From Candidatus Sungiibacteriota bacterium (GTDB lineage Bacteria; Patescibacteriota; Minisyncoccia; Sungbacterales; HO2-52-23), in contig CP066690.1 in the NCBI GenBank assembly GCA_016432465.1, positions 250,702-314,701 of the forward strand: DNA of 64,000 nucleotides, read 5' to 3'. The position numbers and the translations under genes are program-made. Numbering within the stretch: the first letter of the stretch is position 1; the number at the start of each line of letters is the position of its first letter. The notes under the pieces are model-generated. The model was not told the DNA's origin. It saw only the letters and a list, made by a program, of their open reading frames with translations, and searched no databases. Positions 1 through 64,000 of the stretch are shown here, one piece after another.

Positions 1-5
1 ATGCG

Positions 6-296
6 GTGGACAGCGTCTTTGCTTATCTTGAAAAAATGGGAGAGCTTGCCAAAAATCTTTTCTGGTGGGGAATAAGTATTGCTGCCGCCATAGTCCCGGT
101 AATTTCTCTTCACCTTTTTCTTGAAATACGAGGTTGGGAACGGGAGTGGATAACTTACGTCCTGGTAGCGCTGGCGCTTGCTACAGGATATTTTACCGGA
201 AAGTACTTGGCAGTACGTCTCTGGCAATGCACTTGTATCTGTCACAGTTTCGGATTTAATCGTTTCTCCTGTGCCCACTGCAAGGCAGAGGTCTAA
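6..296 (+). CDS. hypothetical small membrane protein
   Basis: 96-aa ORF with two hydrophobic segments; no recognisable motif; followed by terminator hairpin at 553-598. Confidence 0.3.
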   Translation: MDSVFAYLEKMGELAKNLFWWGISIAAAIVPVISLHLFLEIRGWEREWITYVLVALALATGYFTGKYLAVRLWQCTCICHSFGFNRFSCAHCKAEV

Positions 297-552
297 GATA
301 TGAACTACTCGGCAGCAAGCTGCCGAGATTATATTTGTAGAACCCCGTCACCAATTTTGCGGGATGACGGATGGCGAAGCGCTTCGCCCGTCAAGGGATG
401 TGCCTATTCGGCACGCGCGCTTCGCGGTCAACATCCATGGCCGTCTATTTCCGGCCCTTTTCAGTATACAGAGGCAAAATTGGTGAGGGGTTATCTTTCG
501 TTTCCGCCATTCATCGCGGCAGCTTGCTAGCGCGTTTTCTGGCGGACGAAAG

Positions 553-598
553 ATAAAAAAACAGCTCTGGAAATTTCCGAGCTGCTTTTGTTTTAACG
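553..598. terminator. bidirectional rho-independent terminator-like hairpin
   Basis: CAGCTC..GAGCTG stem flanked by A-run upstream and T-run downstream; sits between the 3' end of the + ORF and the 3' end of serA (-). Confidence 0.45.
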
Positions 599-611
599 CA
601 ATCCTGTTTCC

Positions 612-2174
612 CTAGGGAAGGGAAATTTTTCTTACTAATTTTATCTCCGGAAGTGAGCCAATTTGGGCAATAACTTCGGGACTTAGCTCACCACGATTTA
701 TACTCACCACGGCACAGGCCTGATTAGTCGTCGGATTGTTTCCGCTCTGCATCCGGGAGATATTTAAATTCTGCCCCGCCAAAACCCCAAGGACTTTGGC
801 AAAAACTCCGGGGACATCTTCATTTATAAAAACCAGGAGCTGACCACCAAGAGGCGTACCGCCGACAACATAACCATTTACGCTGACCAAAAGCGGCACC
901 CCTTCGTCAACTCGTCCCACAGCTTCAACCGCATGGGAACCCCGAATAAACCGAAGACCTATTTTCTTTTGCTTCTCTTCTTTTACAAAACTGTGGCAAA
1001 AAAATCCTCGCTCTTCGGCCGCCAAGGCCGCATTCACATAGCCTACTTCAAGAGTGTCCCTAAGAACTATACGCTCCAGCACTCCCCGTTCTTCAGCCGT
1101 AAAATCTCCTTCAAAATAATTCTCAATCCCATCGCCCACTCCACAAAATTGTCTAAGAAATCCGGTCAGGCGCTTGGCGAGCAACCGGTATGGGTCAAGG
1201 TGTCTGAAACGTTCGGTTTCAACATACGGAGCATTGACGGCATCACGGATAATACCCTCTTTAAGATAAAGAATAAGGGTCTGGACGATATTTTCTCCAA
1301 TTCGTTCTTCCGCCTCCTCGGTCTGACCGGCAACATGGGGCGTAACAATAATGTTGACCCCGCGATCTTGTAAGATCTTAATTGTGTCGCATCTTGTCTT
1401 ACACAATGGTTCTTCTTCAAAAACATCCAGTGCCGCACCCGCCAACCTTCCATCGGCAAGATGGCGCAACAGCGCCTCTTCGTCCACCACGCCGCCACGA
1501 GAAGTGTTTATCAAAAAGGCCGATGGCCGCATTTTCTGGATCGTCTCGGCATTGATCAATCTGGCGGTTACGGCCGTAAGCGAAACATGAACGGTTATAA
1601 CGTCGCTTTCCTGAAAAAGGGTGTCAAGATCAACCCGACGTATTCCACCCTCAAGCACCGGCACCACGTCATAACCCAAAAGGTCAACCCCAAAATTTTT
1701 CAGCCTTTGCGCCACCAAACGGCCAATTCTTCCGCAACCAATAATACCAACCTTTTTTCCGCAAAGTTCTCTCCCGACAAGTGAGCTTTTTAGCCAGTGC
1801 CCATTTTTCAGTTTACTGTCAGCAAACGGAATACGCCGCAGGAGAGCAAACATTAGTCCGATGGTGTGCTCGGCAACCGCATTTTCGTTCCCGCGGGGAG
1901 CGTTGCAGACCAGAATATTTTTCTTGGTTGCAGCTTCAACGTCAATATTATCTACCCCAACCCCCGCGCGTCCGATAATCTTTAAACGCTCGGCTAATTT
2001 CAGCACCATGGCGTCAATCTTGGTCCGACTCCGGATAATCATCCCGTCGTATCTGGAAATTTTTTGACAAAGATCATTTGGGGAAATTGTCGGCAACTCA
2101 TCCACTTCCAATCCTGCTTCGCGTAAAACGGCTGCGGCATTGGCCGAAACCGCATCAGCAATGAGAATACGCAC
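612..2174 (-). CDS. serA: D-3-phosphoglycerate dehydrogenase with C-terminal ACT domain
   Basis: 520 aa; 2-hydroxyacid dehydrogenase fold with NAD-binding GxGxxG (GIIGCGRIGRLVAQRL), catalytic R/H region, C-terminal ACT-like regulatory domain. Confidence 0.88.
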   Translation of the reverse strand: MRILIADAVSANAAAVLREAGLEVDELPTISPNDLCQKISRYDGMIIRSRTKIDAMVLKLAERLKIIGRAGVGVDNIDVEAATKKNILVCNAPRGNENAVAEHTIGLMFALLRRIPFADSKLKNGHWLKSSLVGRELCGKKVGIIGCGRIGRLVAQRLKNFGVDLLGYDVVPVLEGGIRRVDLDTLFQESDVITVHVSLTAVTARLINAETIQKMRPSAFLINTSRGGVVDEEALLRHLADGRLAGAALDVFEEEPLCKTRCDTIKILQDRGVNIIVTPHVAGQTEEAEERIGENIVQTLILYLKEGIIRDAVNAPYVETERFRHLDPYRLLAKRLTGFLRQFCGVGDGIENYFEGDFTAEERGVLERIVLRDTLEVGYVNAALAAEERGFFCHSFVKEEKQKKIGLRFIRGSHAVEAVGRVDEGVPLLVSVNGYVVGGTPLGGQLLVFINEDVPGVFAKVLGVLAGQNLNISRMQSGNNPTTNQACAVVSINRGELSPEVIAQIGSLPEIKLVRKISLP

Positions 2175-2304
2175 GTTGCCTTACCCCTACTTGTCAAGAA
2201 TTTTATTTAGCATAGCGGACTGCGGACTGCCGCGCAAGGGAACGATTGACACCCCCTTCCTTATATAGTAAGCTCCCCCACAGCACGATTAAACTACAGG
2301 TACA

Positions 2305-3219
2305 TTGGTGGAAGAGGTCCCGAAATTCATACAACAAGGGTTTCCGGTCCAGTTTGCGCGAAGCCGTGGGCGTAAAAAAGAGTGGTCTCCTTTTCCCTTT
2401 AGGCTTGAGTGGCAAACCGGGCTTTGGTTTGAACTTTTTGAAAAACATATTGAATTTATTGTGGGCGACATAGAACGCGCGAAGGCCGCAGAAAAACTAG
2501 TTGTTTATCTAAGTTGTCCCATTTCCAGCCGCGGCGGAGGATGGAGCCGGACCAACATAGAAGTTGCACACCATACCGCCCAACGCCTGACTCAACAGTG
2601 GGGCAACAGATTCTGGATTTTGAACCCTACGCTTTATCAGCTGGAGTCACGTGAAGGCCGGGGCCTTTTGAAAAGGCATGCCCATCTTCTTTCTTTGGAA
2701 AAAGGACTGAAGCACGAAATAGACATAGACTCGTTAAATAAGCTCTCGCCCCCGCGCGGTGGTGACTATCTCCGAATGTGGCTCCGCATACTTACGGAAG
2801 ACGGAGAAAGTAATTTAGGCGGCCGCTTTGACGCTTTTTACTTCCTAGGATCATCCGATGTCTGGAATTTTTTTACTCATTCTGGAAAAGTAAATGTTAC
2901 TGACGGTGTAGAGGACTACTTTGCGCGACAATTTGCGCGCGATCCAGAATTTCGCGAACGCTTTGGCGAGTCTCCGCATGCTCCAACTTTAGCAACGGAT
3001 TTCTTCCGTTACTATACAATAAAGGCAAGCTCACATTTTAGTCTCGGCTCACACGACGAGTACAACATTTGGCGAATCTTAAACGAACTTCGCTGTGAGG
3101 AACTGGGCCTCGCCGCTCAAATTCCTGGGTATTTTGACGGAAGACAACTTGGTCTGGGCGCCGCAGAAGTTCCGGTAACCCGCGGTTATGAAAAAACAAA
3201 ATCGGAAAAACTCGCTTAA
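2305..3219 (+). CDS. hypothetical protein
   Basis: 304-aa ORF, non-repetitive composition; TTGACA-N17-TAAGCT promoter-like sequence about 60 bp upstream; no recognisable family. Confidence 0.45.
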   Translation: MVEEVPKFIQQGFPVQFARSRGRKKEWSPFPFRLEWQTGLWFELFEKHIEFIVGDIERAKAAEKLVVYLSCPISSRGGGWSRTNIEVAHHTAQRLTQQWGNRFWILNPTLYQLESREGRGLLKRHAHLLSLEKGLKHEIDIDSLNKLSPPRGGDYLRMWLRILTEDGESNLGGRFDAFYFLGSSDVWNFFTHSGKVNVTDGVEDYFARQFARDPEFRERFGESPHAPTLATDFFRYYTIKASSHFSLGSHDEYNIWRILNELRCEELGLAAQIPGYFDGRQLGLGAAEVPVTRGYEKTKSEKLA

Positions 3220-3286
3220 AGCGAGTTTTAAATTGCAACTGATAAATTTTCATGATACGTTATTAATACTCGCAGAAGGCGCAGGG

Positions 3287-3333
3287 GGGCGTTTAGCCCC
3301 GACGCCTCGACTTTACGTCGGGGGTCGGGGCCT
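3287..3333. repeat. REP-like palindromic element (family GCCCCGACGCC..CGACTTTAC..CGGGGGTCGGGGC), copy 1
   Basis: near-identical copies at 4650-4725 and 28941-29000; two adjacent GC hairpins. Confidence 0.6.
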
Positions 3334-3394
3334 GCCTTCCCATCTTTGGACATACACCCACCCCCCCAAGTTAAAACAAATTCGTTTGATACAG

Positions 3395-3465
3395 GGGCGT
3401 ATAGCTCAATGGCAGAGCGTCTCTTTGACGTAGAGAAGGTTCAAGGTTCAAATCCTTGTACGCCC
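3395..3465 (+). tRNA. tRNA-Val (anticodon GAC)
   Basis: cloverleaf read by hand: acceptor GGGCGTA/TACGCCC, D-arm TAGCTCAATGGCAGAGC, anticodon stem TCTCT/AGAGA with loop TTGACGT, T-arm CAAGG-TTCAAAT-CCTTG. Confidence 0.75.
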
Positions 3466-3487
3466 ATTTCAAAGGTAGGAGGGTGAA

Positions 3488-3542
3488 GCAGAGCGTTACA
3501 TTGACATTGTAAGGGTCGCAGGTTCAATCCTTGCAACGCCCA
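3488..3542 (+). pseudogene. tRNA-Val(GAC) 3' fragment (half D-arm, anticodon arm, T-arm, 3' acceptor; no 5' acceptor strand)
   Basis: GCAGAGCG-TTACA-TTGACAT-TGTAA-GGGTCGCAGGTTCAATCCTTGCAACGCCCA parallels the adjacent tRNA-Val, but no complementary 5' acceptor strand exists upstream. Confidence 0.5.
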
Positions 3543-3583
3543 CTACGCAGTGCTTAATCGAACAAAAAGAAAATCACAATTAT

Positions 3584-4156
3584 TCATCGTGATTTTTGTT
3601 TTCTTTTTTTGAATAAAAATTCTTTTCTCAAAATCCACCGCCCATCTCTTCTTTGAACACAAAGATTAACCCCGTCAACAGTAAAAGTTCTTGTATATCG
3701 AAAACCTTTTAATTCTTTTTTATATCGTTGGATGTTTCGTTCCGTATCTTTGGAGAGGGTTATGTGCGGGTTGTATTTTGAAAAAGCCCAATATGTGCTT
3801 CGAGCCCCCATCCGATGTTTTTTCTGGACAAGCTTTTTAAGTAAGCTGTGAAGCCTTTGTAATTTTGCGGGACAACTTGATTTTGCGAAAAGAACTCTGT
3901 TATCAAACCAGCCCAGTCCATCAATTCGCATTCGAAATGGTCCGAACTCCTCAAGGCAGAGCGTGATATCTTTTATCAGCGGTATCAAGCCTGCTCGTAA
4001 AACAAATGGCGGAACAAGAGTAATATGTGCGGATGAATGCGAAATTCCACTCGGATTATATTTTTTGCGGTAACCATCAAGTTCAAGAACTATGTTTTTG
4101 GGGATTCTCACGGTAATTAGTAAACGCATTTTGTTTTCCTTTTTTAGCCTTTTCAA
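3584..4156 (-). CDS. 2H phosphoesterase superfamily protein (LigT/ThpR-like RNA 2',3'-cyclic phosphodiesterase)
   Basis: two H-x-T-x motifs (HITLVPPF and HITLSKD) spaced as in the LigT family; about 180 aa. Confidence 0.7.
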   Translation of the reverse strand: MKRLKKENKMRLLITVRIPKNIVLELDGYRKKYNPSGISHSSAHITLVPPFVLRAGLIPLIKDITLCLEEFGPFRMRIDGLGWFDNRVLFAKSSCPAKLQRLHSLLKKLVQKKHRMGARSTYWAFSKYNPHITLSKDTERNIQRYKKELKGFRYTRTFTVDGVNLCVQRRDGRWILRKEFLFKKRKQKSR

Positions 4157-4301
4157 ATAAGATATGTTAATATAAACATATTAATACAGCGGTGGCAAGT
4201 TTAATACATGGGAGGATTTATAGCAATTTCCCCACATAATTATTTGGTAATTTTTGTGACAAGGTGCGTATATATTCGGTTAATGACCCATTAAGTCCAC
4301 T

Positions 4302-4658
4302 ATGCAAAAATCCGAACATGTACCATCTGAAGAAAACAGAGAAGAACCGACGCTCGAGAAACTTGATCGCGCGCTGGAAGAAGAAGAAGAACATCTTAAA
4401 GAATTCCCAAACCACGGAATCCATTTGGGAACTATGGAATTGCTGCATATCTCCAAACACTCCCCCGAACTTAGTAAATTTTTTGCCGATGCCGAAGAGA
4501 TATTAGAGCTTGACACTACGACAGCAGCACGGCTTAGAGATCTTGAAGAAAAATATTTAGCCTGTGTCATTACAGGGAAAGAAATTAAGGAGCTGGAAGA
4601 AAGATTTTTACATCCCTACTATCAAAAACTACAAAGGGAGAAAAGTGGGGGTGTTTAG
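4302..4658 (+). CDS. hypothetical acidic protein
   Basis: 118-aa ORF rich in E/K (LEEEEEHLKEF); the 3' end and stop codon lie inside REP-like copy 2. Confidence 0.35.
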   Translation: MQKSEHVPSEENREEPTLEKLDRALEEEEEHLKEFPNHGIHLGTMELLHISKHSPELSKFFADAEEILELDTTTAARLRDLEEKYLACVITGKEIKELEERFLHPYYQKLQREKSGGV

Positions 4659-4725
4659 CCCCGACGCCCCGACTTTACTCGGGGGTCGGGGCCCCGACCG
4701 CAAGGCGCGTCGGGGTTTAACCCTC
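4650..4725. repeat. REP-like palindromic element, copy 2
   Basis: GTTTAGCCCCGACGCCCCGACTTTACTCGGGGGTCGGGGCCCCGACC; same family as 3287 and 28941. Confidence 0.6.
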
Positions 4726-4809
4726 CCATCAATGAACAGGTTCGCTACGAAACAGAGTTTTTAGACGACCTCTTGGTAAAACGTCATTTATTCACTCCGT
4801 TAGATTTAT

Positions 4810-4839
4810 GGGTGCTTAGCTCAGTGGTAGAGTGTCTCG
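4810..4839 (+). pseudogene. tRNA 5' fragment (acceptor 5' strand, D-arm and 5' half of anticodon stem only)
   Basis: GGGTGCTTAGCTCAGTGGTAGAGTGTCTCG has no matching 3' half; flanked by direct repeats of CGT(CA)TTTATTCAC(C/T)CCGTTAGA. Confidence 0.45.
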
Positions 4840-4866
4840 TTTATTCACCCCGTTAGAAATCAAGCT

Positions 4867-4938
4867 GGGCAGTTAGTTCAATGGCAGAACGTCTGTTTTA
4901 CACACAGAAGGTTGTAGGTTCGATTCCTACACTGCCCA
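4867..4938 (+). tRNA. tRNA-Val (anticodon TAC)
   Basis: acceptor GGGCAGT/ACTGCCC, anticodon stem TCTGT/ACAGA with loop TTTACAC, T-arm GTAGG-TTCGATT-CCTAC; flanked by complementary CCCCGTTAGAAAT / ATTTCTAACGGGG. Confidence 0.75.
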
Positions 4939-4984
4939 AATTTCTAACGGGGCAGGCCGAGAAGAGCGGGGGTTCGAATCCCAT

Positions 4985-5040
4985 CATCTTCTTAGACAGA
5001 ACAAAATTCTCCCTTGCGGGGAATTTTGTTCTGTCTTAAA
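4985..5040. repeat. long perfect hairpin (16-bp stem AGACAGAACAAAATTC / GAATTTTGTTCTGTCT)
   Basis: read directly; lies in the 700-bp non-coding tRNA/repeat region. Confidence 0.5.
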
Positions 5041-5235
5041 TGCGTGGGGAATCGAACGGGGAGCAAAGAGTGAATGTCTTCACTCTTTGCGAACCCAGGA
5101 TTTTGCCGAGGGTAAAAAGCAAAAGATTTTGCTTTTTACGGGCTCGCTACATTCACAGCGCGAGTTTACGAGCGTATTGTGAAAGCGAACCCCGGGTTTG
5201 CTGAAGAAGCAAACAAAATCGATTCCCTCAACGCC
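5040..5235 (+). ncRNA. conserved structured element, copy D (family also at 12100-12310, 41905-42115, 43455-43590)
   Basis: shares the 5' motif GTGGGGAATCGAACGGGG, the GTGAATGTCTTCAC hairpin, a GTTTGCT-GAAGAA-GCAAAC hairpin and a 3' CGATTCCC that pairs with the 5' GGGAATCG; helices covary between copies. Confidence 0.4.
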
Positions 5236-5274
5236 CATCCCTGATTGTCGGCGCGAATTTTTCCGAAGCGAGGG

Positions 5275-5366
5275 CGGCGGCGGGCATTCCGCCCCCCAAC
5301 CCCCTCCTGCCGCGCCGTCCTCGCTCTGTCTCTTGACTCAATCGCTTTAGTTTGCTAAAGTGGCGG
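5275..5366. repeat. left copy of a ~90-bp inverted repeat carrying a promoter-like TTGACT-N17-TAAAGT
   Basis: reverse complement of 7311-7400 with 1-2 mismatches over about 85 bp; the inner edge abuts the GTG start at 5368. Confidence 0.7.
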
Positions 5367-5367
5367 T

Positions 5368-5682
5368 GTGGACTGGAAAAGCAAAGAAAACAAGAGGTTA
5401 ATTCAAGCAGTCCTGGCTCTCAAAACAGACGACGAGGCCAGACGATTTTTGCGTGATTTGATGACCGAAAAAGAAATTGAGGAGTTTGCTAAACGATTGA
5501 AAGCCGCCGAAATGCTGACGGAAAAAGTACCATATTCGGTAATCGAAAGTGAAACCGGCTTGAGTTCTACTACCGTTGCTCGTGTTGCAAAGTGGTTGAA
5601 CGGAAAAGAAGGCGGCTACAGAACAATTATCAGCAAACTTCATCATCACAACTCTATCCAAACACGGAGAGGGTTGTCTTAA
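5368..5682 (+). CDS. TrpR-related YerC/YecD-family DNA-binding protein
   Basis: 104 aa; LKTxDEAxxFxxDLxTxxEIExxAxRL...GLSxTTxxRVxxxLxxGxGGY pattern typical of the YerC/YecD family. Confidence 0.7.
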   Translation: MDWKSKENKRLIQAVLALKTDDEARRFLRDLMTEKEIEEFAKRLKAAEMLTEKVPYSVIESETGLSSTTVARVAKWLNGKEGGYRTIISKLHHHNSIQTRRGLS

Positions 5683-5791
5683 TGTATTTTTTTTTTCGCA
5701 TGAAGCTAACCCCCTCCGTAATTGGAGGGGGTTTACGTTTGCCTACCCATGACAAAACGGCAAACATAGTTCCTTAAAAAAGGAGGAAGCA

Positions 5792-6460
5792 ATGGAAAAC
5801 ATCTCGCTGGTTCGGTACTCACCTAATGGTGGCGAGCACGAACTCACGGCACAACTCGTGGAGTGCTACCGTGATGTGTTCGCAGATGGGCCGTGGCACG
5901 AATGGCTCAAGTGTCCGCAGTGTCAAAAATATTGGGGTACGAGAGATAGAAGTTTTCTTGCCTCAAACAGGTTTCGCCACTGCAATACGCCACTCGTGGA
6001 CTTCTGGCCACGCGAACAAGTAGTTTGCGATCTTCATCACGAGATTACACTAGAAGCTTCATGTTGGCTTGCCATAAGCAATCTCTCGGTCATCGGTTTT
6101 TGTTGGGGTTACCCAATAACCATCATCGACCTAGAAGCAAAGCTTGGCGTTTCTTTCGGCGCCGAACTTGCATACGAACCCACGGAGCTGGTCGCATATC
6201 AGGATGAAGTAGGCGTCCTTTCTGCCTATCGTGGGCGCAAAATAGCAAAAGCGATGGTCACGCGCCGTCTCGAGGACTTTCTTGCACAAGACTTGAAAGT
6301 TGGAATAGTCAGAACGAGGCAGAGCCCGGAGTCTTCCGAAACCTTCTTGTGGTACACCAACAAGTTGGGCTATCGTATTCTTGCAAACTATCCTGGCGAA
6401 GACGGTAGAGTAGTTCTGGGTCGCAACCTCGATGGCCTCAAAGAATTGCTCGCTCCCTAA
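5792..6460 (+). CDS. putative GNAT-family acetyltransferase with N-terminal Cys4 zinc-ribbon
   Basis: CPQC...HC cluster near the N-terminus; VGVLSAYRGRKIAKAMV resembles GNAT motif A (Q/RxxGxG/A). Confidence 0.45.
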   Translation: MENISLVRYSPNGGEHELTAQLVECYRDVFADGPWHEWLKCPQCQKYWGTRDRSFLASNRFRHCNTPLVDFWPREQVVCDLHHEITLEASCWLAISNLSVIGFCWGYPITIIDLEAKLGVSFGAELAYEPTELVAYQDEVGVLSAYRGRKIAKAMVTRRLEDFLAQDLKVGIVRTRQSPESSETFLWYTNKLGYRILANYPGEDGRVVLGRNLDGLKELLAP

Positions 6461-6480
6461 CGCAACAGCCTTGCGTGATT

Positions 6481-7317
6481 TCACGCAAGGCTGTTTTTCT
6501 TTTCTCCAAACAAAAAGGCTTCTTCACCAACTTTTTCTCGGTTTCGGGCAAAAAGAATAACGGCGGCTTTCTCGGCTCTTATTTCTTGGGTTCCATCTAC
6601 TCCGATAACTTGTCCTTTCGACATTTCTTCAAAATCATCAAACGATTTTGTAAGAATAAATTTGTTGGTTTTTGTTTTGTACAAATCGTACATTCGTATA
6701 TACGATTGTTTTTGTGGCATTAGATCATTTGCAATGTGGTCACGAGCCTTAAGAAATGCGAAAATACTTTTTTCTGCAATCTGTTCTGATTGAGGATTGC
6801 CGAGAAAGCCGCACTCAATGCAAATCCCTATTTTGCCGATACTATTCATGTAGTAGTCGGTGCCGCCAGGCTCTATTTGATCAAAGCCGGACGCAATGCG
6901 TTCAACTGGCAAATACTTAATAATCCCTGTTGCATTTGCTTCGCAAATAACAAAAGGTTTGCTCGTCGACGTGCGACTCGCGTGTATATCCAAAAGTGCT
7001 TCGGCTTTATTCAAATAGGTTTTTAGAAATTGAGCGCGACTATATTCATAACTCTCTTTTTCCTTTTCTGAAAATTGTTCATTGCGATTGAACATTCTAT
7101 TTAGATTGGCCCCTACATATCGCTTATTAGCTTCAACCGCTCGTGGGTTTCCATAGCCAAATAAAACTACCCCGCGCTCAATTTCGAGGGTTGGTAAAAT
7201 TTTTTCCAATGCTTCCAGTCCACATTTTTCATCACCATGCACGCCAACCAGAACGATACTTGTCGTTCCTTTTTCTCGGCCAGTGATTTTAATAATTTCT
7301 TCAAACATTACCGCCAC
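6481..7317 (-). CDS. succinylglutamate desuccinylase / aspartoacylase (AstE/AspA) family zinc hydrolase
   Basis: VHGDEKCG (HGxE zinc-binding motif) near the N-terminus; 278 aa. Confidence 0.7.
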   Translation of the reverse strand: MAVMFEEIIKITGREKGTTSIVLVGVHGDEKCGLEALEKILPTLEIERGVVLFGYGNPRAVEANKRYVGANLNRMFNRNEQFSEKEKESYEYSRAQFLKTYLNKAEALLDIHASRTSTSKPFVICEANATGIIKYLPVERIASGFDQIEPGGTDYYMNSIGKIGICIECGFLGNPQSEQIAEKSIFAFLKARDHIANDLMPQKQSYIRMYDLYKTKTNKFILTKSFDDFEEMSKGQVIGVDGTQEIRAEKAAVILFARNREKVGEEAFLFGEKKNSLA

Positions 7318-7400
7318 TTTAGCAAACTAAAGCGATTGAGTCAAGAGGCAGAGCGAGGACGGCGCGGCAGGAGGGGGTTGGGGGGCGGAATGCCGCGCCG
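7311..7400. repeat. right copy of the ~90-bp inverted repeat (same promoter-like sequence, reading leftwards into the AstE-like gene)
   Basis: ACCGCCACTTTAGCAAACTAAAGCGATTGAGTCAAGAGGCAGAGCGAGGACGGCGCGGCAGGAGGGGGTTGGGGGGCGGAATGCC is the reverse complement of 5275-5366. Confidence 0.7.
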
Positions 7401-7639
7401 TCCGAGCAGGACATTGGCACGAGCCTCCGCCTGCCCGTTAGGGCAGAACGCCGAAACAAAATTTTCTTTCTCTTTTAGAAGAAAAAAATCTGGCGCGCGC
7501 GAAAAATCAAAAATGTAAAGAAAATTTTGTTGGGGCGTAGCCCCGCCTTTGGCGGGACGCGGAGGCGTTGAGTAGCTAGAATTTTTTAGGAATTTTTGAC
7601 AAAGTAGGTTCGAGCGGACTCATAAAGATACATTCCCAT

Positions 7640-7678
7640 AAAAACCATCCCTCTGCCATTGGCAGAGGGATGGTTTTT
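7640..7678. terminator. bidirectional terminator-like hairpin
   Basis: AAAAACCATCCCTCTGCCA-TTGG-CAGAGGGATGGTTTTTAT: 15-bp stem with A-run and T-run on either side. Confidence 0.45.
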
Positions 7679-7718
7679 ATATTAGTCTTCAAGCAGTAGT
7701 CTTTGAAAAAGGTTATTC

Positions 7719-8324
7719 ATGGAACCCGTGGAGTCGGATGAACGCACGCCCAACCTAAAACGCTATCTTGAAAAATTAGGAATCGCGCTTGGGGAGCTAT
7801 ACGGAAAAAGGATTTTAGACATCGGCGCCGGTGGTCTTTATTTTGCCAAAGAAGCATGGTTGGCGCATGAAATAAAAGTATTCTCTGTTGAGCCGGACTT
7901 AACCGAGTCTATTTCACGCTATTACGGACTATTCGCTTATGCTACGGCCTGTTGTCAAACCAGTCCCGAACTTGAGGCCTTTCAAATAACCCTAAGACGC
8001 ACCGTAAGGGCCTTCGGACAGGCGCTTCCGTTTAAAGATGAATCATTTGATTATGTGGTTTCTATTTTTGGAGTTCCTTTTATGATTAAGAACTACTTTG
8101 AAGGGTTACTTGCTATCAATGAAGGATTGCGGGTGCTTAGACACAAAGGAACACTTATTTTTTATCCCCTGGAGTCACAGTTTTTTGACATTAAAGAAAA
8201 TACGGCCCTGAAGGCAGAGATGCTTGTCTTGCGAAAATTCCCTGATTTTAGGATAGTGCTCTCGCCCTATGATGATCCCGAAGCCATGAGAACCCTAACT
8301 CGGGTTATTATCAAAAAAGGATAA
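7719..8324 (+). CDS. class I SAM-dependent methyltransferase
   Basis: motif I ILDIGAGGL followed by an acidic residue at the end of beta-2 (FSVEPD); 201 aa. Confidence 0.65.
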   Translation: MEPVESDERTPNLKRYLEKLGIALGELYGKRILDIGAGGLYFAKEAWLAHEIKVFSVEPDLTESISRYYGLFAYATACCQTSPELEAFQITLRRTVRAFGQALPFKDESFDYVVSIFGVPFMIKNYFEGLLAINEGLRVLRHKGTLIFYPLESQFFDIKENTALKAEMLVLRKFPDFRIVLSPYDDPEAMRTLTRVIIKKG

Positions 8325-8457
8325 ATCACGCCCTTTGACCCCGCTCTTGCACGCAAGGGCGGGGTAAACGTGCTCAAACTGCCATCCGACAACCTCTTAG
8401 CTTGCGCTAAAGATAGTTTACTGCTACAATTCTTGAAACTCTGTTAAGGGGCATGAC

Positions 8458-9357
8458 GTGATAAAACGCATTCTAGCCCTTGTTCTTTTACTTTTTGCGG
8501 CCGGAGCCGGTCCCAGCTTCGCACTTCCGGATATTTTATATACCTATGCCGCTGGTCAGGGTGATAAGTCTGAAAAAAATCCTTCTCTAGCCGGCTTTGG
8601 CGGGCGAGCGTTAACGCTTTGTGTGGAAAAAACGGATCAGAAACTTAATGACATGTCGGTGCGAGATATATCTGACTTGTATAATGAGCGGAGAGTAACC
8701 CTGCCTGACCAGAAAATGCCCGGTTTTGTACGAAACGCCTGCCAACGGGGTCTTCAAGATTTTTTTGGTGAGCTTGAATTTGTAAAAGATATTGCCCGGT
8801 GGCTTGATAGAAACCTTAAATATCTTGTACGAGACCAGCTGGTTATCAGAAAAGATGACGGGAGAACAGATGTGCTTCTGGCGCCGAGCTCTAAAGAACT
8901 TCGGCAACCAACCAGATTTCAGGCAAGATTTAAATTCGGCGTTGACACTGACGGACACAAAATACAAGAGAATAGTTTGGACGGAATAATCACCCCGTCC
9001 TTCAAGTTGAATCTGAACTATGAGAAAGTGGAGTTTAAGCTTCGGCTAAATCCCGTACGACAAACGCTAAACGCCACCTTCGGCCTTGACCATTATCTCT
9101 TTGGGGCTTTGCGTCCTAACCTTGAATACAAAATACGACCCCATGAAGATAATCGCCAAATTTTTGAGATTGGATTTCTGGTTAAACCTGTCCTACCGGA
9201 AGTTGATGTCAGAATGATTACCCAAATTGTTCCCGAAAGACCATCGCATAATCACTTCTCCGGAGTTGGTTTGGTTTGGAAGCTTGACCACTGGGAGTGT
9301 TGGATTGCTCCCTCCTCCTGTCCAAATAAATCCCCCCACCTTCCCACGGGGTTTTGA
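8458..9357 (+). CDS. secreted hypothetical protein (signal peptide); C-terminal ~10 codons and stop supplied by a MITE copy
   Basis: N-terminal MIKRILALVLLLFAAGAGPSFA signal-like segment; the ORF reads into the repeat at 9327. Confidence 0.5.
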   Translation: MIKRILALVLLLFAAGAGPSFALPDILYTYAAGQGDKSEKNPSLAGFGGRALTLCVEKTDQKLNDMSVRDISDLYNERRVTLPDQKMPGFVRNACQRGLQDFFGELEFVKDIARWLDRNLKYLVRDQLVIRKDDGRTDVLLAPSSKELRQPTRFQARFKFGVDTDGHKIQENSLDGIITPSFKLNLNYEKVEFKLRLNPVRQTLNATFGLDHYLFGALRPNLEYKIRPHEDNRQIFEIGFLVKPVLPEVDVRMITQIVPERPSHNHFSGVGLVWKLDHWECWIAPSSCPNKSPHLPTGF

Positions 9358-9436
9358 ACCCTGCGGGAAGGATTTATACGGCACCCATTCATCCCCGCAG
9401 CAAACTGCGGGGTCTTCTAGGAGGGTGGGGGGATAA
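9327..9436. mobile_element. MITE-like palindromic element with TIR ATCCCCCCACCTTCCCA, copy 1
   Basis: terminal inverted repeats AAATCCCCCCACCTTCCC ... GGAGGGTGGGGGGAT; homologous to 38199-38326, 49238-49366, 51536-51643 and 62838-62892. Confidence 0.7.
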
Positions 9437-9525
9437 ATAGTCATCATGATAACATCCGTGCCTCTGGCGCGGATTTAAGTTGAAATAAATTAAAAATCAT
9501 GATATTCTGTCAGACATAACCTTGG

Positions 9526-9616
9526 GGTGGGATGCCAGAGTCCGGTTGAATGGGCCGCACTCGAAATGCGGTATCCCGCTTTAGCGGGATCGGGGGTTCA
9601 AATCCCTCTCCCACCG
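9526..9616 (+). tRNA. tRNA-Ser (anticodon CGA), type II
   Basis: acceptor GGTGGGA/TCCCACC, anticodon stem CCGCA/TGCGG with loop CTCGAAA, long variable arm TATCCCGCTTTAGCGGGATC, T-arm GGGGG-TTCAAAT-CCCTC; terminator-like hairpin follows at 9622-9660. Confidence 0.75.
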
Positions 9617-9672
9617 ACTGTGGAAACTTTGAGACAGTTTTTTGAACTTGTCTCAAGGTTTTCACTAAACCT

Positions 9673-10125
9673 ATGAATATATTTTTTGTTATAGCTATTT
9701 TTGCGCTTACCGGAGTGATTGTACTGGGCTGGTTTTTTTACGACTTAAGAAAAAAGGTGCTGTTGCTTTTTGGGGGTAAAGAAACCAAGAGCGGGACGGA
9801 AACACTACAGGAGCTTGTGCGACGGGTAACCAAAACCGAGATAAAAATAGAAGAGCTTGAACCGCGACTAAAATTGACAGAAGAAATCTCGCAAATCAGC
9901 GTGCAGAAAGTCGGATTTTTGCGATTTAATCCCTTTCAGGATACGGGCGGAGATAACAGTTTTGTGGTGGTTATGCTTGATCGTGAAAATAACGGCATCG
10001 TAATCTCCTCACTTTATATGCGCGAAGGGGTACGGATTTATGCCAAAAAAGTTGAGAGAGGAAAAACCCAACAACCCTTGTCGGGAGAGGAGAAAAGGGT
10101 TCTCGAGGAAGCGATCAAAAAATAA
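9673..10125 (+). CDS. membrane-anchored hypothetical protein (resembles DUF4446 family)
   Basis: N-terminal TM helix; central RFNPFQDTGGDNSF motif that I recall from DUF4446; sits immediately upstream of infB. Confidence 0.45.
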   Translation: MNIFFVIAIFALTGVIVLGWFFYDLRKKVLLLFGGKETKSGTETLQELVRRVTKTEIKIEELEPRLKLTEEISQISVQKVGFLRFNPFQDTGGDNSFVVVMLDRENNGIVISSLYMREGVRIYAKKVERGKTQQPLSGEEKRVLEEAIKK

Positions 10126-10127
10126 CC

Positions 10128-11636
10128 ATGAAGAAAAACGAAACCGAAAACCAAAATAGACGACCGCCCGTGGTCGTAGTAATGGGTCATATTGATCATG
10201 GAAAAACAAAGATTCTGGATTGGTACCGACAAACAAAAGTAGTTGAGGAGGAATCCGGCGGAATAACCCAGCATATCGGCGCCTATGAAGTTGAGCACAA
10301 CGGCAAAAGGGTCACCTTTATTGACACGCCAGGACACGAGGCATTTTCCAAAATGCGCTCGCGTGGCGCCCGGGTCGCTGATCTTGCAATTCTGGTCGTG
10401 GCGGCGGAGGAAGGAGTGAAACCGCAAACCAAAGAAGCCATAGAAATCATAAAAGAAAATAAACTTCCTTTTGTTGTTGCCCTAAACAAAATTGATAGGC
10501 CGGAAGCAAATCCTGAACGGGTAAAACAGGACCTTGCCAAAGAAGAAGTATTGGTTGAGTCTTACGGCGGTAAGATTCCTGCGGTTGAGGTGAGCGCCAA
10601 AACCGGACAGGGCATGGAGGAGCTTCTGGAGGTTTTACTTCTTGCTTCGGAACTTGAAGAGTTATCAGCCAATCCGGAAAAATTAGCCGAGGGAGTTGTA
10701 ATTGAAGCGCACCGCGACCCCAAACGAGGCGTCACCTCCACCCTTCTTGTACGGGACGGAACCTTAAAAAAACAAAACGTGCTTGTTGTCGGACGGTCAG
10801 TGGAAACAATTAAAATTCTGGAAGATTTTCGCGGTCAACCCGCCAGCGAAGTTTTACCCTCCTCACCGGTTTTAGTTTCCGGACTTTCCCAAATGCCTGC
10901 CGTGGGTGATTCTTTCCGGGCATTTGGAAACCGGGGCGCAGCAGAGAAATACGTCCAAGCGCTGCCCGAAGAAGAAATAAAAGCAAAACCAATTTACTTA
11001 CACGTGGAAGGCGAGGAAAAACCCATCTTTAACATTATCCTTAAGGCTGATGTAGCAGGGTCAAAAGAAGTGCTGGAGGAAGAACTTAAAAAAATTCAAT
11101 CCGATGCGGTGGGAATCAATATTATCCGGAGTGAAGTCGGCGACGTAAACGAGTCGGATGCCAAGCTGGCGATCGCCACCAAACTTGTAACCATCATAGG
11201 ATTTAAGGTTAAAATTGACGCCTCCGCCCGGGATCTTATCAAAGACGCCAATATTCACACGGTGATGGGCGAAATAATTTATGAGGTTTTGGACGAGGTG
11301 AAAAAACGGATTACAGAAATAATACCGCCCGAAATAAAACGCGTGGATATTGGACGAGCCAAGATTTTGAAATTATTCAAGAAAGATGGAAATAAACAGA
11401 TCGTGGGCGGACGGATTGAAGAGGGCGCTATACGCAAGGAAACACCGGTTGAAATTCAAAGAGACAAAAACATTGTTGGCGGGGGCCGTATACTTCAGCT
11501 GCAGCATAACAAAGTAGACGTGGCCGAGGTGGAAAAAGGGTCGGAGTTCGGCGCGCTTATTGACTCCCCTCTTACTATTCAGGAAGGAGACGTACTAATT
11601 ATTTATACCGAGGAAACAACGCAACGTGCCGTCTGA
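10128..11636 (+). CDS. infB: translation initiation factor IF-2 (short form lacking the long N-terminal region)
   Basis: GTPase motifs VVVVMGHIDHGKT, DTPGHEAF and NKID; C-terminal beta-barrel domains; followed by rbfA. Confidence 0.95.
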   Translation: MKKNETENQNRRPPVVVVMGHIDHGKTKILDWYRQTKVVEEESGGITQHIGAYEVEHNGKRVTFIDTPGHEAFSKMRSRGARVADLAILVVAAEEGVKPQTKEAIEIIKENKLPFVVALNKIDRPEANPERVKQDLAKEEVLVESYGGKIPAVEVSAKTGQGMEELLEVLLLASELEELSANPEKLAEGVVIEAHRDPKRGVTSTLLVRDGTLKKQNVLVVGRSVETIKILEDFRGQPASEVLPSSPVLVSGLSQMPAVGDSFRAFGNRGAAEKYVQALPEEEIKAKPIYLHVEGEEKPIFNIILKADVAGSKEVLEEELKKIQSDAVGINIIRSEVGDVNESDAKLAIATKLVTIIGFKVKIDASARDLIKDANIHTVMGEIIYEVLDEVKKRITEIIPPEIKRVDIGRAKILKLFKKDGNKQIVGGRIEEGAIRKETPVEIQRDKNIVGGGRILQLQHNKVDVAEVEKGSEFGALIDSPLTIQEGDVLIIYTEETTQRAV

Positions 11637-11976
11637 AAGAAAGGTAGAAAAACTAAATGACCTTCTGCAGGAAGAACTTTCCCAAATTTTGGAACGCGAA
11701 GTTGAGTTTCCGGAAAATACTTTTGTGACAATTACGCGCGTGGCGGTATCTCCGGACCGCCAGTACGCAACAATATTTATTTCTGTATATGGCGGCGCTG
11801 AACAAAGCATACTCGAAATTTTAGCTAAAAACATTTATAATATACAACAGAGAATAAACCGGACTCTACGTCAGCGGCCAATTCCAAAAATCAATTTTGA
11901 AATTGATAGGGAAGAAATACGGCGCGAGATAGTAGAAAAATCGCTGGCGGAACTGAAGCGGAAAAAAGAACTATAA
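11626..11976 (+). CDS. rbfA: ribosome-binding factor A
   Basis: 116 aa, KH-like RbfA pattern (RVxxLLQEELSxIL...VTITRVxxSxD); conserved infB-rbfA gene order. Confidence 0.8.
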   Translation: MPSERKVEKLNDLLQEELSQILEREVEFPENTFVTITRVAVSPDRQYATIFISVYGGAEQSILEILAKNIYNIQQRINRTLRQRPIPKINFEIDREEIRREIVEKSLAELKRKKEL

Positions 11977-12020
11977 CGGCGTTGTGGCTGACACGGGAGT
12001 CTGTCCCGCTGGTAGACGGC

Positions 12021-12093
12021 GGCGCGATGGCGAAGTAGCTAACGCAGCGGTCTGCAAAACCGCTATTCAGGGGTGCAAATCCCCTTCGCGCCT
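12021..12093 (+). tRNA. tRNA-Cys (anticodon GCA)
   Basis: acceptor GGCGCGA/TCGCGCC, anticodon stem GCGGT/ACCGC with loop CTGCAAA, T-arm AGGGG-TGCAAAT-CCCCT; flanked by complementary GGTAGACGGC / GCCGCCGTCTACC. Confidence 0.7.
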
Positions 12094-12099
12094 TTAGCC

Positions 12100-12310
12100 G
12101 CCGTCTACCTACGGGATTGCGATTTGTTGCCAAAATTTCTTCTCCCGACTGGTCGGGATCGAAATTTTGGACAAATCGGGAACAAAACTCCTATACGCGG
12201 GCTGACGCCAATTGCTTGGCGTCAGCGGGAAATTTAGCGAGCCGGGCGGGCCAGTGCGAGCGTTAAGAATTTCCCAGGGGTTTCGCTGACGAAAGCGAAA
12301 CCAATTCCCG
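12100..12310 (+). ncRNA. conserved structured element, copy A
   Basis: GGGAAATTTAGCGAGCCGGGCGGGCCAGTGCGAGCGTTAAGAATTTCCC hairpin followed by GTTTCGCT-GACGAA-AGCGAAAC hairpin; same architecture as copies B, C and D. Confidence 0.4.
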
Positions 12311-12361
12311 CCCATGCCTCAAAATTTTAGCTGTACCAATCTAAGACAGATACAGAACCTT

Positions 12362-12446
12362 GCCCGGGTGGTGGAATCGGTAGACACTAGGGACTTAAAA
12401 TCCCTTGGAGGCAAACTCCGTGCGAGTTCGAGTCTCGCCCCGGGCA
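12362..12446 (+). tRNA. tRNA-Leu (anticodon TAA), type II
   Basis: acceptor GCCCGGG/CCCGGGC, anticodon stem AGGGA/TCCCT with loop CTTAAAA, variable arm TGGAGGCAAACTCCG, T-arm GCGAG-TTCGAGT-CTCGC. Confidence 0.8.
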
Positions 12447-12509
12447 TAACGAGACTTACCCTGCACCACGTAGGGTGCAGGGTACCCAGCACTCAACGTA
12501 GTGCTGGGT

Positions 12510-12559
12510 AAAATCCCTTGGAGGCAAACTCCGTGCGAGTTCGAGTCTCGCCCCGGGCA
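12510..12559 (+). pseudogene. partial duplicate of the tRNA-Leu(TAA) 3' 50 nt, preceded by two 9-bp-stem hairpins
   Basis: AAAATCCCTTGGAGGCAAACTCCGTGCGAGTTCGAGTCTCGCCCCGGGCA is identical to the 3' portion of the upstream tRNA; no 5' half. Confidence 0.65.
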
Positions 12560-12707
12560 AAACCGCAAAAGAACCCAGAGAAAAACATCCGCCTTCGTTC
12601 CGCCGTCGCTAAAGCTGTGACGGACAAGAAAAACGAATTGGCGATTTCGAAAGAAGAAAAGAAAAAACTTAGATAACAAAAAGCCAACGGGAGTTGGCGA
12701 TAAAAAA

Positions 12708-13151
12708 TTATGCCCTAGCGACACTTGCAAGAGATTCGGTTACACCATACTTACGACATGTTTCTTGAATAGATACGGTATAATCGTTGATCTCTTTTTC
12801 TACGAATTCAACAGAAAAAGATGTGCCCCTAAAAGTTACATTGAAACCAGAAGCCAATAATCTCTTGTATGTTTCGAGGGCTTCTTTCACTGCTTCTCTT
12901 TCAGCTTTTGCTTTACCTACAACGGTCGTGTAAAGGTCTCCAGATCTAGCGTGGACAAATTCTGCTAATTTTAGTTTCATCTCACCCGCCTCAATAAAAA
13001 CCATGGCATGGTAGTTTGGAAGCCCAAACATATTGTCGTCGTCATATGATTCATAGCAAATTTGGACATCTTTCAGTCCTTGTTTTTGACATTTTGAGAT
13101 AAACTCACCCAACGTAGTAGGTCTGCCAAGTAGCTTGTCAAATAGCGACAT
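12708..13151 (-). CDS. hypothetical protein (147 aa) inside a tRNA-Leu-bounded mini-island
   Basis: clean ORF between tRNA-Leu 3'-end direct repeats at 12510-12559 and 13301-13326. Confidence 0.45.
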   Translation of the reverse strand: MSLFDKLLGRPTTLGEFISKCQKQGLKDVQICYESYDDDNMFGLPNYHAMVFIEAGEMKLKLAEFVHARSGDLYTTVVGKAKAEREAVKEALETYKRLLASGFNVTFRGTSFSVEFVEKEINDYTVSIQETCRKYGVTESLASVARA

Positions 13152-13300
13152 TTTCCGCCTCCTTTGTTAAACTGCACAGTCCTTGAGACTGCTCTGCTAT
13201 TATATTAGTTTATTAAAAGTCTGTCAAGTTTTGCAAAAATTTGCCAAAAGATTTAAGAGAAGAGGATACTTAAGAAAAACACCAGAAACAAAACAGACTT

Positions 13301-13326
13301 CCGTGCGAGTTCGGGTCTCGCCCCGG
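13301..13326 (+). pseudogene. second degenerate copy of the tRNA-Leu 3' end (att-like direct repeat)
   Basis: CCGTGCGAGTTCGGGTCTCGCCCCGG, one mismatch against the tRNA-Leu T-arm/acceptor. Confidence 0.5.
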
Positions 13327-13468
13327 ACACCAACATCGACTCGAAGCATATTTTAATTTTTGGGGGGAAGAAAATTTTTTCATAAAGATTTTTCGACGAT
13401 GATGGTTGTTTTATTCTCAATAGTTTGTAATACTCTTTTTTAGAACACTCAAAACGAGGAAGTGAACC

Positions 13469-13936
13469 ATGAAATTATCTACACTTTGCTTTTGCTTACG
13501 CGATGATTCAGTTCTTCTGGCCATGAAGAAGCGGGGCTTCGGAGCAGGAAAGTGGAATGGCTATGGTGGTAAAGTTGCCGAAAAGGAATCACCGCGAACC
13601 GCCGCTGTAAGAGAGCTGAGAGAAGAATCGGGTTTATCAGTCGTTGAGGACGCTCTCGAGCAGGTAGCTTTAGTGAGATTCTACTTCGACAGCAGTCAGC
13701 TCTTTGAATGCCATGTCTTCTTGGCAAGAAATTGGGAAGGTGAACCTTGTGAATCAGAAGAAATGAAGCCGAGCTGGTTTTCAGTTTCGCGACTTCCGTT
13801 TGAAGGAATGTGGGTCGCGGACAGTAAGTGGATTCCTCTGGTTCTTGCGGGGAAGAAACTGGAAGCTGAAGTGAACTTCAACACCGATGGTAGCGAGGTG
13901 AAAAACTTCTCCTACCAAGAAAGACAATTTGTCTAA
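13469..13936 (+). CDS. NUDIX hydrolase (MutT-like)
   Basis: Nudix box GKVAEKESPRTAAVRELREESGL (GX5EX7REUXEEXGU); 155 aa. Confidence 0.8.
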   Translation: MKLSTLCFCLRDDSVLLAMKKRGFGAGKWNGYGGKVAEKESPRTAAVRELREESGLSVVEDALEQVALVRFYFDSSQLFECHVFLARNWEGEPCESEEMKPSWFSVSRLPFEGMWVADSKWIPLVLAGKKLEAEVNFNTDGSEVKNFSYQERQFV

Positions 13937-13989
13937 ATCGGGTCTCGTAATAAACTTTCATTGGGACCCGATTTCTTTTTTAAAAGAGC

Positions 13990-14335
13990 TGGAATTTAAC
14001 CATCAAAGAAAAACTTGCTTGTCCGTCGTAGCTCGTGAGAGCGGAGGCGGAAAATTGTCATCCCCCTTCGCTCCTCCTCCGTCTACGACTTCGGCAGGAC
14101 ACAGTAAAACTTCGGACGGACAAGTCGGTGCGGCTCCCCGCCTGCGCCGAGGCTTCCACCGACGCTGAAGCTTTGACGGACAGGTCGGCGGGCAGACGCC
14201 GCCTTTCCGAATTTTCGCGGGCCTCCGCCTCGCCGAAGTGGCTTCGGCCACGCAGGCGGGGGGACTTCCTCGCCGCCGCAGGCGGCTCGCCTCATCCCCG
14301 ACGAGTCGGAGCGGGCGAAAGCGGTTAGGACTAAT
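13990..14335. repeat. GC-rich structured non-coding insert containing a 60-bp repeat (also at 15147-15207) and the shared 17-mer GCCGCAGGCGGCTCGC
   Basis: visibly far GC-richer than its surroundings; AAAGAAAAACTTGCTTGTCCG(T/C)CGTAGCTCGTGAGAGCGG(A/G)GGCGGAAAATTGTCAT is repeated at 15147; the six-frame ORFs here are low-complexity R/A/G/P strings. Confidence 0.5.
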
Positions 14336-14392
14336 TCAAGAATACTGCACCACAATCTGACTTTTGGGAATTTGACCGACCGATATTACTAA

Positions 14393-14436
14393 ACCACTTA
14401 CGATCGTAAGTGGTTTAGTAATATCTGGTGTGGCGG
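14393..14436. repeat. perfect 44-bp palindrome GATATTACTAAACCACTTACGATCGTAAGTGGTTTAGTAATATC
   Basis: read directly; exact dyad symmetry. Confidence 0.7.
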
Positions 14437-14704
14437 GACAAAAATGAGTGGCTCCGCCACGCCGATAAAAACTACCAAAAAATCTATTAAAAACATCGGC
14501 TCGAACTGCATTTTAATTTGGGGAAAAGAAACTTTTTAATCATACGAATTAGGAAACAACTAGCACCGGAAACGTTAATTTTTTGTTAAGATTGACATAG
14601 CGTGCCATATATGCTATCCTTGTGTATATGCTATCCTTGTGATAGCATGGTAATCGAGCCATGTCGGCTTGATAGCACATTCCAAACAGAAAGGAGCGGA
14701 GTTT

Positions 14705-15004
14705 ATGCAGATGAGAAAGTTTCACCTCGGAGATGTTCTGAGCGTAATCACGCGAATCAACGTTTCTCCTCGCCTCATGAAGGGTGTTTTTGACATCACA
14801 AGCTTCATGGTGGGACACGAAATTGAACCCGCCGAGAACATTGTGCTCTATGCTGATCAGTGTAGGGCCAGTTTGCTCGAACAACACCCGAATCTCAAAA
14901 AGGTGAGCGTCGCTGGTGTAAACACGAAAAATTGGAAACAATGGCTCTCCACACAAGTGAAAAAGTATGGAGAGAAACTCTCGGTAAAGCCAATTTCCGC
15001 GTGA
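14705..15004 (+). CDS. hypothetical protein (about 99 aa)
   Basis: GAAAGGAGCGG ribosome-binding site 8 nt upstream of the ATG at 14705; tandem 17-bp direct repeats and TTGACA upstream; the fully overlapping 182-aa minus-strand ORF is judged an antisense artefact. Confidence 0.4.
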   Translation: MQMRKFHLGDVLSVITRINVSPRLMKGVFDITSFMVGHEIEPAENIVLYADQCRASLLEQHPNLKKVSVAGVNTKNWKQWLSTQVKKYGEKLSVKPISA

Positions 15005-15331
15005 TTTTTCATCAACCTCGCACATGGGCCCCTTGCGAAACACGTTTCTGCTAGGGGCTCTTTCTTTTTCTAAAATTGAAATTTTTGTCATACTCATTTA
15101 TTCCCTAGGTATTCGCCCCGCGAATTCTTGGATTGAATGCCGCCAAAGAAAAACTTGCTTGTCCGCCGTAGCTCGTGAGAGCGGGGGCGGAAAATTGTCA
15201 TTCGTGCGGCTCCGTTGGCTTGACTTTTTGCTGTGATTATGTTAGGATTAAGTATTGGCGAAAGTGGTGGTAGAAAACCCCTACCACGAGGGAATCGTGG
15301 AAACTTGAACATTGAAAGGGGGGTTGAGAAC

Positions 15332-15587
15332 TATGACGCAAAAAACCTGCCACGATTGCGGTGTTGAGGTCGGTAAATTTCATGAGCCTGGATGCGACAC
15401 GGAAGAGTGCCCGTTCTGCCACGGCCAACTCATCTCTTGCGACTGCTGTTACGAGCACCTCCATCTCGACCCGGAACAGGAACCAACCTATTCCGAGGGG
15501 CTGAACGAAGAGCAGCAGGAGAAGTGGAATAAAATCCTCCTAGAAAAGGGATTGATCCCTTATGGCAGGGAGACTCATTTCGGATGA
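15332..15587 (+). CDS. small Cys-rich (zinc-ribbon-like) protein
   Basis: CHDCG..CPFCHG..CDCC pattern; GAAAGGGGGG ribosome-binding site before the ATG. Confidence 0.45.
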
Positions 15588-15842
15588 AAAACCGAAACAA
15601 ATCCATTCAGGCGCACGACCTTCGGGTACGGCGCCTTTCTTTTTTTCTAAATTTTGATAATGGATTTTCATAAAAGAATTTGCCGCCAACTTTCGACAAG
15701 CTCAAGTCAAGAAGAAAAACTTGAAATTGTCCGGTTCGCGGCGAAGCCGCTCCAAATAAAAAAGCGCCATAAACAAAGTGATGACGCAAACATTGAAAAT
15801 AAAAAGCGGGTTGATATTATCTCACCGCACCTTACAATTACT

Positions 15843-16118
15843 TTAGTATATGCTCCAATAATCCGTGCCGTCTTGCACATAAATAGCTGGTCCTGCAGGC
15901 ATTTTTAGCGCCCACCCGGGACCGTACGAGACTTTATAGTTTGGATTTATTTGGGTTACTGTTTCCTGTAATAGTTTTCTAAATTTTGGGGTTAAAACCT
16001 TCTTTCTATCGCTCGAATTAAAAAAGTCTCTGCAGGGAAAACCGTAATTACCACCATTCTTACTAACAGTCTTTACCACATTCAATAGTCTTTTCTGCAT
16101 TTTGTTAAGCCTGGGCAT
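15843..16118 (-). CDS. hypothetical protein
   Basis: 91-aa ORF, basic N-terminus; no motif recognised. Confidence 0.35.
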   Translation of the reverse strand: MPRLNKMQKRLLNVVKTVSKNGGNYGFPCRDFFNSSDRKKVLTPKFRKLLQETVTQINPNYKVSYGPGWALKMPAGPAIYVQDGTDYWSIY

Positions 16119-16256
16119 TGGTTCTCACCCCCATTTGTACCCTATTAAAGTATAACTCCTTTATACATTGTTGTCAATAGCCCGTAATAGGGTATTGACT
16201 TACGGTATTTTTATACTTAAGATGGGTAAAATCCGGCTTACGAAGGTGAAGACTAG

Positions 16257-16811
16257 GTGTGGTTCTTTGAAATATTTATTGTTGGCATATTGGTCTACAT
16301 CTTTGTTGTTTTTGGACTTGCCCAGTTTGTAGTTCCAAACTTGCGAAGAGTGAAAACACCAAAAGAGGTGGGTGAGGAACTCAAACAAATCATTGAAGAA
16401 ACAAATCGTACAGCAGCCAGTGATCTGGAATTTGTTAAAACCGTACTCTTTCTCCTACGGCAGCGGTTTTTTGTAAAACCCGGGCAGATATTCATCACTC
16501 CGTGGATCTTGTTTCGTAAAGATGTGGATAGAATTTGGACGATGACGGACACAAATCAATGCTGTACAGTACTTAATCTCCTGTTAAGAACTTTTTTAGT
16601 AAAAAGCGGAAGATTTAAGGAGGAAGACCTTGAAGATCGCAGATGTATTCTGGGGGTTTGCATCCATCAGTATCTATTAGTGCGTATGAAAAGCGGGGCT
16701 AGTATGCCGCTTGACCCTTGGGGTTATCTTGCAAAGAGGATACCTCCGGGAGAGCATGCACACGGCTTTTTCCTGCCGTTTTTTAAAAGACCAAAAAACC
16801 ACCCATACTAA
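16257..16811 (+). CDS. hypothetical membrane protein
   Basis: N-terminal TM helix; followed by terminator CCACCC-ATACTAA-GCGGGTGG-TTTTTT at 16793-16828. Confidence 0.45.
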   Translation: MWFFEIFIVGILVYIFVVFGLAQFVVPNLRRVKTPKEVGEELKQIIEETNRTAASDLEFVKTVLFLLRQRFFVKPGQIFITPWILFRKDVDRIWTMTDTNQCCTVLNLLLRTFLVKSGRFKEEDLEDRRCILGVCIHQYLLVRMKSGASMPLDPWGYLAKRIPPGEHAHGFFLPFFKRPKNHPY

Positions 16812-16828
16812 GCGGGTGGTTTTTTACG
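16793..16828 (+). terminator. rho-independent terminator
   Basis: GC stem of 7 bp plus a T6 run directly after the stop codon. Confidence 0.6.
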
Positions 16829-16927
16829 AACGACGCTCCACGCAGCAGAGCTGCCGCGGAACTATCAAGTGAACATAGCTTAAATAAATTTAAAGCCGCA
16901 GAACAAGTCATGCGGCTATAGTGATGG

Positions 16928-17389
16928 TTATCTTCTTCTTTTATATTCTTTTCTTGCTTCTAGCCAATCTGTAGCAACCGTGTCAGTATCCGGCATGCGT
17001 GCACCTAAAGGAGCCAAAAAAGTTGCTACTGTCGTTACAAACCCTGGAAGATTCAGCATCCAAGCAAGTTGTCCTGCAAATCTACATTTTTGGTCCGGGG
17101 TAAGAAAAGTGATGCCTCCCGAAAGGGACGGAACAAGCAGATAATGTAAGAACTTACGCAATAGGTTGATATCTATATGTTCTCTGAAATATTCACAAGC
17201 AATTTCTACTAATCTGATGTAGCTCCATTTTACTGTTGGTTGTCTATTCCACTGCCCATTGCAAGGACCAACACCAGACATGGCCTCAAATATGCAATCC
17301 AGCAAATCTTCTCCACTAGTCCATCTACCATCTACCTTGAGTCGTCTTAACCTCCATTCGTTAATTTGCTCAACAGTCATTCCCATCAA
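16928..17389 (-). CDS. hypothetical protein
   Basis: 153-aa ORF; no motif recognised. Confidence 0.4.
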   Translation of the reverse strand: MMGMTVEQINEWRLRRLKVDGRWTSGEDLLDCIFEAMSGVGPCNGQWNRQPTVKWSYIRLVEIACEYFREHIDINLLRKFLHYLLVPSLSGGITFLTPDQKCRFAGQLAWMLNLPGFVTTVATFLAPLGARMPDTDTVATDWLEARKEYKRRR

Positions 17390-17652
17390 AGACTCCTTAG
17401 CGTGTGAAGCGAACCCAAAGTTAATTCAACAAGTCCACAATTAATCCAGCTATAGTTACCGGGATAAGGAGTACCAGCCACCAGCCCCCAAAAAACCAAC
17501 AAGCTATTAATCCAAGGATAAACCGCGGAAGGAAAAACCCGAAAATGCCAAGGAAACAATATCCCAAAAACTCAAGCATGACTTCCCCTCCCAAAACGAA
17601 CCAAAACAAGGATAGCACAAACGTGCTATTTTGTAAACCTCAAGGGGTTGGA

Positions 17653-19131
17653 TTATTGAAGCTCGTTTAGTTTTGCGCGTGTTTTCGGACCTACTGTTCC
17701 GTATCCTGTAGTAACCGGAGTGCCGCTGCTGACAATGCCGTATTTTTTCTGGAACCGCTGTACAGCTCGCTCCGTAGCTGGACCGAAAAAACCGGTCACA
17801 AGTCCTTCCGGATACAAAACCGGGTCTTTTTTCAAAAATTCCTGAAGCGCGCTAACCCGCGGCCCACGCGAGCCCCTCCGCAGAACTTGCGTAAAAATAA
17901 CCTTGGCTGCCGCACCGGAAGAGAGGGGCGCTGGCGTGGATACGCCCACCGTTGGGGTCGGCGCCGGAGGAGGTACGGATAGTGCCGTAGAAATCACAGT
18001 GCCTTCGGGAAGCACTGTCAAAGCAACACTTTTTGCGAGTATGGAGTAATACTCACCCGGTTTTTTAGCAGGAATCAGAGTAAGTATTACATTCTGTGAA
18101 GTCTTATTTTGGTTCCGGAAAAATAGTTTTAGCGTGCCCGAAGAGTTTAAATCGTTCGTGAAAACATAAAAGTCGCCGCAGAGAAGAAAGAGTGCGCTGG
18201 TCTGACTACTAGTCGCAGTAATATTGTTTACGCAGGATATTTTAAGATTCGCGCCCTTAGCATTAACAGTGGACCAGCTGATATTTAACGGCTTGTAAGA
18301 TTCAACAACCGTGGTTGATGCCAAAAAATAATCAATTGAAGGATCGGGAATAACATCAGAGGCTATGGTTAAAGTAAGATCAAGCGCATGGAGAGCATCA
18401 TAAGTGGGGGTGGGAGTCAGGGTAATAGCCGGAAGCAGGGTTAATTTATAAGACAGGGGGACTTTAGAGGAATTGGTAAAATTAAGACTTAAGGACGACG
18501 AGGGCCCGAGTGGTGTTGTAAAAATAGGGGTGTTGCAAGGAATATTGTAAGCGGCGGTGTAGCTTGGAGAGTTGACTTTGATATCGGATTGGCACTCAAT
18601 CTGAAGGTTGACTCCTTCAATCTCCTGCGAGGTCCAATTAATAGTTACCGGGACTACGGGCAGGGTTGTGGTGGCCGAAGCCCAAAAACTGGTAAGGGTT
18701 TGGGGAGCCGTAGAAACGTTTATACTAATATCCCGCGCCAAAGCATCACGATCATCTCCTGACGCATTTTTAGGAATCAGCCGCGCAGTTATGGTTTTAG
18801 TGCCTCCGCTTACGTTCGAAATTATTACCCGTATGAGATCGTTTACAACAAGAGTAGTAGAAACCTTGGTATCGCAAGGAAAAACACTGCCATTTATATA
18901 TTTTAGTTTAATTCCGGCTTGACATGTAATTAAAAAGGAATAGCCGCCCGCATTCTGCATGGTCCAGGAGAAATCAACCAAGCCTCCGGAAAGAGTGGTA
19001 GTGGGGCTGGCCACAAAAGCGGAGATGGATGGTTCAACCGGTACCAAGGCGGCATACTCCTGAGCAAATACAGCTGGCGCAGAAACAAGGAGGATGCTGG
19101 GAAATAGTAACCCAAGAAATAGTGGTCTCAT
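17653..19131 (-). CDS. secreted cell-surface protein with C-terminal putative peptidoglycan-binding domain
   Basis: signal peptide MRPLFLGLLFPSILLVSAPAVFA; S/T-rich repetitive body; C-terminal segment RVSALQEFLKK...GFFGPATERAVQRFQKKYGI matches the PG_binding_1 pattern. Confidence 0.6.
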   Translation of the reverse strand: MRPLFLGLLFPSILLVSAPAVFAQEYAALVPVEPSISAFVASPTTTLSGGLVDFSWTMQNAGGYSFLITCQAGIKLKYINGSVFPCDTKVSTTLVVNDLIRVIISNVSGGTKTITARLIPKNASGDDRDALARDISINVSTAPQTLTSFWASATTTLPVVPVTINWTSQEIEGVNLQIECQSDIKVNSPSYTAAYNIPCNTPIFTTPLGPSSSLSLNFTNSSKVPLSYKLTLLPAITLTPTPTYDALHALDLTLTIASDVIPDPSIDYFLASTTVVESYKPLNISWSTVNAKGANLKISCVNNITATSSQTSALFLLCGDFYVFTNDLNSSGTLKLFFRNQNKTSQNVILTLIPAKKPGEYYSILAKSVALTVLPEGTVISTALSVPPPAPTPTVGVSTPAPLSSGAAAKVIFTQVLRRGSRGPRVSALQEFLKKDPVLYPEGLVTGFFGPATERAVQRFQKKYGIVSSGTPVTTGYGTVGPKTRAKLNELQ

Positions 19132-19269
19132 GGCATGAAGTATACCACGACCATAGCCACCTCAAAATCCACAGGCCCGGAGCCTGTGGATTTAAAGTGC
19201 ACTTTTATAGACGATGTGAGAACCTGTCTTGCATGAAAAAAGAGCCCTCAGGTGGGGCTCTGTATTTAT

Positions 19270-19749
19270 TTAATACTTGCTGATTTCTATCCCTAAGTCT
19301 ATTGGCCCAAATGCCAAGGGAAGCAGTTCTCCGATCGTGGCAACGACTATTTTATCTTTTTTCGTTGTCGAAAGAACTACTTGCAAGTCGTATCCAGAGA
19401 TTTGCGAGATTTCATATAGGACCTGCCGGCAACTACCACACGGCCCCGTAACTTCTGTCGTCTCAAAATTTTCACCTCGGGTAATGATGGCAATACTGCG
19501 GAATCGTCTTACTCCCATTGCATTCGCACGCAACACGGCAGATCGTTCAGCGCAGATCGTTGAACCGTAGGCGGCGTTTTCAAAATTTGCCCCAGAAATC
19601 AGTTGTCCGTCTGCAGAAACAAGACAAGCTCCAACATAGAAATGCGAATACGGATTATAGGCATTTTTCGAGACCTGGTCAGCTTCATCCAGCGCTCTTC
19701 GTTGTAAGTCGGTCAAATGCTCATATTTAACGTTCTGCATTTTTTTCAT
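19270..19749 (-). CDS. cdd: cytidine deaminase
   Basis: zinc-binding CAERSAV and PCGSCRQVL motifs; 159 aa. Confidence 0.8.
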   Translation of the reverse strand: MKKMQNVKYEHLTDLQRRALDEADQVSKNAYNPYSHFYVGACLVSADGQLISGANFENAAYGSTICAERSAVLRANAMGVRRFRSIAIITRGENFETTEVTGPCGSCRQVLYEISQISGYDLQVVLSTTKKDKIVVATIGELLPLAFGPIDLGIEISKY

Positions 19750-20127
19750 CCTCCTGTGGACTATATTTGATCTAAAAACATCCTACCACAATAAGCCGCA
19801 ATAAGTAAACGGACGTTGGAACCTCCGCCGAATCACCAAAAAACCGTTTCTTTTTCAGAAGATTTTATTTCTCTGCACTAAAAAGCTCCACTTCCCTATA
19901 CCCGCCTTCGCATAAAGCTACGGCAGGGCAAGCGGGGAATAGAACGATGTTACTGTGTCCTTCCGAAGTCCCGCCATTGACGGGACGAAGGAGGAGAACC
20001 CGCAACCCGCCTCCGCTAAAGCTACGGATGGGCAGGGATTTCTGAAATAGAAACGGCGATTGATGCGCGAAGGTGTAAAAAGTCTAATATTGTACGGGTT
20101 AGTTAATGGTGTTTGTAACCTGGTTTC

Positions 20128-20505
20128 TTAACGCTTCCTTTCCATCTCTCCCCAGGGATGGGGACGTTCCTTCGCATCAATGAGTTCTCTAAAGTGTTCG
20201 TGTCCTAGGCCAAAGTAATGCTCTAAACTTTTTCTCCCTTCAGGATTGGCAGAATGCACTCGTAACTCTGGATTTTCAGCAAATATTTCAGGGTGTGTTT
20301 CTGTTAACCATTTTGCTATCTCCCATCCTTCCATTTCTCCTTCGCCTAAGTCATTATCAAAACTCAAACCCTCAATTTTTTCTCCCTCTGCCAATGCCTT
20401 TTCTAGTACCCCCTGAAACTCTGTGAAATTCTTAACGCCAACCCAACCTTCGGGTTTCCAGTCTTTCCTTTCGGTTTCAACAAGATCATCTAAAAATATT
20501 TTCAT
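20128..20505 (-). CDS. hypothetical acidic protein
   Basis: most plausible start is MKIFLDD (ATG at 20505); the upstream extension of the ORF overlaps a tRNA-Phe fragment. Confidence 0.4.
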   Translation of the reverse strand: MKIFLDDLVETERKDWKPEGWVGVKNFTEFQGVLEKALAEGEKIEGLSFDNDLGEGEMEGWEIAKWLTETHPEIFAENPELRVHSANPEGRKSLEHYFGLGHEHFRELIDAKERPHPWGEMERKR

Positions 20506-20737
20506 AGTTAAAATGCTTAACGAAGTTAAAGAGTTGCGGCCAGCGGTAATCGAAACCGCGTCTGTTCCTTGGCAAGGAACCGTTCTACCACTAAACCATG
20601 GCCGCAAATAATAATGTATGCCGGAGGTCGGAATCGTCCCGCACAAATTGCTGCGCAATTTAACGGGGTTGCTGTTTGTTGCCAAAATTTTATCGCAGGT
20701 GCTCAAAATTTTGGACAAACAGGGAAAACTCCCGACG

Positions 20738-20775
20738 CCAGCCTCTTCGGGGCAGCACTCTACTTCACCCCGCCA
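20738..20775 (-). pseudogene. partial duplicate of the tRNA-Phe anticodon-arm/D-arm region
   Basis: GCCTCTTCGGGGCAGCACTCTAC versus GCCTCTTCAGGGCAGCGCTCTAC in the adjacent gene. Confidence 0.5.
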
Positions 20776-20787
20776 AAATTTTTCTTG

Positions 20788-20859
20788 TGCCGGGTCCCAG
20801 AGTCGAACTGGGCACGCCTGCCTCTTCAGGGCAGCGCTCTACCGCTGAGCTAACCCGGC
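20788..20859 (-). tRNA. tRNA-Phe (anticodon GAA)
   Basis: reverse complement gives acceptor GCCGGGT/ACCCGGC, D-arm TAGCTCAGCGGTAGAGC, anticodon stem CTGCC/GGCAG with loop CTGAAGA, T-arm CCCAG-TTCGACT-CTGGG. Confidence 0.8.
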
Positions 20860-20973
20860 AAACAAAAACAACTTTAGTCTATACTAATTTTTTAATTACT
20901 TCAAACTTATGAAATAGTCTTGTATTAGCTACGGATACCTAAAAGAACATCCCATATTTACAAGAGTTAACTG

Positions 20974-21840
20974 TTGTGGTATATTATAATCAGCCGGACG
21001 GCACCAAGGAGGTGTTCTTTGAATAAGTTTTCTAGTCTTTCGCCGAACATAATATGGGTTGGAGAAGAGGTAGGAGATAGGGAAAAATGGAAAATGCCAG
21101 CAGATTGTTTTGAGAAAGAGCTTGGACCGCTCTTTACTCAAATCTATCCCCAACAACCAATTGGTTTTCTACGAGATAGCGGGTATGACCCAATTATCAT
21201 TGGCTACGTTCATGAAGACGCTAAGGCCCTAAACCTTGTCAAAAAGACCCTTGAGAAATTAAAAGCAGATCAGCCGCAGGGTACTGCAGCTGTAGAGATA
21301 CTTCCCGTGGAAGGGTTGGACTGTATCATGGCTTTTCATGGTGCCGCTAAAGAGTTCAGAGAGCGCGGAACAATTGAGGGGAAAATACCCAAAGAAGAAG
21401 TGATAGCGAGGTTAGAAACCTTCAGAGACCAGCTACTTCAAACCTGGGGCGCAGTGACGCTATGGCTTTTGGAAAACGGATTTCGGGTAATAAATATTGA
21501 GCACCCAAATGCGCTGGAATGGGTGCTTAAAAACAAAAATAATCCAAGATTGGTTACCAAAGAATTTGTAGGAATACCTTGGAGCGAGTTCCATCAGTTC
21601 TATACCACCATTCGGAGAGATATCTTCGGTTTGAGTATACTAAGAAGAGAAAGACCAGAAATTATATTTGTAGGTTTATCTCACGCCATTAAATACGATC
21701 TGCTGCTGGGGAGAAACGGCGAGAGAAGTTACTATTTTCTTGATTACCAATTCCTCCAACACTTACTACCCTCGGGAATGGAAACAATTCTTTTGTGGTT
21801 GAAGGCAGCCCATGAACTATATCTCAGAGAAGGTTGGTAA
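20974..21840 (+). CDS. hypothetical protein
   Basis: 288-aa ORF; the true start may be the internal MPADCFEK; no motif recognised. Confidence 0.45.
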   Translation: MWYIIISRTAPRRCSLNKFSSLSPNIIWVGEEVGDREKWKMPADCFEKELGPLFTQIYPQQPIGFLRDSGYDPIIIGYVHEDAKALNLVKKTLEKLKADQPQGTAAVEILPVEGLDCIMAFHGAAKEFRERGTIEGKIPKEEVIARLETFRDQLLQTWGAVTLWLLENGFRVINIEHPNALEWVLKNKNNPRLVTKEFVGIPWSEFHQFYTTIRRDIFGLSILRRERPEIIFVGLSHAIKYDLLLGRNGERSYYFLDYQFLQHLLPSGMETILLWLKAAHELYLREGW

Positions 21841-22080
21841 TTCAAAAATTAACCGCGTGGTTCGCCACTGCGGTTTTTTGATTTAGTGATTTTTGGGATG
21901 ATTGTTTCTCCGAGTTCTTTGGCGGTATTCAATCCAAAAATCCAAAAAACTAATATCTAAAGAATAACTAATTTTTATGAAAATTGCAACGATTTCATTT
22001 ATATAAAAAGTACGAGCCCCGTGCAGAAACGTGTTCCGCAAAGGGCTCGTGATGGTGAAATGACGGGAACGCAGTCCCTA

Positions 22081-22383
22081 TCACATGAATAGATGGACAA
22101 CCCATCCGACAGCGATGGCGAGCACGGGCTTGATGACTTCGTAAATGAGAAGTTCCTTTGCTTCATCCTTGTCCCGGGGAATGTGCTGTTGCGTCAGGAA
22201 ACTGATGACGATCCCGACGCCAATGGCCTGCACCAATGAGATCACTGGAAGGCCGAGTGTAGGAACCATGAACCATCCCCACAACAGCTTCAGCGCCACA
22301 CCGCTCAGCAGGTACGCCACGATGGCGTTAAGGGCAATCACCATCTTGCACCTCCTCAAGGTACTGTATTCTCTACGGCACAA
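22081..22383 (-). CDS. small membrane protein (two TM helices)
   Basis: 100-aa hydrophobic ORF. Confidence 0.35.
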   Translation of the reverse strand: MCRREYSTLRRCKMVIALNAIVAYLLSGVALKLLWGWFMVPTLGLPVISLVQAIGVGIVISFLTQQHIPRDKDEAKELLIYEVIKPVLAIAVGWVVHLFM

Positions 22384-22602
22384 TTACCGCAGAGATTACC
22401 GGTTTTTCAGGAGTCCGATAATGCTTTTAGTATAGCATATTAGGAGCTATAAGTCAAGCAAACAAAAAAATCAGCATTTCTGCTGTTTCTTGGCCTAAAT
22501 CTTATAAATTCTATGATTAAAAGTTTTTCTTTTCTTCTTTCAAAATCGCCAATTCGTTTTTCTTGTCCGCCAAAGGCGGATCTGCCTTTGGCATGAGGCG
22601 GC

Positions 22603-23574
22603 TTAATTAGTTCTTTGCCAACTTTCGCCAGCGTTTGAACTTCGATAGATTATACCATCTTCACTAGAAACAGTAAGTTCTTCAGAATTTTTAGAATTGA
22701 TGGCAATAGCAGTAATCTTGATACCATTAAGACCGTCGAGTTTTTTCCAGTTTTGTCCAGCATCAGTTGTTTTCCAAGCCCCAGCTTGCGTGCCCGCATA
22801 CATAATAGTTAAATCTTTATGAAGAGTGGCGAGCGTATAAACTGTTGTGTTGTCAAAAACATTCGTTGTTTTTGTCCAGCCGCAAAAACAACTAAAAGAT
22901 TGGGAAACGCCGTCAGCCGTTCCCGCCAAGAGGAGACCCCAATTATCCCAGCCCATAGATTTATCCATCGAAGTTTGTACCGCCATGTATACAAACGACC
23001 TTACCCCGGGATTCTCTGGTCCGTCATCCATACGCTTCCACGAAACGCCGCCGTCTTTACTTTTGAACACCCCATTATCAACAGAGTAGGCAAAAAGTAA
23101 ATCGGGATTACGTTGATTAACCGTCAAGCCATGAATATCCGTACCCTTTATTCCCTCATCAGAACGCATCCAGGTAATACCATCGTCAATACTTTTTATG
23201 ACACCTAAATCATGCCCACCGGCAAAAATTGTTTTCTGGTTTCGGGGGTCAACCACAATACTCATCCAATCATCAGCGTTGATACTTCCTTTTACCGAAA
23301 CCTTTTGCCAAGTTTTGCCGTCATTGTTGCTCTTGAATAGTCCGCCATGTGTTCCTAAAAGTAGATTTCCCCTTGAGTCATAGGTAATGGCATGGATATG
23401 TTGAGCCACGGGTATTACAGAATTACTAGAACCACTTTTATCACTATGAGACATTACGGTTTTCTTGGCCGAAATATCCCCTAGAGTATTGGTAGACTTA
23501 TTACTTATTCCCAAAAAATAACCAACGGCTATGGCACCAATAATAAAAACCGGAATTAATAGTTTATTATTCAT
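22603..23574 (-). CDS. BNR/Asp-box repeat protein (sialidase-fold, Ycf48-like), membrane-anchored
   Basis: five S-x-D-x-G-x-T/S-W motifs (SNNDGKTWQ, SIDDGITWM, SKDGGVSWK, TTDAGQNWK, SSNAGESWQ); start taken at MNNKLLIPVF, ATG at 23574. Confidence 0.65.
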   Translation of the reverse strand: MNNKLLIPVFIIGAIAVGYFLGISNKSTNTLGDISAKKTVMSHSDKSGSSNSVIPVAQHIHAITYDSRGNLLLGTHGGLFKSNNDGKTWQKVSVKGSINADDWMSIVVDPRNQKTIFAGGHDLGVIKSIDDGITWMRSDEGIKGTDIHGLTVNQRNPDLLFAYSVDNGVFKSKDGGVSWKRMDDGPENPGVRSFVYMAVQTSMDKSMGWDNWGLLLAGTADGVSQSFSCFCGWTKTTNVFDNTTVYTLATLHKDLTIMYAGTQAGAWKTTDAGQNWKKLDGLNGIKITAIAINSKNSEELTVSSEDGIIYRSSNAGESWQRTN

Positions 23575-23589
23575 AAAATTGCGATTAGG

Positions 23590-23880
23590 GGTTTTTCTTT
23601 TATTCTTTCCGTACTGGTGCGCGGGAGAGGACTTGCCTACAATTCTCGCCGGCTTCCGCCGGCTCGGTCGCAGGCCGCCCCTCGCGGTTTTGCTCGCCAA
23701 CTGCTCGCAAAACATCCCTGCGGTCTTCAAATTCTCACGCAACGCACGCAGGTGCGTTGCTTCCCTGCTCATTCGCTTCGCTCATTGCGCGGGAGAGGAT
23801 TTGAACCCCGCACTAAAATTTGCACCGGCTCCACCGAAAACAAAAGTGCAAATTTAGTGGCGGGGCATACCTCCACGCCT
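23590..23880. repeat. GC-rich region with two direct copies of a tRNA 3'-end-like sequence (GCGCGGGAGAGGA(C/T)TTG..)
   Basis: minus-strand GGTTCAAATCCTCTCCCGCGCA and GGCAAGTCCTCTCCCGCGCA; no complete cloverleaf could be built. Confidence 0.4.
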
Positions 23881-23883
23881 TAA

Positions 23884-23968
23884 TGCCCAGGGCGGGATTT
23901 GAACCCGCACGGCCTTACGGCCACTAGGCCCTCAACCTAGATCGTCTACCAAGTTCCGACACCTGGGC
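23884..23968 (-). tRNA. tRNA-Leu (anticodon GAG), type II
   Basis: acceptor GCCCAGG/CCTGGGC, anticodon stem CTAGG/CCTAG with loop TTGAGGG, variable arm TGGCCGTAAGGCCGT, T-arm GCGGG-TTCAAAT-CCCGC. Confidence 0.8.
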
Positions 23969-23972
23969 AAAA

Positions 23973-24389
23973 TTATTGAGGCCCAACCTCCGTGGACGAT
24001 GCCGCTTCTTCCGGGGTCGCCACGGCCTCTGTTTCTTTTTCCTTCCAAATCTGGCCCATTTTCCTGCGCACCTCGCGCGCTGCTTTCTCGCGGATATAAT
24101 ATAGTTTTGCCCGCCGCACTTTGGAACGACGCAAAACTTCAATCTTAGAGATGGTTGGCGCATGAACCGGGAAAACCCTCTCCACGCCAATGCCGTCCAC
24201 CACCTTGCGGACGGTAAAAGTTGCCGTAATTCCGCGGCCATGTTTTTTAGCGATCACCAAACCCTCAAAAGACGTCAGACGCTCTTTATCTCCTTCTTTG
24301 ATTTTTTGAACCACACGCACGGTATCGCCCGAGCGGATTTCGGGAAGATCAGAACGAAGATAAGTTTTTTCAATTGCAGTCGTGCTCAT
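23973..24389 (-). CDS. rplS: 50S ribosomal protein L19 with basic C-terminal extension
   Basis: MSTTAIEK...GDTVRV...[27 protein letters not shown] matches L19; start ATG at 24389. Confidence 0.9.
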
Positions 24390-24402
24390 ACGGCACATGA
24401 TA

Positions 24403-25140
24403 TCAAAAAACCCGGCGCAACGCAACGGTAAAATCTTGCGGTACGTCTGCTTCAAAATGTAATCTTCGCCCTTCGGGAAAACTAAAGGAGAGAGATCGCG
24501 CATGCAGCATCTGGCGATCCGCCCCATCCGGACAACAAACATTTTTACCCCCGTAAATTTTATCGCAGACCACAGGATGACCAATGGCTTTTAAATGCAC
24601 TCGCAACTGGTGCATACGGCCGGTCTTGGGACTCAACTCCACTAACGAATAATGCTTTCCAAATTTTAAAACCTTATACTCTGTAACCGCCTCTCGCGCC
24701 CCACGTATTTTTCTTTTATTCTCCTCTACTCCACGCTTCAGGGGATTTTTTATTACACGGCCAATAGGCAAAGAAATTACTCCCCGTCTTTCTTTGGGTC
24801 GTCCGCAAACAATGGCCCAATAAAGCTTTTCAACCAGTCGCTTCTGAAAAAGTTCCTTAAGTTTTTCAAAACTTTTCTGATTTCGCGAAACGACCATAAC
24901 GCCGGAAGTATCCTTATCCAAACGGTGCACGATACCGGGACGCATTTTGGGATCGTCGCCTACTGCTTTAACTTCGGGGAATTTCTCCAACAAAAAATCG
25001 ACCACCGTAGGGCCGGATACAGAACTACCGGGGTGAACTGAAATTCCCGGTGGCTTATTTAAGACGATGACGTCCTTATCCAAATAAATTGTCTGTATCT
25101 GCACATTACTTAGTCCTGCTGAAGTAATTTTCTTTGACAA
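24403..25140 (-). CDS. RluA-family pseudouridine synthase
   Basis: catalytic motif [13 protein letters not shown]; 245 aa. Confidence 0.85.
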
Positions 25141-25477
25141 GGATAAACCGAAGTACTCCTTGGGTTAACTGACGTATAACAAGCGCCAATAATACAACCA
25201 CCCCAACACCCAAAACTTTGGCCGCCACTGTTGCATGCGTAAAGGCGGAGGTTAAAAAGACGAAGATCTCAGTGGGATTGGTAAAAAATACCCTAAGTGC
25301 GTTCTCTAAAATTCTCTGTACAAAGACAAACCGGCCCAGATAGTAAAGCAGGAGGGAAAAGACGACAATCTCAGCGACGAGCACTGGTAAAAACTTTCGC
25401 AGCAGCCAGACGCGATAAATTTTTTGTACGACCTGTCCCCGAAAATTAGGCGGGGCCGCAAATGGTGTTCCGTTCAT
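25106..25477 (-). CDS. hypothetical membrane protein
   Basis: three predicted TM segments; 123 aa. Confidence 0.4.
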   Translation of the reverse strand: MNGTPFAAPPNFRGQVVQKIYRVWLLRKFLPVLVAEIVVFSLLLYYLGRFVFVQRILENALRVFFTNPTEIFVFLTSAFTHATVAAKVLGVGVVVLLALVIRQLTQGVLRFILVKENYFSRTK

Positions 25478-25480
25478 GGT

Positions 25481-26074
25481 TTAGTTTGGATTATCTTTTA
25501 ATCTTTTAAAAAGTTTTTTGGCCCTGAAAAGCCGCATTTTCAAGGTTGGTATAGAAATCTTTTCCTCTTGGGCTATGGTTTTATAAGATTTATCCTGCAG
25601 ATAGTAACTTGCCAGAACCGTGCGAAGGTGCTCGGGCATTTTATTTAGAACGCTCGCAACCACGGCCTTGGCATCAACGGCAAAAGATAATCGCGTATCA
25701 GCCGGTTCCGTATCTCCAATATCCTGAAAAAGAGCCGGATCTTCAACCAAAAATTCTCCCCGTTTAAGCTTCCGATAATGGGTAATGGCGGTATTGATCG
25801 TCACCTTGTAAGCCCAGGACTTAAACTCAATTCCCTCCAGTTTCTCAAATTTATCCGCGTTTTTATACATTTTTACAAATGCCTCCTGCACGATATCTTC
25901 AGCCTCTTCCCGGCCCCTTACCACACGCCAAGCCGCTCGCATCAACGGCTCCTGATATTTCTCTACAAGTATTTCAAAAACAGCCGGCTCTTTCTGCGCC
26001 ATCCGCAAAATTTCTTCATCCTTCAGCTCCTCAATCCCCTCGCCGGAATCTTCTTGGAGATACGATTTTGCCAT
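25481..26074 (-). CDS. ECF-type RNA polymerase sigma factor (sigma-70 family)
   Basis: region-2 residues (DIVQEAFVKMYKNADKF) and a region-4 HTH (SYKTIAQEEKISIPTLKMRLFRAKKLFK). Confidence 0.8.
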   Translation of the reverse strand: MAKSYLQEDSGEGIEELKDEEILRMAQKEPAVFEILVEKYQEPLMRAAWRVVRGREEAEDIVQEAFVKMYKNADKFEKLEGIEFKSWAYKVTINTAITHYRKLKRGEFLVEDPALFQDIGDTEPADTRLSFAVDAKAVVASVLNKMPEHLRTVLASYYLQDKSYKTIAQEEKISIPTLKMRLFRAKKLFKRLKDNPN

Positions 26075-26216
26075 GCACTAAAAAAGACCTCCTACATATA
26101 TTAATAACCCCTGTCATAACATAGAAAGTCTCATCAGCCACCGTACAACATACAAAAAAAATACGCAATATTGACAAAATCTAATTAAATTGCGGAACAA
26201 AACACTTCCTATTCTT

Positions 26217-27395
26217 TTAACTGTATCTCTTAGCGACAATATTGTAGGCCTCCCTAAAGGGGACCCCTTTTCTGACTAACCCATACACTTCTTTTGTGGC
26301 AAAAACATCTTGCGTCAAAGCTTTTTCACAATTTTCTCTGCTAACTTTCAGCTCTTTAAATAACAAAGCCATTACGCTTAAGCTTTCAGTTACCGCTTCT
26401 AACCCCTCCATTACCGGCTTTTTGGTTAGCTGCAAATCTCGGTGGTAACCCGAAATTAAATTTCCTATTATGCTTTTAACCTGAAACTCATAGGACGTCA
26501 CAACATGATATTTGGCCCGCAAAAGCTCCAAAAGGTCAGGATTTTTCTTCTGCGGCATAATGGAGCTGCCGGTACAAAATTCTTTCGGCAGTTCAAAATA
26601 ACCAAACTCGGGCATACTAAAGATTATCAGGTCGGAAGCGATTTTATTAAGGTCAAGCATAACTTGGCCAAGCGCGTGAAGAAATGTTGCCTCAAATTTC
26701 CCCCTACTGTTCTGGGTATAAATAGGGTTTTTCTGGACTGTTTCAAAACCCAAAAGTTCCGCAGAATATTTTCTGTCAATTCTTAACGGCACGCCATAGC
26801 CCGCGCCCGTCCCAAGCGGCGACTGATCAATCAACCGTAACGCCAAATCAACTAACTTGATATTGTCTCCCATGGAATCAATAAAGGCATTTCCCCAAAG
26901 ACTTATGGAAGACGGCATGGCTTTTCTGGTATGCGTATACCCCGGCAATTTTATTTTGCCGTACTTTTTAGTAAATTTTTTTACGGCAGTAACTAATTCG
27001 TTCGTTAACCCCTTACAATTATTTAACCTGTCTTTGTAATATAACCGCAGAGTAGTAAGTATCTGGTCATTTCTTGAACGAGCGGTGTGGATTTTCTTTC
27101 CCAAGTCGCCCAATTTATGAACTAAGCGGTTTTCAATCGCGGTATGACAGTCCTCCTGTTCTTTCAAAATTTTAAACCTTCCTCTTTGGTCTAACTTTAT
27201 AATACTCTTTAGTTCCTCAACCAACTTCTGCACTTCTTTGGTTTTTAAAAGACCGACTTTCCCAAGCATTTTTGCGTGAGCAATAGAAACCAAACAGTCG
27301 TAGTAAACTAATTTTTGGTCCAGCAGATAATCGTCGCCAACGGTAAAATTTTCTATTTGCTTGTTCAATTTGTATCCCTTTTCCCAAAGTTTCAT
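26217..27395 (-). CDS. argH: argininosuccinate lyase (fumarate-lyase family), short form
   Basis: signature GSSIMPQKKNPD; N-terminal W..GY..TVGDD..LD pattern; 392 aa, about 60 aa shorter than typical ArgH. Confidence 0.75.
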   Translation of the reverse strand: MKLWEKGYKLNKQIENFTVGDDYLLDQKLVYYDCLVSIAHAKMLGKVGLLKTKEVQKLVEELKSIIKLDQRGRFKILKEQEDCHTAIENRLVHKLGDLGKKIHTARSRNDQILTTLRLYYKDRLNNCKGLTNELVTAVKKFTKKYGKIKLPGYTHTRKAMPSSISLWGNAFIDSMGDNIKLVDLALRLIDQSPLGTGAGYGVPLRIDRKYSAELLGFETVQKNPIYTQNSRGKFEATFLHALGQVMLDLNKIASDLIIFSMPEFGYFELPKEFCTGSSIMPQKKNPDLLELLRAKYHVVTSYEFQVKSIIGNLISGYHRDLQLTKKPVMEGLEAVTESLSVMALLFKELKVSRENCEKALTQDVFATKEVYGLVRKGVPFREAYNIVAKRYS

Positions 27396-27534
27396 AAATT
27401 TATGATATTAAGCCGTGGGGCAATACAGTTACTTTGACTCGATGGAGAATGTCTGGACAGGTGGCAAACTTTTATGAGGGGGTTGTATGAAGTGATGTTG
27501 ATTCTTAATCTTTCTTCAGCAGAAACCTTCTTCT

Positions 27535-28716
27535 CTAGATCAACCATTCCCACTGGATTCTCCAATCCTTTCTAGGAAACATATTGAGATTGGAGGCTAT
27601 TTTGGTATCCCTTGGGGAATCAAATTTGATACTCATTGAGAACCGATTGGCTTTCTTATACTTCTGATTTTTTCCGAGAGATAGTCTCATAATGAATGCA
27701 AATGCAATGTCTTCGAGCAAGGGCAATTTATTTCGAATCTGGTGTAACTCGTCACGATCAATAAGATTGAAGTTTCCATGTGCCAAATCATTTCGGAGAC
27801 GATAAATTGACTTTCCCTCACTACTGTCGAAAAAGCCTTTGGTAAATTCATGATCTTCACCAAAGACTTTCGCTAACGCCAGCTCCGTTTTAGCCCGTAG
27901 ACTTCTAATGCATTGAGAATAGGAGCCAGTTACAAAACCAGATGGATCAGCTTGATATAGCGCATCGTGCAACCTTCGAATGCATTCAGCGGTACATTGT
28001 TTTCTCTCACTTGCACTCGGAACCTCAATACCGAATTCCTTGCTAGCGTCCAACATTCCGTCAACGAAGACAATGGCGAGGCTCTCAACCGCAATGTAGT
28101 AATTCATGAATTGCGTAGATTCATTCGTAGCGCTTCTTCCTGTTGTGTACCAGCTTATTGCTGTATCAATAAAAGCAGCGTCAGCAGTTTTGAGCCCAAG
28201 CATGTATTGTCTAAGCTCTTCAAAGTCTTCATCAGATAAATCGCTTTTTCCGTGTCCAGCACCATACACGTCATATTTCTGAAACCAAATAGCTTTTGCC
28301 CTTATGCGAAAGGCCATTCGATTCACCAGTACACCAATCACATCCAGAGCATCTCTTATTGTTTCAATCTCATGGTCTAGCAGGTATGCAGTACCATCAT
28401 ATACTACAGTATTGTAACCATGACTATTTGGTGGAACGGGCATCGCGATCTTGTGAAGTTCGATTTTCAGCTTTCCGACGGTTGTAGTGATGAAGTCGTT
28501 TGGGATTTCAAAATTAGTTACGACGACAAATTCTATAACTTGATGAGATGTAATGGCTATATAAAAGAGGCATCCATCAATACGCTTATCCTTTTCGTTC
28601 TTACATAGCTCTCTTACCTCTCTTTGTATGGGACTTGAATCCCCAACGTAAATAAGCGGCTTCCATTCACCAATGGTATTATACCTGCCGTCTATCGGCT
28701 TAAAATTAAGTAACAT
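27535..28716 (-). CDS. hypothetical protein with C-terminal HEPN-like R-x4-H motif (possible defence/abortive-infection RNase)
   Basis: YRLRNDLAHGNF fits the HEPN Rx4-6H catalytic motif; otherwise no recognisable family; adjacent to the tRNA-Ala/tRNA-Arg pair. Confidence 0.45.
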   Translation of the reverse strand: MLLNFKPIDGRYNTIGEWKPLIYVGDSSPIQREVRELCKNEKDKRIDGCLFYIAITSHQVIEFVVVTNFEIPNDFITTTVGKLKIELHKIAMPVPPNSHGYNTVVYDGTAYLLDHEIETIRDALDVIGVLVNRMAFRIRAKAIWFQKYDVYGAGHGKSDLSDEDFEELRQYMLGLKTADAAFIDTAISWYTTGRSATNESTQFMNYYIAVESLAIVFVDGMLDASKEFGIEVPSASERKQCTAECIRRLHDALYQADPSGFVTGSYSQCIRSLRAKTELALAKVFGEDHEFTKGFFDSSEGKSIYRLRNDLAHGNFNLIDRDELHQIRNKLPLLEDIAFAFIMRLSLGKNQKYKKANRFSMSIKFDSPRDTKIASNLNMFPRKDWRIQWEWLI

Positions 28717-28762
28717 AGCTAAAAACGAAACAAGTTAATATACGATGGCACAAGTTGATATA

Positions 28763-28833
28763 TGGACCTAGCGAGAATCGAACTCGCGACTAGTCGATGC
28801 CATCGACTTATTTTACCACTAAACTATAGGCCC
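28763..28833 (-). tRNA. tRNA-Ala (anticodon GGC)
   Basis: acceptor GGGCCTA/TAGGTCC with G3:U70 identity pair, anticodon stem AGTCG/CGACT with loop ATGGCAT, T-arm GCGAG-TTCGATT-CTCGC. Confidence 0.8.
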
Positions 28834-28862
28834 TTTAATTTTTTGATTATATTTTTAATTTT

Positions 28863-28934
28863 TGCCCCCACCAGGAATCGGACCTGGATCTAGAGCTTAG
28901 GAGTCTCTCGTTCTTTCCATTGAACTATGGGGGC
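28863..28934 (-). tRNA. tRNA-Arg (anticodon CCT)
   Basis: acceptor GCCCCCA/TGGGGGC, D-arm TAGTTCAATGGAAAGAAC, anticodon loop CTCCTAA with a 4/5 stem, T-arm CCAGG-TCCGATT-CCTGG. Confidence 0.65.
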
Positions 28935-28940
28935 ATGTTC

Positions 28941-29009
28941 TGTCCGCTCCGACGCCCTGCGGGGTCGGAGCCCCGACCTCCGACGTAAAACCGGAGCGTC
29001 GGGGTTGAA
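28941..29009. repeat. REP-like element copy 3 plus a 13-nt duplicate of the tRNA-Arg 5' end (GAACTATGGGGGC)
   Basis: GCTCCGACGCCCTGCGGGGTCGGAGCCCCGACCTCCGACGTAAAACCGGAGCGTCGGGG, then TTGAACTATGGGGGC repeated from 28920. Confidence 0.55.
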
Positions 29010-29021
29010 CTATGGGGGCTC

Positions 29022-30131
29022 TTGCTTATACTTTCTCAAGCATGTTACCATAATTTTATGGCTTCCTCAAACTACGAAGAACAAATTATAGGAACAACTA
29101 AAAAAGTAATGCCGGCGGTGGTGAGTATTATGGTGGGAAAGGATTACGAAGAACTGCTAAAAGAGCATCCGTATGAACTTATGGTGCCGCACGGCGACCA
29201 CCTTGACCTTCCTCCTCCCGAGGAAGAACTGCCCCACACCCAAGGCGGCAAAATACGGATAGGCGGAGGTTCAGGATTTCTTGTTGACTCTTCCGGCCTT
29301 ATTGTTACCAACAAACACGTTGTTCAGGACAAAAACGCGGAATATCTCATAACTGTTGACCGTGAAGGAGACGAGGATGAAACATTCACGGCCAAGGTTC
29401 TCGCGCGCGACCCCTTAAATGATGTTGCCATTTTAAAAATTGAAGGCAAGAATCTTCCAACTATTCCCTTGGGGGATTCCGGAAAAATCCAACTGGGACA
29501 GACAGTACTCGCGGTGGGAACTGCCTTGGGAGAATTCCAAAACACAGTTTCGGCGGGGATTGTTTCCGGTCTTTCGCGATTTATCACTGCCATCACAGAC
29601 ATGGAAGGACACTCACAGCGTCTCGGCGGTCTAATACAGACCGATGCGGCCATTAACCCCGGAAACTCGGGAGGGCCGCTCGTAAATCTTCAGAGCGAAG
29701 CAATAGGTATTAACGCCGCCGTAGTTTTTGGCGCGCAAAATATCGGCTTTGCAATACCTATAAACAAGGCCCGACGCGACTTAGAAGAATTAAAAAAATA
29801 CGGCAGGATACGCCGACCGTTTCTTGGTATACGTTATATCTTATTAAACCCTGCTATACAAAAACGCTTCCGCCTTCCGGTAGCGCAGGGCGCGCTGGTT
29901 CTGCGGGAAGGTATGCCGGGTAAACCGGCTGTTGTCCTCGGCTCCTCGGCCCACAAAGCCGGCATTCAGGAAAAAGACGTTTTATTGGAAATAAACGAAA
30001 CCGCTATAGGAGAAAAGAAGGGGGTGGAAGAAATACTGGAAAATCTTGAGCTTGGTAAAAAAATTCCCGTAAAAATACTGCGGGATGGGAAAGAAGAACT
30101 ACTTACGCTTGTTACGGAAGAAAATCTTTAA
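29022..30131 (+). CDS. htrA: HtrA/DegP-family trypsin-like serine protease with C-terminal PDZ domain
   Basis: catalytic triad context VTNKHVV (His), ..NDVAILKI (Asp), GNSGGPLVN (Ser); PDZ-like C-terminus. Confidence 0.85.
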   Translation: MLILSQACYHNFMASSNYEEQIIGTTKKVMPAVVSIMVGKDYEELLKEHPYELMVPHGDHLDLPPPEEELPHTQGGKIRIGGGSGFLVDSSGLIVTNKHVVQDKNAEYLITVDREGDEDETFTAKVLARDPLNDVAILKIEGKNLPTIPLGDSGKIQLGQTVLAVGTALGEFQNTVSAGIVSGLSRFITAITDMEGHSQRLGGLIQTDAAINPGNSGGPLVNLQSEAIGINAAVVFGAQNIGFAIPINKARRDLEELKKYGRIRRPFLGIRYILLNPAIQKRFRLPVAQGALVLREGMPGKPAVVLGSSAHKAGIQEKDVLLEINETAIGEKKGVEEILENLELGKKIPVKILRDGKEELLTLVTEENL

Positions 30132-30137
30132 TACCGG

Positions 30138-30515
30138 CTATCTGCCAAGAGCGCTCTGTATTTTTTCTACAATCTCTTCAAGCGAAAAGTTGGTCTTCAC
30201 GAGATAATCAAGAGCTCCGAGGCGTTTTGCCTCTTCAACATCTGACCATTCCGCCAAGTTGGAAAGCACAATAACTTTTGTTCCCGGCCCACCCGGCTGG
30301 CGGCGAATAGTCCGCAGGGTATCAAAACCGTTTTGATCAGGAAGGAGAATATCCAAAAGTATCAAATCCGGTTTCACCTCCGGAAATTTTTTAATTCCTT
30401 CAACTCCTGTCTTGGCCGTAACAACCTCAAAACCGGCTTCCTGCAATTCATGAACCAAAAGACCCACCATAAAGACATCATCTTCTATTAATAGGATTTT
30501 TTTATTTTCAGTCAT
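30138..30515 (-). CDS. stand-alone response-regulator receiver (CheY-like) domain protein
   Basis: KILLIEDD...D..ILLDILLPDQNG...KVIVLSNL...LGALDYLVK covers the conserved D-D-T/S-K receiver positions; 125 aa. Confidence 0.8.
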   Translation of the reverse strand: MTENKKILLIEDDVFMVGLLVHELQEAGFEVVTAKTGVEGIKKFPEVKPDLILLDILLPDQNGFDTLRTIRRQPGGPGTKVIVLSNLAEWSDVEEAKRLGALDYLVKTNFSLEEIVEKIQSALGR

Positions 30516-30577
30516 AACCTGATAATACCAGTAAAAATAGTTGACGGTCTATAGTCTACAAAGATTTTCTATAGCTG

Positions 30578-30649
30578 GGTGTCCAGAGGGAATCGAACCC
30601 TCGTAGCCGCCTCCACAGGGCGGAGCTCTACCACTAAGCTATGGACACC
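30578..30649 (-). tRNA. tRNA-His (anticodon GTG) with encoded G-1
   Basis: G-1 followed by acceptor GTGTCCA/TGGACAC and C73, anticodon stem CCGCC/GGCGG with loop CTGTGGA, T-arm GAGGG-TTCGATT-CCCTC. Confidence 0.8.
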
Positions 30650-31128
30650 GTAAGTCTTTCCTTCTCCGTATTGTAATGATGAACCAGAAAATGGCAATTG
30701 TGGCACAACCAACACAAGTTTTTCAGCTTATTATTTTTACGGTTTTGGTCAAAGTGATGAACTACTAGGACCTGTAAATCTCTTTGACAACATAATCTAC
30801 AAACCGGCGGAATCCTACTGCGCAGCAGCATATTTTTATACGCATTTTCTCCGTGCCGCCAGTTGGCATGACTTGATCCGGTAAAAGTTGAGTGTCTCCA
30901 CTTCAGTTGACAAGCCCTACTGCAAAAATACTTTTTACTTTTAGACCTATTAAGAAATCTCTTTTGCCTATAAATCTTTTTTCGGCACAGAAAACAGGCC
31001 ACAATTCTTCCATTCTTTCTGCTCCGACGCTCGCATACCAATGAGCAGTATTTACCCCATCCCTTCTTAAGCCAGTGCGGTTTGGCATAAAAAGGCTTTT
31101 TACACAGCCTACAATTTACTTGCGGCAC
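30634..31128 (-). CDS. HNH endonuclease with N-terminal zinc-ribbons (paralog 1)
   Basis: HNH motif LVVHHFDQNRKNNKLKNLCWLCHNCH; CxxC pairs N-terminal. Confidence 0.7.
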   Translation of the reverse strand: MPQVNCRLCKKPFYAKPHWLKKGWGKYCSLVCERRSRKNGRIVACFLCRKKIYRQKRFLNRSKSKKYFCSRACQLKWRHSTFTGSSHANWRHGENAYKNMLLRSRIPPVCRLCCQRDLQVLVVHHFDQNRKNNKLKNLCWLCHNCHFLVHHYNTEKERLTVSIA

Positions 31129-31693
31129 GATTGATTACGTTTAGTATTGTATTACGATGAAGCACAGTGTGACAATTATGGCAGAGCCACATTAAATTAC
31201 TTATCCTATTATTCAGGTGATTACGGTCTTTATGGTGCACGACCAGTACACGTTTGTCAGTAATCTTGCAGAAACTGCATACTTCTTCTTTTGATGCTCG
31301 TCTCAAAAAGGCGCGGTAGGAGCCGCTAGAAAAACCGCCCCTCCAGTTTAAATGCCTTGGTCCGATGTACTGCAGCGTATTACGCCAGATTGTTTGACAC
31401 GATTTGTTACAAAAATATTTCTTGCTTTTTGATTTTTGTAAATCCGCCCTTGATCTATAAATTGATTTTCCGCACAAAAAGCACGCAAGTATTTTTCCTG
31501 TTTTCTGCCCCTCGTTTTTACACTTCAGTGAACAGTACTTGCCCCAGCCGGCCCTTCTAAAGGAGGGTCGCACATAGAATCTGGATTTACAAACCCTACA
31601 CCGAGTAGCCTGCATGTAACTATAGTATAGACGCAAAGAATGAAAATGGCAAACAGGGGGCTTCAGGTTATCCACAACCTCTCGTGATAACAA
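31109..31693 (-). CDS. HNH endonuclease with N-terminal zinc-ribbons (paralog 2)
   Basis: HNH motif LVVHHKDRNHLNNRISNLMWLCHNCH; same architecture as 30634-31128; the start is probably the internal MQATRC. Confidence 0.7.
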   Translation of the reverse strand: MLSREVVDNLKPPVCHFHSLRLYYSYMQATRCRVCKSRFYVRPSFRRAGWGKYCSLKCKNEGQKTGKILACFLCGKSIYRSRADLQKSKSKKYFCNKSCQTIWRNTLQYIGPRHLNWRGGFSSGSYRAFLRRASKEEVCSFCKITDKRVLVVHHKDRNHLNNRISNLMWLCHNCHTVLHRNTILNVINRAASKL

Positions 31694-31724
31694 AGGGGAT
31701 TACGGGAATTTGTAAAATATAGCT

Positions 31725-33098
31725 TTGGGTGGTATCATCTCCTATATGGCAAAACCAAAAACTGATAAAAATAAAGAGGCGTCAAAAGCGAAAAAAATCA
31801 AACCGGAACTGCCGGGCGGATTTCGCGACTTCGGACCGGCCGAGGCCATAATCAAACAGCGGTTGATTGAGCGTCTGCGAAAAACTTTTGAGGACTTTGG
31901 TTTTGACCCCATAGAAACTCCGGCGGTGGAACGAACAGAAATACTTACCGGCGGCGAAAAAGAATCGCAGAAAATTATCTTTAACGTAAAAGGGTCAAAG
32001 GAGAAAAAATCGGATATGTCGCTTCGGTTTGACCTTACTGTTCCTTTGGCGCGCTTTTTGGCGGCCAATCCGGAAACCCCCAAACCCTTTCGCCGTTACC
32101 AAATTGGTCGCGCGTGGCGCGGCGAATCGCCCCAAGCCGGCCGTTACCGCGAATTTACCCAAGCCGATATTGATATTGTCGGCTCCTCTTCTATGGAAGC
32201 GGATTCAGAAATTACTGCCCTTGTTTATCAGATTTTTAAAAATCTTGGTATTAAACGATTCGTTATCAAAATCAACAACCGCAAAATTTTAAACGGCCTT
32301 CCGCAACTTGCCGGCTTTCCCGAAAAAAAACTCCTGGAGACCCTGCGTATTATAGACAAAAAAGATAAAATCGGCGAGGCGGCGGTCAAAAAAGAACTGA
32401 CAAAACTATTAAAAAAGAAAGCCGCCGAAAAAGTGGAAGAGTTCATCGGGCTTTCCGGCGACACCAAAAATAAACTTATGCGCGCTCGCGAACTTTTTCG
32501 TGAAAATAAAGAAGCTGCGGAGGGGGTGGACGAACTCGTGGAGATAGCAAGAAATCTTAATGCTTCCGGCGTTGACCCCAACAACTGGAAAATTGATTTT
32601 TCCACTGTCCGGGGACTGGATTATTACACCGGCCCTGTTTTTGAGACAGTGCTTCTTGCGACTCCGGAATACGGAAGCGTAGCCTCGGGCGGACGATATG
32701 ACAACCTTATGATCCCTTTCACTGGTCAGAAAATTCCAGCCGTAGGGATTTCTATAGGAGTAGATCGCTTTCTTGCGGCCTTGGATAAATTGGGGCTCCT
32801 GAAAAAGAGGCCAACCAGGGTGAAAATATTGATCCTGAATCTTGGCCCTGAATTTAGACCCGAATACTTCTCGTTTGCCAAAAATCTGCGTGGAGCAAAC
32901 TTAAATACGGAACTTTATGTGGGAGACGACCGCTCTTTTCAAGCCCAACTGGCTTACGCTGTAAAAAAAGAAATCCCGTATGTTTTGATCTACGGAGATC
33001 AGGACAGAAAAAAAGGCGTGGTGACCATCAGGAATCTCGTTACGCGCGAGCAAAAAGAAATCCCCAAAGGAAATATCCTGCTGTATTTCAAAAAATAA
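31725..33098 (+). CDS. hisS: histidyl-tRNA synthetase
   Basis: class II motif 2 FRRYQIGRAWRGESPQAGRYREFTQADIDIVG; C-terminal anticodon-binding domain. Confidence 0.9.
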   Translation: MGGIISYMAKPKTDKNKEASKAKKIKPELPGGFRDFGPAEAIIKQRLIERLRKTFEDFGFDPIETPAVERTEILTGGEKESQKIIFNVKGSKEKKSDMSLRFDLTVPLARFLAANPETPKPFRRYQIGRAWRGESPQAGRYREFTQADIDIVGSSSMEADSEITALVYQIFKNLGIKRFVIKINNRKILNGLPQLAGFPEKKLLETLRIIDKKDKIGEAAVKKELTKLLKKKAAEKVEEFIGLSGDTKNKLMRARELFRENKEAAEGVDELVEIARNLNASGVDPNNWKIDFSTVRGLDYYTGPVFETVLLATPEYGSVASGGRYDNLMIPFTGQKIPAVGISIGVDRFLAALDKLGLLKKRPTRVKILILNLGPEFRPEYFSFAKNLRGANLNTELYVGDDRSFQAQLAYAVKKEIPYVLIYGDQDRKKGVVTIRNLVTREQKEIPKGNILLYFKK

Positions 33099-33396
33099 CC
33101 GCTTCCCGCAAATTCTCAGCCAGAGGCTGATTCGCCTTTGACGGAAAATAGGGTTCGAGTCCCGATGGCAAGCCACCGAGGATCCTCGACAAAGTCGGGA
33201 TCGGTGTTTTTCTCTGGGTTTTTCTATTGTTCCTATACTTTAACTTCTGCGGCGATAGTCGCCTCTTTCCTTTTTCATAAAAATATCGGCGATCTCGGAC
33301 GCAACGAGATACGTCTCATGGGAGACGAAACATCTTTTTAACTCGCGATATGGACAGTAATTTTTGATTCTTCGGGTCAGCCAGCGCTTCGGCCAA

Positions 33397-33675
33397 TCAT
33401 GCCGTATCTTTTAGGTACTCATCCATTTCCTCTGCCGTGGAAAAAGCCGGGGAGATATTTTTCCAATTACGAAAGTCTTTACTGGCCCGACGGAGAAGCT
33501 CTGCGGTTTTTTTATTGGGTCGCAGCGGTACGAAAAAATTTACCCGCGGTTCGCGGCCTAACTGTTTGAGGTACACGTTAACTATGGTGCTAAGCGGTAT
33601 ACCGAGCTCTTTGGCCACTTTCTGCGCCCGCTTCTTCACGTCTACGTCGGCCTTTATACTGATTAGGGTTTTCAT
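33397..33675 (-). CDS. RelB/DinJ-like ribbon-helix-helix antitoxin (orphan; no toxin ORF detected)
   Basis: N-terminal ISIKADVDVKKRAQKVAKELGIPLSTIVNVYLKQL resembles the DinJ/RelB RHH fold; 92 aa. Confidence 0.45.
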   Translation of the reverse strand: MKTLISIKADVDVKKRAQKVAKELGIPLSTIVNVYLKQLGREPRVNFFVPLRPNKKTAELLRRASKDFRNWKNISPAFSTAEEMDEYLKDTA

Positions 33676-33743
33676 ACATCTATAGTATATACAACGGTCG
33701 TTATGTGTTAAGCCGCAAGCGGCCGCATTGTTTTTCTAAAACT

Positions 33744-33816
33744 TCCGCCCAGAGGGACTTGGACCCCCAACCTTCTCCTTAGAACGGAGTTGCTCTGTCC
33801 ATTGAGCTATGGGCGG
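33744..33816 (-). tRNA. tRNA-Arg (anticodon TCT), with non-canonical T-loop (TCCAAGT) and an A:A mismatch in the anticodon stem
   Basis: acceptor CCGCCCA/TGGGCGG, D-arm TAGCTCAATGGACAGAGC, anticodon loop GTTCTAA; the deviations may indicate a weakly functional gene or pseudogene. Confidence 0.5.
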
Positions 33817-33833
33817 ACTTTCAAAATTATAAT

Positions 33834-34127
33834 CTATTTTTTAGTATTTGTCACCTTTAAAAGCTCATTAAATTTTTTATCGCGCTCATCCAGAATATTA
33901 ATAACTTCTTCCAGCCCGTCCTTGGTCAATATTTGAGTGGCCGCGGTAACTTCTTCCGGTACCTGCGGAACAAAAACCGTGCGATAAAAAATATAGCCGT
34001 CCAAAAGTACTAAAATCAAAGAGAGAGCCATAAGTATCAAAACCCACGCAAAAATAACGTTGTCTTCGCTTAAATTACGTGGTCCCAACAAGGGTATTTT
34101 ATTTTTAAAACTTGGGAGAACTCTCAT
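33834..34127 (-). CDS. small membrane protein at the end of the pilus-assembly operon
   Basis: 97 aa, one TM helix; contiguous with the pilMNO-like genes. Confidence 0.35.
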   Translation of the reverse strand: MRVLPSFKNKIPLLGPRNLSEDNVIFAWVLILMALSLILVLLDGYIFYRTVFVPQVPEEVTAATQILTKDGLEEVINILDERDKKFNELLKVTNTKK

Positions 34128-34131
34128 AAAT

Positions 34132-34737
34132 CTATAGCGCCCTTACGCTTATTAACAAAATAATACGGCTTGCGGGTCCAATCGTTTTACTTGATGCTGT
34201 TGTTTCGCGGCCCAGTTTTTGAAATATAAGTTCCTCTGGACGAATTTCAAACGGCGCAAGCTCAAGCAGTCTCAAGTATTGACGCGTGCTACTTTCGCTC
34301 CCATCAATAGTAACGCGGAAAAATAGAGCTTTCCCCTTGCTTTTTATCTCATCAAAATCAAGGGCCATGAGATTATTGGTCTTTTTGGCCATGCCCTCCA
34401 GAAATTCTATAAAAGCAACCGGCCGTTCGCGATCAACCGTAAAAGCTTCAATCCGGGAAAAATCTTTGACGCGGTCCTCAAGGAATTTTGTGGAAACACG
34501 GGCCGACTTTCGTTCTTCCTCCAGTAAAACAATGCCCGCTTTTGTTTTTTTAATATTTTCTGACGCCTCGCGCACCGAATTCCCCAACCACAAGAAAAAC
34601 AGCAAAAAACCAACCGCAAGAAATACAACAACCGAGGTGTAAATTATTATTTTTTTGTATTCGTGGGAATTCATAAAATCACAGGGAGTGAAGAACTTTA
34701 AGTTTTCCTTGCAGAGTAAAATCAATGTTTTCTTCAC
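34132..34737 (-). CDS. PilO-like type IV pilus assembly protein
   Basis: bitopic membrane protein of about 200 aa directly downstream of pilN; coiled-coil then periplasmic domain. Confidence 0.5.
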   Translation of the reverse strand: MKKTLILLCKENLKFFTPCDFMNSHEYKKIIIYTSVVVFLAVGFLLFFLWLGNSVREASENIKKTKAGIVLLEEERKSARVSTKFLEDRVKDFSRIEAFTVDRERPVAFIEFLEGMAKKTNNLMALDFDEIKSKGKALFFRVTIDGSESSTRQYLRLLELAPFEIRPEELIFQKLGRETTASSKTIGPASRIILLISVRAL

Positions 34738-35227
34738 GTAGAATGTCGCTCAGACGAAGAGTAATCTCCTGAAACCGGCCCGAGTCGCGCAGGCGTTTCT
34801 CATAACTCAACAGGTCGCTTCTGGTTCTGGACCTTCCTACTAATGCCACTAAACCATCTTTTTTAACGGTAACGGCTTCCAGCTTAATCCCGCCCCCGGC
34901 TTCTCCAAATAAAAAATCCAAAAAGGACGAGGCGCGAGGCGGAGTTTGGGTAAAACTTTTAATAGCGTCTGCGCTCGTACGCATCTTATGAATACGCGCT
35001 AAGGTTATATCAATTCCTAGTTTGCGCGAGGCCTGTTCTTCCAAAATAAGAGACCTCTCAACCTCTTTTTGCTCCAAATACAAAGGCAAAAAAGAAGGTA
35101 TAAGAAGCACCGAACCAACGCCAAAAGCCGCTGCAGCGCCCAACGCGAAAAGCCGCAGGAGACGTCCTTTTTCTTCCAGCCTTACAGCTCTCTTTTTTTC
35201 AGGTGGTAAAAGATTTATAGTAAGCAT
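34679..35227 (-). CDS. pilN: type IV pilus assembly protein PilN
   Basis: N-terminal INLLPPEKK motif, single TM helix; follows pilM. Confidence 0.65.
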   Translation of the reverse strand: MLTINLLPPEKKRAVRLEEKGRLLRLFALGAAAAFGVGSVLLIPSFLPLYLEQKEVERSLILEEQASRKLGIDITLARIHKMRTSADAIKSFTQTPPRASSFLDFLFGEAGGGIKLEAVTVKKDGLVALVGRSRTRSDLLSYEKRLRDSGRFQEITLRLSDILREENIDFTLQGKLKVLHSL

Positions 35228-36313
35228 TTATCTTGCGCCTCGCAGGGCCAAACCAATAGCCGTGGCGTAGGCGAGTGATTGATTTTTGGGTATAGGCGGG
35301 ACAACAGGACCGCCCATTTTTCTAAGTACGATAAAAGGGTCCGTATGGTGCACCGGAATTTTAAGGGCACTCGCAAGATATGTATCAAGCCCGTAAAGAT
35401 TGGCGTCGCCGCCGGAAAGAAGAATAGAAGCGACGCCGGGACTTGCGCCATGCAAATGCGCCGCGTGACTTTCGTAGTAAGCAACCGCGTGTTTCAGCTC
35501 TTCGGCAAGCGTGGAGACCAGCGGCGAAAGGGCCGTAAAAATTTTTCCCTCAAAAGCTTTTTTGTTAAGCCCAAACTCTTTCTTCAGCGCCGTAGCTTTT
35601 TCTTCGCTCACGGCAAGGGCCTTCACAATATTTTCTTCAATAACGCGCCCCCCTAAATCAACCGTGCGCGTAAATACGATGGCGCCCCCAGAAACTATAA
35701 TAAAACTTGTGCGGTTGCGCCCCATATCTACTATTATTTTAGCCTCGTGCGTCCTGACTTCAGGGACCACGGCGCGAATAACCGCCTGTAGCTCCAGCTC
35801 AAGCGCAACTGGCCTAAATCCCACTCGGGAAAGCACTCGCACATAAGAATCTACGGTGGTTTTGGGATAAGCCGTAATCACTACGTCAAAATGGTCCAAG
35901 TGATCTTCCAACGGCTCAACTATTTCGTAATCAAAAACCAAGTCCTCAACCGGCATAGGAACATTGGCCTCAATCTCCCAACGGACAGCTCCGGCGACTT
36001 CATCCCTTTTCACGCGGGGAAGCTGTATAAGACGAAGGAAACTTTTTTCTTCCGGCAGAGAAGCAACCACAAATGACGAGCGAAGCTCGCGCCCCTCCTT
36101 ACCAAGCCATGAGGATAAAATTTTAACCAGCGCTTCTTCGTCTTTCACTTCCCCACCAACAATCAGGTTTGCTGGAATCGTAAATTCCCCGAATAAACTA
36201 AGAAGGCCCCCCGAGCGCAGTTTTATATATTTTATAGAGGTGTCGGAAATATCCAGCCCAACCACGGGAAACTTTATGAGCGAGCGCACCAGATTTACAA
36301 TTTTTTCCTTCAT
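35228..36313 (-). CDS. pilM: type IV pilus assembly ATPase-fold protein PilM
   Basis: actin-like fold: VVGLDISDTSIKYIKL N-terminus; 361 aa. Confidence 0.8.
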   Translation of the reverse strand: MKEKIVNLVRSLIKFPVVGLDISDTSIKYIKLRSGGLLSLFGEFTIPANLIVGGEVKDEEALVKILSSWLGKEGRELRSSFVVASLPEEKSFLRLIQLPRVKRDEVAGAVRWEIEANVPMPVEDLVFDYEIVEPLEDHLDHFDVVITAYPKTTVDSYVRVLSRVGFRPVALELELQAVIRAVVPEVRTHEAKIIVDMGRNRTSFIIVSGGAIVFTRTVDLGGRVIEENIVKALAVSEEKATALKKEFGLNKKAFEGKIFTALSPLVSTLAEELKHAVAYYESHAAHLHGASPGVASILLSGGDANLYGLDTYLASALKIPVHHTDPFIVLRKMGGPVVPPIPKNQSLAYATAIGLALRGAR

Positions 36314-36327
36314 AAGTATATTATACC

Positions 36328-37707
36328 CTACTCTACCTCTTTCCAGTATTTTAAGTCGGCACCGCCTACGGAACCGGAAGAAAACTTGGTATTAACAAGG
36401 TTGCCGTTATATTCAACCGTGGCGCCGTTTTCAAGATGAACCTTGTACCCGACAAGGCTCGTGGCCGTCACGTTATTGTGAAGATAAATCATACCGGAAG
36501 AAGCATAAAATATGGCGCCGGTTGCGTTATTATGAAGATCAATCACAGAGTCGTGATGGCCTCCGCCGGAAGCGGTGGTAAGAAGCATAAGAAAACTGCC
36601 TGCCGTGCCCGATCCTTGAAAAAGTCCATTATTTTTAATATGCATCCAGCCGTCAGACATAAGCACGCCGGACTTATCTCCAAAAGAGGAATCAAGACGC
36701 ACGGTTGATCCATTATCAATAGTCACGTTGCATTTTACCCATACTATCCCTTTGAGAACCAGCACTTGGTTGTTGTCTAAAAGAAGATTGGTTTCTATTA
36801 CTCCGCCGTTCAGGGTATAGGGATTAGTTGGAGGACTCCAGTCCTGACTGCAGGAGCCTGAAGCAACCGTACCAATGACTTGTGCCTCCTGTTTCCACTG
36901 AGTAACCGTAGCGTCAGACACAGAAAGAGGAACCGGGGCGGGATTGGAAGGGGGTGGTGTATTTGGAAATTGCTGGCCAAGAATCAAGGTATCGGGATCA
37001 ATTATTTGGTAATAGCCGTCTCCGTTAATTAACGAGGCTTTTAATTCGTTGGCGTGCGCTCCCAACCCAATTACCGAAGCGTCTATCAGGGTGGTGGAAG
37101 AGGCATAACCATCTACTACGCTTGCCGTTATTAAGTTGGCCTGTGCGTTTCCATTTACAACCCCTTTATCAATTTTGGAAGTTCCTGCGGCCACGGCATT
37201 GCCGGTAATGGTGGAGTTCGTTGTTCCAATAATATGTCCGTTGGAATAAACACTTCCTTTAACAGTGGAGTTAGACATCATCTCCAATCCTCCTGCTCCA
37301 ACCTGCGCTCCATAAAGAAGTGGAACATCGGCAGACGAGGCAATTTCAATAAGGGCTTCCAGATTTTTCTGTGATCTGCCAAGTTTTCCTTCGGAGCGTA
37401 TAGTGCGCTGACTGCCCAGCGTAGTAACTGTCGTTGTGCTTGTGCCATTGCCTACGATAAGGGTTTCGCTTCCGCCAACTTGTTTTCCACTCACCAAACG
37501 ATAGATCACGTCCTCAAGGCCGCCCTCGGCAATGTACTTCGCCCCAAGAGAGCGGTTGAAAACACGACTGGTATTTACTTCCTGAAAAGAAAAAAAGGCA
37601 AACCCGCCTATTATGGTGAGTGAGACAATCACCGTGATCATGGTTACAGTGAGGGCCGCCCAACCGCGTTGTGATCTTAAAATAAACATAAAATCAATAA
37701 TTACCAC
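36328..37707 (-). CDS. large pilus-associated protein (PilX/minor-pilin-like) with beta-helical repeat region
   Basis: N-terminal hydrophobic helix after a basic stretch; G/N/A/V-rich repeats (GNAVAAGTSKIDKGVVNGNAQANL...). Confidence 0.45.
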   Translation of the reverse strand: MVIIDFMFILRSQRGWAALTVTMITVIVSLTIIGGFAFFSFQEVNTSRVFNRSLGAKYIAEGGLEDVIYRLVSGKQVGGSETLIVGNGTSTTTVTTLGSQRTIRSEGKLGRSQKNLEALIEIASSADVPLLYGAQVGAGGLEMMSNSTVKGSVYSNGHIIGTTNSTITGNAVAAGTSKIDKGVVNGNAQANLITASVVDGYASSTTLIDASVIGLGAHANELKASLINGDGYYQIIDPDTLILGQQFPNTPPPSNPAPVPLSVSDATVTQWKQEAQVIGTVASGSCSQDWSPPTNPYTLNGGVIETNLLLDNNQVLVLKGIVWVKCNVTIDNGSTVRLDSSFGDKSGVLMSDGWMHIKNNGLFQGSGTAGSFLMLLTTASGGGHHDSVIDLHNNATGAIFYASSGMIYLHNNVTATSLVGYKVHLENGATVEYNGNLVNTKFSSGSVGGADLKYWKEVE

Positions 37708-38422
37708 GAAGCGCCGTAGTTGAGGTTAAACTAATAGAGCTTGTAAATTTGGGGCGGGCATAACTTACTTCAACGGTCATACGGACTGCTTCCCGCCCCA
37801 ACCCCTGCGACAAACGTTCCAACCGGAATTTATTAATTTTTACGGAGGCGGCAGAAATGGGAATGGCGGACTGCCCCTCTTGACGCAGCCAAAGCCTGCC
37901 GTTATCAACATAATAATCAACGTAGGCCGCGGCGTGCCCAGCCTGAACCCCAACAACCGTTATCAAAGAAAGCTGGCCGGAATCAATGTTAAAACGGCTC
38001 GTGGGAGAATAAATCTCTCCTGATTGGGCCAGTGACTTGGTTATCGTTTCCAGTAGCAGGCGGCCGTTGGAAAGAACTTCCCGTTCGGCCCGCGCCCGAT
38101 AATAAGCGTTAACCGTATTTATGAAAGAATTCACCACAAAAACAAGAAGCAGGCCCAAAAGCGCCACATAGATTATTATCTCAATAAGGGTAAGCCCTTT
38201 ATCCCCCCACCTTCCCAGAATACCCGCAGCTTGGGAAGTCAGACTTCCCTTGCTGCGGGGATGAATGGGCGCCGTAGAAATCCTTCCCGCGGGGTCCAAT
38301 ACCCCGCTGGGAAGGTGGGGGGATTTATTTTGGCGGTTAATCCTGATCATAGATTTTAAATCCAAAGTCATATTGATCCAGAAGCTGTCCGGAATCACTG
38401 GGGTTAGAAAGCCGACCAACAT
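37694..38422 (-). CDS. type IV pseudopilin (prepilin-type N-terminus KG|LTLIEIIIYVALLGLL) with MITE-derived 5' extension
   Basis: class III signal motif G-LTLIE with E at +5; the roughly 55 codons upstream of the motif lie within MITE copy 2. Confidence 0.6.
   Translation of the reverse strand: MLVGFLTPVIPDSFWINMTLDLKSMIRINRQNKSPHLPSGVLDPAGRISTAPIHPRSKGSLTSQAAGILGRWGDKGLTLIEIIIYVALLGLLLVFVVNSFINTVNAYYRARAEREVLSNGRLLLETITKSLAQSGEIYSPTSRFNIDSGQLSLITVVGVQAGHAAAYVDYYVDNGRLWLRQEGQSAIPISAASVKINKFRLERLSQGLGREAVRMTVEVSYARPKFTSSISLTSTTALRGNY
38199..38326. mobile_element. MITE-like palindromic element, copy 2 (full length, about 128 bp)
   Basis: ATCCCCCCACCTTCCCAGAATACCCGCAGC...GCTGGGAAGGTGGGGGGAT. 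Confidence 0.7.
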
Positions 38423-39368
38423 ATCTACGAGCTACTCCGCCCGGATAGGGACTTGACGCTGTTTGCTTGTAACCCCAGTAAATCGTTCCTGTTGATCCGG
38501 AAAGCGCATCGGTTGAAGATGGAATGCTGCGCAGCCTTATAAAATAGGTGGTTGAGGGGTTAAGAGAAACCAGATCCGGAAAACGGAAAGGCACCCAAGA
38601 CAAGGTACTACTGGCAATCGTTGGTGAAGTTACGATATTGGAAGTTCCGAGCACCACACCAGTAGGACTTGGCCGCAGTTCCGCATAAATATCGGACGGG
38701 GACGCAGTTACCCTCCGTAAAAAAAGCTCAACTTTGGTTACCTGCAGAGATGAACTCAAGGTGGTAAAAGATTGCGCCGGATCTCCGTTGCCTGAATTAC
38801 CCGACGGAAAATTTGGCAGATCCCCATCCGTAGTCGCATCCTCAAAAGACATCACCTTGCTCTCCTGCGGCGGAGACAAAGATGCCTGAAAATTGGCAAT
38901 ATAGGTTACGAGTTCCACCGTAGATGTGGCCGATGCTTTTTTCCACTCCACGCGCGCAATTGCCTTACGCGTGGACGCGTCAGAAGTTCCGGACGAAGAT
39001 ATACGATCTTGCGCATCACGAAATACTTCTGACAATACTACATACCGATAGTACCTATTGTTAATAAGGGCAGCGGGCGGAGTGGAGCTAAACGTCCACT
39101 TGCCGTTGGTAATTGAGGGATAATAAGACGTGGAGTTGGCCAGTACGGCGATGTTGGAACTCCACGACTCATCACGCACGGAACGAACCGCTTCCAGCGC
39201 CTCTTCGGCAAGCAATGTTGCTTCCAGATTTTCTTTTTCATTGCGCAATAAACGCACGGCCATAATCCCGACCTGTGCAAATCCAAAAAGCGCTACCGTG
39301 ATTACCGCGGTTACAACTATAATCTCAATCACGCCAAATCCTTGTTTTAAACGGCGAACATATTTCAT
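38337..39368 (-). CDS. type IV pseudopilin (MKYVRRLKQGFGVIEIIVV)
   Basis: prepilin motif G-FGVIE followed by a hydrophobic helix; start taken at MKYV. Confidence 0.6.
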   Translation of the reverse strand: MKYVRRLKQGFGVIEIIVVTAVITVALFGFAQVGIMAVRLLRNEKENLEATLLAEEALEAVRSVRDESWSSNIAVLANSTSYYPSITNGKWTFSSTPPAALINNRYYRYVVLSEVFRDAQDRISSSGTSDASTRKAIARVEWKKASATSTVELVTYIANFQASLSPPQESKVMSFEDATTDGDLPNFPSGNSGNGDPAQSFTTLSSSLQVTKVELFLRRVTASPSDIYAELRPSPTGVVLGTSNIVTSPTIASSTLSWVPFRFPDLVSLNPSTTYFIRLRSIPSSTDALSGSTGTIYWGYKQTASSPYPGGVARRYVGRLSNPSDSGQLLDQYDFGFKIYDQD

Positions 39369-40210
39369 GGTTCGCTCATCACGCCTCCAAAAGCGCCGAC
39401 CGTGACTGTTTGACAATCCGCCCCATAGGTCGCGATCTCGCGCGTGTCAATTGATAACTTTAGTTTTTTATTGTTTTTGCGGCAGTCCCTATCAATATGA
39501 AGAGTCGTATTGGTGTCGCTAATTGAAACTGCATGTATACGTAGCGTCTGATTTTGTCCGCCAACCACAATCGTACCTGTCCAATCAAAAATAGTGCGGG
39601 GCGGTGCGGGAGTCATAGTTATGGTAGAAACCGTATCTGGATTGGGCGGATCAAAAAACACAAGAGTCGCCGCCACTGAATTCTTAATGCTCCACCCGAG
39701 CCCAAAAGAACGATGCCGCGCATCCGCAATACGACTTCCCAGCGCCGCCGGAACACTGCCTGTCTGGTAGGTCTTGCCCGACCCCTCAACAGTAACTGAA
39801 AAAGTATTGGCAGAAACAGATGCTGTACGCAAGTCAAAACCGCCGCTCTGGTCGGTAGCTCCGCTTATTTTTTTAAAAACAATTTCCTGTCCGCCTCCGG
39901 CAAGGACAATGTTGGCAACTTCAATGCCAGAAGGCAGAGCGTGAACTTCGGTCAAGGTTGATCCGGAAAAAGATGCCCCGCGAAAAAGAGTAAATTGATT
40001 TTGTTCTAGTTTAACTCCCCATGGCGAATTATCCTCGCCGCCCAAGGCCCTTGCTTGAGCAAAACGAAGTATGGATAAAACATTTCCTCCGGCAGTGGTA
40101 AGGTCGCGCACTCGGCGCGAGTTTGTAAAAGACACCAAACTCACCGCGCCTAAAAGAGCGAGGATGGCAACGGATACAACAACTTCCAATAAGGTAATGC
40201 CGCGGCGCAT
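39365..40210 (-). CDS. type IV pseudopilin (MRRGITLLEVVVSVAILALL)
   Basis: canonical prepilin N-terminus G-ITLLE. Confidence 0.7.
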   Translation of the reverse strand: MRRGITLLEVVVSVAILALLGAVSLVSFTNSRRVRDLTTAGGNVLSILRFAQARALGGEDNSPWGVKLEQNQFTLFRGASFSGSTLTEVHALPSGIEVANIVLAGGGQEIVFKKISGATDQSGGFDLRTASVSANTFSVTVEGSGKTYQTGSVPAALGSRIADARHRSFGLGWSIKNSVAATLVFFDPPNPDTVSTITMTPAPPRTIFDWTGTIVVGGQNQTLRIHAVSISDTNTTLHIDRDCRKNNKKLKLSIDTREIATYGADCQTVTVGAFGGVMSEP

Positions 40211-40511
40211 GACTAAATATTACCAAGTGAAGAATAAATCGGCTGCAGCATGGAAATTGCGAAAAAGCCAACTGCTCGTAGCTCGCTCGCCGCAGGCGGC
40301 TCGCTCGTACTCTTCAGAAACCCACGGTTTCCGACGCTCCGCTTCAACAAGCTCAGCGTCGCTGCTTTCCTACTCGGGGAAAACCTTCCGCTTTTCCCCG
40401 ACCCCTTTTTGTGCAGTTGGCTTTTGATCGTCTCTCGCAACATGTTTTAATTAAATATTACCAAGTGAAGAATAAATCGGCTGCAGCATGGAAATTGCGA
40501 AAAAGCCAACT
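40206..40511. repeat. 62-bp direct duplication of the pilC 3' end flanking a 182-bp GC-rich insert
   Basis: AAATATTACCAAGTGAAGAATAAATCGGCTGCAGCATGGAAATTGCGAAAAAGCCAACTGC occurs at 40206-40267 and 40450-40511; the insert contains GCCGCAGGCGGCTCGC. Confidence 0.65.
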
Positions 40512-41686
40512 GCCGCCCCAATGACAATCATAAGAATCGGTTCAATAATTGTAGAGAGATTTTTGGTGGTATTGGTTACGTCCTCCTCAAAAAAAAGGGC
40601 AAGACGCAGCAGCATCTCGGAGACTTTTCCCGTTTCCTCCCCCACTTGTATCATCTGCAGTACAACTGGCTGAAAAATAAGCGGGTGAGCAGCCAGTATC
40701 TTGTTTAGTTGTTTCCCTTTTTGAATTTCCGAAGATGCCTCTCGCACCGCATCTTTATAAATAGTGTTCCCCAAGACCGAAGACGTAATCTCAAGCGACC
40801 TGACGACGGGAACTCCGGAGGTAAGTAAGTAGGCCAGCGTCCGGCAGAAACGCGCAATGTTGAATTTTTTAATAAGCGCTCCGAAAATGGGAAGCTTTAG
40901 ACTTATACGATCAAAGATTTCCTTACCTTTTTGGGTTTTCAATATACGTATAAAAATAAAGACCAGCGCCGCCAAGGCGATTAAAAACCAAATAGCATAG
41001 TTGAGAATCAGGTCGCTAACAGTAACAATGATTTTGGTGGTAAAAGGAAGTTCCACCCCCAACTCTTTGATGGTTGAAGTCAGCGTCGGCACCACATAAA
41101 TCATCATAAGAGTTCCCACGCCGAGCAGAACCATAATAATTATGGCCGGATAAAACATTGCGCCCTTCACCCGTTTTTTAAGGTTGTAATCTTTTTTCAT
41201 CTGGTTGGCAATGAGTTTCAGGACTAATGTAAGTTTTCCTGTTGTTTCGCCCACTTCAACCATGTTTATAAAAAGCGGGCCAAAAACTTTCTCATGCAGA
41301 CGAAGAGAGTCGGCAAAAGATTTGCCTTTTATAACTGAATTGTTTACCTCGGTTAGTATTTTTTTAAACTTGGGGTTGGCTGACTCTTGGGCCAAAGCGT
41401 CTAGAGCGCGTGTCAAAGAAAGTCCGGCCGCGACCATAACCGCAAGATTCCGGGCAAAAAACATTTTGTCCACCACCCCCACGGGCCTAAGACGAGAGAG
41501 AAGATCTGAAATATTAATACTAATATTCCACGAAGCCAGCCCAGTTTTTCCTTTTTCTTTGGCTTCCAGCAGAAAAAGCCCTTCGGTTTTGAGGGTCTGC
41601 GCAAGGACTTTTTGGTTTTCCGCCTCGCGTTCCCCTTTTACTATTTTCCCATCTTTTGCCGCGGCGGAATATACATAAATAGGCAT
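40451..41686 (-). CDS. pilC: type IV pilus assembly platform protein PilC (GspF family)
   Basis: 411 aa, two GspF-like repeats with 3 TM segments; N-terminal MPIYVYSAAAKDGKIVKGE typical. Confidence 0.85.
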   Translation of the reverse strand: MPIYVYSAAAKDGKIVKGEREAENQKVLAQTLKTEGLFLLEAKEKGKTGLASWNISINISDLLSRLRPVGVVDKMFFARNLAVMVAAGLSLTRALDALAQESANPKFKKILTEVNNSVIKGKSFADSLRLHEKVFGPLFINMVEVGETTGKLTLVLKLIANQMKKDYNLKKRVKGAMFYPAIIIMVLLGVGTLMMIYVVPTLTSTIKELGVELPFTTKIIVTVSDLILNYAIWFLIALAALVFIFIRILKTQKGKEIFDRISLKLPIFGALIKKFNIARFCRTLAYLLTSGVPVVRSLEITSSVLGNTIYKDAVREASSEIQKGKQLNKILAAHPLIFQPVVLQMIQVGEETGKVSEMLLRLALFFEEDVTNTTKNLSTIIEPILMIVIGAAVGFFAISMLQPIYSSLGNI

Positions 41687-41748
41687 GAAGTAATTATATC
41701 ACTTTTCCTTGAGTTTGGCCGAAAAAGATGTTAACATAAGGCGACATG

Positions 41749-41835
41749 GGTGGGGTCGCATAGTGGTCTAGTGCGGCACGGTGCTAACGTGCTGACCCTT
41801 CACGGGGTCCGTGGGTTCGAATCCCACCCCCACCG
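41749..41835 (+). tRNA. tRNA-Ser (anticodon GCT), type II
   Basis: acceptor GGTGGGG/CCCCACC, anticodon stem GCACG/CGTGC with loop GTGCTAA, variable arm TGACCCTTCACGGGGTC, T-arm GTGGG-TTCGAAT-CCCAC. Confidence 0.8.
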
Positions 41836-41849
41836 ATTTTGTGGAAATT

Positions 41850-41896
41850 TTGAGGTGGTTCTTTAGAATTATCTCAAAATTTCCACTGATTAGATG
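41850..41896 (+). terminator. terminator-like perfect hairpin (14-bp stem GTGGAAATTTTGAG..CTCAAAATTTCCAC)
   Basis: read directly downstream of tRNA-Ser. Confidence 0.5.
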
Positions 41897-41904
41897 ATGG
41901 TGGG

Positions 41905-42115
41905 ATTCGAAGGGGCGAAAGCTAAAGGCTTTCGCGGGAAATTTAGCGAGCCAGTGAAACTGTGCGAGCGTTAAAAATTTCCCGGGGTTTGCCGAGGAGG
42001 CAAACTGAAAAACGTGAATGTCTTCACGTTTTGAAAACCCGGGCTCCGAAGGAGCGTGTAGCCGTGCGAAGCACGTGCGCAACGCGGGTGAGGAGGAATC
42101 CCACCCCCACCGCCA
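41905..42115 (+). ncRNA. conserved structured element, copy B; its 3' end duplicates the last 16 nt of tRNA-Ser(GCT)
   Basis: 5' GGTGGGATTCGAAGGGG; GGGAAATTT...AAATTTCCC hairpin; GTTTGCC-GAGGAG-GGCAAAC hairpin; CGTGAATGTCTTCACG hairpin; 3' GGAATCCCACCCCCACCGCCA. Confidence 0.45.
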
Positions 42116-42243
42116 GTTGTTTTATCCATATTTTATGAGGATACTTTAAGCCCGACAGGTGAGACATTCGAACCTATCGCTATTGACACACTAAATCAAA
42201 AATGCTATCTTGTGGGATAGAACCAGCGTAGGGAGGTAAGATA

Positions 42244-42438
42244 ATGTGGATGACCGACTACATCAGAGAAATCAAGCGTCAGTTCGTTGAAGTTTATGGG
42301 TTTAAGCCCCTGCCAAACAGCACAAAACACGAATACAATGTTGAAGTTCCAGATGGCGAATATCCGATGACCATCGATGGCAAGCTCGACAAAGTGCGCA
42401 TCGAGAATGGTGGAATCTCTTGTTGTAACTTTGAGTAA
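42244..42438 (+). CDS. small hypothetical protein
   Basis: GGGAGGTAAGATA ribosome-binding site directly before the ATG; 64 aa. Confidence 0.45.
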   Translation: MWMTDYIREIKRQFVEVYGFKPLPNSTKHEYNVEVPDGEYPMTIDGKLDKVRIENGGISCCNFE

Positions 42439-42628
42439 GCGGGGATACGTAGCGGTGCGATAACATCAAACCGCTTTTTCATTTGATAATAGCGGCCTTA
42501 AGTGATAACTTTGGAATAAAGAAACATTCAGTAGTGGTCTGCCATGCGAACATCGTCCACTACCCTCCGCAGGATTGAGCGCCCGTTCGAGAGACTGGGC
42601 GGCCTAAAATTTTTAGTATAATAAGTTT

Positions 42629-43009
42629 ATGTTCAAAGGTTTTATTTTATCCGAATCACTCAAAAACCCTGAAGTTCTCAATCGGCTTGACCACATCTAT
42701 GTGAAAGTTGAGCATCATCCAGAATTTCTAGAAGAACCGAAAATTTGGCATGATTTTAAGGTACGGGTAGCCGATAAAGATATTAAGAAAGTCTCTAATT
42801 TGCTTGCAAAACAGATGAAGCAGACTTGGTATGCTCACTTTTGGGATAAAAAGTCGGTTTATGTAATACTACCCAAAAAGGTTTTTAAAATTCCACTTGA
42901 GAAGAAATGGACATCGAAAGAATATCTCAGACTTAAAAGATATGCAGTGCGAAACGGTGTTGAAGAACAATATCTTAATTTCTGGATTCAGAAAGAGGAT
43001 AAAATTTAA
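42629..43009 (+). CDS. hypothetical protein
   Basis: 126-aa ORF, basic/aromatic-rich; no motif recognised. Confidence 0.4.
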   Translation: MFKGFILSESLKNPEVLNRLDHIYVKVEHHPEFLEEPKIWHDFKVRVADKDIKKVSNLLAKQMKQTWYAHFWDKKSVYVILPKKVFKIPLEKKWTSKEYLRLKRYAVRNGVEEQYLNFWIQKEDKI

Positions 43010-43094
43010 GCGACCGATTCCCCTCAAATCGCCAGTTTTCAAAAACATTGCAATTGCTTGCTGGGACTTGGTTCTAGACCGACTCACACCGCCA

Positions 43095-43454
43095 ATGAAA
43101 CCAACTATTAATTATTCCTGGAAACAGTTTGACAGCGACGTGAAGAAAATCGCTAAATTATTGCGGGCAAGAAAAAAAGTATTTAATGGTGTGTGGGGGC
43201 CGATACGCGGGGGCTTACCTCTTGCTGTATGTCTTTCTCACGCTTTAGGCATACCTTTTCTCCAAAAACCCAACGGAAAGAAAACCCTGATTGTGGATGA
43301 TATTGCCGACACCGGAAAAACTCTTAAAAAATTTGCCGACAAAAATTATTTTATCGTAACGCTTTTTTACCGTCGGGGATCTGTGTTTAAACCAAATATC
43401 TGGCTCCGGGAGAAAAAAGATAAATGGGTAAAGTTCCCTTGGGAGAAAAAATAA
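43095..43454 (+). CDS. small type-I phosphoribosyltransferase-domain protein
   Basis: PRPP-binding motif KKTLIVDDIADTGKTL; start taken at MKPTINY, ATG at 43095. Confidence 0.6.
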   Translation: MKPTINYSWKQFDSDVKKIAKLLRARKKVFNGVWGPIRGGLPLAVCLSHALGIPFLQKPNGKKTLIVDDIADTGKTLKKFADKNYFIVTLFYRRGSVFKPNIWLREKKDKWVKFPWEKK

Positions 43455-43590
43455 GGTGGGTTCGCCTAATGGGTTGAAGCCAACTGCTTGGCTTCAACGG
43501 GCGATTTAGGCGAGCGTCCTCGCGAGCCGTTAAAAATCGCCCCGGGTTTCGCCGAGGAGGCGAAACGACACCAGTCTTCCCCGCACTACA
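43455..43590 (+). ncRNA. conserved structured element, copy C
   Basis: GGGCGATTT...AAATCGCCC hairpin (compensatory changes relative to GGGAAATTT/AAATTTCCC in copies A and B) and GTTTCGCC-GAGGAG-GGCGAAAC hairpin. Confidence 0.45.
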
Positions 43591-43596
43591 ATTTTG

Positions 43597-43671
43597 GAAG
43601 CGTGGCCGAGCGGTTTATGGCGCTGGTCTTGCCCGCCAGAGGCGGGTCCGCCTTTGGCGGAAAAACTACTT
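43597..43671 (+). pseudogene. tRNA-Ser-like 5' half fused to the 40-nt double-hairpin repeat (copy 1)
   Basis: GGAAGCGTGGCCGAGCGGTTTATGGCGCTGGTCTTGCCCGCCAGAGGCGGGTCCGCCTTTGGCGGAAAAACT has no T-arm or 3' acceptor. Confidence 0.5.
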
Positions 43672-43929
43672 ATGGCTATAACATACATTTTATTTAGTTC
43701 CAGTTGCGGTAAATTTTATGTTGGTTCTTCACGAAATGATAATATACGGGTTCGCCTTTCTGCCCACAATGCCGGACGAGTAAAATCTACTAAATCCTAT
43801 AGACCGTGGACTATTGTTACAACAGAAAAACTTCAGAGCTATTCTGATGCCAGAAAAAGAGAACTGTTTCTCAAGTCAGGTGTTGGGCGAAAATTGATAG
43901 CAGAGAAATTTGGATTTTTGAAAAGTTAA
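43672..43929 (+). CDS. GIY-YIG nuclease-domain protein (UPF0213/YhbQ-like), copy 1
   Basis: YILFSS..GKFYVGSSRN...RLSAHNAG....T....PW.IV..E......A..RE..LKS..GR pattern; real start at MAITYIL. Confidence 0.65.
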   Translation: MAITYILFSSSCGKFYVGSSRNDNIRVRLSAHNAGRVKSTKSYRPWTIVTTEKLQSYSDARKRELFLKSGVGRKLIAEKFGFLKS

Positions 43930-43950
43930 TATGTGTGGCGGGCTTGGTAG

Positions 43951-44023
43951 GGTGGCCGAGTGGTTTAAGGCGGCGGTCTTGCCCGCCAGAGGCGGGTCCG
44001 CCTTTGGCGGAAAAACTCAATAG
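43951..44023 (+). pseudogene. tRNA-Ser-like 5' half fused to the 40-nt double-hairpin repeat (copy 2)
   Basis: GGTAGGGTGGCCGAGTGGTTTAAGGCGGCGGTCTTGCCCGCCAGAGGCGGGTCCGCCTTTGGCGGAAAAACT. Confidence 0.5.
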
Positions 44024-44024
44024 T

Positions 44025-44315
44025 ATGCCCTGTATTTATATCTTATATAGCAGAAGTAAAAATAGGTTTTATGTCGGATCAACTAGAGACGATAGGCCTT
44101 TTGTGCGTTTAGACTCACACAACCATGGAAAGGTTCGCTCTACAAAAGCCGGACGGCCGTGGGCACTGACATACCAAGAGTACTACTCCAATTACCATCA
44201 AGCGAGGAAAAGAGAAATCTTCTTAAAATCCGGTGTTGGTAGGACTTGGATTAAAGAAAAATTTCCAAATCTAAAGAACGACGGCGCCGGAGCGGAGACG
44301 TGGGTGAGTGGCTGA
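44025..44315 (+). CDS. GIY-YIG nuclease-domain protein (UPF0213/YhbQ-like), copy 2
   Basis: MPCIYILYSRSKNRFYVGSTRDD...RLDSHNHGKVRSTKAGRPWALTYQEYY..YHQARKREIFLKSGVGR; its 3' end overlaps tRNA-Ser(TGA). Confidence 0.6.
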   Translation: MPCIYILYSRSKNRFYVGSTRDDRPFVRLDSHNHGKVRSTKAGRPWALTYQEYYSNYHQARKREIFLKSGVGRTWIKEKFPNLKNDGAGAETWVSG

Positions 44316-44380
44316 AACCGGCAGTCTTGAAAACTGCTATACCTGTAAGGGTATCGGAGGTTCGAATCCTCCCGTCTCCG
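44294..44380 (+). tRNA. tRNA-Ser (anticodon TGA), type II
   Basis: acceptor GGAGACG/CGTCTCC, anticodon stem GCAGT/ACTGC with loop CTTGAAA, variable arm ATACCTGTAAGGGTATC, T-arm GGAGG-TTCGAAT-CCTCC; flanked by complementary GCCGGAGC / GCTCCGGC. Confidence 0.8.
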
Positions 44381-44390
44381 CTCCGGCTCT

Positions 44391-44470
44391 GTCTTGCCCG
44401 CCAGAGGCGGGTCCGCCTTTGGCGGAAAAACTGGCGGGAGAAATCCCTTGCAGGTTCGACTCCTGCACCC
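44391..44470 (+). repeat. 40-nt double-hairpin repeat (copy 3) followed by a tRNA T-arm/acceptor 3' fragment
   Basis: TCTTGCCCGCCAGAGGCGGGTCCGCCTTTGGCGGAAAAACT then CTTGCAGGTTCGACTCCTGCACCCACCG. Confidence 0.5.
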
Positions 44471-44518
44471 ACCGTCGGTTAGGAAAAGGTCGATTTTTCA
44501 TAAATTTCATTTTATATT

Positions 44519-45158
44519 TATGCCCAAGAAAAACGTCGCACAAATTAAAAAAGAACTTCTACGGGGCCTCAAGGTTTCTCGACGCAGGACAAAAAAGCCA
44601 GAGATTTTGGCTCTCGTGGGGATTACCGGTGCCGGCAATAGCACCATTGCACGAGAATTTAGTCGGATGCTCGGATGGACAGTGATTGAAAAAAACAAGA
44701 TACGCGTAAAACTTCGCGAAGAGGGTCCAGGATTTACGGTGGCCAATACCAACGCTCTACATGAAGCGATGGTAAAAGAAGTTATCATGCGGCTCGGAAA
44801 CGTAATCCTTGATTCTGACATGGTTGAGAAACCAAAAAGAAAGCGGCTCGAGCGACTGGCGAGAAAATACGGAGCGCGGGTAGCGTATCTGCACTTAACC
44901 TGTAACCGTGATGTCATGCTTGAACGAATGATACGAGCAAAATATAATCCCAAAACAAACATTTTTAAGAGCGCCGCGATTGCCGTCAGGGAACATTGCC
45001 GACGCTACCCATGGCACTATCGCTGGTCTCCTGCCAACGGCGGACAATATGTTTTGCGAAAACTGCCCATAAAATTCTTTGCCGAGATAGATACCACCGA
45101 TCCTGCCAAGTGGCGCAAGAAATTACGAAACATTGTAAAGCGCCTCAAAAAGTTATAA
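44519..45158 (+). CDS. P-loop NTPase / small-molecule kinase-like protein (AAA_33/zeta-toxin-like fold)
   Basis: Walker A GITGAGNST at the N-terminus of a roughly 213-aa protein; start taken at MPKKNVAQ. Confidence 0.55.
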
Positions 45159-45276
45159 ATTGCCTTGATTTTACGCAACATTTTTTACCCCCGACAGGTG
45201 GGACGTTAGAACCTTTACATAAAATATCGAAGCTGATACTCTGATATTAGAACCTTCGACAAGGAGGAAGAAACAA

Positions 45277-45543
45277 ATGAGTCTTGCGTTTCAGGAAGTA
45301 GAACGGATTAAGAAGCAATTTGAACAAGAATACTTCTTTGCGCAGCCATATTCGGAATACGTGAATATGTGTGGCATCGCCAAGATTGGGGTAAGAGACA
45401 AAATTGTTCCGATTGATGTAGCTGGTGATTTCTGTATTTTGGTTGGGCTTCGCAAACCGCTACCGCAAAATCTTTCTTTACCCACTGAATACCAAGGAGT
45501 AAAAGTAGTTGTTGGGGTCATCGGAGAAATCCGTCCTCTCTAG
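45277..45543 (+). CDS. hypothetical protein
   Basis: strong ribosome-binding site ACAAGGAGGAAGAAACAA immediately before the ATG; 88 aa. Confidence 0.5.
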   Translation: MSLAFQEVERIKKQFEQEYFFAQPYSEYVNMCGIAKIGVRDKIVPIDVAGDFCILVGLRKPLPQNLSLPTEYQGVKVVVGVIGEIRPL

Positions 45544-45688
45544 CCGACCAAGTCGGCTATTTATTTACAATCGCATTTTCAAGTGGTGGTTTGGGTATAT
45601 AAAAACGTTTAGCGTTAATCATCCAAGGGGTTCAAACATCATCCACTACCCTCCGCCAAAAAAAGAAACCCCGAGTGGGGTTTTGTGG

Positions 45689-46198
45689 TTACTCATATAT
45701 TGGTTCAAAAAGTAGTAGCAGCGGATAAACAACGCCGTCACGATCATACACCCCCTGCCAATTACCACGGAATGCCGGATGAACGCAAAGAATTTTTACA
45801 GTGGCATAAACCCTTATGACAAAGGGCTGTTTGGGCGGAGACTGATCATCGGGGTCGTGGAAAGGAATAAGATATCTTTCATACACGAGTTCGTTCTGCA
45901 GATAAAAAAGCTCATCTCTCAAATCGGCGCTTAACTCTTTTTCAAGGAAAATGAGCGTTGCTTTTTCCGCAATCACCATAAAAGTCCCCGTACCCGCATC
46001 GTAGCGAATCTCTCTTACCGGACTTTCTATGCTGCAGTTATAAACTCCCTGTTTTTCGTTTTCTGACAGTGGAAAATCGCCCGAAGAGATCTCCTTGCGA
46101 ACCCAATGATGATCTTCGTGAAAAGCAGCATAACCAAAAGATACTGTAACAAAAAGGAGAACCAGAATCGGCAAACCAAAAATCTTTTGCCTAACCAA
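45689..46198 (-). CDS. hypothetical secreted/membrane-anchored protein
   Basis: N-terminal hydrophobic segment; 169 aa. Confidence 0.4.
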   Translation of the reverse strand: MVRQKIFGLPILVLLFVTVSFGYAAFHEDHHWVRKEISSGDFPLSENEKQGVYNCSIESPVREIRYDAGTGTFMVIAEKATLIFLEKELSADLRDELFYLQNELVYERYLIPFHDPDDQSPPKQPFVIRVYATVKILCVHPAFRGNWQGVYDRDGVVYPLLLLFEPIYE

Positions 46199-46295
46199 TT
46201 TCCTACCCTCTGGACTTTTAATCTAAAACTACCACAAATATGTTGTAAATGCAAACTAATTTGCTGGCTATACAAATTTTTGCTATACTTAATCC

Positions 46296-46832
46296 ATGCC
46301 CAACCAAATTATTGACCTTAGACAATCCACCCGCGTAAAAGCCGCCGAATCAGACTACCACCCGCGAGAAATAGTGCCAACCTCCATAGAGTGGACTGCA
46401 TACGAGTATAGACCCAAAGAACATGGTCAGGTTTGGTTTTTGACGCTTGGCGCTGTAACTCTTTTTTTAGTCATATTGGGTTTCGTCATACGCAATTATT
46501 TTTTTGTGGTTTTTATTGTGCTCGCCTACGCCGTTATTATACTTTACACCAAACGCGGCCCCCAAAAATTTTCTGCGGCTCTGGCTAAAGAGGGCGTACG
46601 GTTTGGTAAAATGCTGTATAAATTCTCTGACTTAAAATCGTTTTGGATATTTAATTACGGGGATCAAGCGGAGTTATCGCTCGAAACAACTAAAACCATC
46701 TCTCAATTTATCCGTCTGCCCCTTGGTAGTATCAGGGCCGAAACAGTGAGAAACTTTATGATAAAATATCTTCCCGAAGAGGAACACCAAGAGTTAATTA
46801 CAGACAAGATTACCCGAGGTTTGGGGTTTTAG
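46296..46832 (+). CDS. hypothetical membrane protein
   Basis: two adjacent TM helices after a roughly 40-aa N-terminus; 178 aa. Confidence 0.4.
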   Translation: MPNQIIDLRQSTRVKAAESDYHPREIVPTSIEWTAYEYRPKEHGQVWFLTLGAVTLFLVILGFVIRNYFFVVFIVLAYAVIILYTKRGPQKFSAALAKEGVRFGKMLYKFSDLKSFWIFNYGDQAELSLETTKTISQFIRLPLGSIRAETVRNFMIKYLPEEEHQELITDKITRGLGF

Positions 46833-46912
46833 TTTTAAACTTGCGCTCGTCGTTCAACGGACAGGACAGAAGCTTGCGGAGCTTCAGATAGGGGCCCGCC
46901 CCCCACCTATGT

Positions 46913-46985
46913 GTCCCCGTAGTTCAGCGGATAGAATGCCAGCTTGCGGAGCTGGAGGTCGCAGGTTCGAATCCTGCCGGGGACG
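46913..46985 (+). tRNA. tRNA-Arg (anticodon GCG)
   Basis: acceptor GTCCCCG/CGGGGAC, anticodon stem CCAGC/GCTGG with loop TTGCGGA, T-arm GCAGG-TTCGAAT-CCTGC; flanked by complementary CCCCCACCTAT / ATAGGTGGGGGG; a duplicate of the anticodon arm lies at 46868-46886. Confidence 0.7.
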
Positions 46986-47025
46986 TATAGGTGGGGGGTG
47001 AAATTCCTCTCGAGCACGTCACATA

Positions 47026-47766
47026 ATGGAACTGGAGACAGAATTAAAAAAAATTGGACTTTCCGAAAAAGAAGCCAAGGTCTATTTGGCGGCTTTACGC
47101 TTGGGCCCGGCAACGGCGGCGGACCTAGCAAGACACGCCGGCGTAAACCGCGCCACGACCTACGTGGTCATTGAAAAACTGAAAAAAGAAGGCCTCGCGA
47201 GCTCTTACGGCCGTGGGAAGAAAACATACTTTTCACCCGAACCACCGGAACAACTTAAAAATCTATTCGCTCTGCAGGAACAGCGCCTTAGGGCGGGATT
47301 TAAAGATGTACAAAAAATCTTCCCGGAACTGAAAAAAATTTACGAGTCTGCCGGGGAGAGGCCGCTGGTACGATTCTTTGAGGGAAAGGAGGGGTCAGCG
47401 GCCGTACGCGCTGATATTCTTAGATCCAAACCAAAAGTGCTGGATGAAATTATACCGCTGATAGAAGAGGTAAAACTTTCAGAAAAAGATAAAACGGCCC
47501 TAAAAAAACTTAGGGTCCCCAGACGCGCTATTTATACCAGCCGTAAAAGTAGCCCCGCTTTGCCGCCCGAAGAAAAATTTTTTAAACGCAAGTTAATAAA
47601 CCACGGGGATTTTCCGGTGGAAACGGAAATAGTGCTTTATGGCAACAAGGCAGCGCTGCTGGCCCTAAAGAAACGGTTTACGGGCATTATTATTGAAGAC
47701 GAGGTAATCGTAAAAACGCTCAAGCTTATATTTGAAATGCTGTGGAATCACCCCAAACTAAAATAG
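47026..47766 (+). CDS. TrmB-family transcriptional regulator
   Basis: N-terminal winged-HTH LSEKEAKVYLAALRLGPATAADLARHAGVNRATTYVVIEKL plus a C-terminal sensing domain; 246 aa. Confidence 0.7.
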   Translation: MELETELKKIGLSEKEAKVYLAALRLGPATAADLARHAGVNRATTYVVIEKLKKEGLASSYGRGKKTYFSPEPPEQLKNLFALQEQRLRAGFKDVQKIFPELKKIYESAGERPLVRFFEGKEGSAAVRADILRSKPKVLDEIIPLIEEVKLSEKDKTALKKLRVPRRAIYTSRKSSPALPPEEKFFKRKLINHGDFPVETEIVLYGNKAALLALKKRFTGIIIEDEVIVKTLKLIFEMLWNHPKLK

Positions 47767-48074
47767 GCACGCCGGAAAATCCCGGATGCCCATGTGATGG
47801 AGAGGTTGTGGGTGATGGGTGATGACGCGGTTTTTTGTTTTTGTGGTGGTCTTAACGTCCGCCGCCGCAGTGGGCCACCGGCCTTAGAAAGTACAATTTT
47901 CTTCGGGGATCCGGTGGAAACAGCTCCATACCAGAATAGCCTCCTTTCTGGCCCCCTGACCTCTATTTGGGGGGTCATCTTAATTATACACCGAGATGTC
48001 ATTTTTTGTCAAGTATTGACCCGTACTAATTTATATGGTAAGTTATACTAAACCGCACGTGGAGGACACACCTA

Positions 48075-48710
48075 ATGGCGCTCTTCGGGGCTTCACAGGA
48101 CACAATAGAAAAAGAAAGAAAAGAATCTTTTCGTAAAGGATTTAATGAGGGCATTTATGCCCTATTCTACCAACTTGGGTACGTAAACAAGGGATCCGGG
48201 AAGGCTGTAGAAGATGCCGTATCTCAATTTGGTATAGCTGACGGGGATTTAGAAGAAAACCTTGTCCCTTTTCTTACGGCAGCGTACGTGGACGGCTGCA
48301 AGGATGCGGAAGATGAGATGCCCAGTAGAGCAGAACTCAAATTAGGGTTAAACTTTCTGGTGAGAAGGGTAATTGAGCCCGAACCCAAAAAAGATCAAAA
48401 AAGCAAGAAAGAAGAGCTGGAAGAAAAAAGAGCAACAGTAAAACGAGAGTTGCTAAAACGTCTTGAACCGCATGGTTTTATAGAGTACACACTTCCTTAT
48501 ATCGGTGATTCAAGCCAAGAGGGGTATTTAAGCAGTATCCCTGTACACGCAACGGTCCACCAATTGATTAGTCATGCTGGAACGGTTGCCCAAGAGCTTA
48601 ACGTGAAGATTACATGCCGGTTTTGCTGCTATACGAACATAAAAACCGTTTGTCTTGTGTTTGAGTTTCTTGATACGAGGTTCGCCGTGGGGCCAAAAGT
48701 GCCAGAATAG
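48075..48710 (+). CDS. hypothetical protein
   Basis: 211-aa ORF; TTGACC-N17-TAAGTT promoter-like sequence upstream. Confidence 0.4.
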   Translation: MALFGASQDTIEKERKESFRKGFNEGIYALFYQLGYVNKGSGKAVEDAVSQFGIADGDLEENLVPFLTAAYVDGCKDAEDEMPSRAELKLGLNFLVRRVIEPEPKKDQKSKKEELEEKRATVKRELLKRLEPHGFIEYTLPYIGDSSQEGYLSSIPVHATVHQLISHAGTVAQELNVKITCRFCCYTNIKTVCLVFEFLDTRFAVGPKVPE

Positions 48711-48854
48711 TTGTTAAGGTAAAATCCGTCCCGACTAGTCGGGACTGATTTTGATTTCCAAAAAAGTTAGACAAAAATAACAAATTTTAAATGGATAAAA
48801 ATGGCTTATATAAAGAGAGAAACTGCTAAACGCTGTTCGGTATTGTTAATGGCT

Positions 48855-48890
48855 CTTGACAAATTTTCTGGGATCGTGTATACTCCTATC
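48855..48890 (+). promoter_or_regulatory. near-consensus sigma-70 promoter TTGACA-N17-TATACT with no ORF for about 540 bp downstream
   Basis: TTGACAAATTTTCTGGGATCGTGTATACT read directly. Confidence 0.5.
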
Positions 48891-49165
48891 TAGACACGTT
48901 GGTGTACGGTTTGGGAACACAGAGCACTTTCCTATCAAGAACTGTGTAAATAAAGGGTTGCCGGGGGAATCTAATATAGATTTACGGCAATAAATAACAT
49001 TTTGTGCCCCGGAAGGAACAGGGGTTGGTGCCGTAGTCTTTTTCCATGTGATCCTTTATTTGCACCACTCTTGATAGGAAATCAAGAAGTTTAAGGGGGT
49101 GACGACTTAAGGCTCTTGCATAATAATTTTCGTTACGATTCGTTACGAAAGGTTACTGTGCAAGA

Positions 49166-49225
49166 GATCTTAAGTCGCCCTCCTGCCAAAGTTTGCTTTA
49201 AGTTGGGTTAACTTTGGCAGGAGGG
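49166..49225 (+). repeat. 18-bp-stem hairpin (CGCCCTCCTGCCAAAGTT..AACTTTGGCAGGAGGGGA)
   Basis: read directly; adjacent to MITE copy 3. Confidence 0.5.
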
Positions 49226-49237
49226 GATTATCCGTAT

Positions 49238-49366
49238 TTATCCCCCCACCTTCCCAGAATACCCTACAGCTTGGGAAGTCAGACTTCCCTTGCTGCGGGG
49301 ATGAATGGGTGCCGTAGAAATCCTTCCCGAGGGGTCCAACACCCGCTGGGAAGGTGGGGGGATTTA
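49238..49366. mobile_element. MITE-like palindromic element, copy 3
   Basis: about 95% identical to copy 2, same orientation. Confidence 0.7.
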
Positions 49367-49370
49367 TTTT

Positions 49371-49412
49371 AATAAAGAAAAACAGCGCTTGCGCTGTTTT
49401 TCTTTTTCTTAA
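49371..49412. terminator. bidirectional terminator-like hairpin AAAAACAGCGC-TTGC-GCGCTGTTTTT
   Basis: palindrome with flanking A-run and T-run. Confidence 0.5.
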
Positions 49413-49431
49413 AAAATTATAAAGTAACCAC

Positions 49432-51537
49432 ATGGCTGACATCCGTATCCACACCCCCATAGAGCAAGTCCCGGCCATCAGGAAAAGGATCATTCCGTCC
49501 CTGAAGCGTCTGGGTATAAAAACCATACGCGATCTTTTGTTTCATTTTCCTTCGCGCTACGAAGATTTTTCAAATTTAAAAACAGTCCAAACCCTTGAGG
49601 CCGGCGAAACGGTCACTATCCAAGGATACGTGAAAAGAGTAACCAATCGCCGGACTCCCCGAAAAAGAATGTTTTTAACCGAAGCCGTAATAAATGACGG
49701 AACGGGAAATATAAAAGCCCTGTGGTTCAACCAGCCCTTTCTCGTAAGAAACATAAAATCCGGAAACATAGTGAGTTTGTCGGGCAAAGTAGCGTGGGGG
49801 CAGGGCGGATTGTATCTTCAGAATCCTGCCTACGAGAGAATTCATAATTCAGAGTTTAAAACAACTAGTTCACAAGGAACACATACCGGAGGACTGGTGG
49901 CTATGTATCCGGAAACGGAAGGTATTTCTTCCCGCTGGTTAAGATATCTTATAAAGTCGTTCCTGAGCTTTAGGAAGGAACTTGCTGATCCCCTTCCTTC
50001 GGAGACTAGAAAAAGACACATGCTGTCCGATATTTATACGGCCTTGCAAAACATTCATTTCCCCCAAAACACACAAGAGGCGGAGGGGGCACGCCGCAGG
50101 TTTAGTTTTGAACAGATGCTTTTTATACAGCTTCGGGCCCTGAAAGAACGTATGCGCCTCAAAAAATTCAGCGCACCAGCTATTTCCTTGAATCTCCCGC
50201 TCCTGAAAAAATTTGTAAACTCTCTTCCCTATGAGCTAACCGACGCCCAACGCCGTTCCGTCTGGGAAATTGTGCAGGATATTTCCAAACCCCGCCCTAT
50301 GAACCGCCTGCTGGAAGGAGACGTAGGGTCCGGCAAAACAGTAGTTGCGGCTGCGGCTTCACTCCTTGCTATTCAGGAGGGGTACGAAGTCGCCTTTATG
50401 GCGCCGACAGAGATTCTTGCCAAGCAGCACTACTCAACGCTTGAAAAAATATTACACCCTTTTGGGGTTCGGGTTGGACTTCTTACCGGATCCGAAAAAA
50501 ACAAACGTAGTAACACCCTGCTCTGTGTAGGAACTCACGCCTTAATACAAAAAAACGCCCACTTTAAAAATCTGGGGTTGGTGATTGTTGATGAACAGCA
50601 TCGTTTTGGCGTGGAGCAACGCGCCCAGCTTGCCAAAAACAGTTCCGGTTCCCTTCCCCATTTCTTGTCTATGAGCGCCACACCCATCCCCCGGACATTG
50701 GCTCTCACCGTATATGGAGATCTTGACCTTTCTATACTGGACGAGCTGCCTAAAAACCGCAGGGAAATTATTACTAAAATTATCGGGCCCGGGAAACGGG
50801 AAGAAACATATCAATTCATCCGGGAAGGGGTGAAGCGGGGGGGACAGGCGTTTGTGATTTGCCCGAGAATAGAAGTCGGGGGTCAGGGATTGAAAATCGG
50901 AAAAATATCCCAACAGAAACTGCTTCTGGCCGACACCAAGACCGTGAAAGAGGAATATAAAAAACTATCCGAGAAAATTTTCCCGGATTTAAATGTGGGC
51001 ATACTCCACGGAAAGATGCCCGCCAAAGGCGGGTCCGCCTCCGGCGGAAAATCAAAAGAGCAAACTATGAAAGAATTCAAAGAAGGTAAGATAGATATTC
51101 TCGTCTCCACGTCGGTGGTGGAAGTAGGGGTGGACATACCCAACGCCACCATCATGGTGATTGAGGGAGCGGAAAAGTTTGGGCTGGCCCAACTTCATCA
51201 ATTTCGCGGTCGTGTGGGCAGAGGCGAACATCAATCTTACTGCTTCCTTTTTCCCACCGAGAATGGACTTGTAACCAAGCGGCTTAGGGCAGTGGTGGAG
51301 GCCAAGAACGGGTTTGAACTGGCAGAAAAAGATCTGGAAATCCGGGGGCCGGGAGACTTATTTGGCATACGCCAATGGGGAGTTCCGGACGTTGTATTGG
51401 CTGACATAAACAATGCCCGCCTGGTACGGGAAGTACGCGTTGCGGCCTTGGAGCTTATTAAAAAAGACCCTTCTTTGACCGGCTACCCCTTACTTTTGGA
51501 AGAACTCAAGCGCAGCCACACCCTTCATCTTGAATAA
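49432..51537 (+). CDS. recG: ATP-dependent DNA helicase RecG (carries an in-frame 12-aa repeat-derived insertion)
   Basis: wedge domain N-terminus; helicase motif I GDVGSGKT, motif II DEQHRFG; 701 aa; residues PAKGGSASGGKS are encoded by the double-hairpin repeat at 51017-51056. Confidence 0.9.
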   Translation: MADIRIHTPIEQVPAIRKRIIPSLKRLGIKTIRDLLFHFPSRYEDFSNLKTVQTLEAGETVTIQGYVKRVTNRRTPRKRMFLTEAVINDGTGNIKALWFNQPFLVRNIKSGNIVSLSGKVAWGQGGLYLQNPAYERIHNSEFKTTSSQGTHTGGLVAMYPETEGISSRWLRYLIKSFLSFRKELADPLPSETRKRHMLSDIYTALQNIHFPQNTQEAEGARRRFSFEQMLFIQLRALKERMRLKKFSAPAISLNLPLLKKFVNSLPYELTDAQRRSVWEIVQDISKPRPMNRLLEGDVGSGKTVVAAAASLLAIQEGYEVAFMAPTEILAKQHYSTLEKILHPFGVRVGLLTGSEKNKRSNTLLCVGTHALIQKNAHFKNLGLVIVDEQHRFGVEQRAQLAKNSSGSLPHFLSMSATPIPRTLALTVYGDLDLSILDELPKNRREIITKIIGPGKREETYQFIREGVKRGGQAFVICPRIEVGGQGLKIGKISQQKLLLADTKTVKEEYKKLSEKIFPDLNVGILHGKMPAKGGSASGGKSKEQTMKEFKEGKIDILVSTSVVEVGVDIPNATIMVIEGAEKFGLAQLHQFRGRVGRGEHQSYCFLFPTENGLVTKRLRAVVEAKNGFELAEKDLEIRGPGDLFGIRQWGVPDVVLADINNARLVREVRVAALELIKKDPSLTGYPLLLEELKRSHTLHLE
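51017..51056 (+). repeat. 40-nt double-hairpin repeat, copy 4, inserted in frame inside recG
   Basis: GATGCCCGCCAAAGGCGGGTCCGCCTCCGGCGGAAAATC versus the consensus CTTGCCCGCCAGAGGCGGGTCCGCCTTTGGCGGAAAAACT. Confidence 0.65.
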
Positions 51538-51643
51538 ATCCCCCCACCTTCCCAGCGGGGTATTGGACCCCGCGGGAAGGATTTCTACGGCGCCCATTCA
51601 CCCCCACAGCTTGCTGCGGGGTATTCTGGGAAGGTGAGGGGAT
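51536..51643. mobile_element. MITE-like palindromic element, copy 4 (opposite orientation, internal deletion)
   Basis: AAATCCCCCCACCTTCCCAGCGGGGTATTGGACCCCGCGGGAAGG...GGGAAGGTGAGGGGAT directly after the recG stop. Confidence 0.7.
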
Positions 51644-51684
51644 AAAATTAAAACACGGCTCTGTGACAGCCGTGCTTCGGAAAC

Positions 51685-52920
51685 TCAAAGTGTCCTAAAC
51701 ACTTTAGCAATACGGATAAGTGCCAGTTTAAGCACGTCTTTTTCAATGATAAGGGGCGGTGAAAAACGAATTACGTTCTCGTGCGCATCCTTGCAGAGAA
51801 TCCGCTCCCCGCGCAAGGCGTCAACAAATCTGGCAGCTCCTCCTGCCTCGGGCCGCAATTCAATTCCCACCAAAAGACCCCTTCCACGCACCTCTTTTAT
51901 GTAAGGACTATAGATATTTTTAAGCTCGGATATAAAAAATTCTCCAAGTTCGGCAGCGCGCTGCGGCAGGTTTTCCCGCACAAGCAAATGCATCTCTTCA
52001 CGCGCCACGGCACAAGCCAGCGGATTTCCGCCAAAAGTGCTTCCGTGATCTCCGGGTTCAAAAACATCCATAAGTTCATTTATCCCTACTACTGCAGAAA
52101 TTCCCAAGCCGCCACCCAAGCCCTTACCCAGAAGCATTGCGTCCGGAAAAGACCCGTCATGCATATAAGCAAACATCTTACCTGTTCTGCCCAAACCAGT
52201 TTGAACCTCGTCCAGAATCATCAAAACGTGGTGAGCATCGCATATTTGACGAACATCGTTTAAGTAGCCGTCCGGAGGAACCAAAATTCCACCCTCGCCC
52301 TGAATAGGCTCAACAATAATGGCTGCGGTGTTGGGGTTGATCGCTTCTTCAAAAGCTCTGGCATCACCAAATGGTATTTTTTTAAACCCGGGAACCGGCG
52401 GACCAAAAAGATCATAGTACTGGGGAACGGTTGAAGCGCTTATAGCCCCGATGGTCCGGCCATGGAAATTGTTTTTACAAACAACGATCTCGGCCTGATC
52501 TTTGGGAACTACTTTTTCTGTATAAACATCTTTTCTGGTGTAAGCCCATTTGCGCGCGAGCTTGACGGCGCTATCAAAGACCTCTGCCCCGCTGGTCATA
52601 AAAAGAACCTTGTCCATGCCCGTAAACTCGGCCAGTTCCTTAGCACAAAGAATTTTCTGCTCTTCCCAAAGACAATTCGCATTGGCCGTAAGTTTACCCG
52701 CCTGACGAATGATGGCTTTTAGGATTTGGGGATGAACATGCCCGGGTGCAAGAGCGGAGTAACAAGAAAGCAGATCAACAAAAACCCGATCTTCAACATC
52801 ATAAAGCAGTACGCCTTGCCCCCGACTGACTACTAAGTCATCGGGCGGATCATAATTTCTGGGCAAATATTTATACGCTAACTCCACCAACTCTCTGATG
52901 GTTAAAGTGCGTTCACTCAT
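51685..52920 (-). CDS. class-III PLP-dependent aminotransferase (ornithine/acetylornithine aminotransferase-like)
   Basis: about 410 aa; GxGxxG-rich PLP fold; ILDEVQTGLGRTGKMFA carries the PLP-lysine context. Confidence 0.8.
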   Translation of the reverse strand: MSERTLTIRELVELAYKYLPRNYDPPDDLVVSRGQGVLLYDVEDRVFVDLLSCYSALAPGHVHPQILKAIIRQAGKLTANANCLWEEQKILCAKELAEFTGMDKVLFMTSGAEVFDSAVKLARKWAYTRKDVYTEKVVPKDQAEIVVCKNNFHGRTIGAISASTVPQYYDLFGPPVPGFKKIPFGDARAFEEAINPNTAAIIVEPIQGEGGILVPPDGYLNDVRQICDAHHVLMILDEVQTGLGRTGKMFAYMHDGSFPDAMLLGKGLGGGLGISAVVGINELMDVFEPGDHGSTFGGNPLACAVAREEMHLLVRENLPQRAAELGEFFISELKNIYSPYIKEVRGRGLLVGIELRPEAGGAARFVDALRGERILCKDAHENVIRFSPPLIIEKDVLKLALIRIAKVFRTL

Positions 52921-53015
52921 GGGCCCGTACCATTGTTGTCAACAAACCGTAAAAAGCGTATCACAGGCTACAAAAAATTACAAATTTAAAAGGCGGTTGG
53001 ACCGCCTTTTATGAA

Positions 53016-54566
53016 CTAAACAATGAGCCGTTCCTTAAGAATTTTTTTAATTAGTTCTTCGGCCCTACGAAGCGCTTGTGTATTACTCCTGCCCGTGGGA
53101 TCGTTATTAACTGCGGCAGGATCAAACGACATCAGTATTATGTGTGACCACGAATGTCCAAGGGGCGCAAGCAGACGATTGCGGCGCGCCTGCCTTAATA
53201 CTTCCACCCGCCAAGCAGCACGAGTGGCCGGAGGATGTTTACGTGCTTCTGCAACTTCCTCGTCGGAAAAAAGCGTTTCCACGCGGCCCGAACGTACAAG
53301 CTGCGGCCAAATTCCCCAGTCGTCCAAAGCGGTTAATTGATGGTGCAGCATTAGTAAATACTCACTAAGTGAAATTTGCTTGCCGTGATGTTCTATCCTT
53401 ACTTCATGGCAAGCATCCCACGAAGTGTTGTACTGGGCGAGCTTTTTTTCAAAAAGCAAGTATTTAAACCAGCATTCGGAAACACCGGCAAGGAGGGTTG
53501 GGTCCTGCCCCAAAAGCCGGAGAATTTCTTCAAACCGATACAGCACGTCCTGGTCTTCAGCAGTAAGAGAGAGTTTATCTGCGTTTTCCCAAATTAATTC
53601 CAGATACCGCCTTTGAACTTCAAGGGCCGTGAGGGTTATGGCCGAAGCAAAATGTATGGGGGTTTTAAGTGTCGGATCACACGCTAAAATATGAAAGTCG
53701 TTAAGAATTTCTCTGTACTGATATGTCTCAAACCTAGGAAAACAGCGCGGAAAGCAGTTGTTGGCTAGGAGCCGTAGAACCAAGCTGGTCATGCCAGCTT
53801 CTACGTAAGTAATGGTGTCAGAAAGCAAGGGATCGCCCTCAATAAGCTGCAGACGCTTCCATTGGGGTAAATCGTATGATTTGTAATCTGAAAAACGGCC
53901 TGTACAGATAAGTGGACGGCGAACCGTGGTTTCACTTGAAATAGTCCCCTGAATTGCCAGCGCCCGCGGAGAAAGAGTAAAAATAATTTCCTTATCGGAG
54001 TTTGGCCAAGAGTCCAAATTTTTAGGTCCGTACAAACGAGGAGCAATGCCGCCCTGTCCTGCCCAAACAACCTTGGTCACCAGAAACGGGCCAAGATAAC
54101 TAAGCAAAAATTCGTTGGGAATACGTTGCGGTATGCGGAAATTACGGTGCAAACCCCACCAATTACCACGCCAATCGGTGCTAGCCTTTAAAAGGTGGTA
54201 CGAACCCTGCGGCAGGGAAAATCGTTTGGGGTTTTGGCAAACTCTTAAAAATCGGCCTAGAATTTCAGCATCAGCGGCGCGGCTGTAAAGTGCGGCCTCA
54301 CGCGCCCCACGGCATTCCGGCGTAGCTGCCTCCAAATGGTGATAAAAACCACGCCTCAACTCTTGAGATACACGCAGCGGATGATCAATATAAATGCGGC
54401 CGCCCATGGAATTTTCATAATCAAGAACGCGATGGTCTATTAAACATTCAGTGGCTTGTTTTAAAACAGTGCGGTAAGTCAGTTCGGGTAAGGACGTGCC
54501 GTCTTCGGGGGTAAAACTTATAGCAAATTCCTGCTCAAAACCAATAATAACGTCTTCGGGCAACAT
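53016..54566 (-). CDS. Pup-ligase/deamidase (PafA/Dop) family protein, paralog 3
   Basis: N-terminal IIGFEQEFAI (compare PafA IMGIETEFG), ATPECRG (compare PafA ATAECDS), C-terminal SDEEVAEARKHPPATRAAWR (compare PafA [22 protein letters not shown]). Confidence 0.7.
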   Translation of the reverse strand: MLPEDVIIGFEQEFAISFTPEDGTSLPELTYRTVLKQATECLIDHRVLDYENSMGGRIYIDHPLRVSQELRRGFYHHLEAATPECRGAREAALYSRAADAEILGRFLRVCQNPKRFSLPQGSYHLLKASTDWRGNWWGLHRNFRIPQRIPNEFLLSYLGPFLVTKVVWAGQGGIAPRLYGPKNLDSWPNSDKEIIFTLSPRALAIQGTISSETTVRRPLICTGRFSDYKSYDLPQWKRLQLIEGDPLLSDTITYVEAGMTSLVLRLLANNCFPRCFPRFETYQYREILNDFHILACDPTLKTPIHFASAITLTALEVQRRYLELIWENADKLSLTAEDQDVLYRFEEILRLLGQDPTLLAGVSECWFKYLLFEKKLAQYNTSWDACHEVRIEHHGKQISLSEYLLMLHHQLTALDDWGIWPQLVRSGRVETLFSDEEVAEARKHPPATRAAWRVEVLRQARRNRLLAPLGHSWSHIILMSFDPAAVNNDPTGRSNTQALRRAEELIKKILKERLIV

Positions 54567-54618
54567 AAAACCACCCGGTTTTCAGGAACTAGTTATAGCA
54601 TAGGAGTGTTTAGAAATT

Positions 54619-56268
54619 TTACAAGCTTTGGTGCTGATTACTCCGGGGATTGCGTAATTTTGGCGTCACCCAAAAACTCATGTATTTCCCCAGCATTAAA
54701 CGAGTTTGCGCGTCAATCCCCGGAACAGAACCAAAAGTAATAATAGTCAGGGGAAGAAACGCCCACTGCAATATCATAGAAAGCCAAAGATACTTTTTTT
54801 TATGGGGCGGGCGGGGCGGAAGAAGAGAAGAAGAAATAATAGCAGAGGTTATAATACCAGCCATGGAAAGCGTCATTAAAAGTCTGGTAATACGCGGGAG
54901 ATTATAAGAAAGAACTGTCACGTTAAATTTGGCGCCGCCAAGAATCAGGGGCAGCCAACCCAGAAGAAAAATAATCAGGGCGTTGGTCGCCCAAGACCAA
55001 AAACCCTCAAGTTGTACAAAAGACCAGTAAAGCTTTGGACGAAAAGAGATTTTTTTATTTTTTAGAAAACCAAACACAAGATACGGAAAATTTTCCACTC
55101 CCCAGCCCCAACGCCGCTGTTGTTTATATACATTTTTAACGGTCTCCCCCAATGTACGTCCGACGTTGGCATCCATGGAAACCGGATAAAAAAGCGGGAC
55201 CGTCCTCCAGTCTCCGTCATAAAAAAGAAGCGACTGCCAAAAAATACGGGAGTCTTCGGATACAATGTTGGTTTGCCAATAGTTCATTTCAACCAAGGGC
55301 TTGAGCGGTATGGAATGCGAAGAAAACGTGGAAAGACGCTCGGCTCGCGCCTGCTGCATCATCTGCCAAAAAGTGCCGGAGGAGGCCACCACTCGCGAAA
55401 AAAAAGGCGCATCCCAAATGTTGTTATTATAAATAGGAATCGGCTGATAAGAGGAGCGAAGCGGATGCGCGGTTGTCAGATAATGATATGTTATTACCCC
55501 GAAATAATGCGGATAAATGCGTGTATCAATGTCAAAAGATGAAACTAAAACCTGCTCGTATTGAATTCCCAGACTATCAATAATTTTTTCTTTGGCCTCT
55601 CTTGCGGCCCATGTTTCGTTGGCCCCCTTCCCCGGAATTTCGCCCGCAATATCAGTCGGGTGCTCGCTTATTATAAATTTAAAAAAGGACCTGCTAAATT
55701 CCTGTCCAAGGCGACTGGCTATGAATCTTGCTTCCTCTCCGGCCCGCTCCTCTACGCCCAAGACTAAAATAATTTTATCTTTAGGGTAATGCGCCTGTTG
55801 GATCGCTTCCAGAGATCCGCGCACCACCCCATACGGCTCTTTATAAAAGGGTAAAATAACCAGATGGTAGATATCGCGCCAGTTTTCTACTTTAAGTTGC
55901 GGGTTGTAAGCCCTAATCTCCTCAAGTTTCGCCAACCAGTCCAATTTTAAATGCTGCTTCATCTTTTTGTAGCTGGCGCGGAGATGCCAAGATAGAAATA
56001 TGGTTTTGAGAAGCCAGTAAGCGTCAAAAATAACAATAAAAAGGCTCGCCGCAGCCGGTGCGCGCCAGGAAATAAAAATAATACCGGCCAGGGTGGCCCA
56101 GAGCATTATGCCGGGAACTGTTTCCAAAAATCTAAAAAGGTAGTATCCGCGTGCTAACGAAACATCAGCGGCCCGTCCCAATCTAAAGTAATTTTTTTTC
56201 TCCATGGTACGTTTAGCGTTACATATTGAGTTATAAAAATCAAAAATGTCGGGAGTAAAACCCGACAA
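54619..56268 (-). CDS. membrane-integrated family-2 glycosyltransferase (processive, cellulose-synthase-like)
   Basis: QxxRW motif (YKQQRRWGWG); D,D-type GT-A core between N- and C-terminal TM bundles; 549 aa. Confidence 0.65.
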   Translation of the reverse strand: MSGFTPDIFDFYNSICNAKRTMEKKNYFRLGRAADVSLARGYYLFRFLETVPGIMLWATLAGIIFISWRAPAAASLFIVIFDAYWLLKTIFLSWHLRASYKKMKQHLKLDWLAKLEEIRAYNPQLKVENWRDIYHLVILPFYKEPYGVVRGSLEAIQQAHYPKDKIILVLGVEERAGEEARFIASRLGQEFSRSFFKFIISEHPTDIAGEIPGKGANETWAAREAKEKIIDSLGIQYEQVLVSSFDIDTRIYPHYFGVITYHYLTTAHPLRSSYQPIPIYNNNIWDAPFFSRVVASSGTFWQMMQQARAERLSTFSSHSIPLKPLVEMNYWQTNIVSEDSRIFWQSLLFYDGDWRTVPLFYPVSMDANVGRTLGETVKNVYKQQRRWGWGVENFPYLVFGFLKNKKISFRPKLYWSFVQLEGFWSWATNALIIFLLGWLPLILGGAKFNVTVLSYNLPRITRLLMTLSMAGIITSAIISSSLLPPRPPHKKKYLWLSMILQWAFLPLTIITFGSVPGIDAQTRLMLGKYMSFWVTPKLRNPRSNQHQSL

Positions 56269-56293
56269 GATTGCGATTAAACGGCGGATAAAC

Positions 56294-57985
56294 TCACCAA
56301 GCAGATCCTATCTCTCTCAAAAGGTCCTGCGGCCTTCCTTTTTCCAGCTCCCGTACCCGAAAAAGATAGGGGTTGGGATTTTGAATCGTCCTGAAAATCT
56401 TATAAGAGCCCGGCAATGAGACTTCGGCCTGACGAATAGTTATACCTTCCCAGCCGCACCCCTGCAGTGCTAAATTCTGTTTAACCCCCTCTGTCTCTAT
56501 CCAGCGGAAAATTTTTTCACGCCAGGCGGCTCTGGTATAGGGCGGAGGGTTATCAGCAGCGCGCTCTATTTCCTCCTTTTTAAACAACCGCTTAACTTTT
56601 TCCTGCTCCAGCAAAATACCGTAAGAACTTTTGTCAGTCTCTACATTGGCATACTCCACTAAAAGGTGTAAAAGATAATCTATAAGTTTAGCGCGGCCCC
56701 TACGGGTTTCCAAAGGAATATCGCGGGGTATATTTTTTTCTCCGGCGTTACGATAATAAGACGGCAGAGGGGCAATAAGTTGCTCAACTTCAAGGCCGAG
56801 TCGGGCCAAAAGCGGAGTTATACAATAGTAAAGTATGGCTGCCCAATCAAGGATCTGGGCAAGATAGGCAAGATCCCAACGGTCTAGAGCGTCAATCACT
56901 TTTTCCCAAAGCTCAAGCGCCATGCGTCGCTCCGGAGTAAGTTCCCCCCGTCCCTCATCTATATAGCGGTGCACCTCACCTATATAGAAGCGCTGAAAAT
57001 CAAGGGCGTTCCATTTTTCCCCACCAGCCAAAAAAACGACTTTTTTTGACTTTATGTCAGCGTTGAAAAAGGTCGCCCTTTCTGCAACACTATTCAATCT
57101 TCCATCTCTAATTAAAGGGAGAATCGGCAGAAATTCGTTCTCTTCAAGCAGCATAAGCATTAGATCAAAGGTGCCATATTTTAAAAAGAGCTGCCATTCA
57201 GACATATTGGAGTTTCCGGAAATGTCATGGAGTCTCCGCCAGCAGTCTTTATCCGCATGGGGCTCGTCTCTGGTATTAATAAAAGCCCTGTCTATCCCGG
57301 TAGTATCCGGGCCGTCATATTTAGTCATTAGGTTAGCGCGCTGCGAAAGGTAAAACCGTACCCATCCTCCGGCAAGTGGTTCAACCCACCCATTGCCAAT
57401 AATACAGGGGCGGGTCATAAGAAACGGTACGAGGTGTCTTCGTAAAACTTCGTAGCCAATACGCCGCGGGATCAAATAATTAGCGTGGTGACCCCATGTT
57501 TCCAGAAACCCAGACGCATTGAAGTACTCACAGTTGCGGTTACCCTTGTAAAAATGCACTTTCGGATATTGCGGTTTAAGCGTGCGGAAAAGACGCACGC
57601 CGTCAGCCACCATCTCCATGCCGGCAACTTCGTGCAGAACCGCTTCTCTGGTGCCTCTACACTCCGGGCTTGCATACTCAAGGTGGTTATTACGTTCACT
57701 ATAGCATTGTCCCTGATTGGGAAGCACAAAACGACCGCAGGTAAAACTGCGAACCGATTCAATATCCAGGGCTCCTCTTATGATACAGGCATGGATTATA
57801 CGCGATAGAACTTCACGAAGAAAAGCATTGGTGTAATATCCCGATGGCCCGATGACGCGTGTCCCGAGTTCCAGCTCCAGGCCGATGATACGGTGCTTTA
57901 TACGTTTGGGTCCGCCTCTATTGTTGACCTGACCCATAGGACCGCACTCCGCCTTGCTTATCAAAGTACATAACCATAGTAACAA
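56294..57985 (-). CDS. Pup-ligase/deamidase (PafA/Dop) family protein, paralog 2
   Basis: [12 protein letters not shown] N-terminus, [15 protein letters not shown], and [26 protein letters not shown] (compare PafA [26 protein letters not shown]); C-terminal [19 protein letters not shown]. Confidence 0.75.
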   Translation of the reverse strand: [563 protein letters not shown]

Positions 57986-58084
57986 AATATAAATAAAGCG
58001 CCAGAGCTCTGCTCTGGCTTTTGGGGCTTACTAAGACCTCTTGTACAATAACCCTTCGTAACGAAAGTTATTATGCAAAAGTCT

Positions 58085-58321
58085 TTACTCGCCACCTCTT
58101 TGTACGTAACTTCTTACAAACTCCTCCGCGTTTCCTTCCAACGTTGCATCAATATCTTCCAGAAGTTTATCCATATCTTCTTTTAGCTTCTTGCTTTTTT
58201 TCTCAGCGGCCTGACTGACTTTTTCTTCTTCGCTTTCTGGCTTGTCCTTTACTTTTTCTGCGTTCTTTTGCTCTTCCGCCACTTCTGCCTCCCTTTGGTG
58301 GCCCTTATTGAAGTTTAACAC
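58085..58321 (-). CDS. pup: Pup-like prokaryotic ubiquitin-like protein ending in GGE
   Basis: 78 aa, disordered acidic/lysine-rich body; C-terminus MDKLLEDIDATLEGNAEEFVRSYVQRGGE parallels the Pup consensus ...DDLLDEIDGVLE.NAEEFVRAYVQKGGQ/E. Confidence 0.75.
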   Translation of the reverse strand: MLNFNKGHQREAEVAEEQKNAEKVKDKPESEEEKVSQAAEKKSKKLKEDMDKLLEDIDATLEGNAEEFVRSYVQRGGE

Positions 58322-58357
58322 AGCGCCGTAAATAATGCAATCCGATATCCAATAGAT

Positions 58358-60220
58358 TTAGGACCCAAACCAATCATCATCTTCGTCAAATGGCTGCTGC
58401 GGGACAAAATCGCCGGAGTATACTGGTTGTTCCGGTGGACGAGGAGGATGACGAACCAGCTTCTCGTAGAGAGCCTTGCTCCATTTTTTATGGGTGTCCT
58501 CCCTCTCCTCATCGGTCTCAACCCTAAGACCGTGGTCCGGATACGGCTTGACGTCTTCACCCTTACCAAGAGTTTTTCTTGTACTCCACATGTCCTCGCA
58601 ACGCACCACCTCAACAAAGGGGTGGACTCTTACGACATCAACAAATTCCACAAAAGGCAGGGAAAGAGATCTAGTCCAAAATTCTTCGTTCCAGAGCTCG
58701 GTTGGGTCGCCCAGAGACAGGGAATAAATTTTCTTCTCATGCCTAAACGTAATCCTATGCCAGAAGTCCGAAGAAATGACTAACTCCGGATACCCTTTAA
58801 TAATTTCCAAAACAATCTTGGAGCGGGTGGGCGGAGGTCCGTCCATGGCCTGCTTAATCTCTTCGTCCGTAGTGATACGATAACTGTTTGGGTAAATTTT
58901 GGTGTAAAAAATTCCGCTTTCGTGATTGTTATCGTGGTATTCACAATCCAGCCTCATGGCCAAATCGTCCTGCCACGTTTTTCCTTTTTTCACCAGAGCA
59001 GCTTCAATAAAATTCAGCTTGGTTACCCAGTCCAGCTTACCGTGAAGGCTAACCCGCCAATCTGACCTACCAAAGGCGTCCAAAACAGAGGCAAATTCTG
59101 CCACCACCCGCTTTAATATCTGATTTTCGGGGTGATATGCCTCTACGTAGTTGCCAAAAAGGTCGCAGTAGTCACGCAAACAGTCCAGCGCCAGACGCGA
59201 ACCCTTATGGTTAATAAGCCAGACACGTTTTTTAAGGCTGGTATCCCAGGAGATTTCGTGGAAGGCACCAACCGGATGGCCGATTTCAAAACGATGGTCC
59301 AAAACTCCGTCCTCCATCATCATGTAAAGAATGGCTGTCAGTCCTGCTTTCATGAATTCCGGAAGCTCCAACATATTGGAGTCGCCCGGGATTACGTGTC
59401 CACGTCGGAAGTTTTTTTCTTCGCCGTAAACAACGTTGCGGGTGTTATGAATAGGCCGGTTGTAGGAGGTTTCTATGTTGGCAACTGCGCTGAAAAAATC
59501 GGCCCGCTGGGAAATCTGAAAATCCACATCTACAATATCACTTCCCCGATGGGACCCGGCCCCTAAACAGTCGCCTCCCACCTTTCCGGCGCCTATTACA
59601 ATAGTCCGCATGACAAACCAAGGAACGTCCTTGCGTATTAAATCATCCTCGCTAACACGGCGCGAAATTGTATAATTTTCATGGCAGGCCCAAGAGCTTC
59701 TTGGAACCCTCTCCCCCCTTTTTCTACTTCTGGCACGATGCCAATCATCGTCTCCGGCGGTATTGTTTCTAAACACCCTGAAATTCCGCCCTGCCGCCTC
59801 ATGTAATTTGCGCAATCTGTCGATCCAGCGGTAACAGGCCCTGTTCCAAATAACCAGCATGCGCGGATCGCTACAGATAGCTGTAGAAATTTCAGTATGG
59901 GGACCGATGTCTACATAAAGACGCGCGCCATTGGGAAGCAGTATGTTCAAAAATTTCTGCCACATTTGTCTTTGAAAGAAGCTGTGGGGGTTGAGGGTCG
60001 AAACCTCTACTTTGCGCAATCTCTCAGTCGGATCCCAAGAAAATATTCCTTGGGCTCCCAAAACCCATTCCGGCTCAATGCTTTCTACAAAAGCAAAACC
60101 ACCCGAGTAGGCAGCGGGGGAACCAGCATGCATTACTCCAAGTTCTGTTTCTATCCCGCACATCTTGGGAGTGGCTCTAGATTCGGGCATCATCTTATCC
60201 TTTTCAAGGCGCTTTCCCAA
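58358..60220 (-). CDS. Pup-ligase/deamidase (PafA/Dop) family protein, paralog 1 (Dop-like by position), with acidic proline-rich C-terminal extension
   Basis: KMCGIETELGV N-terminus; TDEEIKQAMDGPPPTRSKIV near the C-terminus; lies between the mpa-like gene and pup as dop does in actinobacteria; 620 aa. Confidence 0.7.
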   Translation of the reverse strand: MGKRLEKDKMMPESRATPKMCGIETELGVMHAGSPAAYSGGFAFVESIEPEWVLGAQGIFSWDPTERLRKVEVSTLNPHSFFQRQMWQKFLNILLPNGARLYVDIGPHTEISTAICSDPRMLVIWNRACYRWIDRLRKLHEAAGRNFRVFRNNTAGDDDWHRARSRKRGERVPRSSWACHENYTISRRVSEDDLIRKDVPWFVMRTIVIGAGKVGGDCLGAGSHRGSDIVDVDFQISQRADFFSAVANIETSYNRPIHNTRNVVYGEEKNFRRGHVIPGDSNMLELPEFMKAGLTAILYMMMEDGVLDHRFEIGHPVGAFHEISWDTSLKKRVWLINHKGSRLALDCLRDYCDLFGNYVEAYHPENQILKRVVAEFASVLDAFGRSDWRVSLHGKLDWVTKLNFIEAALVKKGKTWQDDLAMRLDCEYHDNNHESGIFYTKIYPNSYRITTDEEIKQAMDGPPPTRSKIVLEIIKGYPELVISSDFWHRITFRHEKKIYSLSLGDPTELWNEEFWTRSLSLPFVEFVDVVRVHPFVEVVRCEDMWSTRKTLGKGEDVKPYPDHGLRVETDEEREDTHKKWSKALYEKLVRHPPRPPEQPVYSGDFVPQQPFDEDDDWFGS

Positions 60221-60272
60221 GTGTAACCACAGCCGAAAGAAAAATCCACCCTAGGGGGTGGATCAATTGATT

Positions 60273-62201
60273 TTACAGATACTGACCGCCGCTAATGGTT
60301 TCGGTCGTACGGCTCGCTTCTTTCTTTTTCTTCCGCCCAAGGTTGGGGGTGACCCCAACAATACGCTCCCGTCTACCCTGCATAGCAAGCCACATTTGGG
60401 CATCGTCCAGAGTATTGGGTAACTCTTCATTCTCATCCATTTCATCAGATACGGCCACGCAGAAATCTAAGGCCGTGAGACCAAACTCCCCGCCGCTGAC
60501 AGCACGCTTAACAACATGTTTCTTGGCGCGCTCCACTATACTTTTAATCATCGCGCCAGACACCAAGTCTTTAAGGTAAATAGGAAGCTTTGCCCCATCA
60601 TGCAAAACTACATCCATAAGTTTATTGTCTGCTTTAATTAGCGCTCCTGACGCATCCCGATATTGATAAGGCTCTTCGTTGGTGGCCCAGAGCCGCTTCA
60701 CGGCCTCGGTAATAATATGTTCAATTATCAACTCTGGCTTGCCGCCCCACTCCTGATAGCTGGGAGAAAACTTGGGGTGTTTGGGATTTTGATATTTAGG
60801 ATGAAGAGGAAGATTTTTTGTGACGTAAATGGAAAAAATTTCCTTGGCGCCATCCTGATCCGGGCGATCAATCCTTATCTTGATGTCAACGCGTCCCGGA
60901 CGAAGCACGGCTGGGTCAATCAAGTCATGACGGTTGGAGGCAAGAATAATAATAACATTAGCAAGCGTTTCTATACCGTCCAGCATCACTAAAAATTGCG
61001 GCACAATTGTAGTTTCAATGTCTGAAGAAATCCCCCTACCTCGGGTGCGCAGTACCGACTCTGCCTCATCCAAAAAAATAATAACCGGGTGGTCCTCGCT
61101 TGCCTTTTCTTTGGCCCGCTGGAAGATCTCACGAATTTTGCGCTCAGTCTCGCCAACGTACTTATTTAGAATTTCCGGGCCCTTGATGTTTATAAAATAT
61201 CCCTTGATGCTCTTTCCCAGTTTATTAGCAAGGCGGCTAGCCAGCCCATTGGCCACGGCCTTGGCAATTAGGGTTTTCCCGCAACCCGGAGGGCCATAAA
61301 GCATAATTCCCTTGGAAAGCTCCATTTCAAGTCTCCGGAAAAGGTCCGGGTAAAGATACGGAAGCTCAATAGCGTCGCGGATCTTACTAATCTGTGTTCC
61401 CAGTCCTCCGATCTTTTCATAAGTAACGCCCGGGACTTCTTCCAACAGCAGTTCGCTGATTTCATGCTTGGGCAGAGCCGCGATGCCGCCCAGAAACATA
61501 CCACTGCCCGCCTGCGGCAGAAGCCATTTATCCCCCACGCGCATACTCTGCATTATTTCTGCGGGCCAAGTCTTGGGAATCAGGGCAATGTGTTTTTCAT
61601 CAAGCCTGGTTACGAATCTAACCCGGTGCTCGTCCAAAATCTCATCAATAGTAACTTCTTCTCCGGCCATAGTCAGTACGTCCTGAAGCTCGTCAGAGGC
61701 AACGGCTACAATATTGGAATGCTCATTCATCATTACAAATCTGCCGCGCACCAGTTTTTCTTTTTCCTGATTAAAAACTTTGTCGGTTATATGCACCCGC
61801 AAAAGACGCGCACCCACATAAACCCAGAAGGTTTCTTTTTCTTCCCTGTGTAGATGTCCCTCATCGTCTCTTTGTTCGGACACCTCTTTACCGCCATAAA
61901 TTAGTACTGCGGCAATGCCATGAGGCGGAGAGGTCAGGGCATTTAATTCTCTGCTCATCTCTATAGCTTCCTGACGAAGCTCCGTCAGGGCCCGCACTAG
62001 ACCGCTATTCATCTCCCGCACTCGTTCCGCAAATGCCTCCAAATCATAAATTACGCTGTCCACGCGAGCCCTAAGCTCTTCAACCCTTGGACGACTCAGG
62101 ACAGTATTATCTTCAAGCACCCTACGAACTCCAAAAAGATTAGAGCGAGCTTTTTCAAAAAGGGATTCAAAATTGCGAGACGGATCGCGATCCTTGTTCA
62201 T
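60273..62201 (-). CDS. proteasome-associated ATPase-like AAA+ protein (Mpa/ARC family) with C-terminal GQYL
   Basis: N-terminal coiled coil, OB-like middle region, Walker A GPPGCGKT and Walker B DE; the protein ends ...ISGGQYL, the Mpa proteasome-docking motif. Confidence 0.8.
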   Translation of the reverse strand: MNKDRDPSRNFESLFEKARSNLFGVRRVLEDNTVLSRPRVEELRARVDSVIYDLEAFAERVREMNSGLVRALTELRQEAIEMSRELNALTSPPHGIAAVLIYGGKEVSEQRDDEGHLHREEKETFWVYVGARLLRVHITDKVFNQEKEKLVRGRFVMMNEHSNIVAVASDELQDVLTMAGEEVTIDEILDEHRVRFVTRLDEKHIALIPKTWPAEIMQSMRVGDKWLLPQAGSGMFLGGIAALPKHEISELLLEEVPGVTYEKIGGLGTQISKIRDAIELPYLYPDLFRRLEMELSKGIMLYGPPGCGKTLIAKAVANGLASRLANKLGKSIKGYFINIKGPEILNKYVGETERKIREIFQRAKEKASEDHPVIIFLDEAESVLRTRGRGISSDIETTIVPQFLVMLDGIETLANVIIILASNRHDLIDPAVLRPGRVDIKIRIDRPDQDGAKEIFSIYVTKNLPLHPKYQNPKHPKFSPSYQEWGGKPELIIEHIITEAVKRLWATNEEPYQYRDASGALIKADNKLMDVVLHDGAKLPIYLKDLVSGAMIKSIVERAKKHVVKRAVSGGEFGLTALDFCVAVSDEMDENEELPNTLDDAQMWLAMQGRRERIVGVTPNLGRKKKKEASRTTETISGGQYL

Positions 62202-62270
62202 ATAATCCCCTTTTCAAGGTACCTTATCTATCCTATACCACCCTGAAGAAATAGCGTCAAGCTAAAAAAC

Positions 62271-62747
62271 TTGACTTTGTTGCAGAAAAATGATATTATA
62301 ATAATATGCGACTTGCGTTTTGTCTTATCAAAAGGGGGGCGTTCGGTGGGGCGGACGTATCGAGGGCCCAATCGGGAGCTTAAACTTTCAAAAAAAGGAA
62401 GACGTCGGTGGCAACCACTGACGGGTGGAAGAAAACAAGTAGTAATCGGACGGGCGCTGGAAGCCGACGTAACTTCTGTACTTGAAACTCTTCGTGTTTC
62501 CGGGGCCATTGACTCGTATCTATACCACGAACCACACAGTGAAAAGGACCAACAGGGTATTGATTTTACGGTTGTTCGTGGACAAAGTACCATTGAGTTC
62601 AATGTAACCTGTTCTTACCGAGCTTGGCGGAAAAGAGTTGTTAAGACAGGATGCCCTACAATACTTTATTTCTCTGACGAAGTGACGGCTGACCAAATCG
62701 CCGAACGTATTCTGGAACTTTTTATTCCTCCGAACGTCTGTACATAA
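62271..62747 (+). CDS. hypothetical protein (coding uncertain)
   Basis: protein-like composition in the C-terminal 100 aa; a 9-bp-stem hairpin plus T-run follows at 62763-62812; it overlaps a 124-aa minus-strand ORF of equal plausibility. Confidence 0.3.
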   Translation: MTLLQKNDIIIICDLRFVLSKGGRSVGRTYRGPNRELKLSKKGRRRWQPLTGGRKQVVIGRALEADVTSVLETLRVSGAIDSYLYHEPHSEKDQQGIDFTVVRGQSTIEFNVTCSYRAWRKRVVKTGCPTILYFSDEVTADQIAERILELFIPPNVCT

Positions 62748-62837
62748 AACCAGCCGCATTCAAAAGCCCAGCGGGCTTTCCCATGTAGGAAAGCCCGCTC
62801 ACTATTTTAAACTATTTTGAGTCCTAACTCTTGCGAA

Positions 62838-62892
62838 TAAATCCCCCTCCTTCCCAGCAGGGTATTGGACCCCGCGGTAAGGTGGGGGGATA
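62838..62892. mobile_element. MITE-like element, copy 5 (55-bp deletion derivative retaining both TIRs)
   Basis: AAATCCCCCTCCTTCCCAGCAGGGTATTGGACCCCGCGGTAAGGTGGGGGGATAAA. Confidence 0.6.
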
Positions 62893-62895
62893 AAA

Positions 62896-62935
62896 ATGGG
62901 TGCGCTTGGATTTGAACCAAGGACCTACGGATTAT
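62896..62935 (-). pseudogene. tRNA 3' fragment (T-arm CTTGG-TTCAAAT-CCAAG plus acceptor 3' strand) without a detectable 5' half
   Basis: minus-strand ...GGTCCTTGGTTCAAATCCAAGCGCACCCA; no complementary acceptor 5' strand within 150 nt. Confidence 0.4.
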
Positions 62936-63065
62936 ATCTTCGCTTCGCTCGATATAAACGGTTCGCTCGGACAAAATGAAAGATTGCTTTCATTTTCTCC
63001 TCGCTGCCGTTTATAAGACGCAAGCTCTAACTTCATCCCCCACCTATTTTGGACAAGATAAAAAA

Positions 63066-63137
63066 TGCGTGTGCCAGGGATCGAACCTGGGACATCCACT
63101 TTATAAGAGTGGCGCTCTACCACTGAGCTACACACGC
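63066..63137 (-). tRNA. tRNA with anticodon TAT (Ile-type, AUA-decoding; unusual)
   Basis: acceptor GCGTGTG/CACACGC, D-arm TAGCTCAGTGGTAGAGC, anticodon stem CCACT/AGTGG with loop CTTATAA, T-arm CCAGG-TTCGATC-CCTGG; flanked by complementary CCCACCTATTTTGGAC / GTCCAAAATAGGTGGGG. Confidence 0.65.
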
Positions 63138-63243
63138 AAAGTCCAAAATAGGTGGGGGGACAAGCCGAGCTACGCACCCGAAATATTATCATTGATTACT
63201 TTTATACTCATCATAATTTTTTCGAACCAGCCGATATCTGCGG

Positions 63244-63996
63244 TTACCCTTTTATCAATTGCTCAAACTCTTCTCTTTCAATCGTTTCTTTCTCCATCAA
63301 AACCTTGGCAATTTCATCCAGCTTGTCCCGCCTGCTAGTCAAAATTTTCCCGGCAGAATCAAAAGCGCCATCCATCAACTTTTTAACTTCCCTATCAATC
63401 AATTGCGCTGTTTCTTCGGAATAATTTTTTTCGGTGGTAAGCTCGCGTCCCAAAAACACAAGTTCCTCCCGCTCGCCTAAAGCAATTGGTCCGATTTTCT
63501 CGGACATCCCAAAACGCGTAACCAAGTTTCTGGCCAAAGCCGTTGCTTTTTTTAAGTCATCCGCGGCGCCGGTGGTAATTTCGTTAAAAACAACTTTTTC
63601 CGAAGCATAACCCCCTAGAGACACGGCCAGCTCGTCCAGAAAGTGCGAGCGCGAAAAAATATGACGATCTTCTATGGGAAGTTTTAAGGTATAACCAGCA
63701 GCCCGACCCCGCGCCACAATGGAAACTTTGTGCACCGGATCGGCGTGCGGAAGCGAGGCTGCAACCAAAGCGTGTCCGGCCTCATGATAGGCCGAGATTT
63801 TTTTCTCCTCGGGTGTCAAGATGTGACTTTTTCGCTCCGGCCCAAGCATTACTTTTTCAATGGAATTTATTAAATCCGCCTGTATGACTTTTTTTCGGTT
63901 GTTGCGCGCAGCAAGTATTGCTCCCTCATTAACAAGATTGGCCAAGTCAGCGCCGGAAAACCCCGGAGTGCGCTCGGCAATTCTTCGCAGCGCCAC
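63244..63996 (-). CDS. ftsH: ATP-dependent zinc metalloprotease FtsH, C-terminal M41 peptidase domain (gene continues beyond the window)
   Basis: HEAGHALVA zinc-binding HEXXH plus GxSEK-type downstream context; the ORF is open at the window edge. Confidence 0.85.
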   Translation of the reverse strand: MALRRIAERTPGFSGADLANLVNEGAILAARNNRKKVIQADLINSIEKVMLGPERKSHILTPEEKKISAYHEAGHALVAASLPHADPVHKVSIVARGRAAGYTLKLPIEDRHIFSRSHFLDELAVSLGGYASEKVVFNEITTGAADDLKKATALARNLVTRFGMSEKIGPIALGEREELVFLGRELTTEKNYSEETAQLIDREVKKLMDGAFDSAGKILTSRRDKLDEIAKVLMEKETIEREEFEQLIKG

Positions 63997-64000
63997 ATCC

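Follow-up and report, generated by a model that had tools for sequence, protein, structure and literature searches.

The closest known system to the loci described here is that of SegB, a free-standing GIY-YIG homing endonuclease of phages T4 and T6 encoded in a tRNA gene cluster. SegB cleaves inside tRNA genes and promotes co-conversion of the neighbouring tRNA DNA; through recombination, tRNA+segB units also multiply in tandem (PMC2330249; PMC13096335). Besides SegB, the nearest literature item concerns GIY-YIG ORFs in non-intron rRNA insertions of CPR bacteria (PMC11270868), and no description of a tRNA-Ser/GIY-YIG or CPR tRNA-fragment system was found in the literature. When a 64-kb stretch of chromosomal DNA from Candidatus Sungiibacteriota, a Candidate Phyla Radiation (CPR) bacterium, was analyzed (the window), likenesses to SegB were observed. 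A nuclease gene lies immediately beside tRNA genes, arrays of units (tRNA 5' half, hairpin module M, GIY-YIG ORF) recall SegB amplification, and, as in the Seg enzymes, a GIY-YIG domain with conserved catalytic residues is encoded at a conserved target gene (tRNA). SegB provides an experimental precedent for the reading favored below. Unlike SegB, the proteins are 80-96 aa long, consist of the catalytic domain only, belong to the UPF0213-like branch and have no DNA-binding domain, and their genes are found in bacterial CPR chromosomes, are bounded by conserved two-hairpin modules and lie inside an outer tRNA gene that is split and has an inner tRNA as its replacement.

In integrase-mediated integration, attB lies in the tRNA gene and the element supplies a replacement 3' end. 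Here too, tRNA sequence carried by the element would make the insertion harmless, and partial duplicates are left. In contrast to that system, no integrase accompanies the present loci, 5' fragments and D-loop breakpoints occur, the whole tRNA is replaced with inner and outer genes differing on both sides, and the insertions measure tens to hundreds of bp, unlike integrase islands. Group I introns with homing endonuclease genes occur in bacterial tRNA anticodon loops and share with the present loci the insertion point, a homing-type nuclease ORF and flanking 'exon' halves as possible homology arms. However, no ribozyme was detected here, and rescue would come from a second complete tRNA gene inside or beside the insertion and not from splicing.

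Module M resembles Rickettsia palindromic elements and REP/MITE-type repeats in being palindromic, in its in-frame insertions in recG and gyrA, and in its presence in RNA genes. It differs from them in its strong tie to tRNA loop positions and in stems that vary by compensatory changes. A nuclease gene flanked by repeat copies also recalls the 'REPtron' of REP and RAYT, although the enzyme here is a GIY-YIG nuclease and not a Y1 transposase. In archaeal split and permuted tRNA genes, the halves are separated in the DNA and GC-rich complementary sequences stand beside them (PMC3218864). The 5' and 3' halves are likewise apart in the present loci, but an intact copy always lies beside them, they decay and the host is a bacterium; no bulge-helix-bulge (BHB) motif was noticed when the junctions were read by eye. 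We know of no relevant tRNA-splicing machinery in bacteria.

Partial tRNA genes in the window

The window holds 16 intact tRNAs and, in addition, at least 20 partial tRNA pieces (Table 1). Every tRNA was used as a BLASTN-short query against the window with its intact tRNAs masked, and generic tRNA profiles were applied with nhmmer as a second scan. Sixty dinucleotide-preserving shuffles served as the chance control for both scans. BLAST matches of at least 30 bits numbered 6 (shuffle mean 0.08, maximum 1) and those of at least 26 bits numbered 14 (shuffle mean 1.4), while 13 nhmmer matches of at least 7 bits were obtained against a shuffle mean of 0.48. Chance similarity as the source of the pieces is rejected on these controls. 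The first-pass annotation, which had described the window as littered with partial tRNA duplicates and had suggested the BLASTN comparison, is thus borne out.

Both 5' and 3' pieces are present, with breakpoints in the D, anticodon and T loops. Almost all of them adjoin an intact tRNA with the same anticodon, including every fragment with a readable anticodon (Val-GAC, Val-TAC, Leu-TAA, Phe-GAA, Ser-TGA, Arg-GCG and Ile-TAT).

Most pieces listed in that annotation were recovered, several of them with other limits. The Val-GAC 3' part (3488-3542) is recognized by the Rfam tRNA model over 3481-3542, and the 5' fragment given as 4810-4839 reaches 4842, with 30/33 bases matching the intact Val-TAC of relatives L002 and L003. 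Of the two Leu-TAA copies reported at 12510-12559 and 13301-13326, the former is identical to Leu-TAA positions 36-86. The Phe copy placed at 20738-20775 (E = 2e-4) in fact covers 20722-20774. The Ser 5' halves at 43597 and 43951 form a 74-nt repeat at 92% with strong comparative support, and the 3' fragment at 44432-44470 is part of a longer piece that matches the outer Ser 3' half of relative L005. The Arg-GCG anticodon arm at 46868-46886 belongs to a 55-nt outer 5' portion, and the 3' fragment at 62896-62935 has an acceptor strand complementary to the 5' fragment at 63165-63179. The Arg-CCT 5' end exists, but its position had been wrong (28995-29009). The T-arm/acceptor-like repeats at 23618 and 23785 are moderately supported. 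Pieces beyond that list were found at 3287-3297, 4649-4659, 4957-4991, 42086-42112, 46999-47017, 63007-63030 and 63165-63179.

The reported absence of an integrase was confirmed at the Pfam level for ORFs of at least 100 aa. None of the about 70 such ORFs scanned matched an integrase, recombinase or transposase family; about 20 of them matched no family at all, and short pseudogenes may have gone undetected. The Rfam search of the window (E<=10) gave no match to Intron_gpI or another ribozyme. It returned only tRNAs together with plastid-UTR and miRNA noise over the tRNAs, and on this basis known RNA families, group I introns included, were rejected for the split sites.

Table 1 Partial tRNA genes, associated modules and ORFs in the window
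Feature	Position	Strand	Evidence
Outer tRNA-Val(GAC) 5' fragment, GGGCGTTTAGC	3287..3297	+	GGGCGTT pairs 7/7 with AACGCCC of the outer 3' part (3536-3542) but not with the inner gene
P-type two-hairpin module (CCCGAC...GTCGGGG), directly after the Val-GAC 5' fragment	3298..3332	+	Repeat family D18
Intact inner tRNA-Val(GAC)	3395..3466	+	71.9 bits
Right junction AGGTAGGAGGGTGAA, then outer Val-GAC 3' part (3488-3542)	3473..3542	+	Rfam 23.8 bits; nhmmer E = 2e-6
Second unit of tRNA 5' fragment GGGTGTTTAGC and P module	4649..4715	+	81% identical to 3285-3332 (repeat family D18)
Outer (type A) tRNA-Val(TAC) 5' half, ending in the anticodon loop	4810..4842	+	nhmmer E = 2e-4
Intact (type B) tRNA-Val(TAC) (4866-4939) within 13-bp inverted repeat CCCCGTTAGAAAT / ATTTCTAACGGGG	4848..4952	+	Duplex -23 kcal/mol
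Decayed outer type A Val-TAC 3' half (CCGAGAAG..GGTTCGAATCC..)	4957..4991	+	nhmmer E = 0.03-0.34
After intact tRNA-Leu(TAA) (12361-12447): remnant GAGACTTA, module M' (12459-12508), 3' half copy (12509-12559)	12451..12559	+	51 nt at 100%
Second Leu-TAA T-arm and acceptor copy	13300..13326	+	27 nt at 96%, E = 6.5e-8
Outer tRNA-Phe(GAA) remnant past junction GGCGGGGTGAAG, 13 nt downstream of intact tRNA-Phe	20722..20774	-	29 nt at 90%; junction compared with L005
Two T-arm/acceptor 3' fragments (23786-23813, 23615-23637) downstream of tRNA-Leu(GAG)	23615..23813	-	nhmmer E = 0.12 (23786-23813); common TCCTCTCCCGCGCA; moderate support
tRNA-Arg(CCT) 5' fragment (29005-29019), P module (28944-29004), then intact tRNA (28862-28935)	28944..29019	-	BLASTN match, 15 nt exact
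tRNA-Ser(GCT) 3' fragment, disrupted T loop	42086..42112	+	17 nt at 100%, E = 2.5e-4
Unit 1: Ser 5' half (43596-43631), module M (43632-43661), GIY-YIG ORF (43672-43929)	43596..43929	+	PF01541, 4.7e-12
Unit 2: Ser 5' half (43946-43981), module M (43982-44011), GIY-YIG ORF (44025-44315)	43946..44315	+	PF01541, 2.2e-11; 55% aa identity to ORF 1
Intact tRNA-Ser(TGA) (44294-44381), GTCTTG and module M (44397-44426), outer Ser 3' half (44427-44474)	44294..44474	+	3' half 44/48 vs L005
Outer tRNA-Arg(GCG): 5' part (46843-46897), 3' remainder (46999-47017)	46843..47017	+	Joined construct is tRNA-Arg(gcg) by ARAGORN
Extra module M copy, in frame inside recG	51019..51048	+	
Outer tRNA-Ile(TAT): 5' fragment (63165-63179), D/anticodon piece (63007-63030), 3' half (62897-62935)	62897..63179	-	GGGTGCG / CGCACCC acceptor strands pair 7/7

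Outer tRNA halves around inner tRNAs

At five loci (Val-GAC, Val-TAC, Ser-TGA, Arg-GCG and Ile-TAT), two halves of an outer gene enclose an intact inner tRNA of different sequence. The outer 5' and 3' acceptor strands pair with each other, and not with the inner tRNA, at Val-GAC (7/7), Ile-TAT (7/7) and Arg-GCG (6/7). When the outer pieces were joined in silico, ARAGORN returned a tRNA with the anticodon of the inner gene at Val-GAC (3287-3297 joined to 3488-3542) and at Arg-GCG.

The outer Val-GAC 3' part spans the D-stem 3' strand to the acceptor, and its stems differ from those of the inner gene by compensatory changes. Its junction is similar to that found in L005 and at the Ile locus of the window, in which ...GGTGGGGGATGAAG is followed by CAGAGC. 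The Val-GAC genes of relatives were also tried as a guide to the ancestral copy and did not point clearly to either one (54 vs 48 and 53 vs 45 matches). At Val-TAC, the outer acceptor has been lost, and CCGAGAAGG in the decayed 3' half matches the anticodon-stem 3' strand of the type A gene of L003. The type that is intact in the window (type B) is present only as a broken copy in L003, and this swap of intact and broken types between the window and its relatives indicates turnover. A minihelix-like piece was noted at 4961-4991.

Inverted repeats lie inside the outer genes of the two remaining non-Ser loci. At Arg-GCG, CCCCCCACCTAT and ATAGGTGGGGGG stand on either side of the inner tRNA (46912-46986), and at Ile-TAT an 18-bp inverted repeat (63141-63159 / 63037-63054) accompanies the inner tRNA at 63065-63138. 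A second anticodon-arm layer was also seen at the Ile locus.

This insertion architecture recurs in many genomes. The nested anatomy is found in relatives L011, L014, L005 and L003, with outer halves that are perfectly complementary, and in L014 and L103 the inner tRNA is identical to the outer halves around the insertion point. Other GIY-YIG subfamilies follow the same logic in L005 and L135. In L005, the insertion is in the D loop of tRNA-Phe and its inverted repeats are homologous to those flanking the Ile and Arg tRNAs of the window, while L135 has, at tRNA-Lys, a 16-nt 5' fragment, a P-like module, the ORF and an intact tRNA.

Hairpin modules and GIY-YIG genes at tRNA-Ser

Module M is a 30-nt two-hairpin palindromic element with 4 copies in the window (0 expected) and occurrences in at least 120 metagenome stretches. 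Copies far from tRNAs interrupt recG and gyrA without loss of the reading frame, and the element is also found in RNA genes. The P type follows tRNA 5' fragments at 4660-4715, 28944-29004 and in L135 as well as at Val-GAC, and module Q has 5 copies in the window. Between subfamilies the hairpin stems vary by compensatory changes (CCCGCC/GGCGGG, TGCGCC/GGCGCA, TCTGCC/GGCAGA and TCAGCC/GGCTGA). M, P and Q are MITE/REP/RPE-like in that they are short, structured, multi-copy, dispersed and either non-coding or in frame.

The Ser-TGA locus consists of two successive units of 5' half, module M and GIY-YIG ORF, followed by the intact tRNA, a further M and the 3' half. A promoter-like site (43565-43592) stops 4 nt ahead of the first 5' half, and neither 5' half pairs with the 3' half. 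The two ORFs encode proteins of 85-96 aa, and the residues Tyr16, Gly18, Arg28, His32, Asn33 and Glu64 of the catalytic site are at least 96% conserved among 47 homologues. The catalytic domain fills the whole length of these proteins, with no separate DNA-binding domain; NCBIfam grpIintron_endo covers residues 4-42 only, far under its cut-off, and the nearest solved structure is 1YWL (E = 0.035). Unlike segB, neither the genes nor the modules were matched in viral DNA: as IMG/VR viral contigs contained no exact module M match and no close GIY-YIG relative, a phage origin of the insertions was rejected.

When six homologue contexts were picked by protein similarity alone, the GIY-YIG ORF was directly beside tRNA-Ser (TGA, CGA or GGA) in all six, as in the window. 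Five contexts (P0011, P0018, P0021, P0022 and P0044) also have 5' halves and M-like modules. In the sixth (P0039, on L138), the ORF is just downstream of tRNA-Ser(GGA) and adjoins an array of at least three tandem units of 339 nt each with 98-99% identity. The same arrangement is seen in several contigs selected by module M. Two near-identical pairs (L136 vs L137 and L138 vs L139) were compared; one comparison breaks off at a contig end, the other shows array divergence only, and neither gave a clean presence/absence polymorphism.

Origin of the partial copies

We favor, at a probability of about 0.55, the reading that the partial copies are debris of repeated invasion of tRNA genes and their replacement by small nuclease-linked cassettes with their own tRNA copy. 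Such a cassette would enter a tRNA gene where a D, anticodon or T loop is encoded. It would be bordered either by a short two-hairpin module of type M, M' or P or by inverted repeats of the CCCCCCACCTAT or the CCCCG... family. Because it would carry a tRNA of the same anticodon, or the part of the tRNA that is missing, the host would keep a working gene while the old gene remains as separated 5' and 3' pieces. A complete cassette would also hold the minimal GIY-YIG gene, which would be transcribed from the displaced tRNA promoter. We infer that the nuclease cuts tRNA genes that have no cassette and that spread is by homing-type repair: repair off the cassette-bearing copy, with the outer tRNA halves as homology arms, would yield both spread and tandem amplification. 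Later loss of the nuclease ORF and decay of the outer halves would leave the present scars.

No nuclease ORF accompanies the majority of the window's scars (Val, Leu, Arg, Ile and Phe), so their link to GIY-YIG is drawn by analogy with other genomes. Several points count against cassettes. Proteins of 85 aa without a DNA-binding domain leave site specificity without an explanation; an inner tRNA with the sequence of the outer halves, as in L014 and L103, would not be immune to a sequence-specific nuclease; and module M, given its copies far from tRNAs, may be an independent palindromic element. The A-then-B order of the Val-TAC types in two lineages equally fits an old tandem pair that decayed differently.

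That last point leads to a reading, which we regard as unlikely, in which tRNA genes multiplied by ordinary tandem duplication or segmental amplification and the copies then decayed to different degrees. The palindromic modules M, P and Q would then insert secondarily, entering redundant copies because these are free to decay, and the GIY-YIG genes would be neighbours and not drivers. In agreement with this, the window and L003 share the order of the Val-TAC types but not the type that is intact, a degenerate near-tandem copy stands behind tRNA-Phe, M is dispersed over many non-tRNA sites, and palindromic repeats are abundant in the window. However, duplication yields copies side by side and not an intact gene between the mutually pairing halves of another. 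The inner and outer genes differ throughout, including compensatory stem changes, and are therefore not recent duplicates, and the tight, repeated ORF-tRNA-Ser linkage across phyla is hard to obtain by chance.

The first-pass annotation had offered two causes, intense site-specific integration and excision or recombination driven by tRNA-linked elements. Its view that the scars record repeated insertion at tRNA genes stands, and the second cause is the closer fit, with hairpin or inverted-repeat modules bounding the pieces and GIY-YIG genes at one locus. The first would make the pieces att-site scars of tyrosine or serine recombinase elements that were later excised or decayed, a documented common source of prokaryotic tRNA gene fragments (PMC9897764), and we consider it improbable here. 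The classical att-like form is limited to the two repeats of Leu-TAA (one of 51 nt that begins in the anticodon loop and one of 27 nt from the T arm), which are 740 bp apart and enclose an orphan 147-aa ORF, and to the exact 17-nt 3'-end repeat of Ser-GCT. The 51-nt repeat sits only 61 bp from the gene behind a spacer that is mostly two hairpins, a layout shared with L019, where module M stands. At Val-GAC, Val-TAC, Arg-GCG, Ile-TAT and Ser-TGA the 3'-end direct-repeat form is absent, as the displaced 3' pieces are unlike the intact gene and have their pairing partner in separate 5' pieces upstream instead of in its 5' strand. Integrase-type integration thus misfits because of the lack of a recombinase, the many 5' fragments, the breakpoints in D, anticodon and T loops, and the five outer genes enclosing a differing complete inner tRNA.

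Very little weight is given to functional outer halves, that is, tRNA genes that are split or contain an intron and whose pieces would be united or kept in contact as RNA by the flanking hairpins and inverted repeats, in an archaeal-like manner: the perfect complementarity in L011, L014, L005 and L003, inverted repeats that would juxtapose the outer halves in a transcript, a closer match to L005 in the outer Ser 3' half (44/48) than in the intact Ser tRNAs (64/82), and RNA-repair-type genes (LigT, cREC) adjoining tRNA loci are in its favor, but a same-anticodon intact tRNA is adjacent in every case, the outer pieces of the window have decayed (Ser halves unpaired, Val-TAC acceptor lost, Phe arms truncated), no ribozyme was matched in the Rfam search, and to our knowledge bacteria have no archaeal splicing endonuclease pathway.

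If invasion and replacement by cassettes is the true origin, tRNA genes of these ultra-small bacteria are repeatedly overwritten by nuclease-linked cassettes bearing a replacement tRNA. This would be a third way to occupy an essential RNA gene harmlessly, after self-splicing introns and integrases that supply a 3' end, and would carry the tie between phage SegB and tRNA genes over to cellular chromosomes. It would also account for many fragments and pseudo-tRNAs in CPR tRNA annotation and make catalytic-domain-only GIY-YIG proteins (UPF0213-like family) candidate structure- or tRNA-gene-directed nucleases. More tentatively, and with some doubt, CPR bacteria may host an undescribed selfish element of an approximately 85-aa GIY-YIG protein and the 30-nt module, which would home into tRNA loops and rescue by a replacement tRNA and not by splicing, a 'cleave and rescue' drive with continual tRNA-gene turnover. 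Because the nuclease has no DNA-binding domain, a remoter variant can be imagined, in which a transcript of the displaced tRNA 5' half and the highly conserved module might help to target the nuclease in a guide-like manner.

The in-frame entry of the 30-nt module into recG and gyrA offers another lead, distinct from this one. In addition, two tandem HNH endonuclease ORFs are located directly upstream of tRNA-His (30634..31693, minus strand; PHROG 1271, 5.5e-17 and 3.2e-13; Pfam HNH_3 weak). No tRNA fragments were detected there, and the pair is a possible parallel case.

Partial tRNA copies and their setting

The window is a piece of the chromosome of a CPR (Patescibacteria) bacterium and encodes IF-2, RbfA, L19, HisRS, RecG, FtsH and type IV pilus proteins. 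One of the small proteins encoded here has an identical counterpart in a Candidatus Sungiibacteriota MAG. Its IF-2 shares 61-63 % identity with that of related MAGs, in which the gene order Val-GAC / Val-TAC / Ser-CGA / infB / Cys / Leu-TAA is retained. Sixteen intact tRNAs were found by ARAGORN and by Rfam. For a genome of about 923 kb, 16 tRNA genes per 64 kb was judged a marked local concentration, without a genome-wide count for comparison.

When each tRNA was used as a BLASTN-short query against the tRNA-masked window, with 60 dinucleotide-preserving shuffles as control, six matches of at least 30 bits (shuffle mean 0.08) and 14 of at least 26 bits (shuffle mean 1.4) were obtained. A generic tRNA profile (nhmmer) gave 13 matches of at least 7 bits versus 0.48 in the shuffles, and seven of the ten distinct nhmmer matches had an intact tRNA no more than 300 nt away, in zones that make up about 17 % of the window. 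The partial tRNA copies listed in the first-pass annotation are all real, with both counts far above the shuffles. The Arg-CCT piece had been placed at 28995-29009 and is corrected here, and the two Leu-GAG pieces have moderate support. Pieces absent from that list are marked in the table. Directly past the hisS stop codon, a degenerate module of two hairpins, similar to module M described below, precedes a T-arm/acceptor-like piece (33114-33172), possibly a further tRNA scar (nhmmer E about 0.8).

Nested tRNA genes and the modules at their boundaries

When each tRNA was read together with its flanks, the pieces were not independent of one another. At several loci an intact (inner) tRNA is enclosed by the 5' and 3' pieces of a split (outer) tRNA gene.

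Positions of tRNA pieces, inner tRNAs and repeats († piece absent from the first-pass annotation)
Feature	Position	Description
Val-GAC, outer 5' fragment	3287-3297†	11 nt, acceptor GGGCGTT; upstream of intact Val-GAC
Val-GAC, outer 3' part	3488-3542	55 nt, acceptor AACGCCC; downstream of intact Val-GAC
tRNA piece	4649-4659†	
Val-TAC, outer	4810-4842; 4957-4991†	
Val-TAC, inner	4866-4939	
Arg-CCT, upstream piece	29005-29019	15 nt, exact
tRNA piece	42086-42112†	
Ser-TGA locus	43596-44474	First unit: Ser 5' half (to anticodon position 35), M, 85-aa GIY-YIG ORF; second unit: Ser 5' half, M, 96-aa GIY-YIG ORF; end: intact tRNA-Ser(TGA), GTCTTG + M, Ser 3' half
Arg-GCG, outer	46843-46897; 46999-47017†	
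Arg-GCG, inner	46912-46986	
Ile-TAT, outer	63165-63179†; 63007-63030†; 62897-62935	
Ile-TAT, inner	63065-63138	
Long leader/trailer inverted repeats, intact tRNA in loop	4848-4952; 12008-12112; 44283-44392; 46899-46998; 63037-63159	Val-TAC; Cys; Ser-TGA; Arg-GCG; Ile-TAT
ATCCCCCCACCTTCCCAG hairpin family	9332-9437; 38200-38330; 49240-49370; 51541-51646; 62843-62893	

The two acceptor strands of the outer Val-GAC gene pair with each other at 7/7 positions. The stems of the inner tRNA (acceptor GGGCGTA/TACGCCC) differ from those of the outer gene by compensatory changes. When the outer pieces were fused in silico, ARAGORN called tRNA-Val(GAC) at nearly all junction choices. The fused Arg-GCG pieces were likewise called tRNA-Arg(GCG), with acceptor pairing of 6/7, and pairing was 7/7 for outer Ile-TAT. 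Other loci are one-sided, with an upstream piece only at Arg-CCT (followed by a 61-nt hairpin module) and downstream pieces only at Leu-TAA, Phe-GAA, Ser-GCT and Leu-GAG. In every piece with a readable anticodon, it is that of the adjoining intact tRNA. Breakpoints fall in the D loop (Val-GAC, Ile-TAT, Arg-CCT and Phe-GAA), the anticodon loop (Ser-TGA, Leu-TAA and Val-TAC) or the T loop (Arg-GCG and Ser-GCT).

Recurrent structured modules of two kinds delimit the inserted DNA. The first kind comprises the two-hairpin modules M (CCCGCCnnnGGCGGG TCCGCCnnnGGCGGA, 30 nt), M' (a variant of M present at Leu-TAA) and P (CCCGAC.../GTCGGG...). The second consists of inverted repeats around the inner tRNA: CCCCCCACCTAT...ATAGGTGGGGGG is common to Arg-GCG and Ile-TAT, CCCCGTTAGAAAT is found at Val-TAC, and a related CCCCG... 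repeat occurs at Ser tRNAs of contigs L003 and L005. A right junction, ...GGTGGGGG(A)TGAAG / (C/T)AGAGC, is shared by Val-GAC, Phe and Ile of the window and by tRNA-Phe of L005. The five long leader/trailer duplexes (-22 to -37 kcal/mol) may represent either the ends of cassettes or stems used in processing.

Further repeats were observed. A gene-end hairpin family of about 50-130 nt carries the terminal inverted repeat ATCCCCCCACCTTCCCAG, and its termini are similar to the inverted repeats around the Arg-GCG and Ile-TAT tRNAs. Another family, GGGAAATTTAGCGAGC...GCGAGCGTTAAAAATTTCCC GGGGTTTGCCGAGGAGGCAAAC (~12225-12300, ~41930-42005, ~43505-43565 and partly 5095-5213), has every copy near tRNA loci, and related GAGCGAAGCGA motifs lie in tRNA-interrupting insertions of contigs L010 and L103. 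M itself also lies in frame (51019-51048) within the recG ORF (49432-51537), where it adds the residues PAKGGSASGG. Three other metagenome contigs have it at the identical recG site; it also occurs in gyrA and directly past many start codons, and is present in at least 120 metagenome stretches (including L018, L042, L124 and L029). In this it is similar to the Rickettsia palindromic elements.

GIY-YIG genes and related loci

Although the two GIY-YIG ORFs of the Ser-TGA locus share only 55 % identity, its three copies of M do not differ in sequence. The first ORF, of 85 aa, occupies 43672-43929. Four nucleotides separate the first Ser 5' half from the end of a promoter-like site upstream. Catalytic residues are retained across the family, whose closest solved relative is 1YWL, an uncharacterised UPF0213 protein.

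Six homologues (P0011, P0018, P0021, P0022, P0039 and P0044) were picked on protein similarity alone. All six ORFs directly adjoin tRNA-Ser (TGA, CGA or GGA); five of the contexts also hold Ser 5' halves and M-type modules, several with M and a 3' half downstream. The outer halves are perfectly complementary in L011 and L014, and L136 carries two units, as in the window. In L138, P0039 lies directly 3' of tRNA-Ser(GGA) and adjoins at least three tandem 339-nt units of 98-99 % identity. More distant GIY-YIG ORFs follow the same pattern at other tRNAs. One, in the Sungiibacteriota relative L005, is enclosed by CCCCCACCTAT-type inverted repeats that interrupt an outer tRNA-Phe in its D loop, with an intact tRNA-Phe following. 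Another, in L135, stands in the order 16-nt tRNA-Lys 5' fragment, P-like module, ORF and intact tRNA-Lys.

Comparison with relatives indicates turnover. The Val-TAC 5' fragment of the window matches, at 30/33 bases, a Val-TAC gene that is intact in L002 and L003, and all that survives in L003 of the type intact in the window is a copy truncated at the 5' end and carrying an insertion in its T loop. Between the window and L005, the outer Ser 3' halves agree at 44/48 bases, a closer match than that of the intact Ser tRNAs (64/82). Partial copies of Glu-TTC (L002), Val-TAC and Ser-CGA (both L003) were found, and 17 of 60 intact tRNAs were accompanied, no more than 600 nt away, by a partial copy of almost the same sequence, in a sample biased by selection of contigs for M.

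The interval from hisS to tRNA-His holds two tandem HNH endonuclease ORFs (30634-31693, minus strand), of which the second overlaps the tRNA 5' end, in parallel to the GIY-YIG pair ahead of tRNA-Ser. No fragments of tRNA-His were found.

Origin of the nested loci and other window features

The anatomy requires repeated entry of tRNA-bearing DNA, in many lineages, into the loop positions of resident tRNA genes with the same anticodon. We consider a homing-type cassette the most economical mechanism; this is inferred, with support from a phage precedent. The GIY-YIG nuclease SegB cuts tRNA genes internally and so causes co-conversion, as well as tandem amplification of tRNA+segB units through recombination (PMC2330249; PMC13096335); the link of such nucleases to tRNA genes is already known in phages. 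Here, the nuclease would cut a cassette-free tRNA gene, and a cassette-bearing copy would serve as repair template with the outer halves as homology arms. The cell would stay viable through the tRNA, or the part of one, that the cassette supplies, and the promoter would stay with the displaced 5' half and drive the ORF. Recombination among the homologous outer 5', inner and outer 3' segments would yield the one-sided variants and tandem arrays, and bare scars would follow from ORF loss and decay. Several points weaken this view: the 85-aa proteins lack a DNA-binding domain, in some cases the inner tRNA and the outer halves have the same sequence where the insertion took place, the ORF is missing from most window scars, and M also occurs as a free-living palindromic element.

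Duplication of tRNA genes followed by decay and secondary MITE insertion explains Val-TAC and Phe, but leaves the nesting and the ORF linkage without explanation. Integrase att-type scars, in line with the site-specific integration and excision suggested by the first-pass annotation, match the Leu-TAA and Ser-GCT repeats alone, and these in form only; its statement that no integrase is present holds for the roughly 70 window ORFs of at least 100 aa that were scanned, which gave no match to any family of integrases, recombinases or transposases. An assembly artefact is unlikely because the same architecture recurs across independent JGI, ENA and NCBI assemblies. That the outer halves are functional split tRNAs is contradicted by the adjoining intact genes and the decay of the halves.

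Mobile elements are a well-known source of tRNA fragments (PMC9897764), and the rRNA genes of CPR bacteria are known to contain insertions, a number of which hold GIY-YIG ORFs (PMC11270868). In our incomplete coverage of the literature, no account was found of nested tRNA-in-tRNA replacement cassettes, of module M or of a minimal GIY-YIG family linked to tRNA-Ser.

A LigT/2H phosphoesterase gene (3584-4156, minus strand) lies between the Val tRNA loci and a cREC_REC gene (cyclic-phosphate RNA-repair receiver; 20128-20718, minus strand) adjoins the Phe and Gly tRNAs; thus, RNA-repair-type genes adjoin tRNA loci. An ORF (14549-15097) lies between copies of a 58-nt repeat (14004-14061 / 15144-15201; 97 %), and a perfect 62-nt direct repeat (40214-40275 / 40452-40513, 238 nt apart) is located near the pilus genes. 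At 53016-62201 (minus strand), three Pup-ligase-family paralogues adjoin an AAA ATPase with a proteasomal OB domain, a Pup/proteasome-like gene set within a CPR genome.

What the first reader, a model, noticed from the sequence alone, without database searches (positions are those of the whole stretch)
4846..4960. tRNA genes embedded in extended leader/trailer palindromes (5 of 15 tRNAs)
For five tRNAs the sequence just upstream is the reverse complement of the sequence just downstream, extending the acceptor stem by 8-13 bp. The five are Val-TAC (4846-4960), Cys (12009-12112), Ser-TGA (44285-44389), Arg-GCG (46900-46998) and the TAT tRNA (63043-63156). The complementary flanks include CCCCGTTAGAAAT/ATTTCTAACGGGG for Val-TAC and CCCCCACCTAT/ATAGGTGGGGG for Arg-GCG. 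This could mean an unusual pre-tRNA processing route such as double-strand cleavage by an RNase III-like enzyme. Alternatively these tRNA genes may have been mobilised inside hairpin elements, which would fit the many tRNA fragments nearby.
Basis: seen in the sequence. Interest (0 to 1): 0.7.

Follow-up and report, generated by a model that had tools for sequence, protein, structure and literature searches.

The report
Replacement tRNA cassettes nested inside tRNA genes
The palindromes flanking five tRNA genes mark the edges of small inserted cassettes, each carrying a working tRNA that has landed inside, killed and replaced the resident tRNA gene of the same kind; this looks like an undescribed selfish element of ultra-small (CPR) bacteria, in some cases carrying a small nuclease gene.

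Summary
Four of the 16 tRNAs in the window (Val-TAC, Cys, Arg-GCG, Ile-TAT) have 10-18 bp perfect leader/trailer complements, beyond 99.7% of random positions. Ser-TGA has 8 bp abutting its acceptor stem.

The arms are not a conserved processing signal. Orthologous tRNAs in related Sungbacteria lack them.

Outside each pair of arms lie the 5' and 3' pieces of an older tRNA gene, clearly of the same anticodon for Arg-GCG, Ile-TAT, Cys and Ser-TGA. It is split at a loop-coding position: D loop, anticodon loop or T loop. For Arg-GCG the broken outer gene is the vertical orthologue, and the inner tRNA belongs to a different lineage.

The Ser-TGA locus is doubly nested and holds two 85-96 aa GIY-YIG nuclease genes. 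Eight related nuclease loci (six distinct elements) in other CPR contigs show the same order: tRNA 5' part, nuclease, intact cognate tRNA.

A metagenome scan for the C6ACCT/AGGTG6 arms returned 19 loci, all with an intact tRNA between the arms. Most were flanked by cognate halves, with up to four nested layers elsewhere.

Best reading: homing-type tRNA-replacement cassettes. The nuclease mechanism and the role of the arms are inferred. Literature searches found no description.

The parts
4774..4809 (+). Oldest tRNA 5' fragment upstream of Val-TAC (..GGTAAAACGTCATTTATTCACTCCGTTAGATTTAT), ending in the same TTTATTCACyCCGTTAGA junction as the next layer.
4810..4847 (+). Outer tRNA 5' half: acceptor GGGTGCT, D arm, anticodon stem TCTCG and the start of the loop TTTA. 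It is broken in the anticodon loop. Its identity is uncertain (Val-TAC-like or Ile-TAT-like).
4848..4860 (+). 5' arm of the Val-TAC cassette, CCCCGTTAGAAAT. The same CCCCGTTAGA motif occurs at a nested tRNA-Thr layer in a Saccharibacteria contig (L063).
4867..4938 (+). Intact inner tRNA-Val(TAC).
4940..4952 (+). 3' arm of the Val-TAC cassette, ATTTCTAACGGGG.
4958..4992 (+). Degenerate outer 3' remnant. It has CGAGA (the partner of the outer anticodon stem TCTCG) and a T-arm-like GGGGGTTCGAATCCC. The acceptor 3' strand is no longer complementary.
11976..12003 (+). Outer tRNA-Cys 5' fragment, broken after ..GTCTG. It is homologous to the outer tRNA-Cys of the closest relative (L161), which is broken at the same point.
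12011..12020 (+). 5' arm of the Cys cassette, GGTAGACGGC. Further pairs form between CCCG 12005-12008 and CGGG 12112-12115.
12021..12093 (+). Intact inner tRNA-Cys(GCA).
12100..12109 (+). 3' arm of the Cys cassette, GCCGTCTACC.
12184..12240 (+). Outer tRNA-Cys 3' remnant (..AAAACTCCTATACGCGGG..). A 24-nt palindrome sits in its T loop. It matches the L161 outer 3' part AAAACCCCCATACGCGGGTGCAATTCCCGCCGACGCC.
43596..43631 (+). tRNA-Ser 5' half number 1, ending ..GGTCTTG (break between anticodon positions 35 and 36).
43632..43667 (+). Double hairpin CCCGCCAGAGGCGGG / TCCGCCTTTGGCGGA plus an A run, at the insertion junction. It recurs at 43982-44017 and 44397-44432, and at the same junction in other CPR contigs.
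43672..43929 (+). GIY-YIG nuclease ORF number 1 (85 aa).
   Evidence: PF01541, E = 4.7e-12.
43946..43981 (+). tRNA-Ser 5' half number 2, ending ..GGTCTTG.
44025..44315 (+). GIY-YIG nuclease ORF number 2 (96 aa as read here; annotated at NCBI as a 103-aa GIY-YIG nuclease family protein). Its 3' end overlaps the 5' arm and the first 19 nt of the tRNA.
   Evidence: PF01541, E = 2.2e-11.
44286..44293 (+). 5' arm of Ser-TGA, GCCGGAGC.
44294..44380 (+). Intact tRNA-Ser(TGA).
44381..44387 (+). 3' arm of Ser-TGA, CTCCGGC. Together with the discriminator G it reads GCTCCGGC.
44388..44473 (+). Relic downstream of Ser-TGA: TCTGTCTTG, then the same double hairpin, then a tRNA-Ser 3' part (variable arm, T arm GCAGGTTCGACTCCTGC, acceptor strand ACCCACC).
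46843..46894 (+). Outer (resident) tRNA-Arg(GCG), positions 1-52, broken at the T stem/loop. Over those 52 nt it matches the native tRNA-Arg of relatives L002 and L001 at 40/52 and 41/52. It aligns to the inner tRNA only locally (28/36).
46899..46910 (+). 5' arm of the Arg-GCG cassette, CCCCCCACCTAT (type A).
46913..46985 (+). Intact inner tRNA-Arg(GCG). It is 64-67% identical to the native and outer genes and 82% identical to the tRNA of another type-A cassette (L135).
46987..46998 (+). 3' arm of the Arg-GCG cassette, ATAGGTGGGGGG.
46999..47018 (+). Outer tRNA-Arg 3' part, TGAAATTCCTCTCGAGCACG (rest of the T loop, T stem and acceptor 3' strand). With the preceding GGGG it matches L002 native at 17/20.
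63160..63179 (-). Outer (resident) tRNA-Ile(TAT) 5' part, GGGTGCGTAGCTCGGCTTGT, broken in the D loop.
63141..63158 (-). 5' arm of the Ile-TAT cassette, CCCCCACCTATTTTGGAC (type A).
63066..63137 (-). Intact inner tRNA-Ile(TAT).
63037..63054 (-). 3' arm of the Ile-TAT cassette, GTCCAAAATAGGTGGGGG.
62897..63036 (-). Outer tRNA-Ile(TAT) remainder. It has the D-stem 3' strand, an anticodon arm with loop CTTATAA, a roughly 75-nt palindromic insert, a T arm and the acceptor strand CGCACCC, which is complementary to the outer 5' GGGTGCG. It is homologous to a relic downstream of the intact, unarmed tRNA-Ile(TAT) of relative L002, and both lie next to FtsH.

Best explanation
Each palindrome marks the boundary of a small DNA cassette, made of a 5' arm, a complete tRNA gene and a 3' arm (about 100-130 bp). 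Sometimes the cassette also carries hairpins and a small GIY-YIG nuclease gene. The cassette has been inserted into a loop-coding position of the resident tRNA gene of the same anticodon.

Shown:
- The resident gene is split into a 5' and a 3' pseudo-half that stay outside the arms and decay.
- The cassette's tRNA is the only intact copy.
- Because the insert recreates an intact target, the process repeats and gives nested 'Russian-doll' loci.
- Related genomes carry the same tRNAs intact and without arms.

Inferred:
- The driver is homing. A UPF0213/Slx1-like GIY-YIG nuclease cuts the intact tRNA gene at a stem-loop tip (D, anticodon or T loop).
- The break is repaired by copying a cassette-bearing allele. 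The tRNA halves that flank the cassette in the donor supply the homology, which would explain why inner and outer tRNAs are cognate.
- Cassettes without a nuclease gene would be mobilised in trans.
- The cassette has no room for its own promoter (0-6 nt between arm and tRNA). It is therefore presumably transcribed from the resident gene's promoter through the 5' pseudo-half.
- In that transcript the arms pair and extend the acceptor stem. They may clamp the new tRNA away from the competing homologous pseudo-halves, or they may be the cis element seen by the nuclease.
For: Architecture in the window:
- Outer tRNA pieces lie in colinear order around all five armed tRNAs.
- The breaks fall in the D loop (Ile-TAT), the anticodon loop (Val-TAC, Cys, Ser-TGA) and the T loop (Arg-GCG).

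Inner and outer genes have different origins:
- The joined outer Arg-GCG is 75-76% identical to the native tRNA-Arg of relatives, which are 79% identical to each other.
- The inner Arg-GCG is 64-67% identical to those natives and 82% identical to another cassette's tRNA.
- The closest relative (IF-2 81% identical) has the same broken outer tRNA-Cys but a different inner tRNA-Cys.

Empty sites:
- Arg-GCG, Ile-TAT and Ser-TGA in related Sungbacteria are intact and unarmed.
- Ile-TAT sits next to FtsH, as in the window.

Generality:
- The metagenome scan gave 19 loci, all with an intact tRNA between C5-7ACCTTTTA / TAAAAGGTG5-7 arms. They cover 13 anticodons.
- Over 23 cassettes (window, genome and metagenome loci), colinear order beat swapped order in 23 of 23. 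The cassette's own tRNA was the best match to the outer flanks in 12 of 23.
- Nesting reaches 4 layers in L063 and 2 layers in L142.
- An identical inner Ile-GAT cassette (72/72) sits in two contigs whose flanks are 71.6% identical and whose outer halves differ.

Nuclease:
- Two GIY-YIG ORFs lie inside the Ser-TGA nest.
- In all 8 other GIY-YIG loci examined (6 distinct elements, since two pairs are the same element in different samples) the order is cognate tRNA 5' part, ORF, intact tRNA. This holds for Ser, Ala, Arg, Leu and Trp.
- A profile of the family matches UPF0213 (E about 1e-10) and the structure-specific nuclease SLX1 (2e-5) better than I-TevI (0.008).

Arms:
- Beyond the anchored core the arms keep on average 3.5 further complementary bases, against 1.5 in cross-pairs. 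Variants such as TTATA/TATAA and ATTTTGGA/TCCAAAAT covary.
Against: - Four of the five armed tRNAs in the window have no nuclease gene nearby, and the 19 metagenome cassettes mostly lack one.
- No cleavage specificity is known for these 85-aa, catalytic-domain-only proteins.
- Outer genes often lack a stretch around the break (for example positions 28-54 in L136, or the whole anticodon arm in L142 and L151). This fits imprecise joining better than clean homologous repair.
- Several outer halves are 100% identical to the inner tRNA (L136, L158, L153). That pattern could also arise from local duplication or gene conversion.
- Precise homing does not require conserved palindromic arms, so their existence is not explained by the nuclease model alone.
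- The type-A arms share a core with a MITE-like family in the window that appears to have target-site duplications. This points to a possible transposase route instead.
- The in-silico test of a clamp role was inconclusive.
- The identity of the outer gene at Val-TAC is uncertain.
- Only 64 kb of the home genome could be examined.
Confidence: 0.6

Rival explanations
1. The arms are terminal inverted repeats of a MITE or transposon family moved by a transposase. Cassettes would be MITEs that captured a tRNA, and the loop-position insertions would reflect the transposase's target preference, not a homing nuclease.
For: - CCCCCACCT occurs 11 times in the window (0.42 expected). It is found as inverted partners or next to a degenerate partner.
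- Five sites are a 115-nt MITE-like element with ends ATCCCCCCACCTTCCCAG, and two pairs flank the Arg-GCG and Ile-TAT tRNAs.
- The same MITE occurs in another Patescibacteria genome (L084).
- Most cassettes carry no nuclease gene.
Against: - No consistent target-site duplication flanks the cassettes (by inspection).
- The MITE copies, in contrast, sit between ATTTAT/ATAAAT-like repeats.
- At least four unrelated arm sequences exist: C6ACCT, CCCCGTTAGA, GGTAGACGGC and GCCGGAGC.
- A transposase does not explain why the inner and outer tRNAs are cognate.
- No transposase was found near the cassettes.
Confidence: 0.17
2. The arms evolved in place as a pre-tRNA processing signal. Leader and trailer would pair to make a long helix that is cut by an RNase III-like enzyme, as in rRNA operons. 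The nearby tRNA fragments would be unrelated debris.
For: - All five fold into a cloverleaf plus an extended stem, with z-scores of -5 to -8.
- Arg-GCG gives 23 continuous base pairs.
- Arm variants covary.
- The arms are very probably transcribed, because they abut the tRNA.
Against: - Only 5 of 16 tRNAs have arms.
- The corresponding Arg-GCG, Ile-TAT and Ser-TGA genes in relatives have none.
- The arm sequence itself is conserved across distant CPR lineages.
- The fragments are ordered cognate halves lying directly outside the arms.
Confidence: 0.06
3. This is an intron-like or split-tRNA system. The outer halves would still be functional exons. The arm helix would bring them together, the inner tRNA would be excised by RNase P and RNase Z, and the outer pieces would be joined or used as a two-piece tRNA. 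One locus would then yield two tRNAs.
For: - Insertions sit at the D, anticodon and T loops, as with non-canonical archaeal tRNA introns.
- Outer acceptor strands are often perfectly complementary: L063 layers 1-3, L151, L144 and window Ile-TAT.
- GC-rich complementary arms recall the split tRNAs of Nanoarchaeum (own knowledge).
- A LigT-type RNA ligase gene lies at 3584-4156.
Against: - Many outer genes lack the anticodon arm or other essential parts. Examples are L142, L151 and L136 (missing 28-54), the degenerate 3' half at window Val-TAC, and the 3-bp anticodon stem of the window Ile-TAT outer gene.
- The outer and inner tRNAs would be redundant.
- Rfam finds no intron ribozyme.
- No bacterial bulge-helix-bulge (BHB) splicing endonuclease is known (own knowledge).
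Confidence: 0.05
4. There is no mobility. The nested structure would arise locally, by template switching or slippage at palindromes and cloverleaf-forming DNA, with gene conversion keeping the copies similar.
For: Several outer halves are 100% identical to the inner tRNA: L136 27/27 and 18/18, L158 36/36 and 19/19.
Against: - The inner and outer Arg-GCG genes belong to different lineages.
- L161 and the window share the outer tRNA-Cys but have different inner genes.
- An identical cassette sits in two diverged genomes.
- Arm families are conserved across distant CPR lineages.
- Nuclease genes are embedded in the nests.
Confidence: 0.07

Closest known systems
Free-standing GIY-YIG homing endonuclease SegB in the phage T4 tRNA gene cluster (PMC2330249)
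   Same: It is a GIY-YIG nuclease gene lying among tRNA genes. It recognises a conserved tRNA-gene motif (the T-psi-C stem-loop), cuts alleles that lack it, and is then inherited together with the neighbouring tRNA genes.
   Different: - SegB is a phage protein with a 27-bp sequence-specific recognition site. Here the nucleases are 85-96 aa, catalytic-domain-only UPF0213/Slx1-like proteins in a cellular genome.
- T4 has no split resident tRNA genes, no nesting and no palindromic arms.
- In T4 the tRNAs are neighbours of the nuclease gene, not a replacement inserted inside the target.
Integrase-borne genomic islands and prophages that integrate into tRNA genes (own knowledge: Williams 2002, sublocation classes in the anticodon loop, T loop and 3' end)
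   Same: They target loop positions of tRNA genes, carry tRNA sequence that restores an intact gene, and leave tRNA fragments behind. The window's Leu-TAA locus, with its 3' half repeated at 12509-12559 and 13300-13326, looks like this classical pattern.
   Different: - Islands are kilobases long, encode an integrase, restore only the 3' part and leave one direct repeat.
- Here the insert is about 100-400 bp and carries a complete tRNA between inverted arms.
- Both halves of the target are displaced, and no integrase gene was seen among the neighbouring ORFs scanned.
Group I introns at position 35/36 of Patescibacteria tRNA genes (PMC13011429; bioRxiv 10.1101/2025.07.03.662931)
   Same: Same bacterial group and same insertion point (35/36) as the Ser-TGA and Thr-TGT nests. 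Some of these introns carry homing endonuclease genes (HNH).
   Different: - Those inserts are self-splicing ribozymes that restore the tRNA at the RNA level.
- Here Rfam finds no ribozyme, and function is restored at the DNA level by a second, complete tRNA gene.
- Neither paper mentions GIY-YIG, pseudogenes, duplication or nesting.
Disrupted archaeal tRNA genes: non-canonical introns and split tRNAs (PMC4390854 and PMC4033280, titles and abstracts only; details from own knowledge)
   Same: Insertions at D, anticodon and T loops. GC-rich complementary sequences lie next to tRNA halves.
   Different: - In archaea the halves are functional and are joined by a BHB endonuclease and a ligase.
- Here the halves are decaying pseudogenes, and the insert itself is the working tRNA.
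Leader-trailer pairing in pre-tRNAs and rRNA processing stems (own knowledge: yeast pre-tRNAs; bacterial RNase III stems)
   Same: Sequences 5' and 3' of a stable RNA pair and extend its terminal helix.
   Different: Those stems are conserved features of the gene. Here they are absent from orthologues and belong to an inserted element.

Membership tests
Homing-endonuclease mobile element (free-standing or insertion-borne) | A nuclease ORF of a recognised homing endonuclease fold lies inside or next to the insertion. | tested here: met
   Two GIY-YIG ORFs lie inside the Ser-TGA nest (PF01541, E = 5e-12 and 2e-11). The same arrangement holds at 8 of 8 other GIY-YIG loci examined (6 distinct elements). 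It is not met for the other four armed tRNAs in the window, which have no nuclease ORF nearby.
Homing-endonuclease mobile element (free-standing or insertion-borne) | The insertion interrupts a conserved host gene at a defined site, and related genomes carry the uninterrupted allele. | tested here: met
   Breaks fall at loop positions. Intact, unarmed Arg-GCG, Ile-TAT and Ser-TGA genes occur in L001-L003 and L159. These relatives are distant (RecG 60-64% identical), so this is not a within-population polymorphism.
Homing-endonuclease mobile element (free-standing or insertion-borne) | The nuclease cleaves the empty allele site-specifically. | not testable with these tools
   This needs a biochemical assay.
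Homing-endonuclease mobile element (free-standing or insertion-borne) | The GIY-YIG catalytic domain is joined to a DNA-binding domain, as in I-TevI and the Seg proteins. | tested here: not met
   The proteins are 85-96 aa and consist of the catalytic domain only. The profile matches UPF0213 (E about 1e-10) and SLX1 (2e-5) better than I-TevI (0.008).
MITE / TIR transposon | Terminal inverted repeats. | tested here: met
   Arms are 8-18 bp. The type-A arms share the core CCCCCCACCT with the MITE-like family in the window.
MITE / TIR transposon | A target-site duplication flanks the element. | tested here: not met
   No consistent direct repeat is seen at cassette junctions (by inspection). The non-tRNA MITE copies do sit between ATTTAT/ATAAAT-like repeats.
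MITE / TIR transposon | Many dispersed copies share one internal sequence. | tested here: not met
   The internal sequence is a different tRNA in each cassette (13 anticodons). Each cassette sits in its cognate gene, not at dispersed sites.
RNase III-type leader/trailer processing stem | Leader and trailer are complementary and form a long helix continuous with the RNA's terminal stem. | tested here: met
   The helices range from 15 bp (Ser-TGA) to 23 bp (Arg-GCG) when continuous. In Val-TAC, Cys and Ile-TAT they are interrupted by 1-11 unpaired nt.
RNase III-type leader/trailer processing stem | The stem is conserved, with covariation, at orthologous genes in relatives. | tested here: not met
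   L001-L003, L159 and L160 show no flank complement longer than 8 nt, and those are AT-only.
RNase III-type leader/trailer processing stem | Cleavage is mapped within the stem. | not testable with these tools
   This needs RNA end-mapping.
tRNA intron (group I, or archaeal BHB type) | A ribozyme core or a BHB motif is present at the exon-intron junctions. | tested here: not met
   Rfam finds no intron family in the window, either at gathering score or at E up to 5. BHB geometry was not modelled explicitly.
tRNA intron (group I, or archaeal BHB type) | Removing the insert leaves an intact, functional tRNA. | tested here: not met
   The outer genes lack anticodon arms or have degenerate stems in most cases. 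A few retain perfect acceptor and T stems.
Integrase-mediated tRNA-gene island | A direct repeat of the tRNA 3' part lies at the far end, together with an integrase gene. | tested here: not met
   The five armed tRNAs have 5' parts upstream and 3' parts downstream. No integrase was found among the neighbouring ORFs scanned. Leu-TAA, which is not one of the five, does show 3'-half direct repeats.

The most novel reading that the evidence does not exclude
CPR/Patescibacteria harbour a previously undescribed class of selfish element. These are tRNA-replacement homing cassettes that invade essential, single-copy tRNA genes at stem-loop tips and survive because they bring a complete cognate tRNA with them. 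They regenerate their own target and so pile up as nested 'Russian-doll' loci. They exist in an autonomous form, carrying a UPF0213/Slx1-like GIY-YIG nuclease (which would give this widespread orphan family its first proposed function), and in a roughly 110-bp non-autonomous form bounded by conserved palindromic arms. If so, the tRNA gene sets of these reduced genomes would be turned over horizontally, gene by gene.
Probability: 0.5. Interest if true: 0.88.

Novelty: new variant of a known kind. Interest (0 to 1): 0.8.

Why it matters
If this reading is right, several things follow.

- Essential tRNA genes in the smallest bacterial genomes are not stable vertical markers. They would be repeatedly overwritten by horizontally moving copies. 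That affects tRNA-based phylogeny, the interpretation of codon usage and genome annotation, because pseudo-halves and nested genes confuse tRNA finders and break assemblies, as.
- It shows a third way for a mobile element to live inside an essential gene. Besides self-splicing (introns, inteins) and restoring the gene's end (integrative islands), an element can carry a whole spare copy.
- It gives a testable function to the widespread small UPF0213/Slx1-like GIY-YIG proteins.
- A nuclease that recognises tRNA-gene stem-loops, and roughly 110-bp self-contained tRNA expression cassettes, would also be of practical interest.

Tried and rejected
- **Genome-collection scan** for CCCCCACCT..AGGTGGGGG without a tRNA constraint. 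It never reached the home genome, so no genome-wide tRNA census was possible. It did, by luck, surface L033, L063 and L084.
- **Viral-contig scans** for type-A cassettes (0 hits), type-B arms (10 hits, none with a tRNA) and the Ser hairpin motif (5 hits, none with a tRNA or GIY-YIG). There is no evidence for a phage vector.
- **Similarity search** of window 40000-64000 against phage records. It returned only a generic tRNA-Arg match.
- **In-silico 'clamp' test**. Shuffling the arms lowers the probability of the inner acceptor stem on average, but deleting the arms often leaves it high. The result is inconclusive.
- **Sigma-70 promoter and terminator scans** around three cassettes. They were uninformative.
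- **Search for tRNA-His fragments** around the two HNH ORFs upstream of tRNA-His. None were found.
- **Origin of the type-A arms.** I considered that they derive from the target's own variable-loop and T-stem sequence, because ATAGGGG is duplicated at the Arg-GCG junction. I rejected this as a general rule, since the same arms occur at D-loop and anticodon-loop insertions.
- **Retro-copies of mature tRNAs.** Rejected, because the inner tRNAs lack an encoded CCA, except in L135.
- **Assembly artefact.** Rejected, because an independent assembly is identical and the same architecture appears in more than 25 independent contigs.
Full report
**What the window is.** The window comes from a cellular CPR bacterium. 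Its genes include serA, IF-2, RecG, three Pup-ligase paralogues, a proteasomal ATPase and FtsH. Its RecG and IF-2 are 100% identical to proteins of an NCBI 'Candidatus Sungiibacteriota' MAG on a 923,469-bp contig. The nearest other RecG is 68% identical. ARAGORN and Rfam agree on 16 scattered tRNA genes. None encodes CCA, by inspection.

**Checking the observation.**
- I compared them with 3000 random window positions at tRNA-like spacing. Val-TAC (13 bp), Cys (10 bp), Arg-GCG (12 bp) and Ile-TAT (18 bp) each exceed at least 99.7% of controls in stem length.
- Cys, Arg-GCG and Ile-TAT exceed about 99.97% of controls in duplex energy. Val-TAC exceeds about 99%.
- Ser-TGA has 8 bp exactly continuing its acceptor stem.
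- The other 11 tRNAs are ordinary.
- As RNA, all five fold into a cloverleaf plus an extended stem, with z-scores of -5.0 to -8.2.
- An independent Logan assembly is 100% identical across the Cys 5' arm.

**The arms are not a conserved processing feature.**
- In related Sungbacteria, fetched through RecG homologues, tRNA-Arg(GCG), tRNA-Ile(TAT) and tRNA-Ser(TGA) are intact and have no flank complementarity (L001-L003, L159, L160).
- L159 keeps the window's gene order (RecG, Pup ligases, ATPase, FtsH), with tRNA-Ile(TAT) near FtsH.
- CCCCCACCT, the core of the Arg-GCG and Ile-TAT arms, occurs 11 times in the window against 0.42 expected.
- Five of these sites are a 115-nt MITE-like element with ends ATCCCCCCACCTTCCCAG. 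Two pairs are the tRNA flanks.

**What lies outside the arms.** Local alignment shows that the sequence just outside each pair of arms is itself tRNA, in colinear order.
- **Arg-GCG.** Window 46843-46894 is positions 1-52 of a tRNA-Arg(GCG), and 46999-47018 is the rest of its T arm and acceptor strand. Joined, this outer gene is 75-76% identical to the native tRNA-Arg of L001 and L002, which are 79% identical to each other. The intact inner tRNA is only 64-67% identical to them, but 82% identical to the tRNA of another cassette, L135. The resident gene was therefore split in its T loop, and the working copy is of a different lineage.
- **Ile-TAT.** The outer gene is split in the D loop. It is the syntenic counterpart of the region next to FtsH in L002. 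Its acceptor strands are still complementary, GGGTGCG and CGCACCC.
- **Val-TAC.** Two stacked 5' halves lie upstream, each ending in TTTATTCACyCCGTTAGA. A degenerate 3' remnant lies downstream. The identity of this outer gene is uncertain.
- **Cys.** The closest relative (L161, IF-2 81% identical) has the same outer tRNA-Cys, broken at the same point. Its acceptor strands GGCGTCG and CGACGCC are intact. It holds a different inner tRNA-Cys with different spacers. The window's inner gene matches L161's outer 5' part at 96% over a 27-nt stretch centred on the D arm.

**The Ser-TGA locus supplies an enzyme.** Window 43596-44473 reads, in order:
1. Ser 5' half ending ..GGTCTTG, broken between anticodon positions 35 and 36.
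2. A double hairpin.
3. GIY-YIG ORF number 1 (85 aa).
4. A second Ser 5' half.
5. The same hairpin.
6. GIY-YIG ORF number 2, which overlaps the tRNA by 19 nt.
7. The arm, intact tRNA-Ser(TGA), and the second arm.
8. A third CTTG-plus-hairpin junction.
9. A Ser 3' part.

Homologues of ORF number 2 (60-68% identical) were looked up in their own contigs, and an HMM of the family was run over all fetched loci. In all 8 loci found outside the window (6 distinct elements) the order is cognate tRNA 5' part (positions 1 to about 23-37), then the ORF, then the intact tRNA. The identities are Ser-TGA, Ser-CGA, Ala-CGC, Arg-TCG, Leu-TAA and Trp-CCA. A profile of the family matches the UPF0213 proteins EF2693 and BH0048 (E about 1e-10) and the structure-specific nuclease SLX1 (2e-5) better than I-TevI (0.008). 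These are catalytic-domain-only proteins.

**Generality.**
It still surfaced tRNA-Thr(TGT) between such arms in a Doudnabacteria contig (L033) and a Saccharibacteria contig (L063).
- L063 is a four-layer nest. Upstream is a series of Thr 5' halves, each ending ..TTTTG (after position 35) and each followed by an arm. Downstream is a mirrored series of 3' halves, with perfectly complementary acceptor strands layer by layer. One layer uses the CCCCGTTAGA motif of the window's Val-TAC arm.
- A metagenome scan that required a T loop between the arms gave 19 loci. All have an intact tRNA, covering 13 anticodons. The arm consensus, C5-7ACCTTTTA / TAAAAGGTG5-7, extends beyond my pattern.
- Most of these loci have cognate halves outside the arms. 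Over 23 cassettes, colinear order beat swapped order in 23 of 23, and the cassette's own tRNA was the best of about 20 alternatives in 12 of 23.
- L142 has two type-A layers.
- L142 and L151 carry an identical inner tRNA-Ile(GAT) (72/72) with the same arms. Their flanks are 71.6% identical and their outer halves differ.
- The arms keep on average 3.5 further complementary bases beyond the anchored core, against 1.5 in cross-pairs, and variants covary.

**Mechanism: shown and inferred.**

Shown:
- Insertion of a complete cognate tRNA, with arms and sometimes a nuclease gene, into loop positions of resident tRNA genes.
- Decay of the displaced halves.
- Recurrence, giving nested loci.
- Patchy distribution among relatives.
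- Cassette families shared across CPR lineages.

Inferred:
- A GIY-YIG nuclease makes the break at stem-loop tips.
- Repair copies a cassette-bearing allele, using the tRNA halves as homology. This would explain cognate specificity and, because the target is regenerated, the nesting.
- The cassettes depend on the resident promoter.
- The arms clamp the new pre-tRNA or act as a cis element.

Weak points:
- Most cassettes lack a nuclease gene.
- Target sequence is often missing at the junction.
- Some outer halves are identical to the inner gene.
- The clamp test was inconclusive.
- The type-A arms share a core with a MITE-like family.

**Comparison with what is known.**
- Group I introns at position 35/36 of Patescibacteria tRNAs share the site and the clade. 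They restore function by splicing, and neither version of that paper mentions nesting, GIY-YIG or pseudogenes.
- Integrase-borne islands restore only the tRNA 3' end.
- Seven full-text searches found no description of tRNA genes nested in cognate tRNA genes. The library lacks most subscription journals, so prior description cannot be excluded.

**Verdict.** The palindromes are real, and they are the visible edge of a larger, apparently undescribed phenomenon. I class it as a new variant of homing-type selfish elements. My confidence is about 0.85 in the insertion-and-replacement reading and about 0.5 in the nuclease-driven mechanism.

Noticed in passing
window 9324-9440, 38198-38330, 49235-49372, 51530-51646, 62836-62891: A MITE-like family of about 115 nt with terminal inverted repeats ATCCCCCCACCTTCCCAG, sitting between ATTTAT/ATAAAT-like repeats. 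Two inverted copies bracket RecG (49432-51537). A related copy exists in another Patescibacteria genome (L084 924-1036). The family shares its 10-11 nt core with the type-A tRNA arms, and the relationship is unexplained.
   Followed up: partly
window 30634-31128 and 31109-31693 (minus strand), upstream of tRNA-His 30578-30648: Two tandem HNH endonuclease-like ORFs lie directly upstream of tRNA-His (phrog_1271 E = 3e-13; Pfam HNH_3 weak). The proximal ORF overlaps the 5' end of the tRNA. The layout mirrors the two GIY-YIG ORFs before tRNA-Ser, but no tRNA-His fragments were found nearby.
   Followed up: partly
window 12362-12446, 12509-12559, 13300-13326: The 3' half of tRNA-Leu(TAA), from the anticodon onward, is repeated 100% identically 63 nt downstream, after two hairpins. 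It is repeated again at 13300, after an ORF with no Pfam hit (12708-13151). This is the mirror image of the Ser arrangement, or a classical integrase-type scar.
   Followed up: partly
window 3481-3542; 20735-20763; 29005-29019; 42096-42112; 41816-41911: There are more tRNA debris next to unarmed tRNAs.
- A three-quarter pseudo-copy follows Val-GAC, after a degenerate AGGTAGGAGGGTGAA arm.
- A Phe anticodon-arm fragment follows GGCGGGGTGAA.
- The first 15 nt of Arg-CCT are repeated upstream.
- The 3' end of Ser-GCT is repeated downstream, and also occurs as an inverted copy forming a 47-nt palindrome.

Altogether about 10 of the 16 tRNAs have cognate fragments beside them.
   Followed up: partly
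window 22564-22607, 33114-33157, 43630-43673, 43980-44023, 44395-44438, 51017-51060: A REP-like double hairpin, CCCGCCAGAGGCGGG / TCCGCCTTTGGCGGA. Three copies sit exactly at the 35/36 junction of tRNA-Ser halves, and the same motif sits at that junction in other CPR contigs (L154, L156, L158). The bare motif is also found in unrelated viral contigs.
   Followed up: partly
window 62897-63020 (minus strand) and L002 12990-13180 (minus strand): A tRNA-Ile(TAT)-like relic carries a 65-75 nt palindromic insert between the anticodon arm and the variable loop. It is roughly 80% conserved between two genomes whose RecG proteins are only 64% identical. The acceptor strand differs at three positions between the two genomes, and in the window it still matches its own 5' strand. 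It may have been functional for a long time.
   Followed up: partly
window 5283-5367 and 7310-7394: An 85-nt inverted repeat, 99% complementary, brackets 1.9 kb holding a GNAT-like acetyltransferase ORF and an AstE/AspA-family ORF. This could be an invertible or composite segment.
   Followed up: partly
window 3285-3332 and 4647-4694: A repeated hairpin element, GGGGGCGTTTAGCCCCGACGCC..GGGGTCGGGGCC, lies upstream of both Val tRNAs. Its first 11 nt look like the start of a tRNA (acceptor plus D stem). A similar CCCGAC..GTCGGG hairpin sits in the D loop of an outer tRNA-Arg in L138.
   Followed up: no
window 3584-4156 (minus strand): A 2'-5' RNA ligase / LigT-family gene lies between the two Val tRNA loci (PF13563, E = 3e-19).
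   Followed up: no
window 53016-62201: A Pup-proteasome-type cluster in a CPR genome: three Pup-ligase-family paralogues, an ORF with no Pfam hit (54619-56268) and an Mpa/ARC-like AAA ATPase. The cluster is conserved in related Sungbacteria (L001, L159).
   Followed up: no
window 40214-40275 and 40452-40513: A perfect 62-nt direct repeat, 238 nt apart, at the end of ORF 39365-40210 and the start region of ORF 40451-41686.
   Followed up: no
L162 (Logan SRR12113431), equal to window 9548-12057: The independent short-read assembly of the same organism breaks inside tRNA-Ser(CGA) and inside tRNA-Cys. This is consistent with the repeated tRNA segments fragmenting assemblies. Nested tRNA loci are therefore likely under-represented in short-read MAGs.
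   Followed up: partly

Follow-up and report, generated by a model that had tools for sequence, protein, structure and literature searches.

Four stretches of a 64-kb window (the whole 64,000-nt stretch of DNA analysed here) raise the question of what kind of element occupies them, where it begins and ends, and how it came to be there. From the sequence alone, an initial annotation had described them as four related copies of a structured element of about 200 nt, closed by a shared terminal stem, placed directly 3′ of tRNA genes or tRNA fragments, and maintained by compensatory base changes; it had left the choice between a functional RNA and a DNA hairpin recognised by a Y1/HUH-type enzyme. 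The window is bacterial in its coding content, which includes a short IF-2, RbfA, RecG, T2SS-F/PilC and HisRS, and it carries 16 tRNA genes as called by ARAGORN.

The conserved core and its family

The conserved unit proves to be a core of ~95–100 nt, in place of the ~200 nt first proposed. The remainder of each stretch is host tRNA debris and other hairpin modules, and the terminal stem held to be common to the copies is tRNA T-arm/acceptor sequence, different at each site and outside the element. The core comprises three hairpins arranged around a G-rich junction, with the consensus GG-G[H1]C-GGG[H2]CCC-nGGG-TTT[H3]AAA-C (~95 nt). H1 is hypervariable in sequence, single columns showing as many as four or five types of pair. 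H2 forms a long rod; as read from the sequences, its two GCGAGC repeats are able to pair antiparallel across tandem G·A/A·G, and its tip is commonly a GNA triloop with a C-G closing pair. H3 consists of a TTT-stem, a purine-rich loop, and a stem-AAA.

Homologues were sought with a degenerate core pattern (GCGAGC..GCGAGCSKTWA..GGGTTT) in public genome and metagenome collections; the homologous loci are designated below by L-numbers. A covariance model, R1, was built from 29 homologues and scanned over the entire window with filters off. It returned exactly four matches, all on the plus strand and all at the places initially annotated, the next match scoring 16 bits:

5110–5214, plus strand: core copy A (R1 38.7 bits, E 1e-6; H1 and H3 normal, H2 of a divergent ‘type 2’)
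12199–12301, plus strand: core copy B (R1 90.5 bits; the inserted DNA is 12202–12301, 100 nt)
41913–42006, plus strand: core copy C (R1 78 bits)
43471–43566, plus strand: core copy D (R1 101 bits)

The four stretches have fold z-scores of −9.1, −5.8, −5.7, and −5.1, each obtained by comparing the minimum free energy with that of dinucleotide shuffles. The stem variants of the internal hairpin had been allotted to the wrong copies: AAATTT occurs in the second and third and CGATTT in the fourth, while the H2 of the first is divergent, its type having relatives in L005, L080, and L082.

The preservation of this fold is most clearly seen in its covariation. From 29 copies, RNAalifold predicted 25 pairs, and in 15 of these both partners had changed in a compensatory way. 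When 34 copies were aligned to the model, standard pairs filled 97.2% of cells and double-sided changes affected 20 of the 25 pairs, the observed covariation values being reached in 0 of 500 shuffles; when partners were slid by 1–3 columns as a control, pairing fell to 30–55%. The unpaired G-rich junction and the GCGAGC motifs have also been kept across distant lineages. The compensatory changes noticed in four copies are thereby borne out, and the selection on structure proposed from them is strongly supported. In the core stems, read on the plus strand, G·U outnumbers A·C by 19 to ~7. This excess, the GNA triloops at the H2 tip, the orientation of the core, which is always sense in host tRNA fragments, and the terminator-like hairpins 3′ of some elements (in L012 and L068, a T run behind a GC-rich hairpin, judged by eye to be an intrinsic terminator) are compatible with a plus strand acting either as RNA or as single-stranded DNA.

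The pattern scan yielded ~30 distinct true homologues, found in MAGs of Saccharibacteria and other Patescibacteria and in groundwater and sediment metagenomes; in total, the aligned family from these sources numbers 34 copies. Comparison with Rfam, suggested at the outset together with the covariance-model scan, assigned the core to no existing family: at gathering thresholds, Rfam 15 found only tRNAs, plus one tmRNA in L068, across the entire window and 12 homologous loci, and at E ≤ 10 or E ≤ 5 it found nothing relevant around copies A, C, D and L059. The literature searched describes neither the core element nor the nested tRNA cassettes considered below. The core is a real, statistically solid, and undescribed family of Patescibacteria, and it is as a family that it is new.

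Within the window, the copies are 32–69% identical to one another, and each has a relative 84–96% identical to it in another genome. These values exclude a recent segmental duplication, one of the circumstances that had been named as refuting the original proposal. No near-identical pair of copies was seen inside one genome, the source genome being represented by 64 kb out of 923 kb. All four copies in the window are paralogues of long standing and do not resemble the products of an active MITE burst.

Host sites and nested tRNA genes

The core has been seen in the D loop, T loop, and variable arm of tRNA or tmRNA fragments, in the loops of other palindromes, and in another copy of itself. Its commonest host is the D loop of a tRNA 5′ fragment, where it lies right after the conserved G18-G19 (L011 reads GGGCGCTTAGCTCAGTGG/G...C/AGCG); such host fragments stop in the anticodon loop (L005, L011, L022, L026, L033, L039, L046, L050, L060, L061, L067, and L080). 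T-loop hosts are tRNA-Cys 3′ fragments (L048 and window copy B), and a variable-arm host is a tRNA-Leu 3′ fragment (L064). In a composite arrangement, the core is bracketed by the 3′ end of a neighbouring tRNA or tmRNA and an inverted copy of that end, as in window copies A and C and in L068, a homologue beside a tmRNA gene whose layout matches that of the copy C composite. Elsewhere, the host is the hairpin loop of another foldback element with terminal stems of 22–26 bp (L013, L059, and L076), and in L012, L018, and L025 no tRNA remnant is recognisable. The terminal stems thus differ from site to site and are host-derived. The corresponding features of the window are:

5042–5234, plus strand: composite around copy A, terminal stem 5042–5055 / 5219–5234 (fold z −9.1, shared 14-mer)
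11978–12116, plus strand: nested tRNA-Cys locus, or ‘onion’ (from sequence and ARAGORN)
12178–12320, plus strand: host of copy B, the 3′ remnant of an older tRNA-Cys from anticodon loop to 3′ end (~88% identity to L091, fold)
41899–42112, plus strand: composite around copy C (fold z −5.7, exact 17-nt duplicate)
43455–43578, plus strand: host of copy D, a dead outer tRNA-Ser(TGA) of which the 5′ part lies here, with acceptor GGTGGGT
44392–44465, plus strand: 3′ part of the outer tRNA-Ser at the D locus, ending ACCCACC plus G, complementary to GGTGGGT at 43455

The terminal stem of the copy A composite consists of a sequence resembling the 3′ end of tRNA-Val (TCGATTCCCTCAACGC) and the complement of that sequence; inside the composite, a hairpin at 5063–5090, containing GTGAATGTCTTCAC, precedes the core. 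This sequence was rightly noted as common to two copies, standing at 5070 and 42014. In the copy C composite, the order is a 5′ arm, GGTGGGATTC (41899–41908), the core, a hairpin with the shared sequence (42009–42032), two further hairpins (42043–42087), and a 3′ arm that is a 17-nt duplicate of the 3′ end of tRNA-Ser(GCT) (42096–42112). A 16-nt duplicate of that end had been ascribed to the second copy; the duplicate exists, but it belongs to the third. A ‘CCA’ that follows it was considered as a retro-copy signature and rejected, being orthologous genomic flank (L083 ends ...CCCACCGCCAG alike). Copy B is closed by the T stem of its host, GCGGG/CCCGC (12197–12201 / 12307–12311). Copy D occupies the D loop of its host after TAATGG (GGTGGGTTCGCCTAATGG/core/..ACCAGTCTT); this host ends in the anticodon loop (..CAGTCTT), and the outer 3′ part carries a 29-nt two-hairpin module in its own anticodon loop, between TCTTG and AAAAC. 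The link to tRNA sequence perceived at first is therefore genuine, but the copies do not simply lie 3′ of tRNA genes: they are inside fragments, and the fourth follows a protein gene and sits in a tRNA-Ser D loop.

These hosts appear to be dead. Excision of 34 cores in 12 variants each never gave an ARAGORN tRNA spanning the site, so the tRNA and tmRNA hosts examined are always fragments. ARAGORN and Rfam likewise called no tRNA or tmRNA in the copies themselves, which are flanked by tRNA fragments only.

The origin of so many fragments can be read from the intact tRNA genes beside the cores, which are enclosed by inverted repeats starting YCCCG and ending CGGGR. In the window, such cassettes surround tRNA-Val(TAC) (4848–4953; repeats CCCCGTTAGAAAT...ATTTCTAACGGGG) and tRNA-Cys (12004–12116; repeats TCCCGCTGGTAGACGGC...GCCGTCTACCTACGGGA). 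Each cassette splits an older tRNA gene, belonging to the same amino-acid family, at its anticodon loop, the 5′ part of this gene standing on one side of the cassette and the 3′ part on the other. In the tRNA-Cys locus, a 5′ remnant (11978–12003) is followed by the left repeat (12004–12020, TCCCGCTGGTAGACGGC), the intact tRNA-Cys (12021–12093), and the right repeat (12100–12116). The acceptor strands of outer genes can still match across the whole arrangement, as in L033 (CGGGCTG/CAGCCCG), L011 (GGGCGCT/AGCGCCC), L082 (GGAGGGT/ACCCTCC), and the D locus of the window (GGTGGGT at 43455, ACCCACC at 44458–44464). In L083, four 5′ and three 3′ remnants surround one live tRNA-Ser(GCT), whereas its relative L085 has a bare tRNA gene. 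From the nested remnants, the matching acceptor strands, and the comparison of L083 with the bare L085, these tRNA loci are ‘onions’ that arose by serial replacement of tRNA genes, and all four window copies of the core lie in dead outer layers. Patescibacteria genomes are small and streamlined, yet this window holds live tRNA genes nested in dead ones, the dead layers being colonised by a structured mini-element. The dead copies would be supplied by inverted-repeat tRNA cassettes that repeatedly enter the anticodon loop of the resident homologous gene, and the core would survive in dead copies only, its insertion into a live tRNA gene presumably being lethal.

Could the core be a member of a known RNA class, such as a group I intron, a tmRNA or tRNA-like RNA, or a ribozyme, or else the product of chance or of a recent segmental duplication? 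Group I introns at position 35/36 of the anticodon loop are common in the tRNA genes of Patescibacteria (PMC13011429); the copies are found in tRNA sequence, and the sequence flanking them on the 5′ side is similar to the 5′ end of tmRNA (GGATTCGAAGGGG). However, the Rfam searches gave no Intron_gpI or tmRNA match at the copies, the unit measures only ~95 nt and its removal never restores a tRNA, and the 5′ remnants end in G or A before the break, not in U. Chance or duplication is contradicted by copies that are only 32–69% identical and sit in different hosts, and by the failure of any of the 500 shuffles to match the covariation. We regard this whole group of explanations as scarcely credible. 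A group I intron was rejected specifically on account of its P3–P9 core of more than ~200 nt, as against 95–100 nt here, together with the lack of an RF00028 match at E ≤ 10 and of a restorable tRNA. A tmRNA paralogue, considered for composites of the copy C type, was likewise rejected: the 5′ end of the L068 tmRNA is unlike the 5′ arm, which is an inverted copy of the tmRNA 3′ end. The resemblance to the introns is one of phylum and of host gene kind, and the host remnants mostly break in the anticodon loop near 35/36; the core, in contrast, resides in D or T loops and is far smaller.

Insertion of the core as a discrete segment

The most direct view of how a core arrives comes from the locus of copy B, 3′ of rbfA. 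In the distant relatives L092 and L093, tRNA-Cys is separated by 12–17 nt from tRNA-Leu(TAA), and neither remnants nor core are present. In the closest relative, L091 (RbfA 78% identical), the cassette and both tRNA-Cys remnants are in place and the T loop of the 3′ remnant is intact (...CATACGCGGG-TG-CAATTCCCGCC...). At this position, L091 reads GCGGG-TG-CAATTCCCGCC and the window GCGGG-[100 nt]-CAATTCCCGCC: the 100 nt at 12202–12301 stand in place of ‘TG’, with both flanks ~88% identical to L091 (a by-eye count, as is the comparison of the empty and filled sites, in which MAFFT put the gap in the wrong place). There is no target duplication. Because the T loop of the L091 remnant is intact, the tRNA-Cys remnant is the older and core B entered it later.

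Other loci tell a similar story. In L038, one core (4954–5043) is nested in another, directly after CGGG and beside a tandem copy. Core D is 95.8% identical to the core of L076, while their flanks are unrelated and the homology ends exactly at GGG and AAAC. In L082, the orthologue of the D locus, the same flanks enclose an array of modules spanning ~290 nt, lodged in the D loop at the point that a single core occupies in the window. The constants of insertion are GG or GGG directly upstream, a C at the 3′ end, and the loss of 2–3 loop nucleotides; the core has no terminal inverted repeats of its own and is accompanied by no target duplication (L091 versus window; flanks of 30 copies). The core has behaved as a discrete inserted segment.

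These observations bear directly on the two readings first put forward. If the core were a functional noncoding RNA domain (for instance one that binds a protein or serves processing or stability) within tRNA operon transcripts, its multiplicity would reflect paralogous RNA genes, and the tRNA remnants and other hairpins would merely provide promoters, closing stems, and processing sites. The strong covariation, with an unpaired G-rich junction and GCGAGC conserved over distant lineages, is what such an RNA would display, as are subfamilies common to several genomes, whose copies within a genome are diverged and none of them young. A same-strand intact tRNA gene lies within 250 nt downstream of 17 of 30 cores, G·U exceeds A·C on the plus strand, terminator-like hairpins with T runs were seen by eye after the L012 and L068 elements, and the L059, L076, and L013 copies sit in an apparently independent structured unit between genes. 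Nonetheless, an orthologous locus ranges from no core (L091) to one (window copy B), and the D locus from one core in the window to the ~290-nt array of L082. Copies may be tandem, truncated, or nested (L038) or reduced to versions with H1 only (L083), the scaffold differs among hosts, being a D loop, a T loop, a variable arm, or absent, and no gene class is associated with the core. We consider a functional RNA an unlikely reading overall, if one that carries real weight. It is the empty and filled sites, the nested core, and the near-identical core in unrelated flanks that favour the mobile-hairpin side of the original pair of readings, short of a decision between the two; the HUH enzyme that would belong to it was found neither in the window nor near 26 copies.

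A different role would be that of a structure-specific recombination site or scar, similar to the attC sites of integrons, used in the exchange of tRNA cassettes, such that H1 stays with 5′ remnants and GGG-H3-C with 3′ remnants. L083 conforms to this expectation in some respects: four tRNA-Ser 5′ remnants have only G-H1-C in their D loop (one with a short H2 in addition), and two 3′ remnants start with GGG-hairpin-C and continue with tRNA positions 21–76. Cores are also often near inverted-repeat cassettes with intact tRNAs, and H1 conserves its structure while its sequence is unrelated from copy to copy, as in attC. Against these stand the absence of an integrase near any copy and of conserved boxes of the GTTRRRY type (the motif varies from GTTAAAA to GTAAAAA and occurs once only); R and L boxes are missing, and there is no ordered cassette array. 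Moreover, the sequences flanking the L050 and L060 cores on either side derive from one and the same remnant allele, the finding on which the notion of the core as the left edge of an incoming tRNA cassette was also rejected. Since core B entered a pre-existing remnant after the cassette event, it is not the junction of that event, and this makes a recombination-site role less likely; we judge it improbable. The likeness to attC that persists is that of a conserved structure with variable hairpin sequence and a link to gene cassettes, the genes here being those for tRNA.

The reading that we favour, and hold to be somewhat more probable than its negation, treats the core as an insertion module of Patescibacteria, non-autonomous, defined by its structure, and mobilised by a factor encoded elsewhere. 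The core enters DNA as a single piece, immediately behind a GG or GGG that lies in a hairpin loop of the target. The stems, kept by compensatory change, could allow the folded strand, DNA or RNA, to be recognised by a trans-acting factor for copying, or could make the insert tolerated. The element itself would be co-transcribed passively with neighbouring tRNAs.

Candidate enzymes and relations to known elements

A Pfam scan of 71 window ORFs, 20 of them taken individually and 51 as a set, revealed no integrase, transposase, reverse transcriptase, RAYT, TnpA, or TnpB, in agreement with the earlier statement that no Y1/HUH enzyme is encoded there. Among 82 ORFs within 3.5 kb of 26 cores, a second scan found no integrase, transposase, or reverse transcriptase, and no gene class was associated with the cores. 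The genes seen in both scans are of the housekeeping kind. The sole nuclease genes are two small GIY-YIG ORFs beside copy D, inserted together with duplicated tRNA-Ser 5′ halves. The trans-acting factor that a non-autonomous module calls for would be encoded elsewhere; alternatively, the core may have spread between tRNA remnants by microhomology-driven gene conversion, with no dedicated enzyme.

Several features of the family count against a mobile module, namely the absence of an enzyme near the copies and of near-identical copies per genome, the conservation of the unpaired junction together with deep covariation across distant Patescibacteria, the terminator-like hairpins after the L012 and L068 elements, the G·U excess, and the hosts in which no tRNA remnant is recognisable.

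In its behaviour, the core is closest to REP/BIME elements (REPINs) or to miniature elements derived from IS200/IS605, and it has the defining sequence features of neither. With REP/BIME it shares the character of a short, noncoding, extragenic hairpin repeat with compensatory stems, mosaic and tandem modules, passive transcription, and an enzyme located elsewhere. A REP, however, is an imperfect palindrome of 20–40 nt, in contrast to a 95-nt fold of three hairpins with a G-rich junction; the core consensus lacks a 5′ tetranucleotide of the GTAG type, and neither the 64-kb window nor the surroundings of 26 copies yielded a gene for RAYT, the Y1/HUH transposase that mobilises REPs. The core is found in tRNA-derived hairpin loops, not at operon ends, and the copies within the window have diverged strongly from one another.

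The miniature IS200/IS605 elements known as PATEs resemble the core in having no terminal inverted repeats and no target duplication, in their subterminal hairpins and fixed orientation, and in their insertion 3′ of a short sequence with presumed single-strand recognition. They differ in that the target of the core is only GG(G), in a hairpin loop, with 2–3 target nucleotides lost (‘TG’ at the B site), and in that the core hairpins abut the ends and leave no room for the guide and cleavage-site geometry of IS608. IS200/IS605 miniature elements, by comparison, insert exactly 3′ of a conserved tetra- or pentanucleotide, lose no target bases, and have a partner TnpA; neither TnpA nor TnpB was seen here. 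From a classical MITE the core is set apart by the lack of family-wide terminal inverted repeats and of a target duplication at the B site.

A further parallel is provided by the Rickettsia palindromic elements, reportedly small palindromic selfish elements that occupy insertion-tolerant positions in genes for structured macromolecules and persist in functional genes. The core is likewise a small, apparently selfish palindromic element in such genes, whereas every tRNA or tmRNA host examined here is a dead fragment.

A bolder proposal is that of a mobile element of a novel type, guided to its target by structure and not by sequence, entering the elbow loops of tRNA-like folds (D loop, T loop, and variable arm) and other hairpin loops alongside an undescribed, self-replacing tRNA cassette system. 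It might do so at the level of RNA or of a single strand, either by a process similar to reverse splicing or through guide-like pairing of the 5′ arm with the T-loop/T-stem strand, as the arrangements of A, C, and L068 could suggest. We offer it as speculation with a rather small chance of being correct.

Some additional candidates were considered and dropped. A phage origin or attP was rejected, as the viral contigs of IMG/VR contain no true core and no inverted-repeat cassette. A promoter inside the core was rejected on the spacing from TTTAG to TAAAAA, which varies between 19 and 27 nt, and a translation signal in the H3 loop was rejected because a suitably spaced ATG occurs in L018 only.

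Should the core be mobile, it founds a family of non-autonomous elements not known before, which target, unusually, the loops of tRNA-like hairpins; should it function as RNA, Patescibacteria possess a new and widespread RNA motif. In either case, it accounts for tRNA fragments and puzzling ‘structured RNAs’ that are bound to mislead the annotation of tRNAs and the search for introns across the phylum. The covariance model and the empty and filled sites, in turn, provide a handle on how tRNA genes get replaced in Patescibacteria. Lastly, L012 and L018, which come from one MAG, have identical H2 and unrelated H1, which points to module shuffling within a genome.

Nested tRNA genes and duplicated tRNA ends

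Several intact tRNA genes are bracketed by inverted repeats of the form YCCCG...CGGGR (e.g., CCCCGTTAGAAAT/ATTTCTAACGGGG), both in the window and at loci outside it.

Window 4810-4993 and 11978-12116: nests holding inverted-repeat-bounded intact tRNA genes
L033, L061, L011, L022, L039, L080, L082 and L091: inverted-repeat-bounded intact tRNA genes at other loci

Each interrupts the anticodon loop of an older gene for a tRNA of that amino-acid family, with the 5′ and 3′ remnants of the older gene on either side; the arrangement resembles a self-replacing tRNA gene cassette. Within the left repeat is a −10-like TAGAAAT or TAAAAT, 6-10 nt 5′ of the tRNA. Reciprocal occupancy is seen at the orthologous loci L050 and L060, where tRNA-Val(GAC) lies upstream of rplS in both: one locus pairs a remnant of allele X with intact allele Y, and the other a remnant of Y with intact X. 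At both loci, a core (the three-hairpin module) sits in the D loop of the remnant.

Long, nearly perfect hairpins of 14-19 bp and unique sequence are positioned directly 3′ of tRNA or tmRNA genes or their remnants, and the 3′ part of tRNA-Leu(TAA) (source 12396-12450) recurs downstream of its gene.

Window 4996-5038, 12121-12177 and 41841-41886: long hairpins
L068 (the homologue beside a tmRNA gene) 6123-6163: long hairpin
Window 12509-12563: tRNA-Leu(TAA) 3′ copy, 55 nt, 98% identity
Window 13300-13329: second tRNA-Leu(TAA) 3′ copy, 93% identity over 30 nt

The hairpin at 12121-12177 holds a second hairpin within its loop and seems to have CGGGA duplicated on both flanks. The tRNA-Leu(TAA) duplicates look like integration scars.

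GIY-YIG units and a second hairpin-module family

Upstream of an intact tRNA-Ser gene lie two tandem units. In each, the 5′ half of tRNA-Ser(TGA) ends in ..TCTTG (35/36) and is followed by a two-hairpin motif and then by a small GIY-YIG gene.

Window 43596-44315: two tandem tRNA-Ser 5′-half/GIY-YIG units
Window 43672-43929 and 44025-44315: their GIY-YIG genes
Window 43630-43673, 43980-44023, 44395-44438 and 51017-51060: second hairpin-module family, TGCCCGCCAGAGGCGGGTCCGCCTTTGGCGGAAAAAC
Window 22564 and 33114: weaker members of this family

The second GIY-YIG gene overlaps the start of the intact tRNA-Ser, and the TGCCCGCCAGAGGCGGGTCCGCCTTTGGCGGAAAAAC-family copy at 44395 lies within a dead tRNA-Ser anticodon loop, between TCTTG and AAAAC. 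Both GIY-YIG genes are absent from the orthologous locus in L082. Between T2SS-F and tRNA-Ser(GCT), this relative carries a gene (1806-2861) with a faint LAGLIDADG-family match (precomputed Pfam assignment, LAGLIDADG_3); the window has nothing at that position.

A foldback host and other repeats

At three comparison loci, the core occupies one hairpin loop of another structured element.

L059 2095-2345; L076 6865-7105; L013 about 6400-6700 (minus strand): foldback or structured element, ~240 nt

Its terminal stem of 22-26 bp is unrelated in sequence between copies, and ACAATGGGAGG...CCGACCCTTAGCGAGG is conserved. Rfam yielded no matches to this element, either in a gathering search of L059, L076 and L013 or at E<=5 around L059 only.

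Window 9332-9437, 51541-51646 and 62843-62882; 38227-38330 and 49267-49370: other ~100-nt repeat families containing palindromes CCTTCCCGCGGGGT...ACCCCGCGGGAAGG
Window 40214-40275 and 40452-40513: perfect 62-nt direct repeat, copies 238 nt apart

The direct repeat takes in the 3′ end of the T2SS-F gene as well as the end of a small ORF downstream of it. Farther along, on the minus strand at 53016-62201, this Patescibacteria genome encodes a proteasomal-type AAA ATPase together with three paralogues of the Pup-ligase family.
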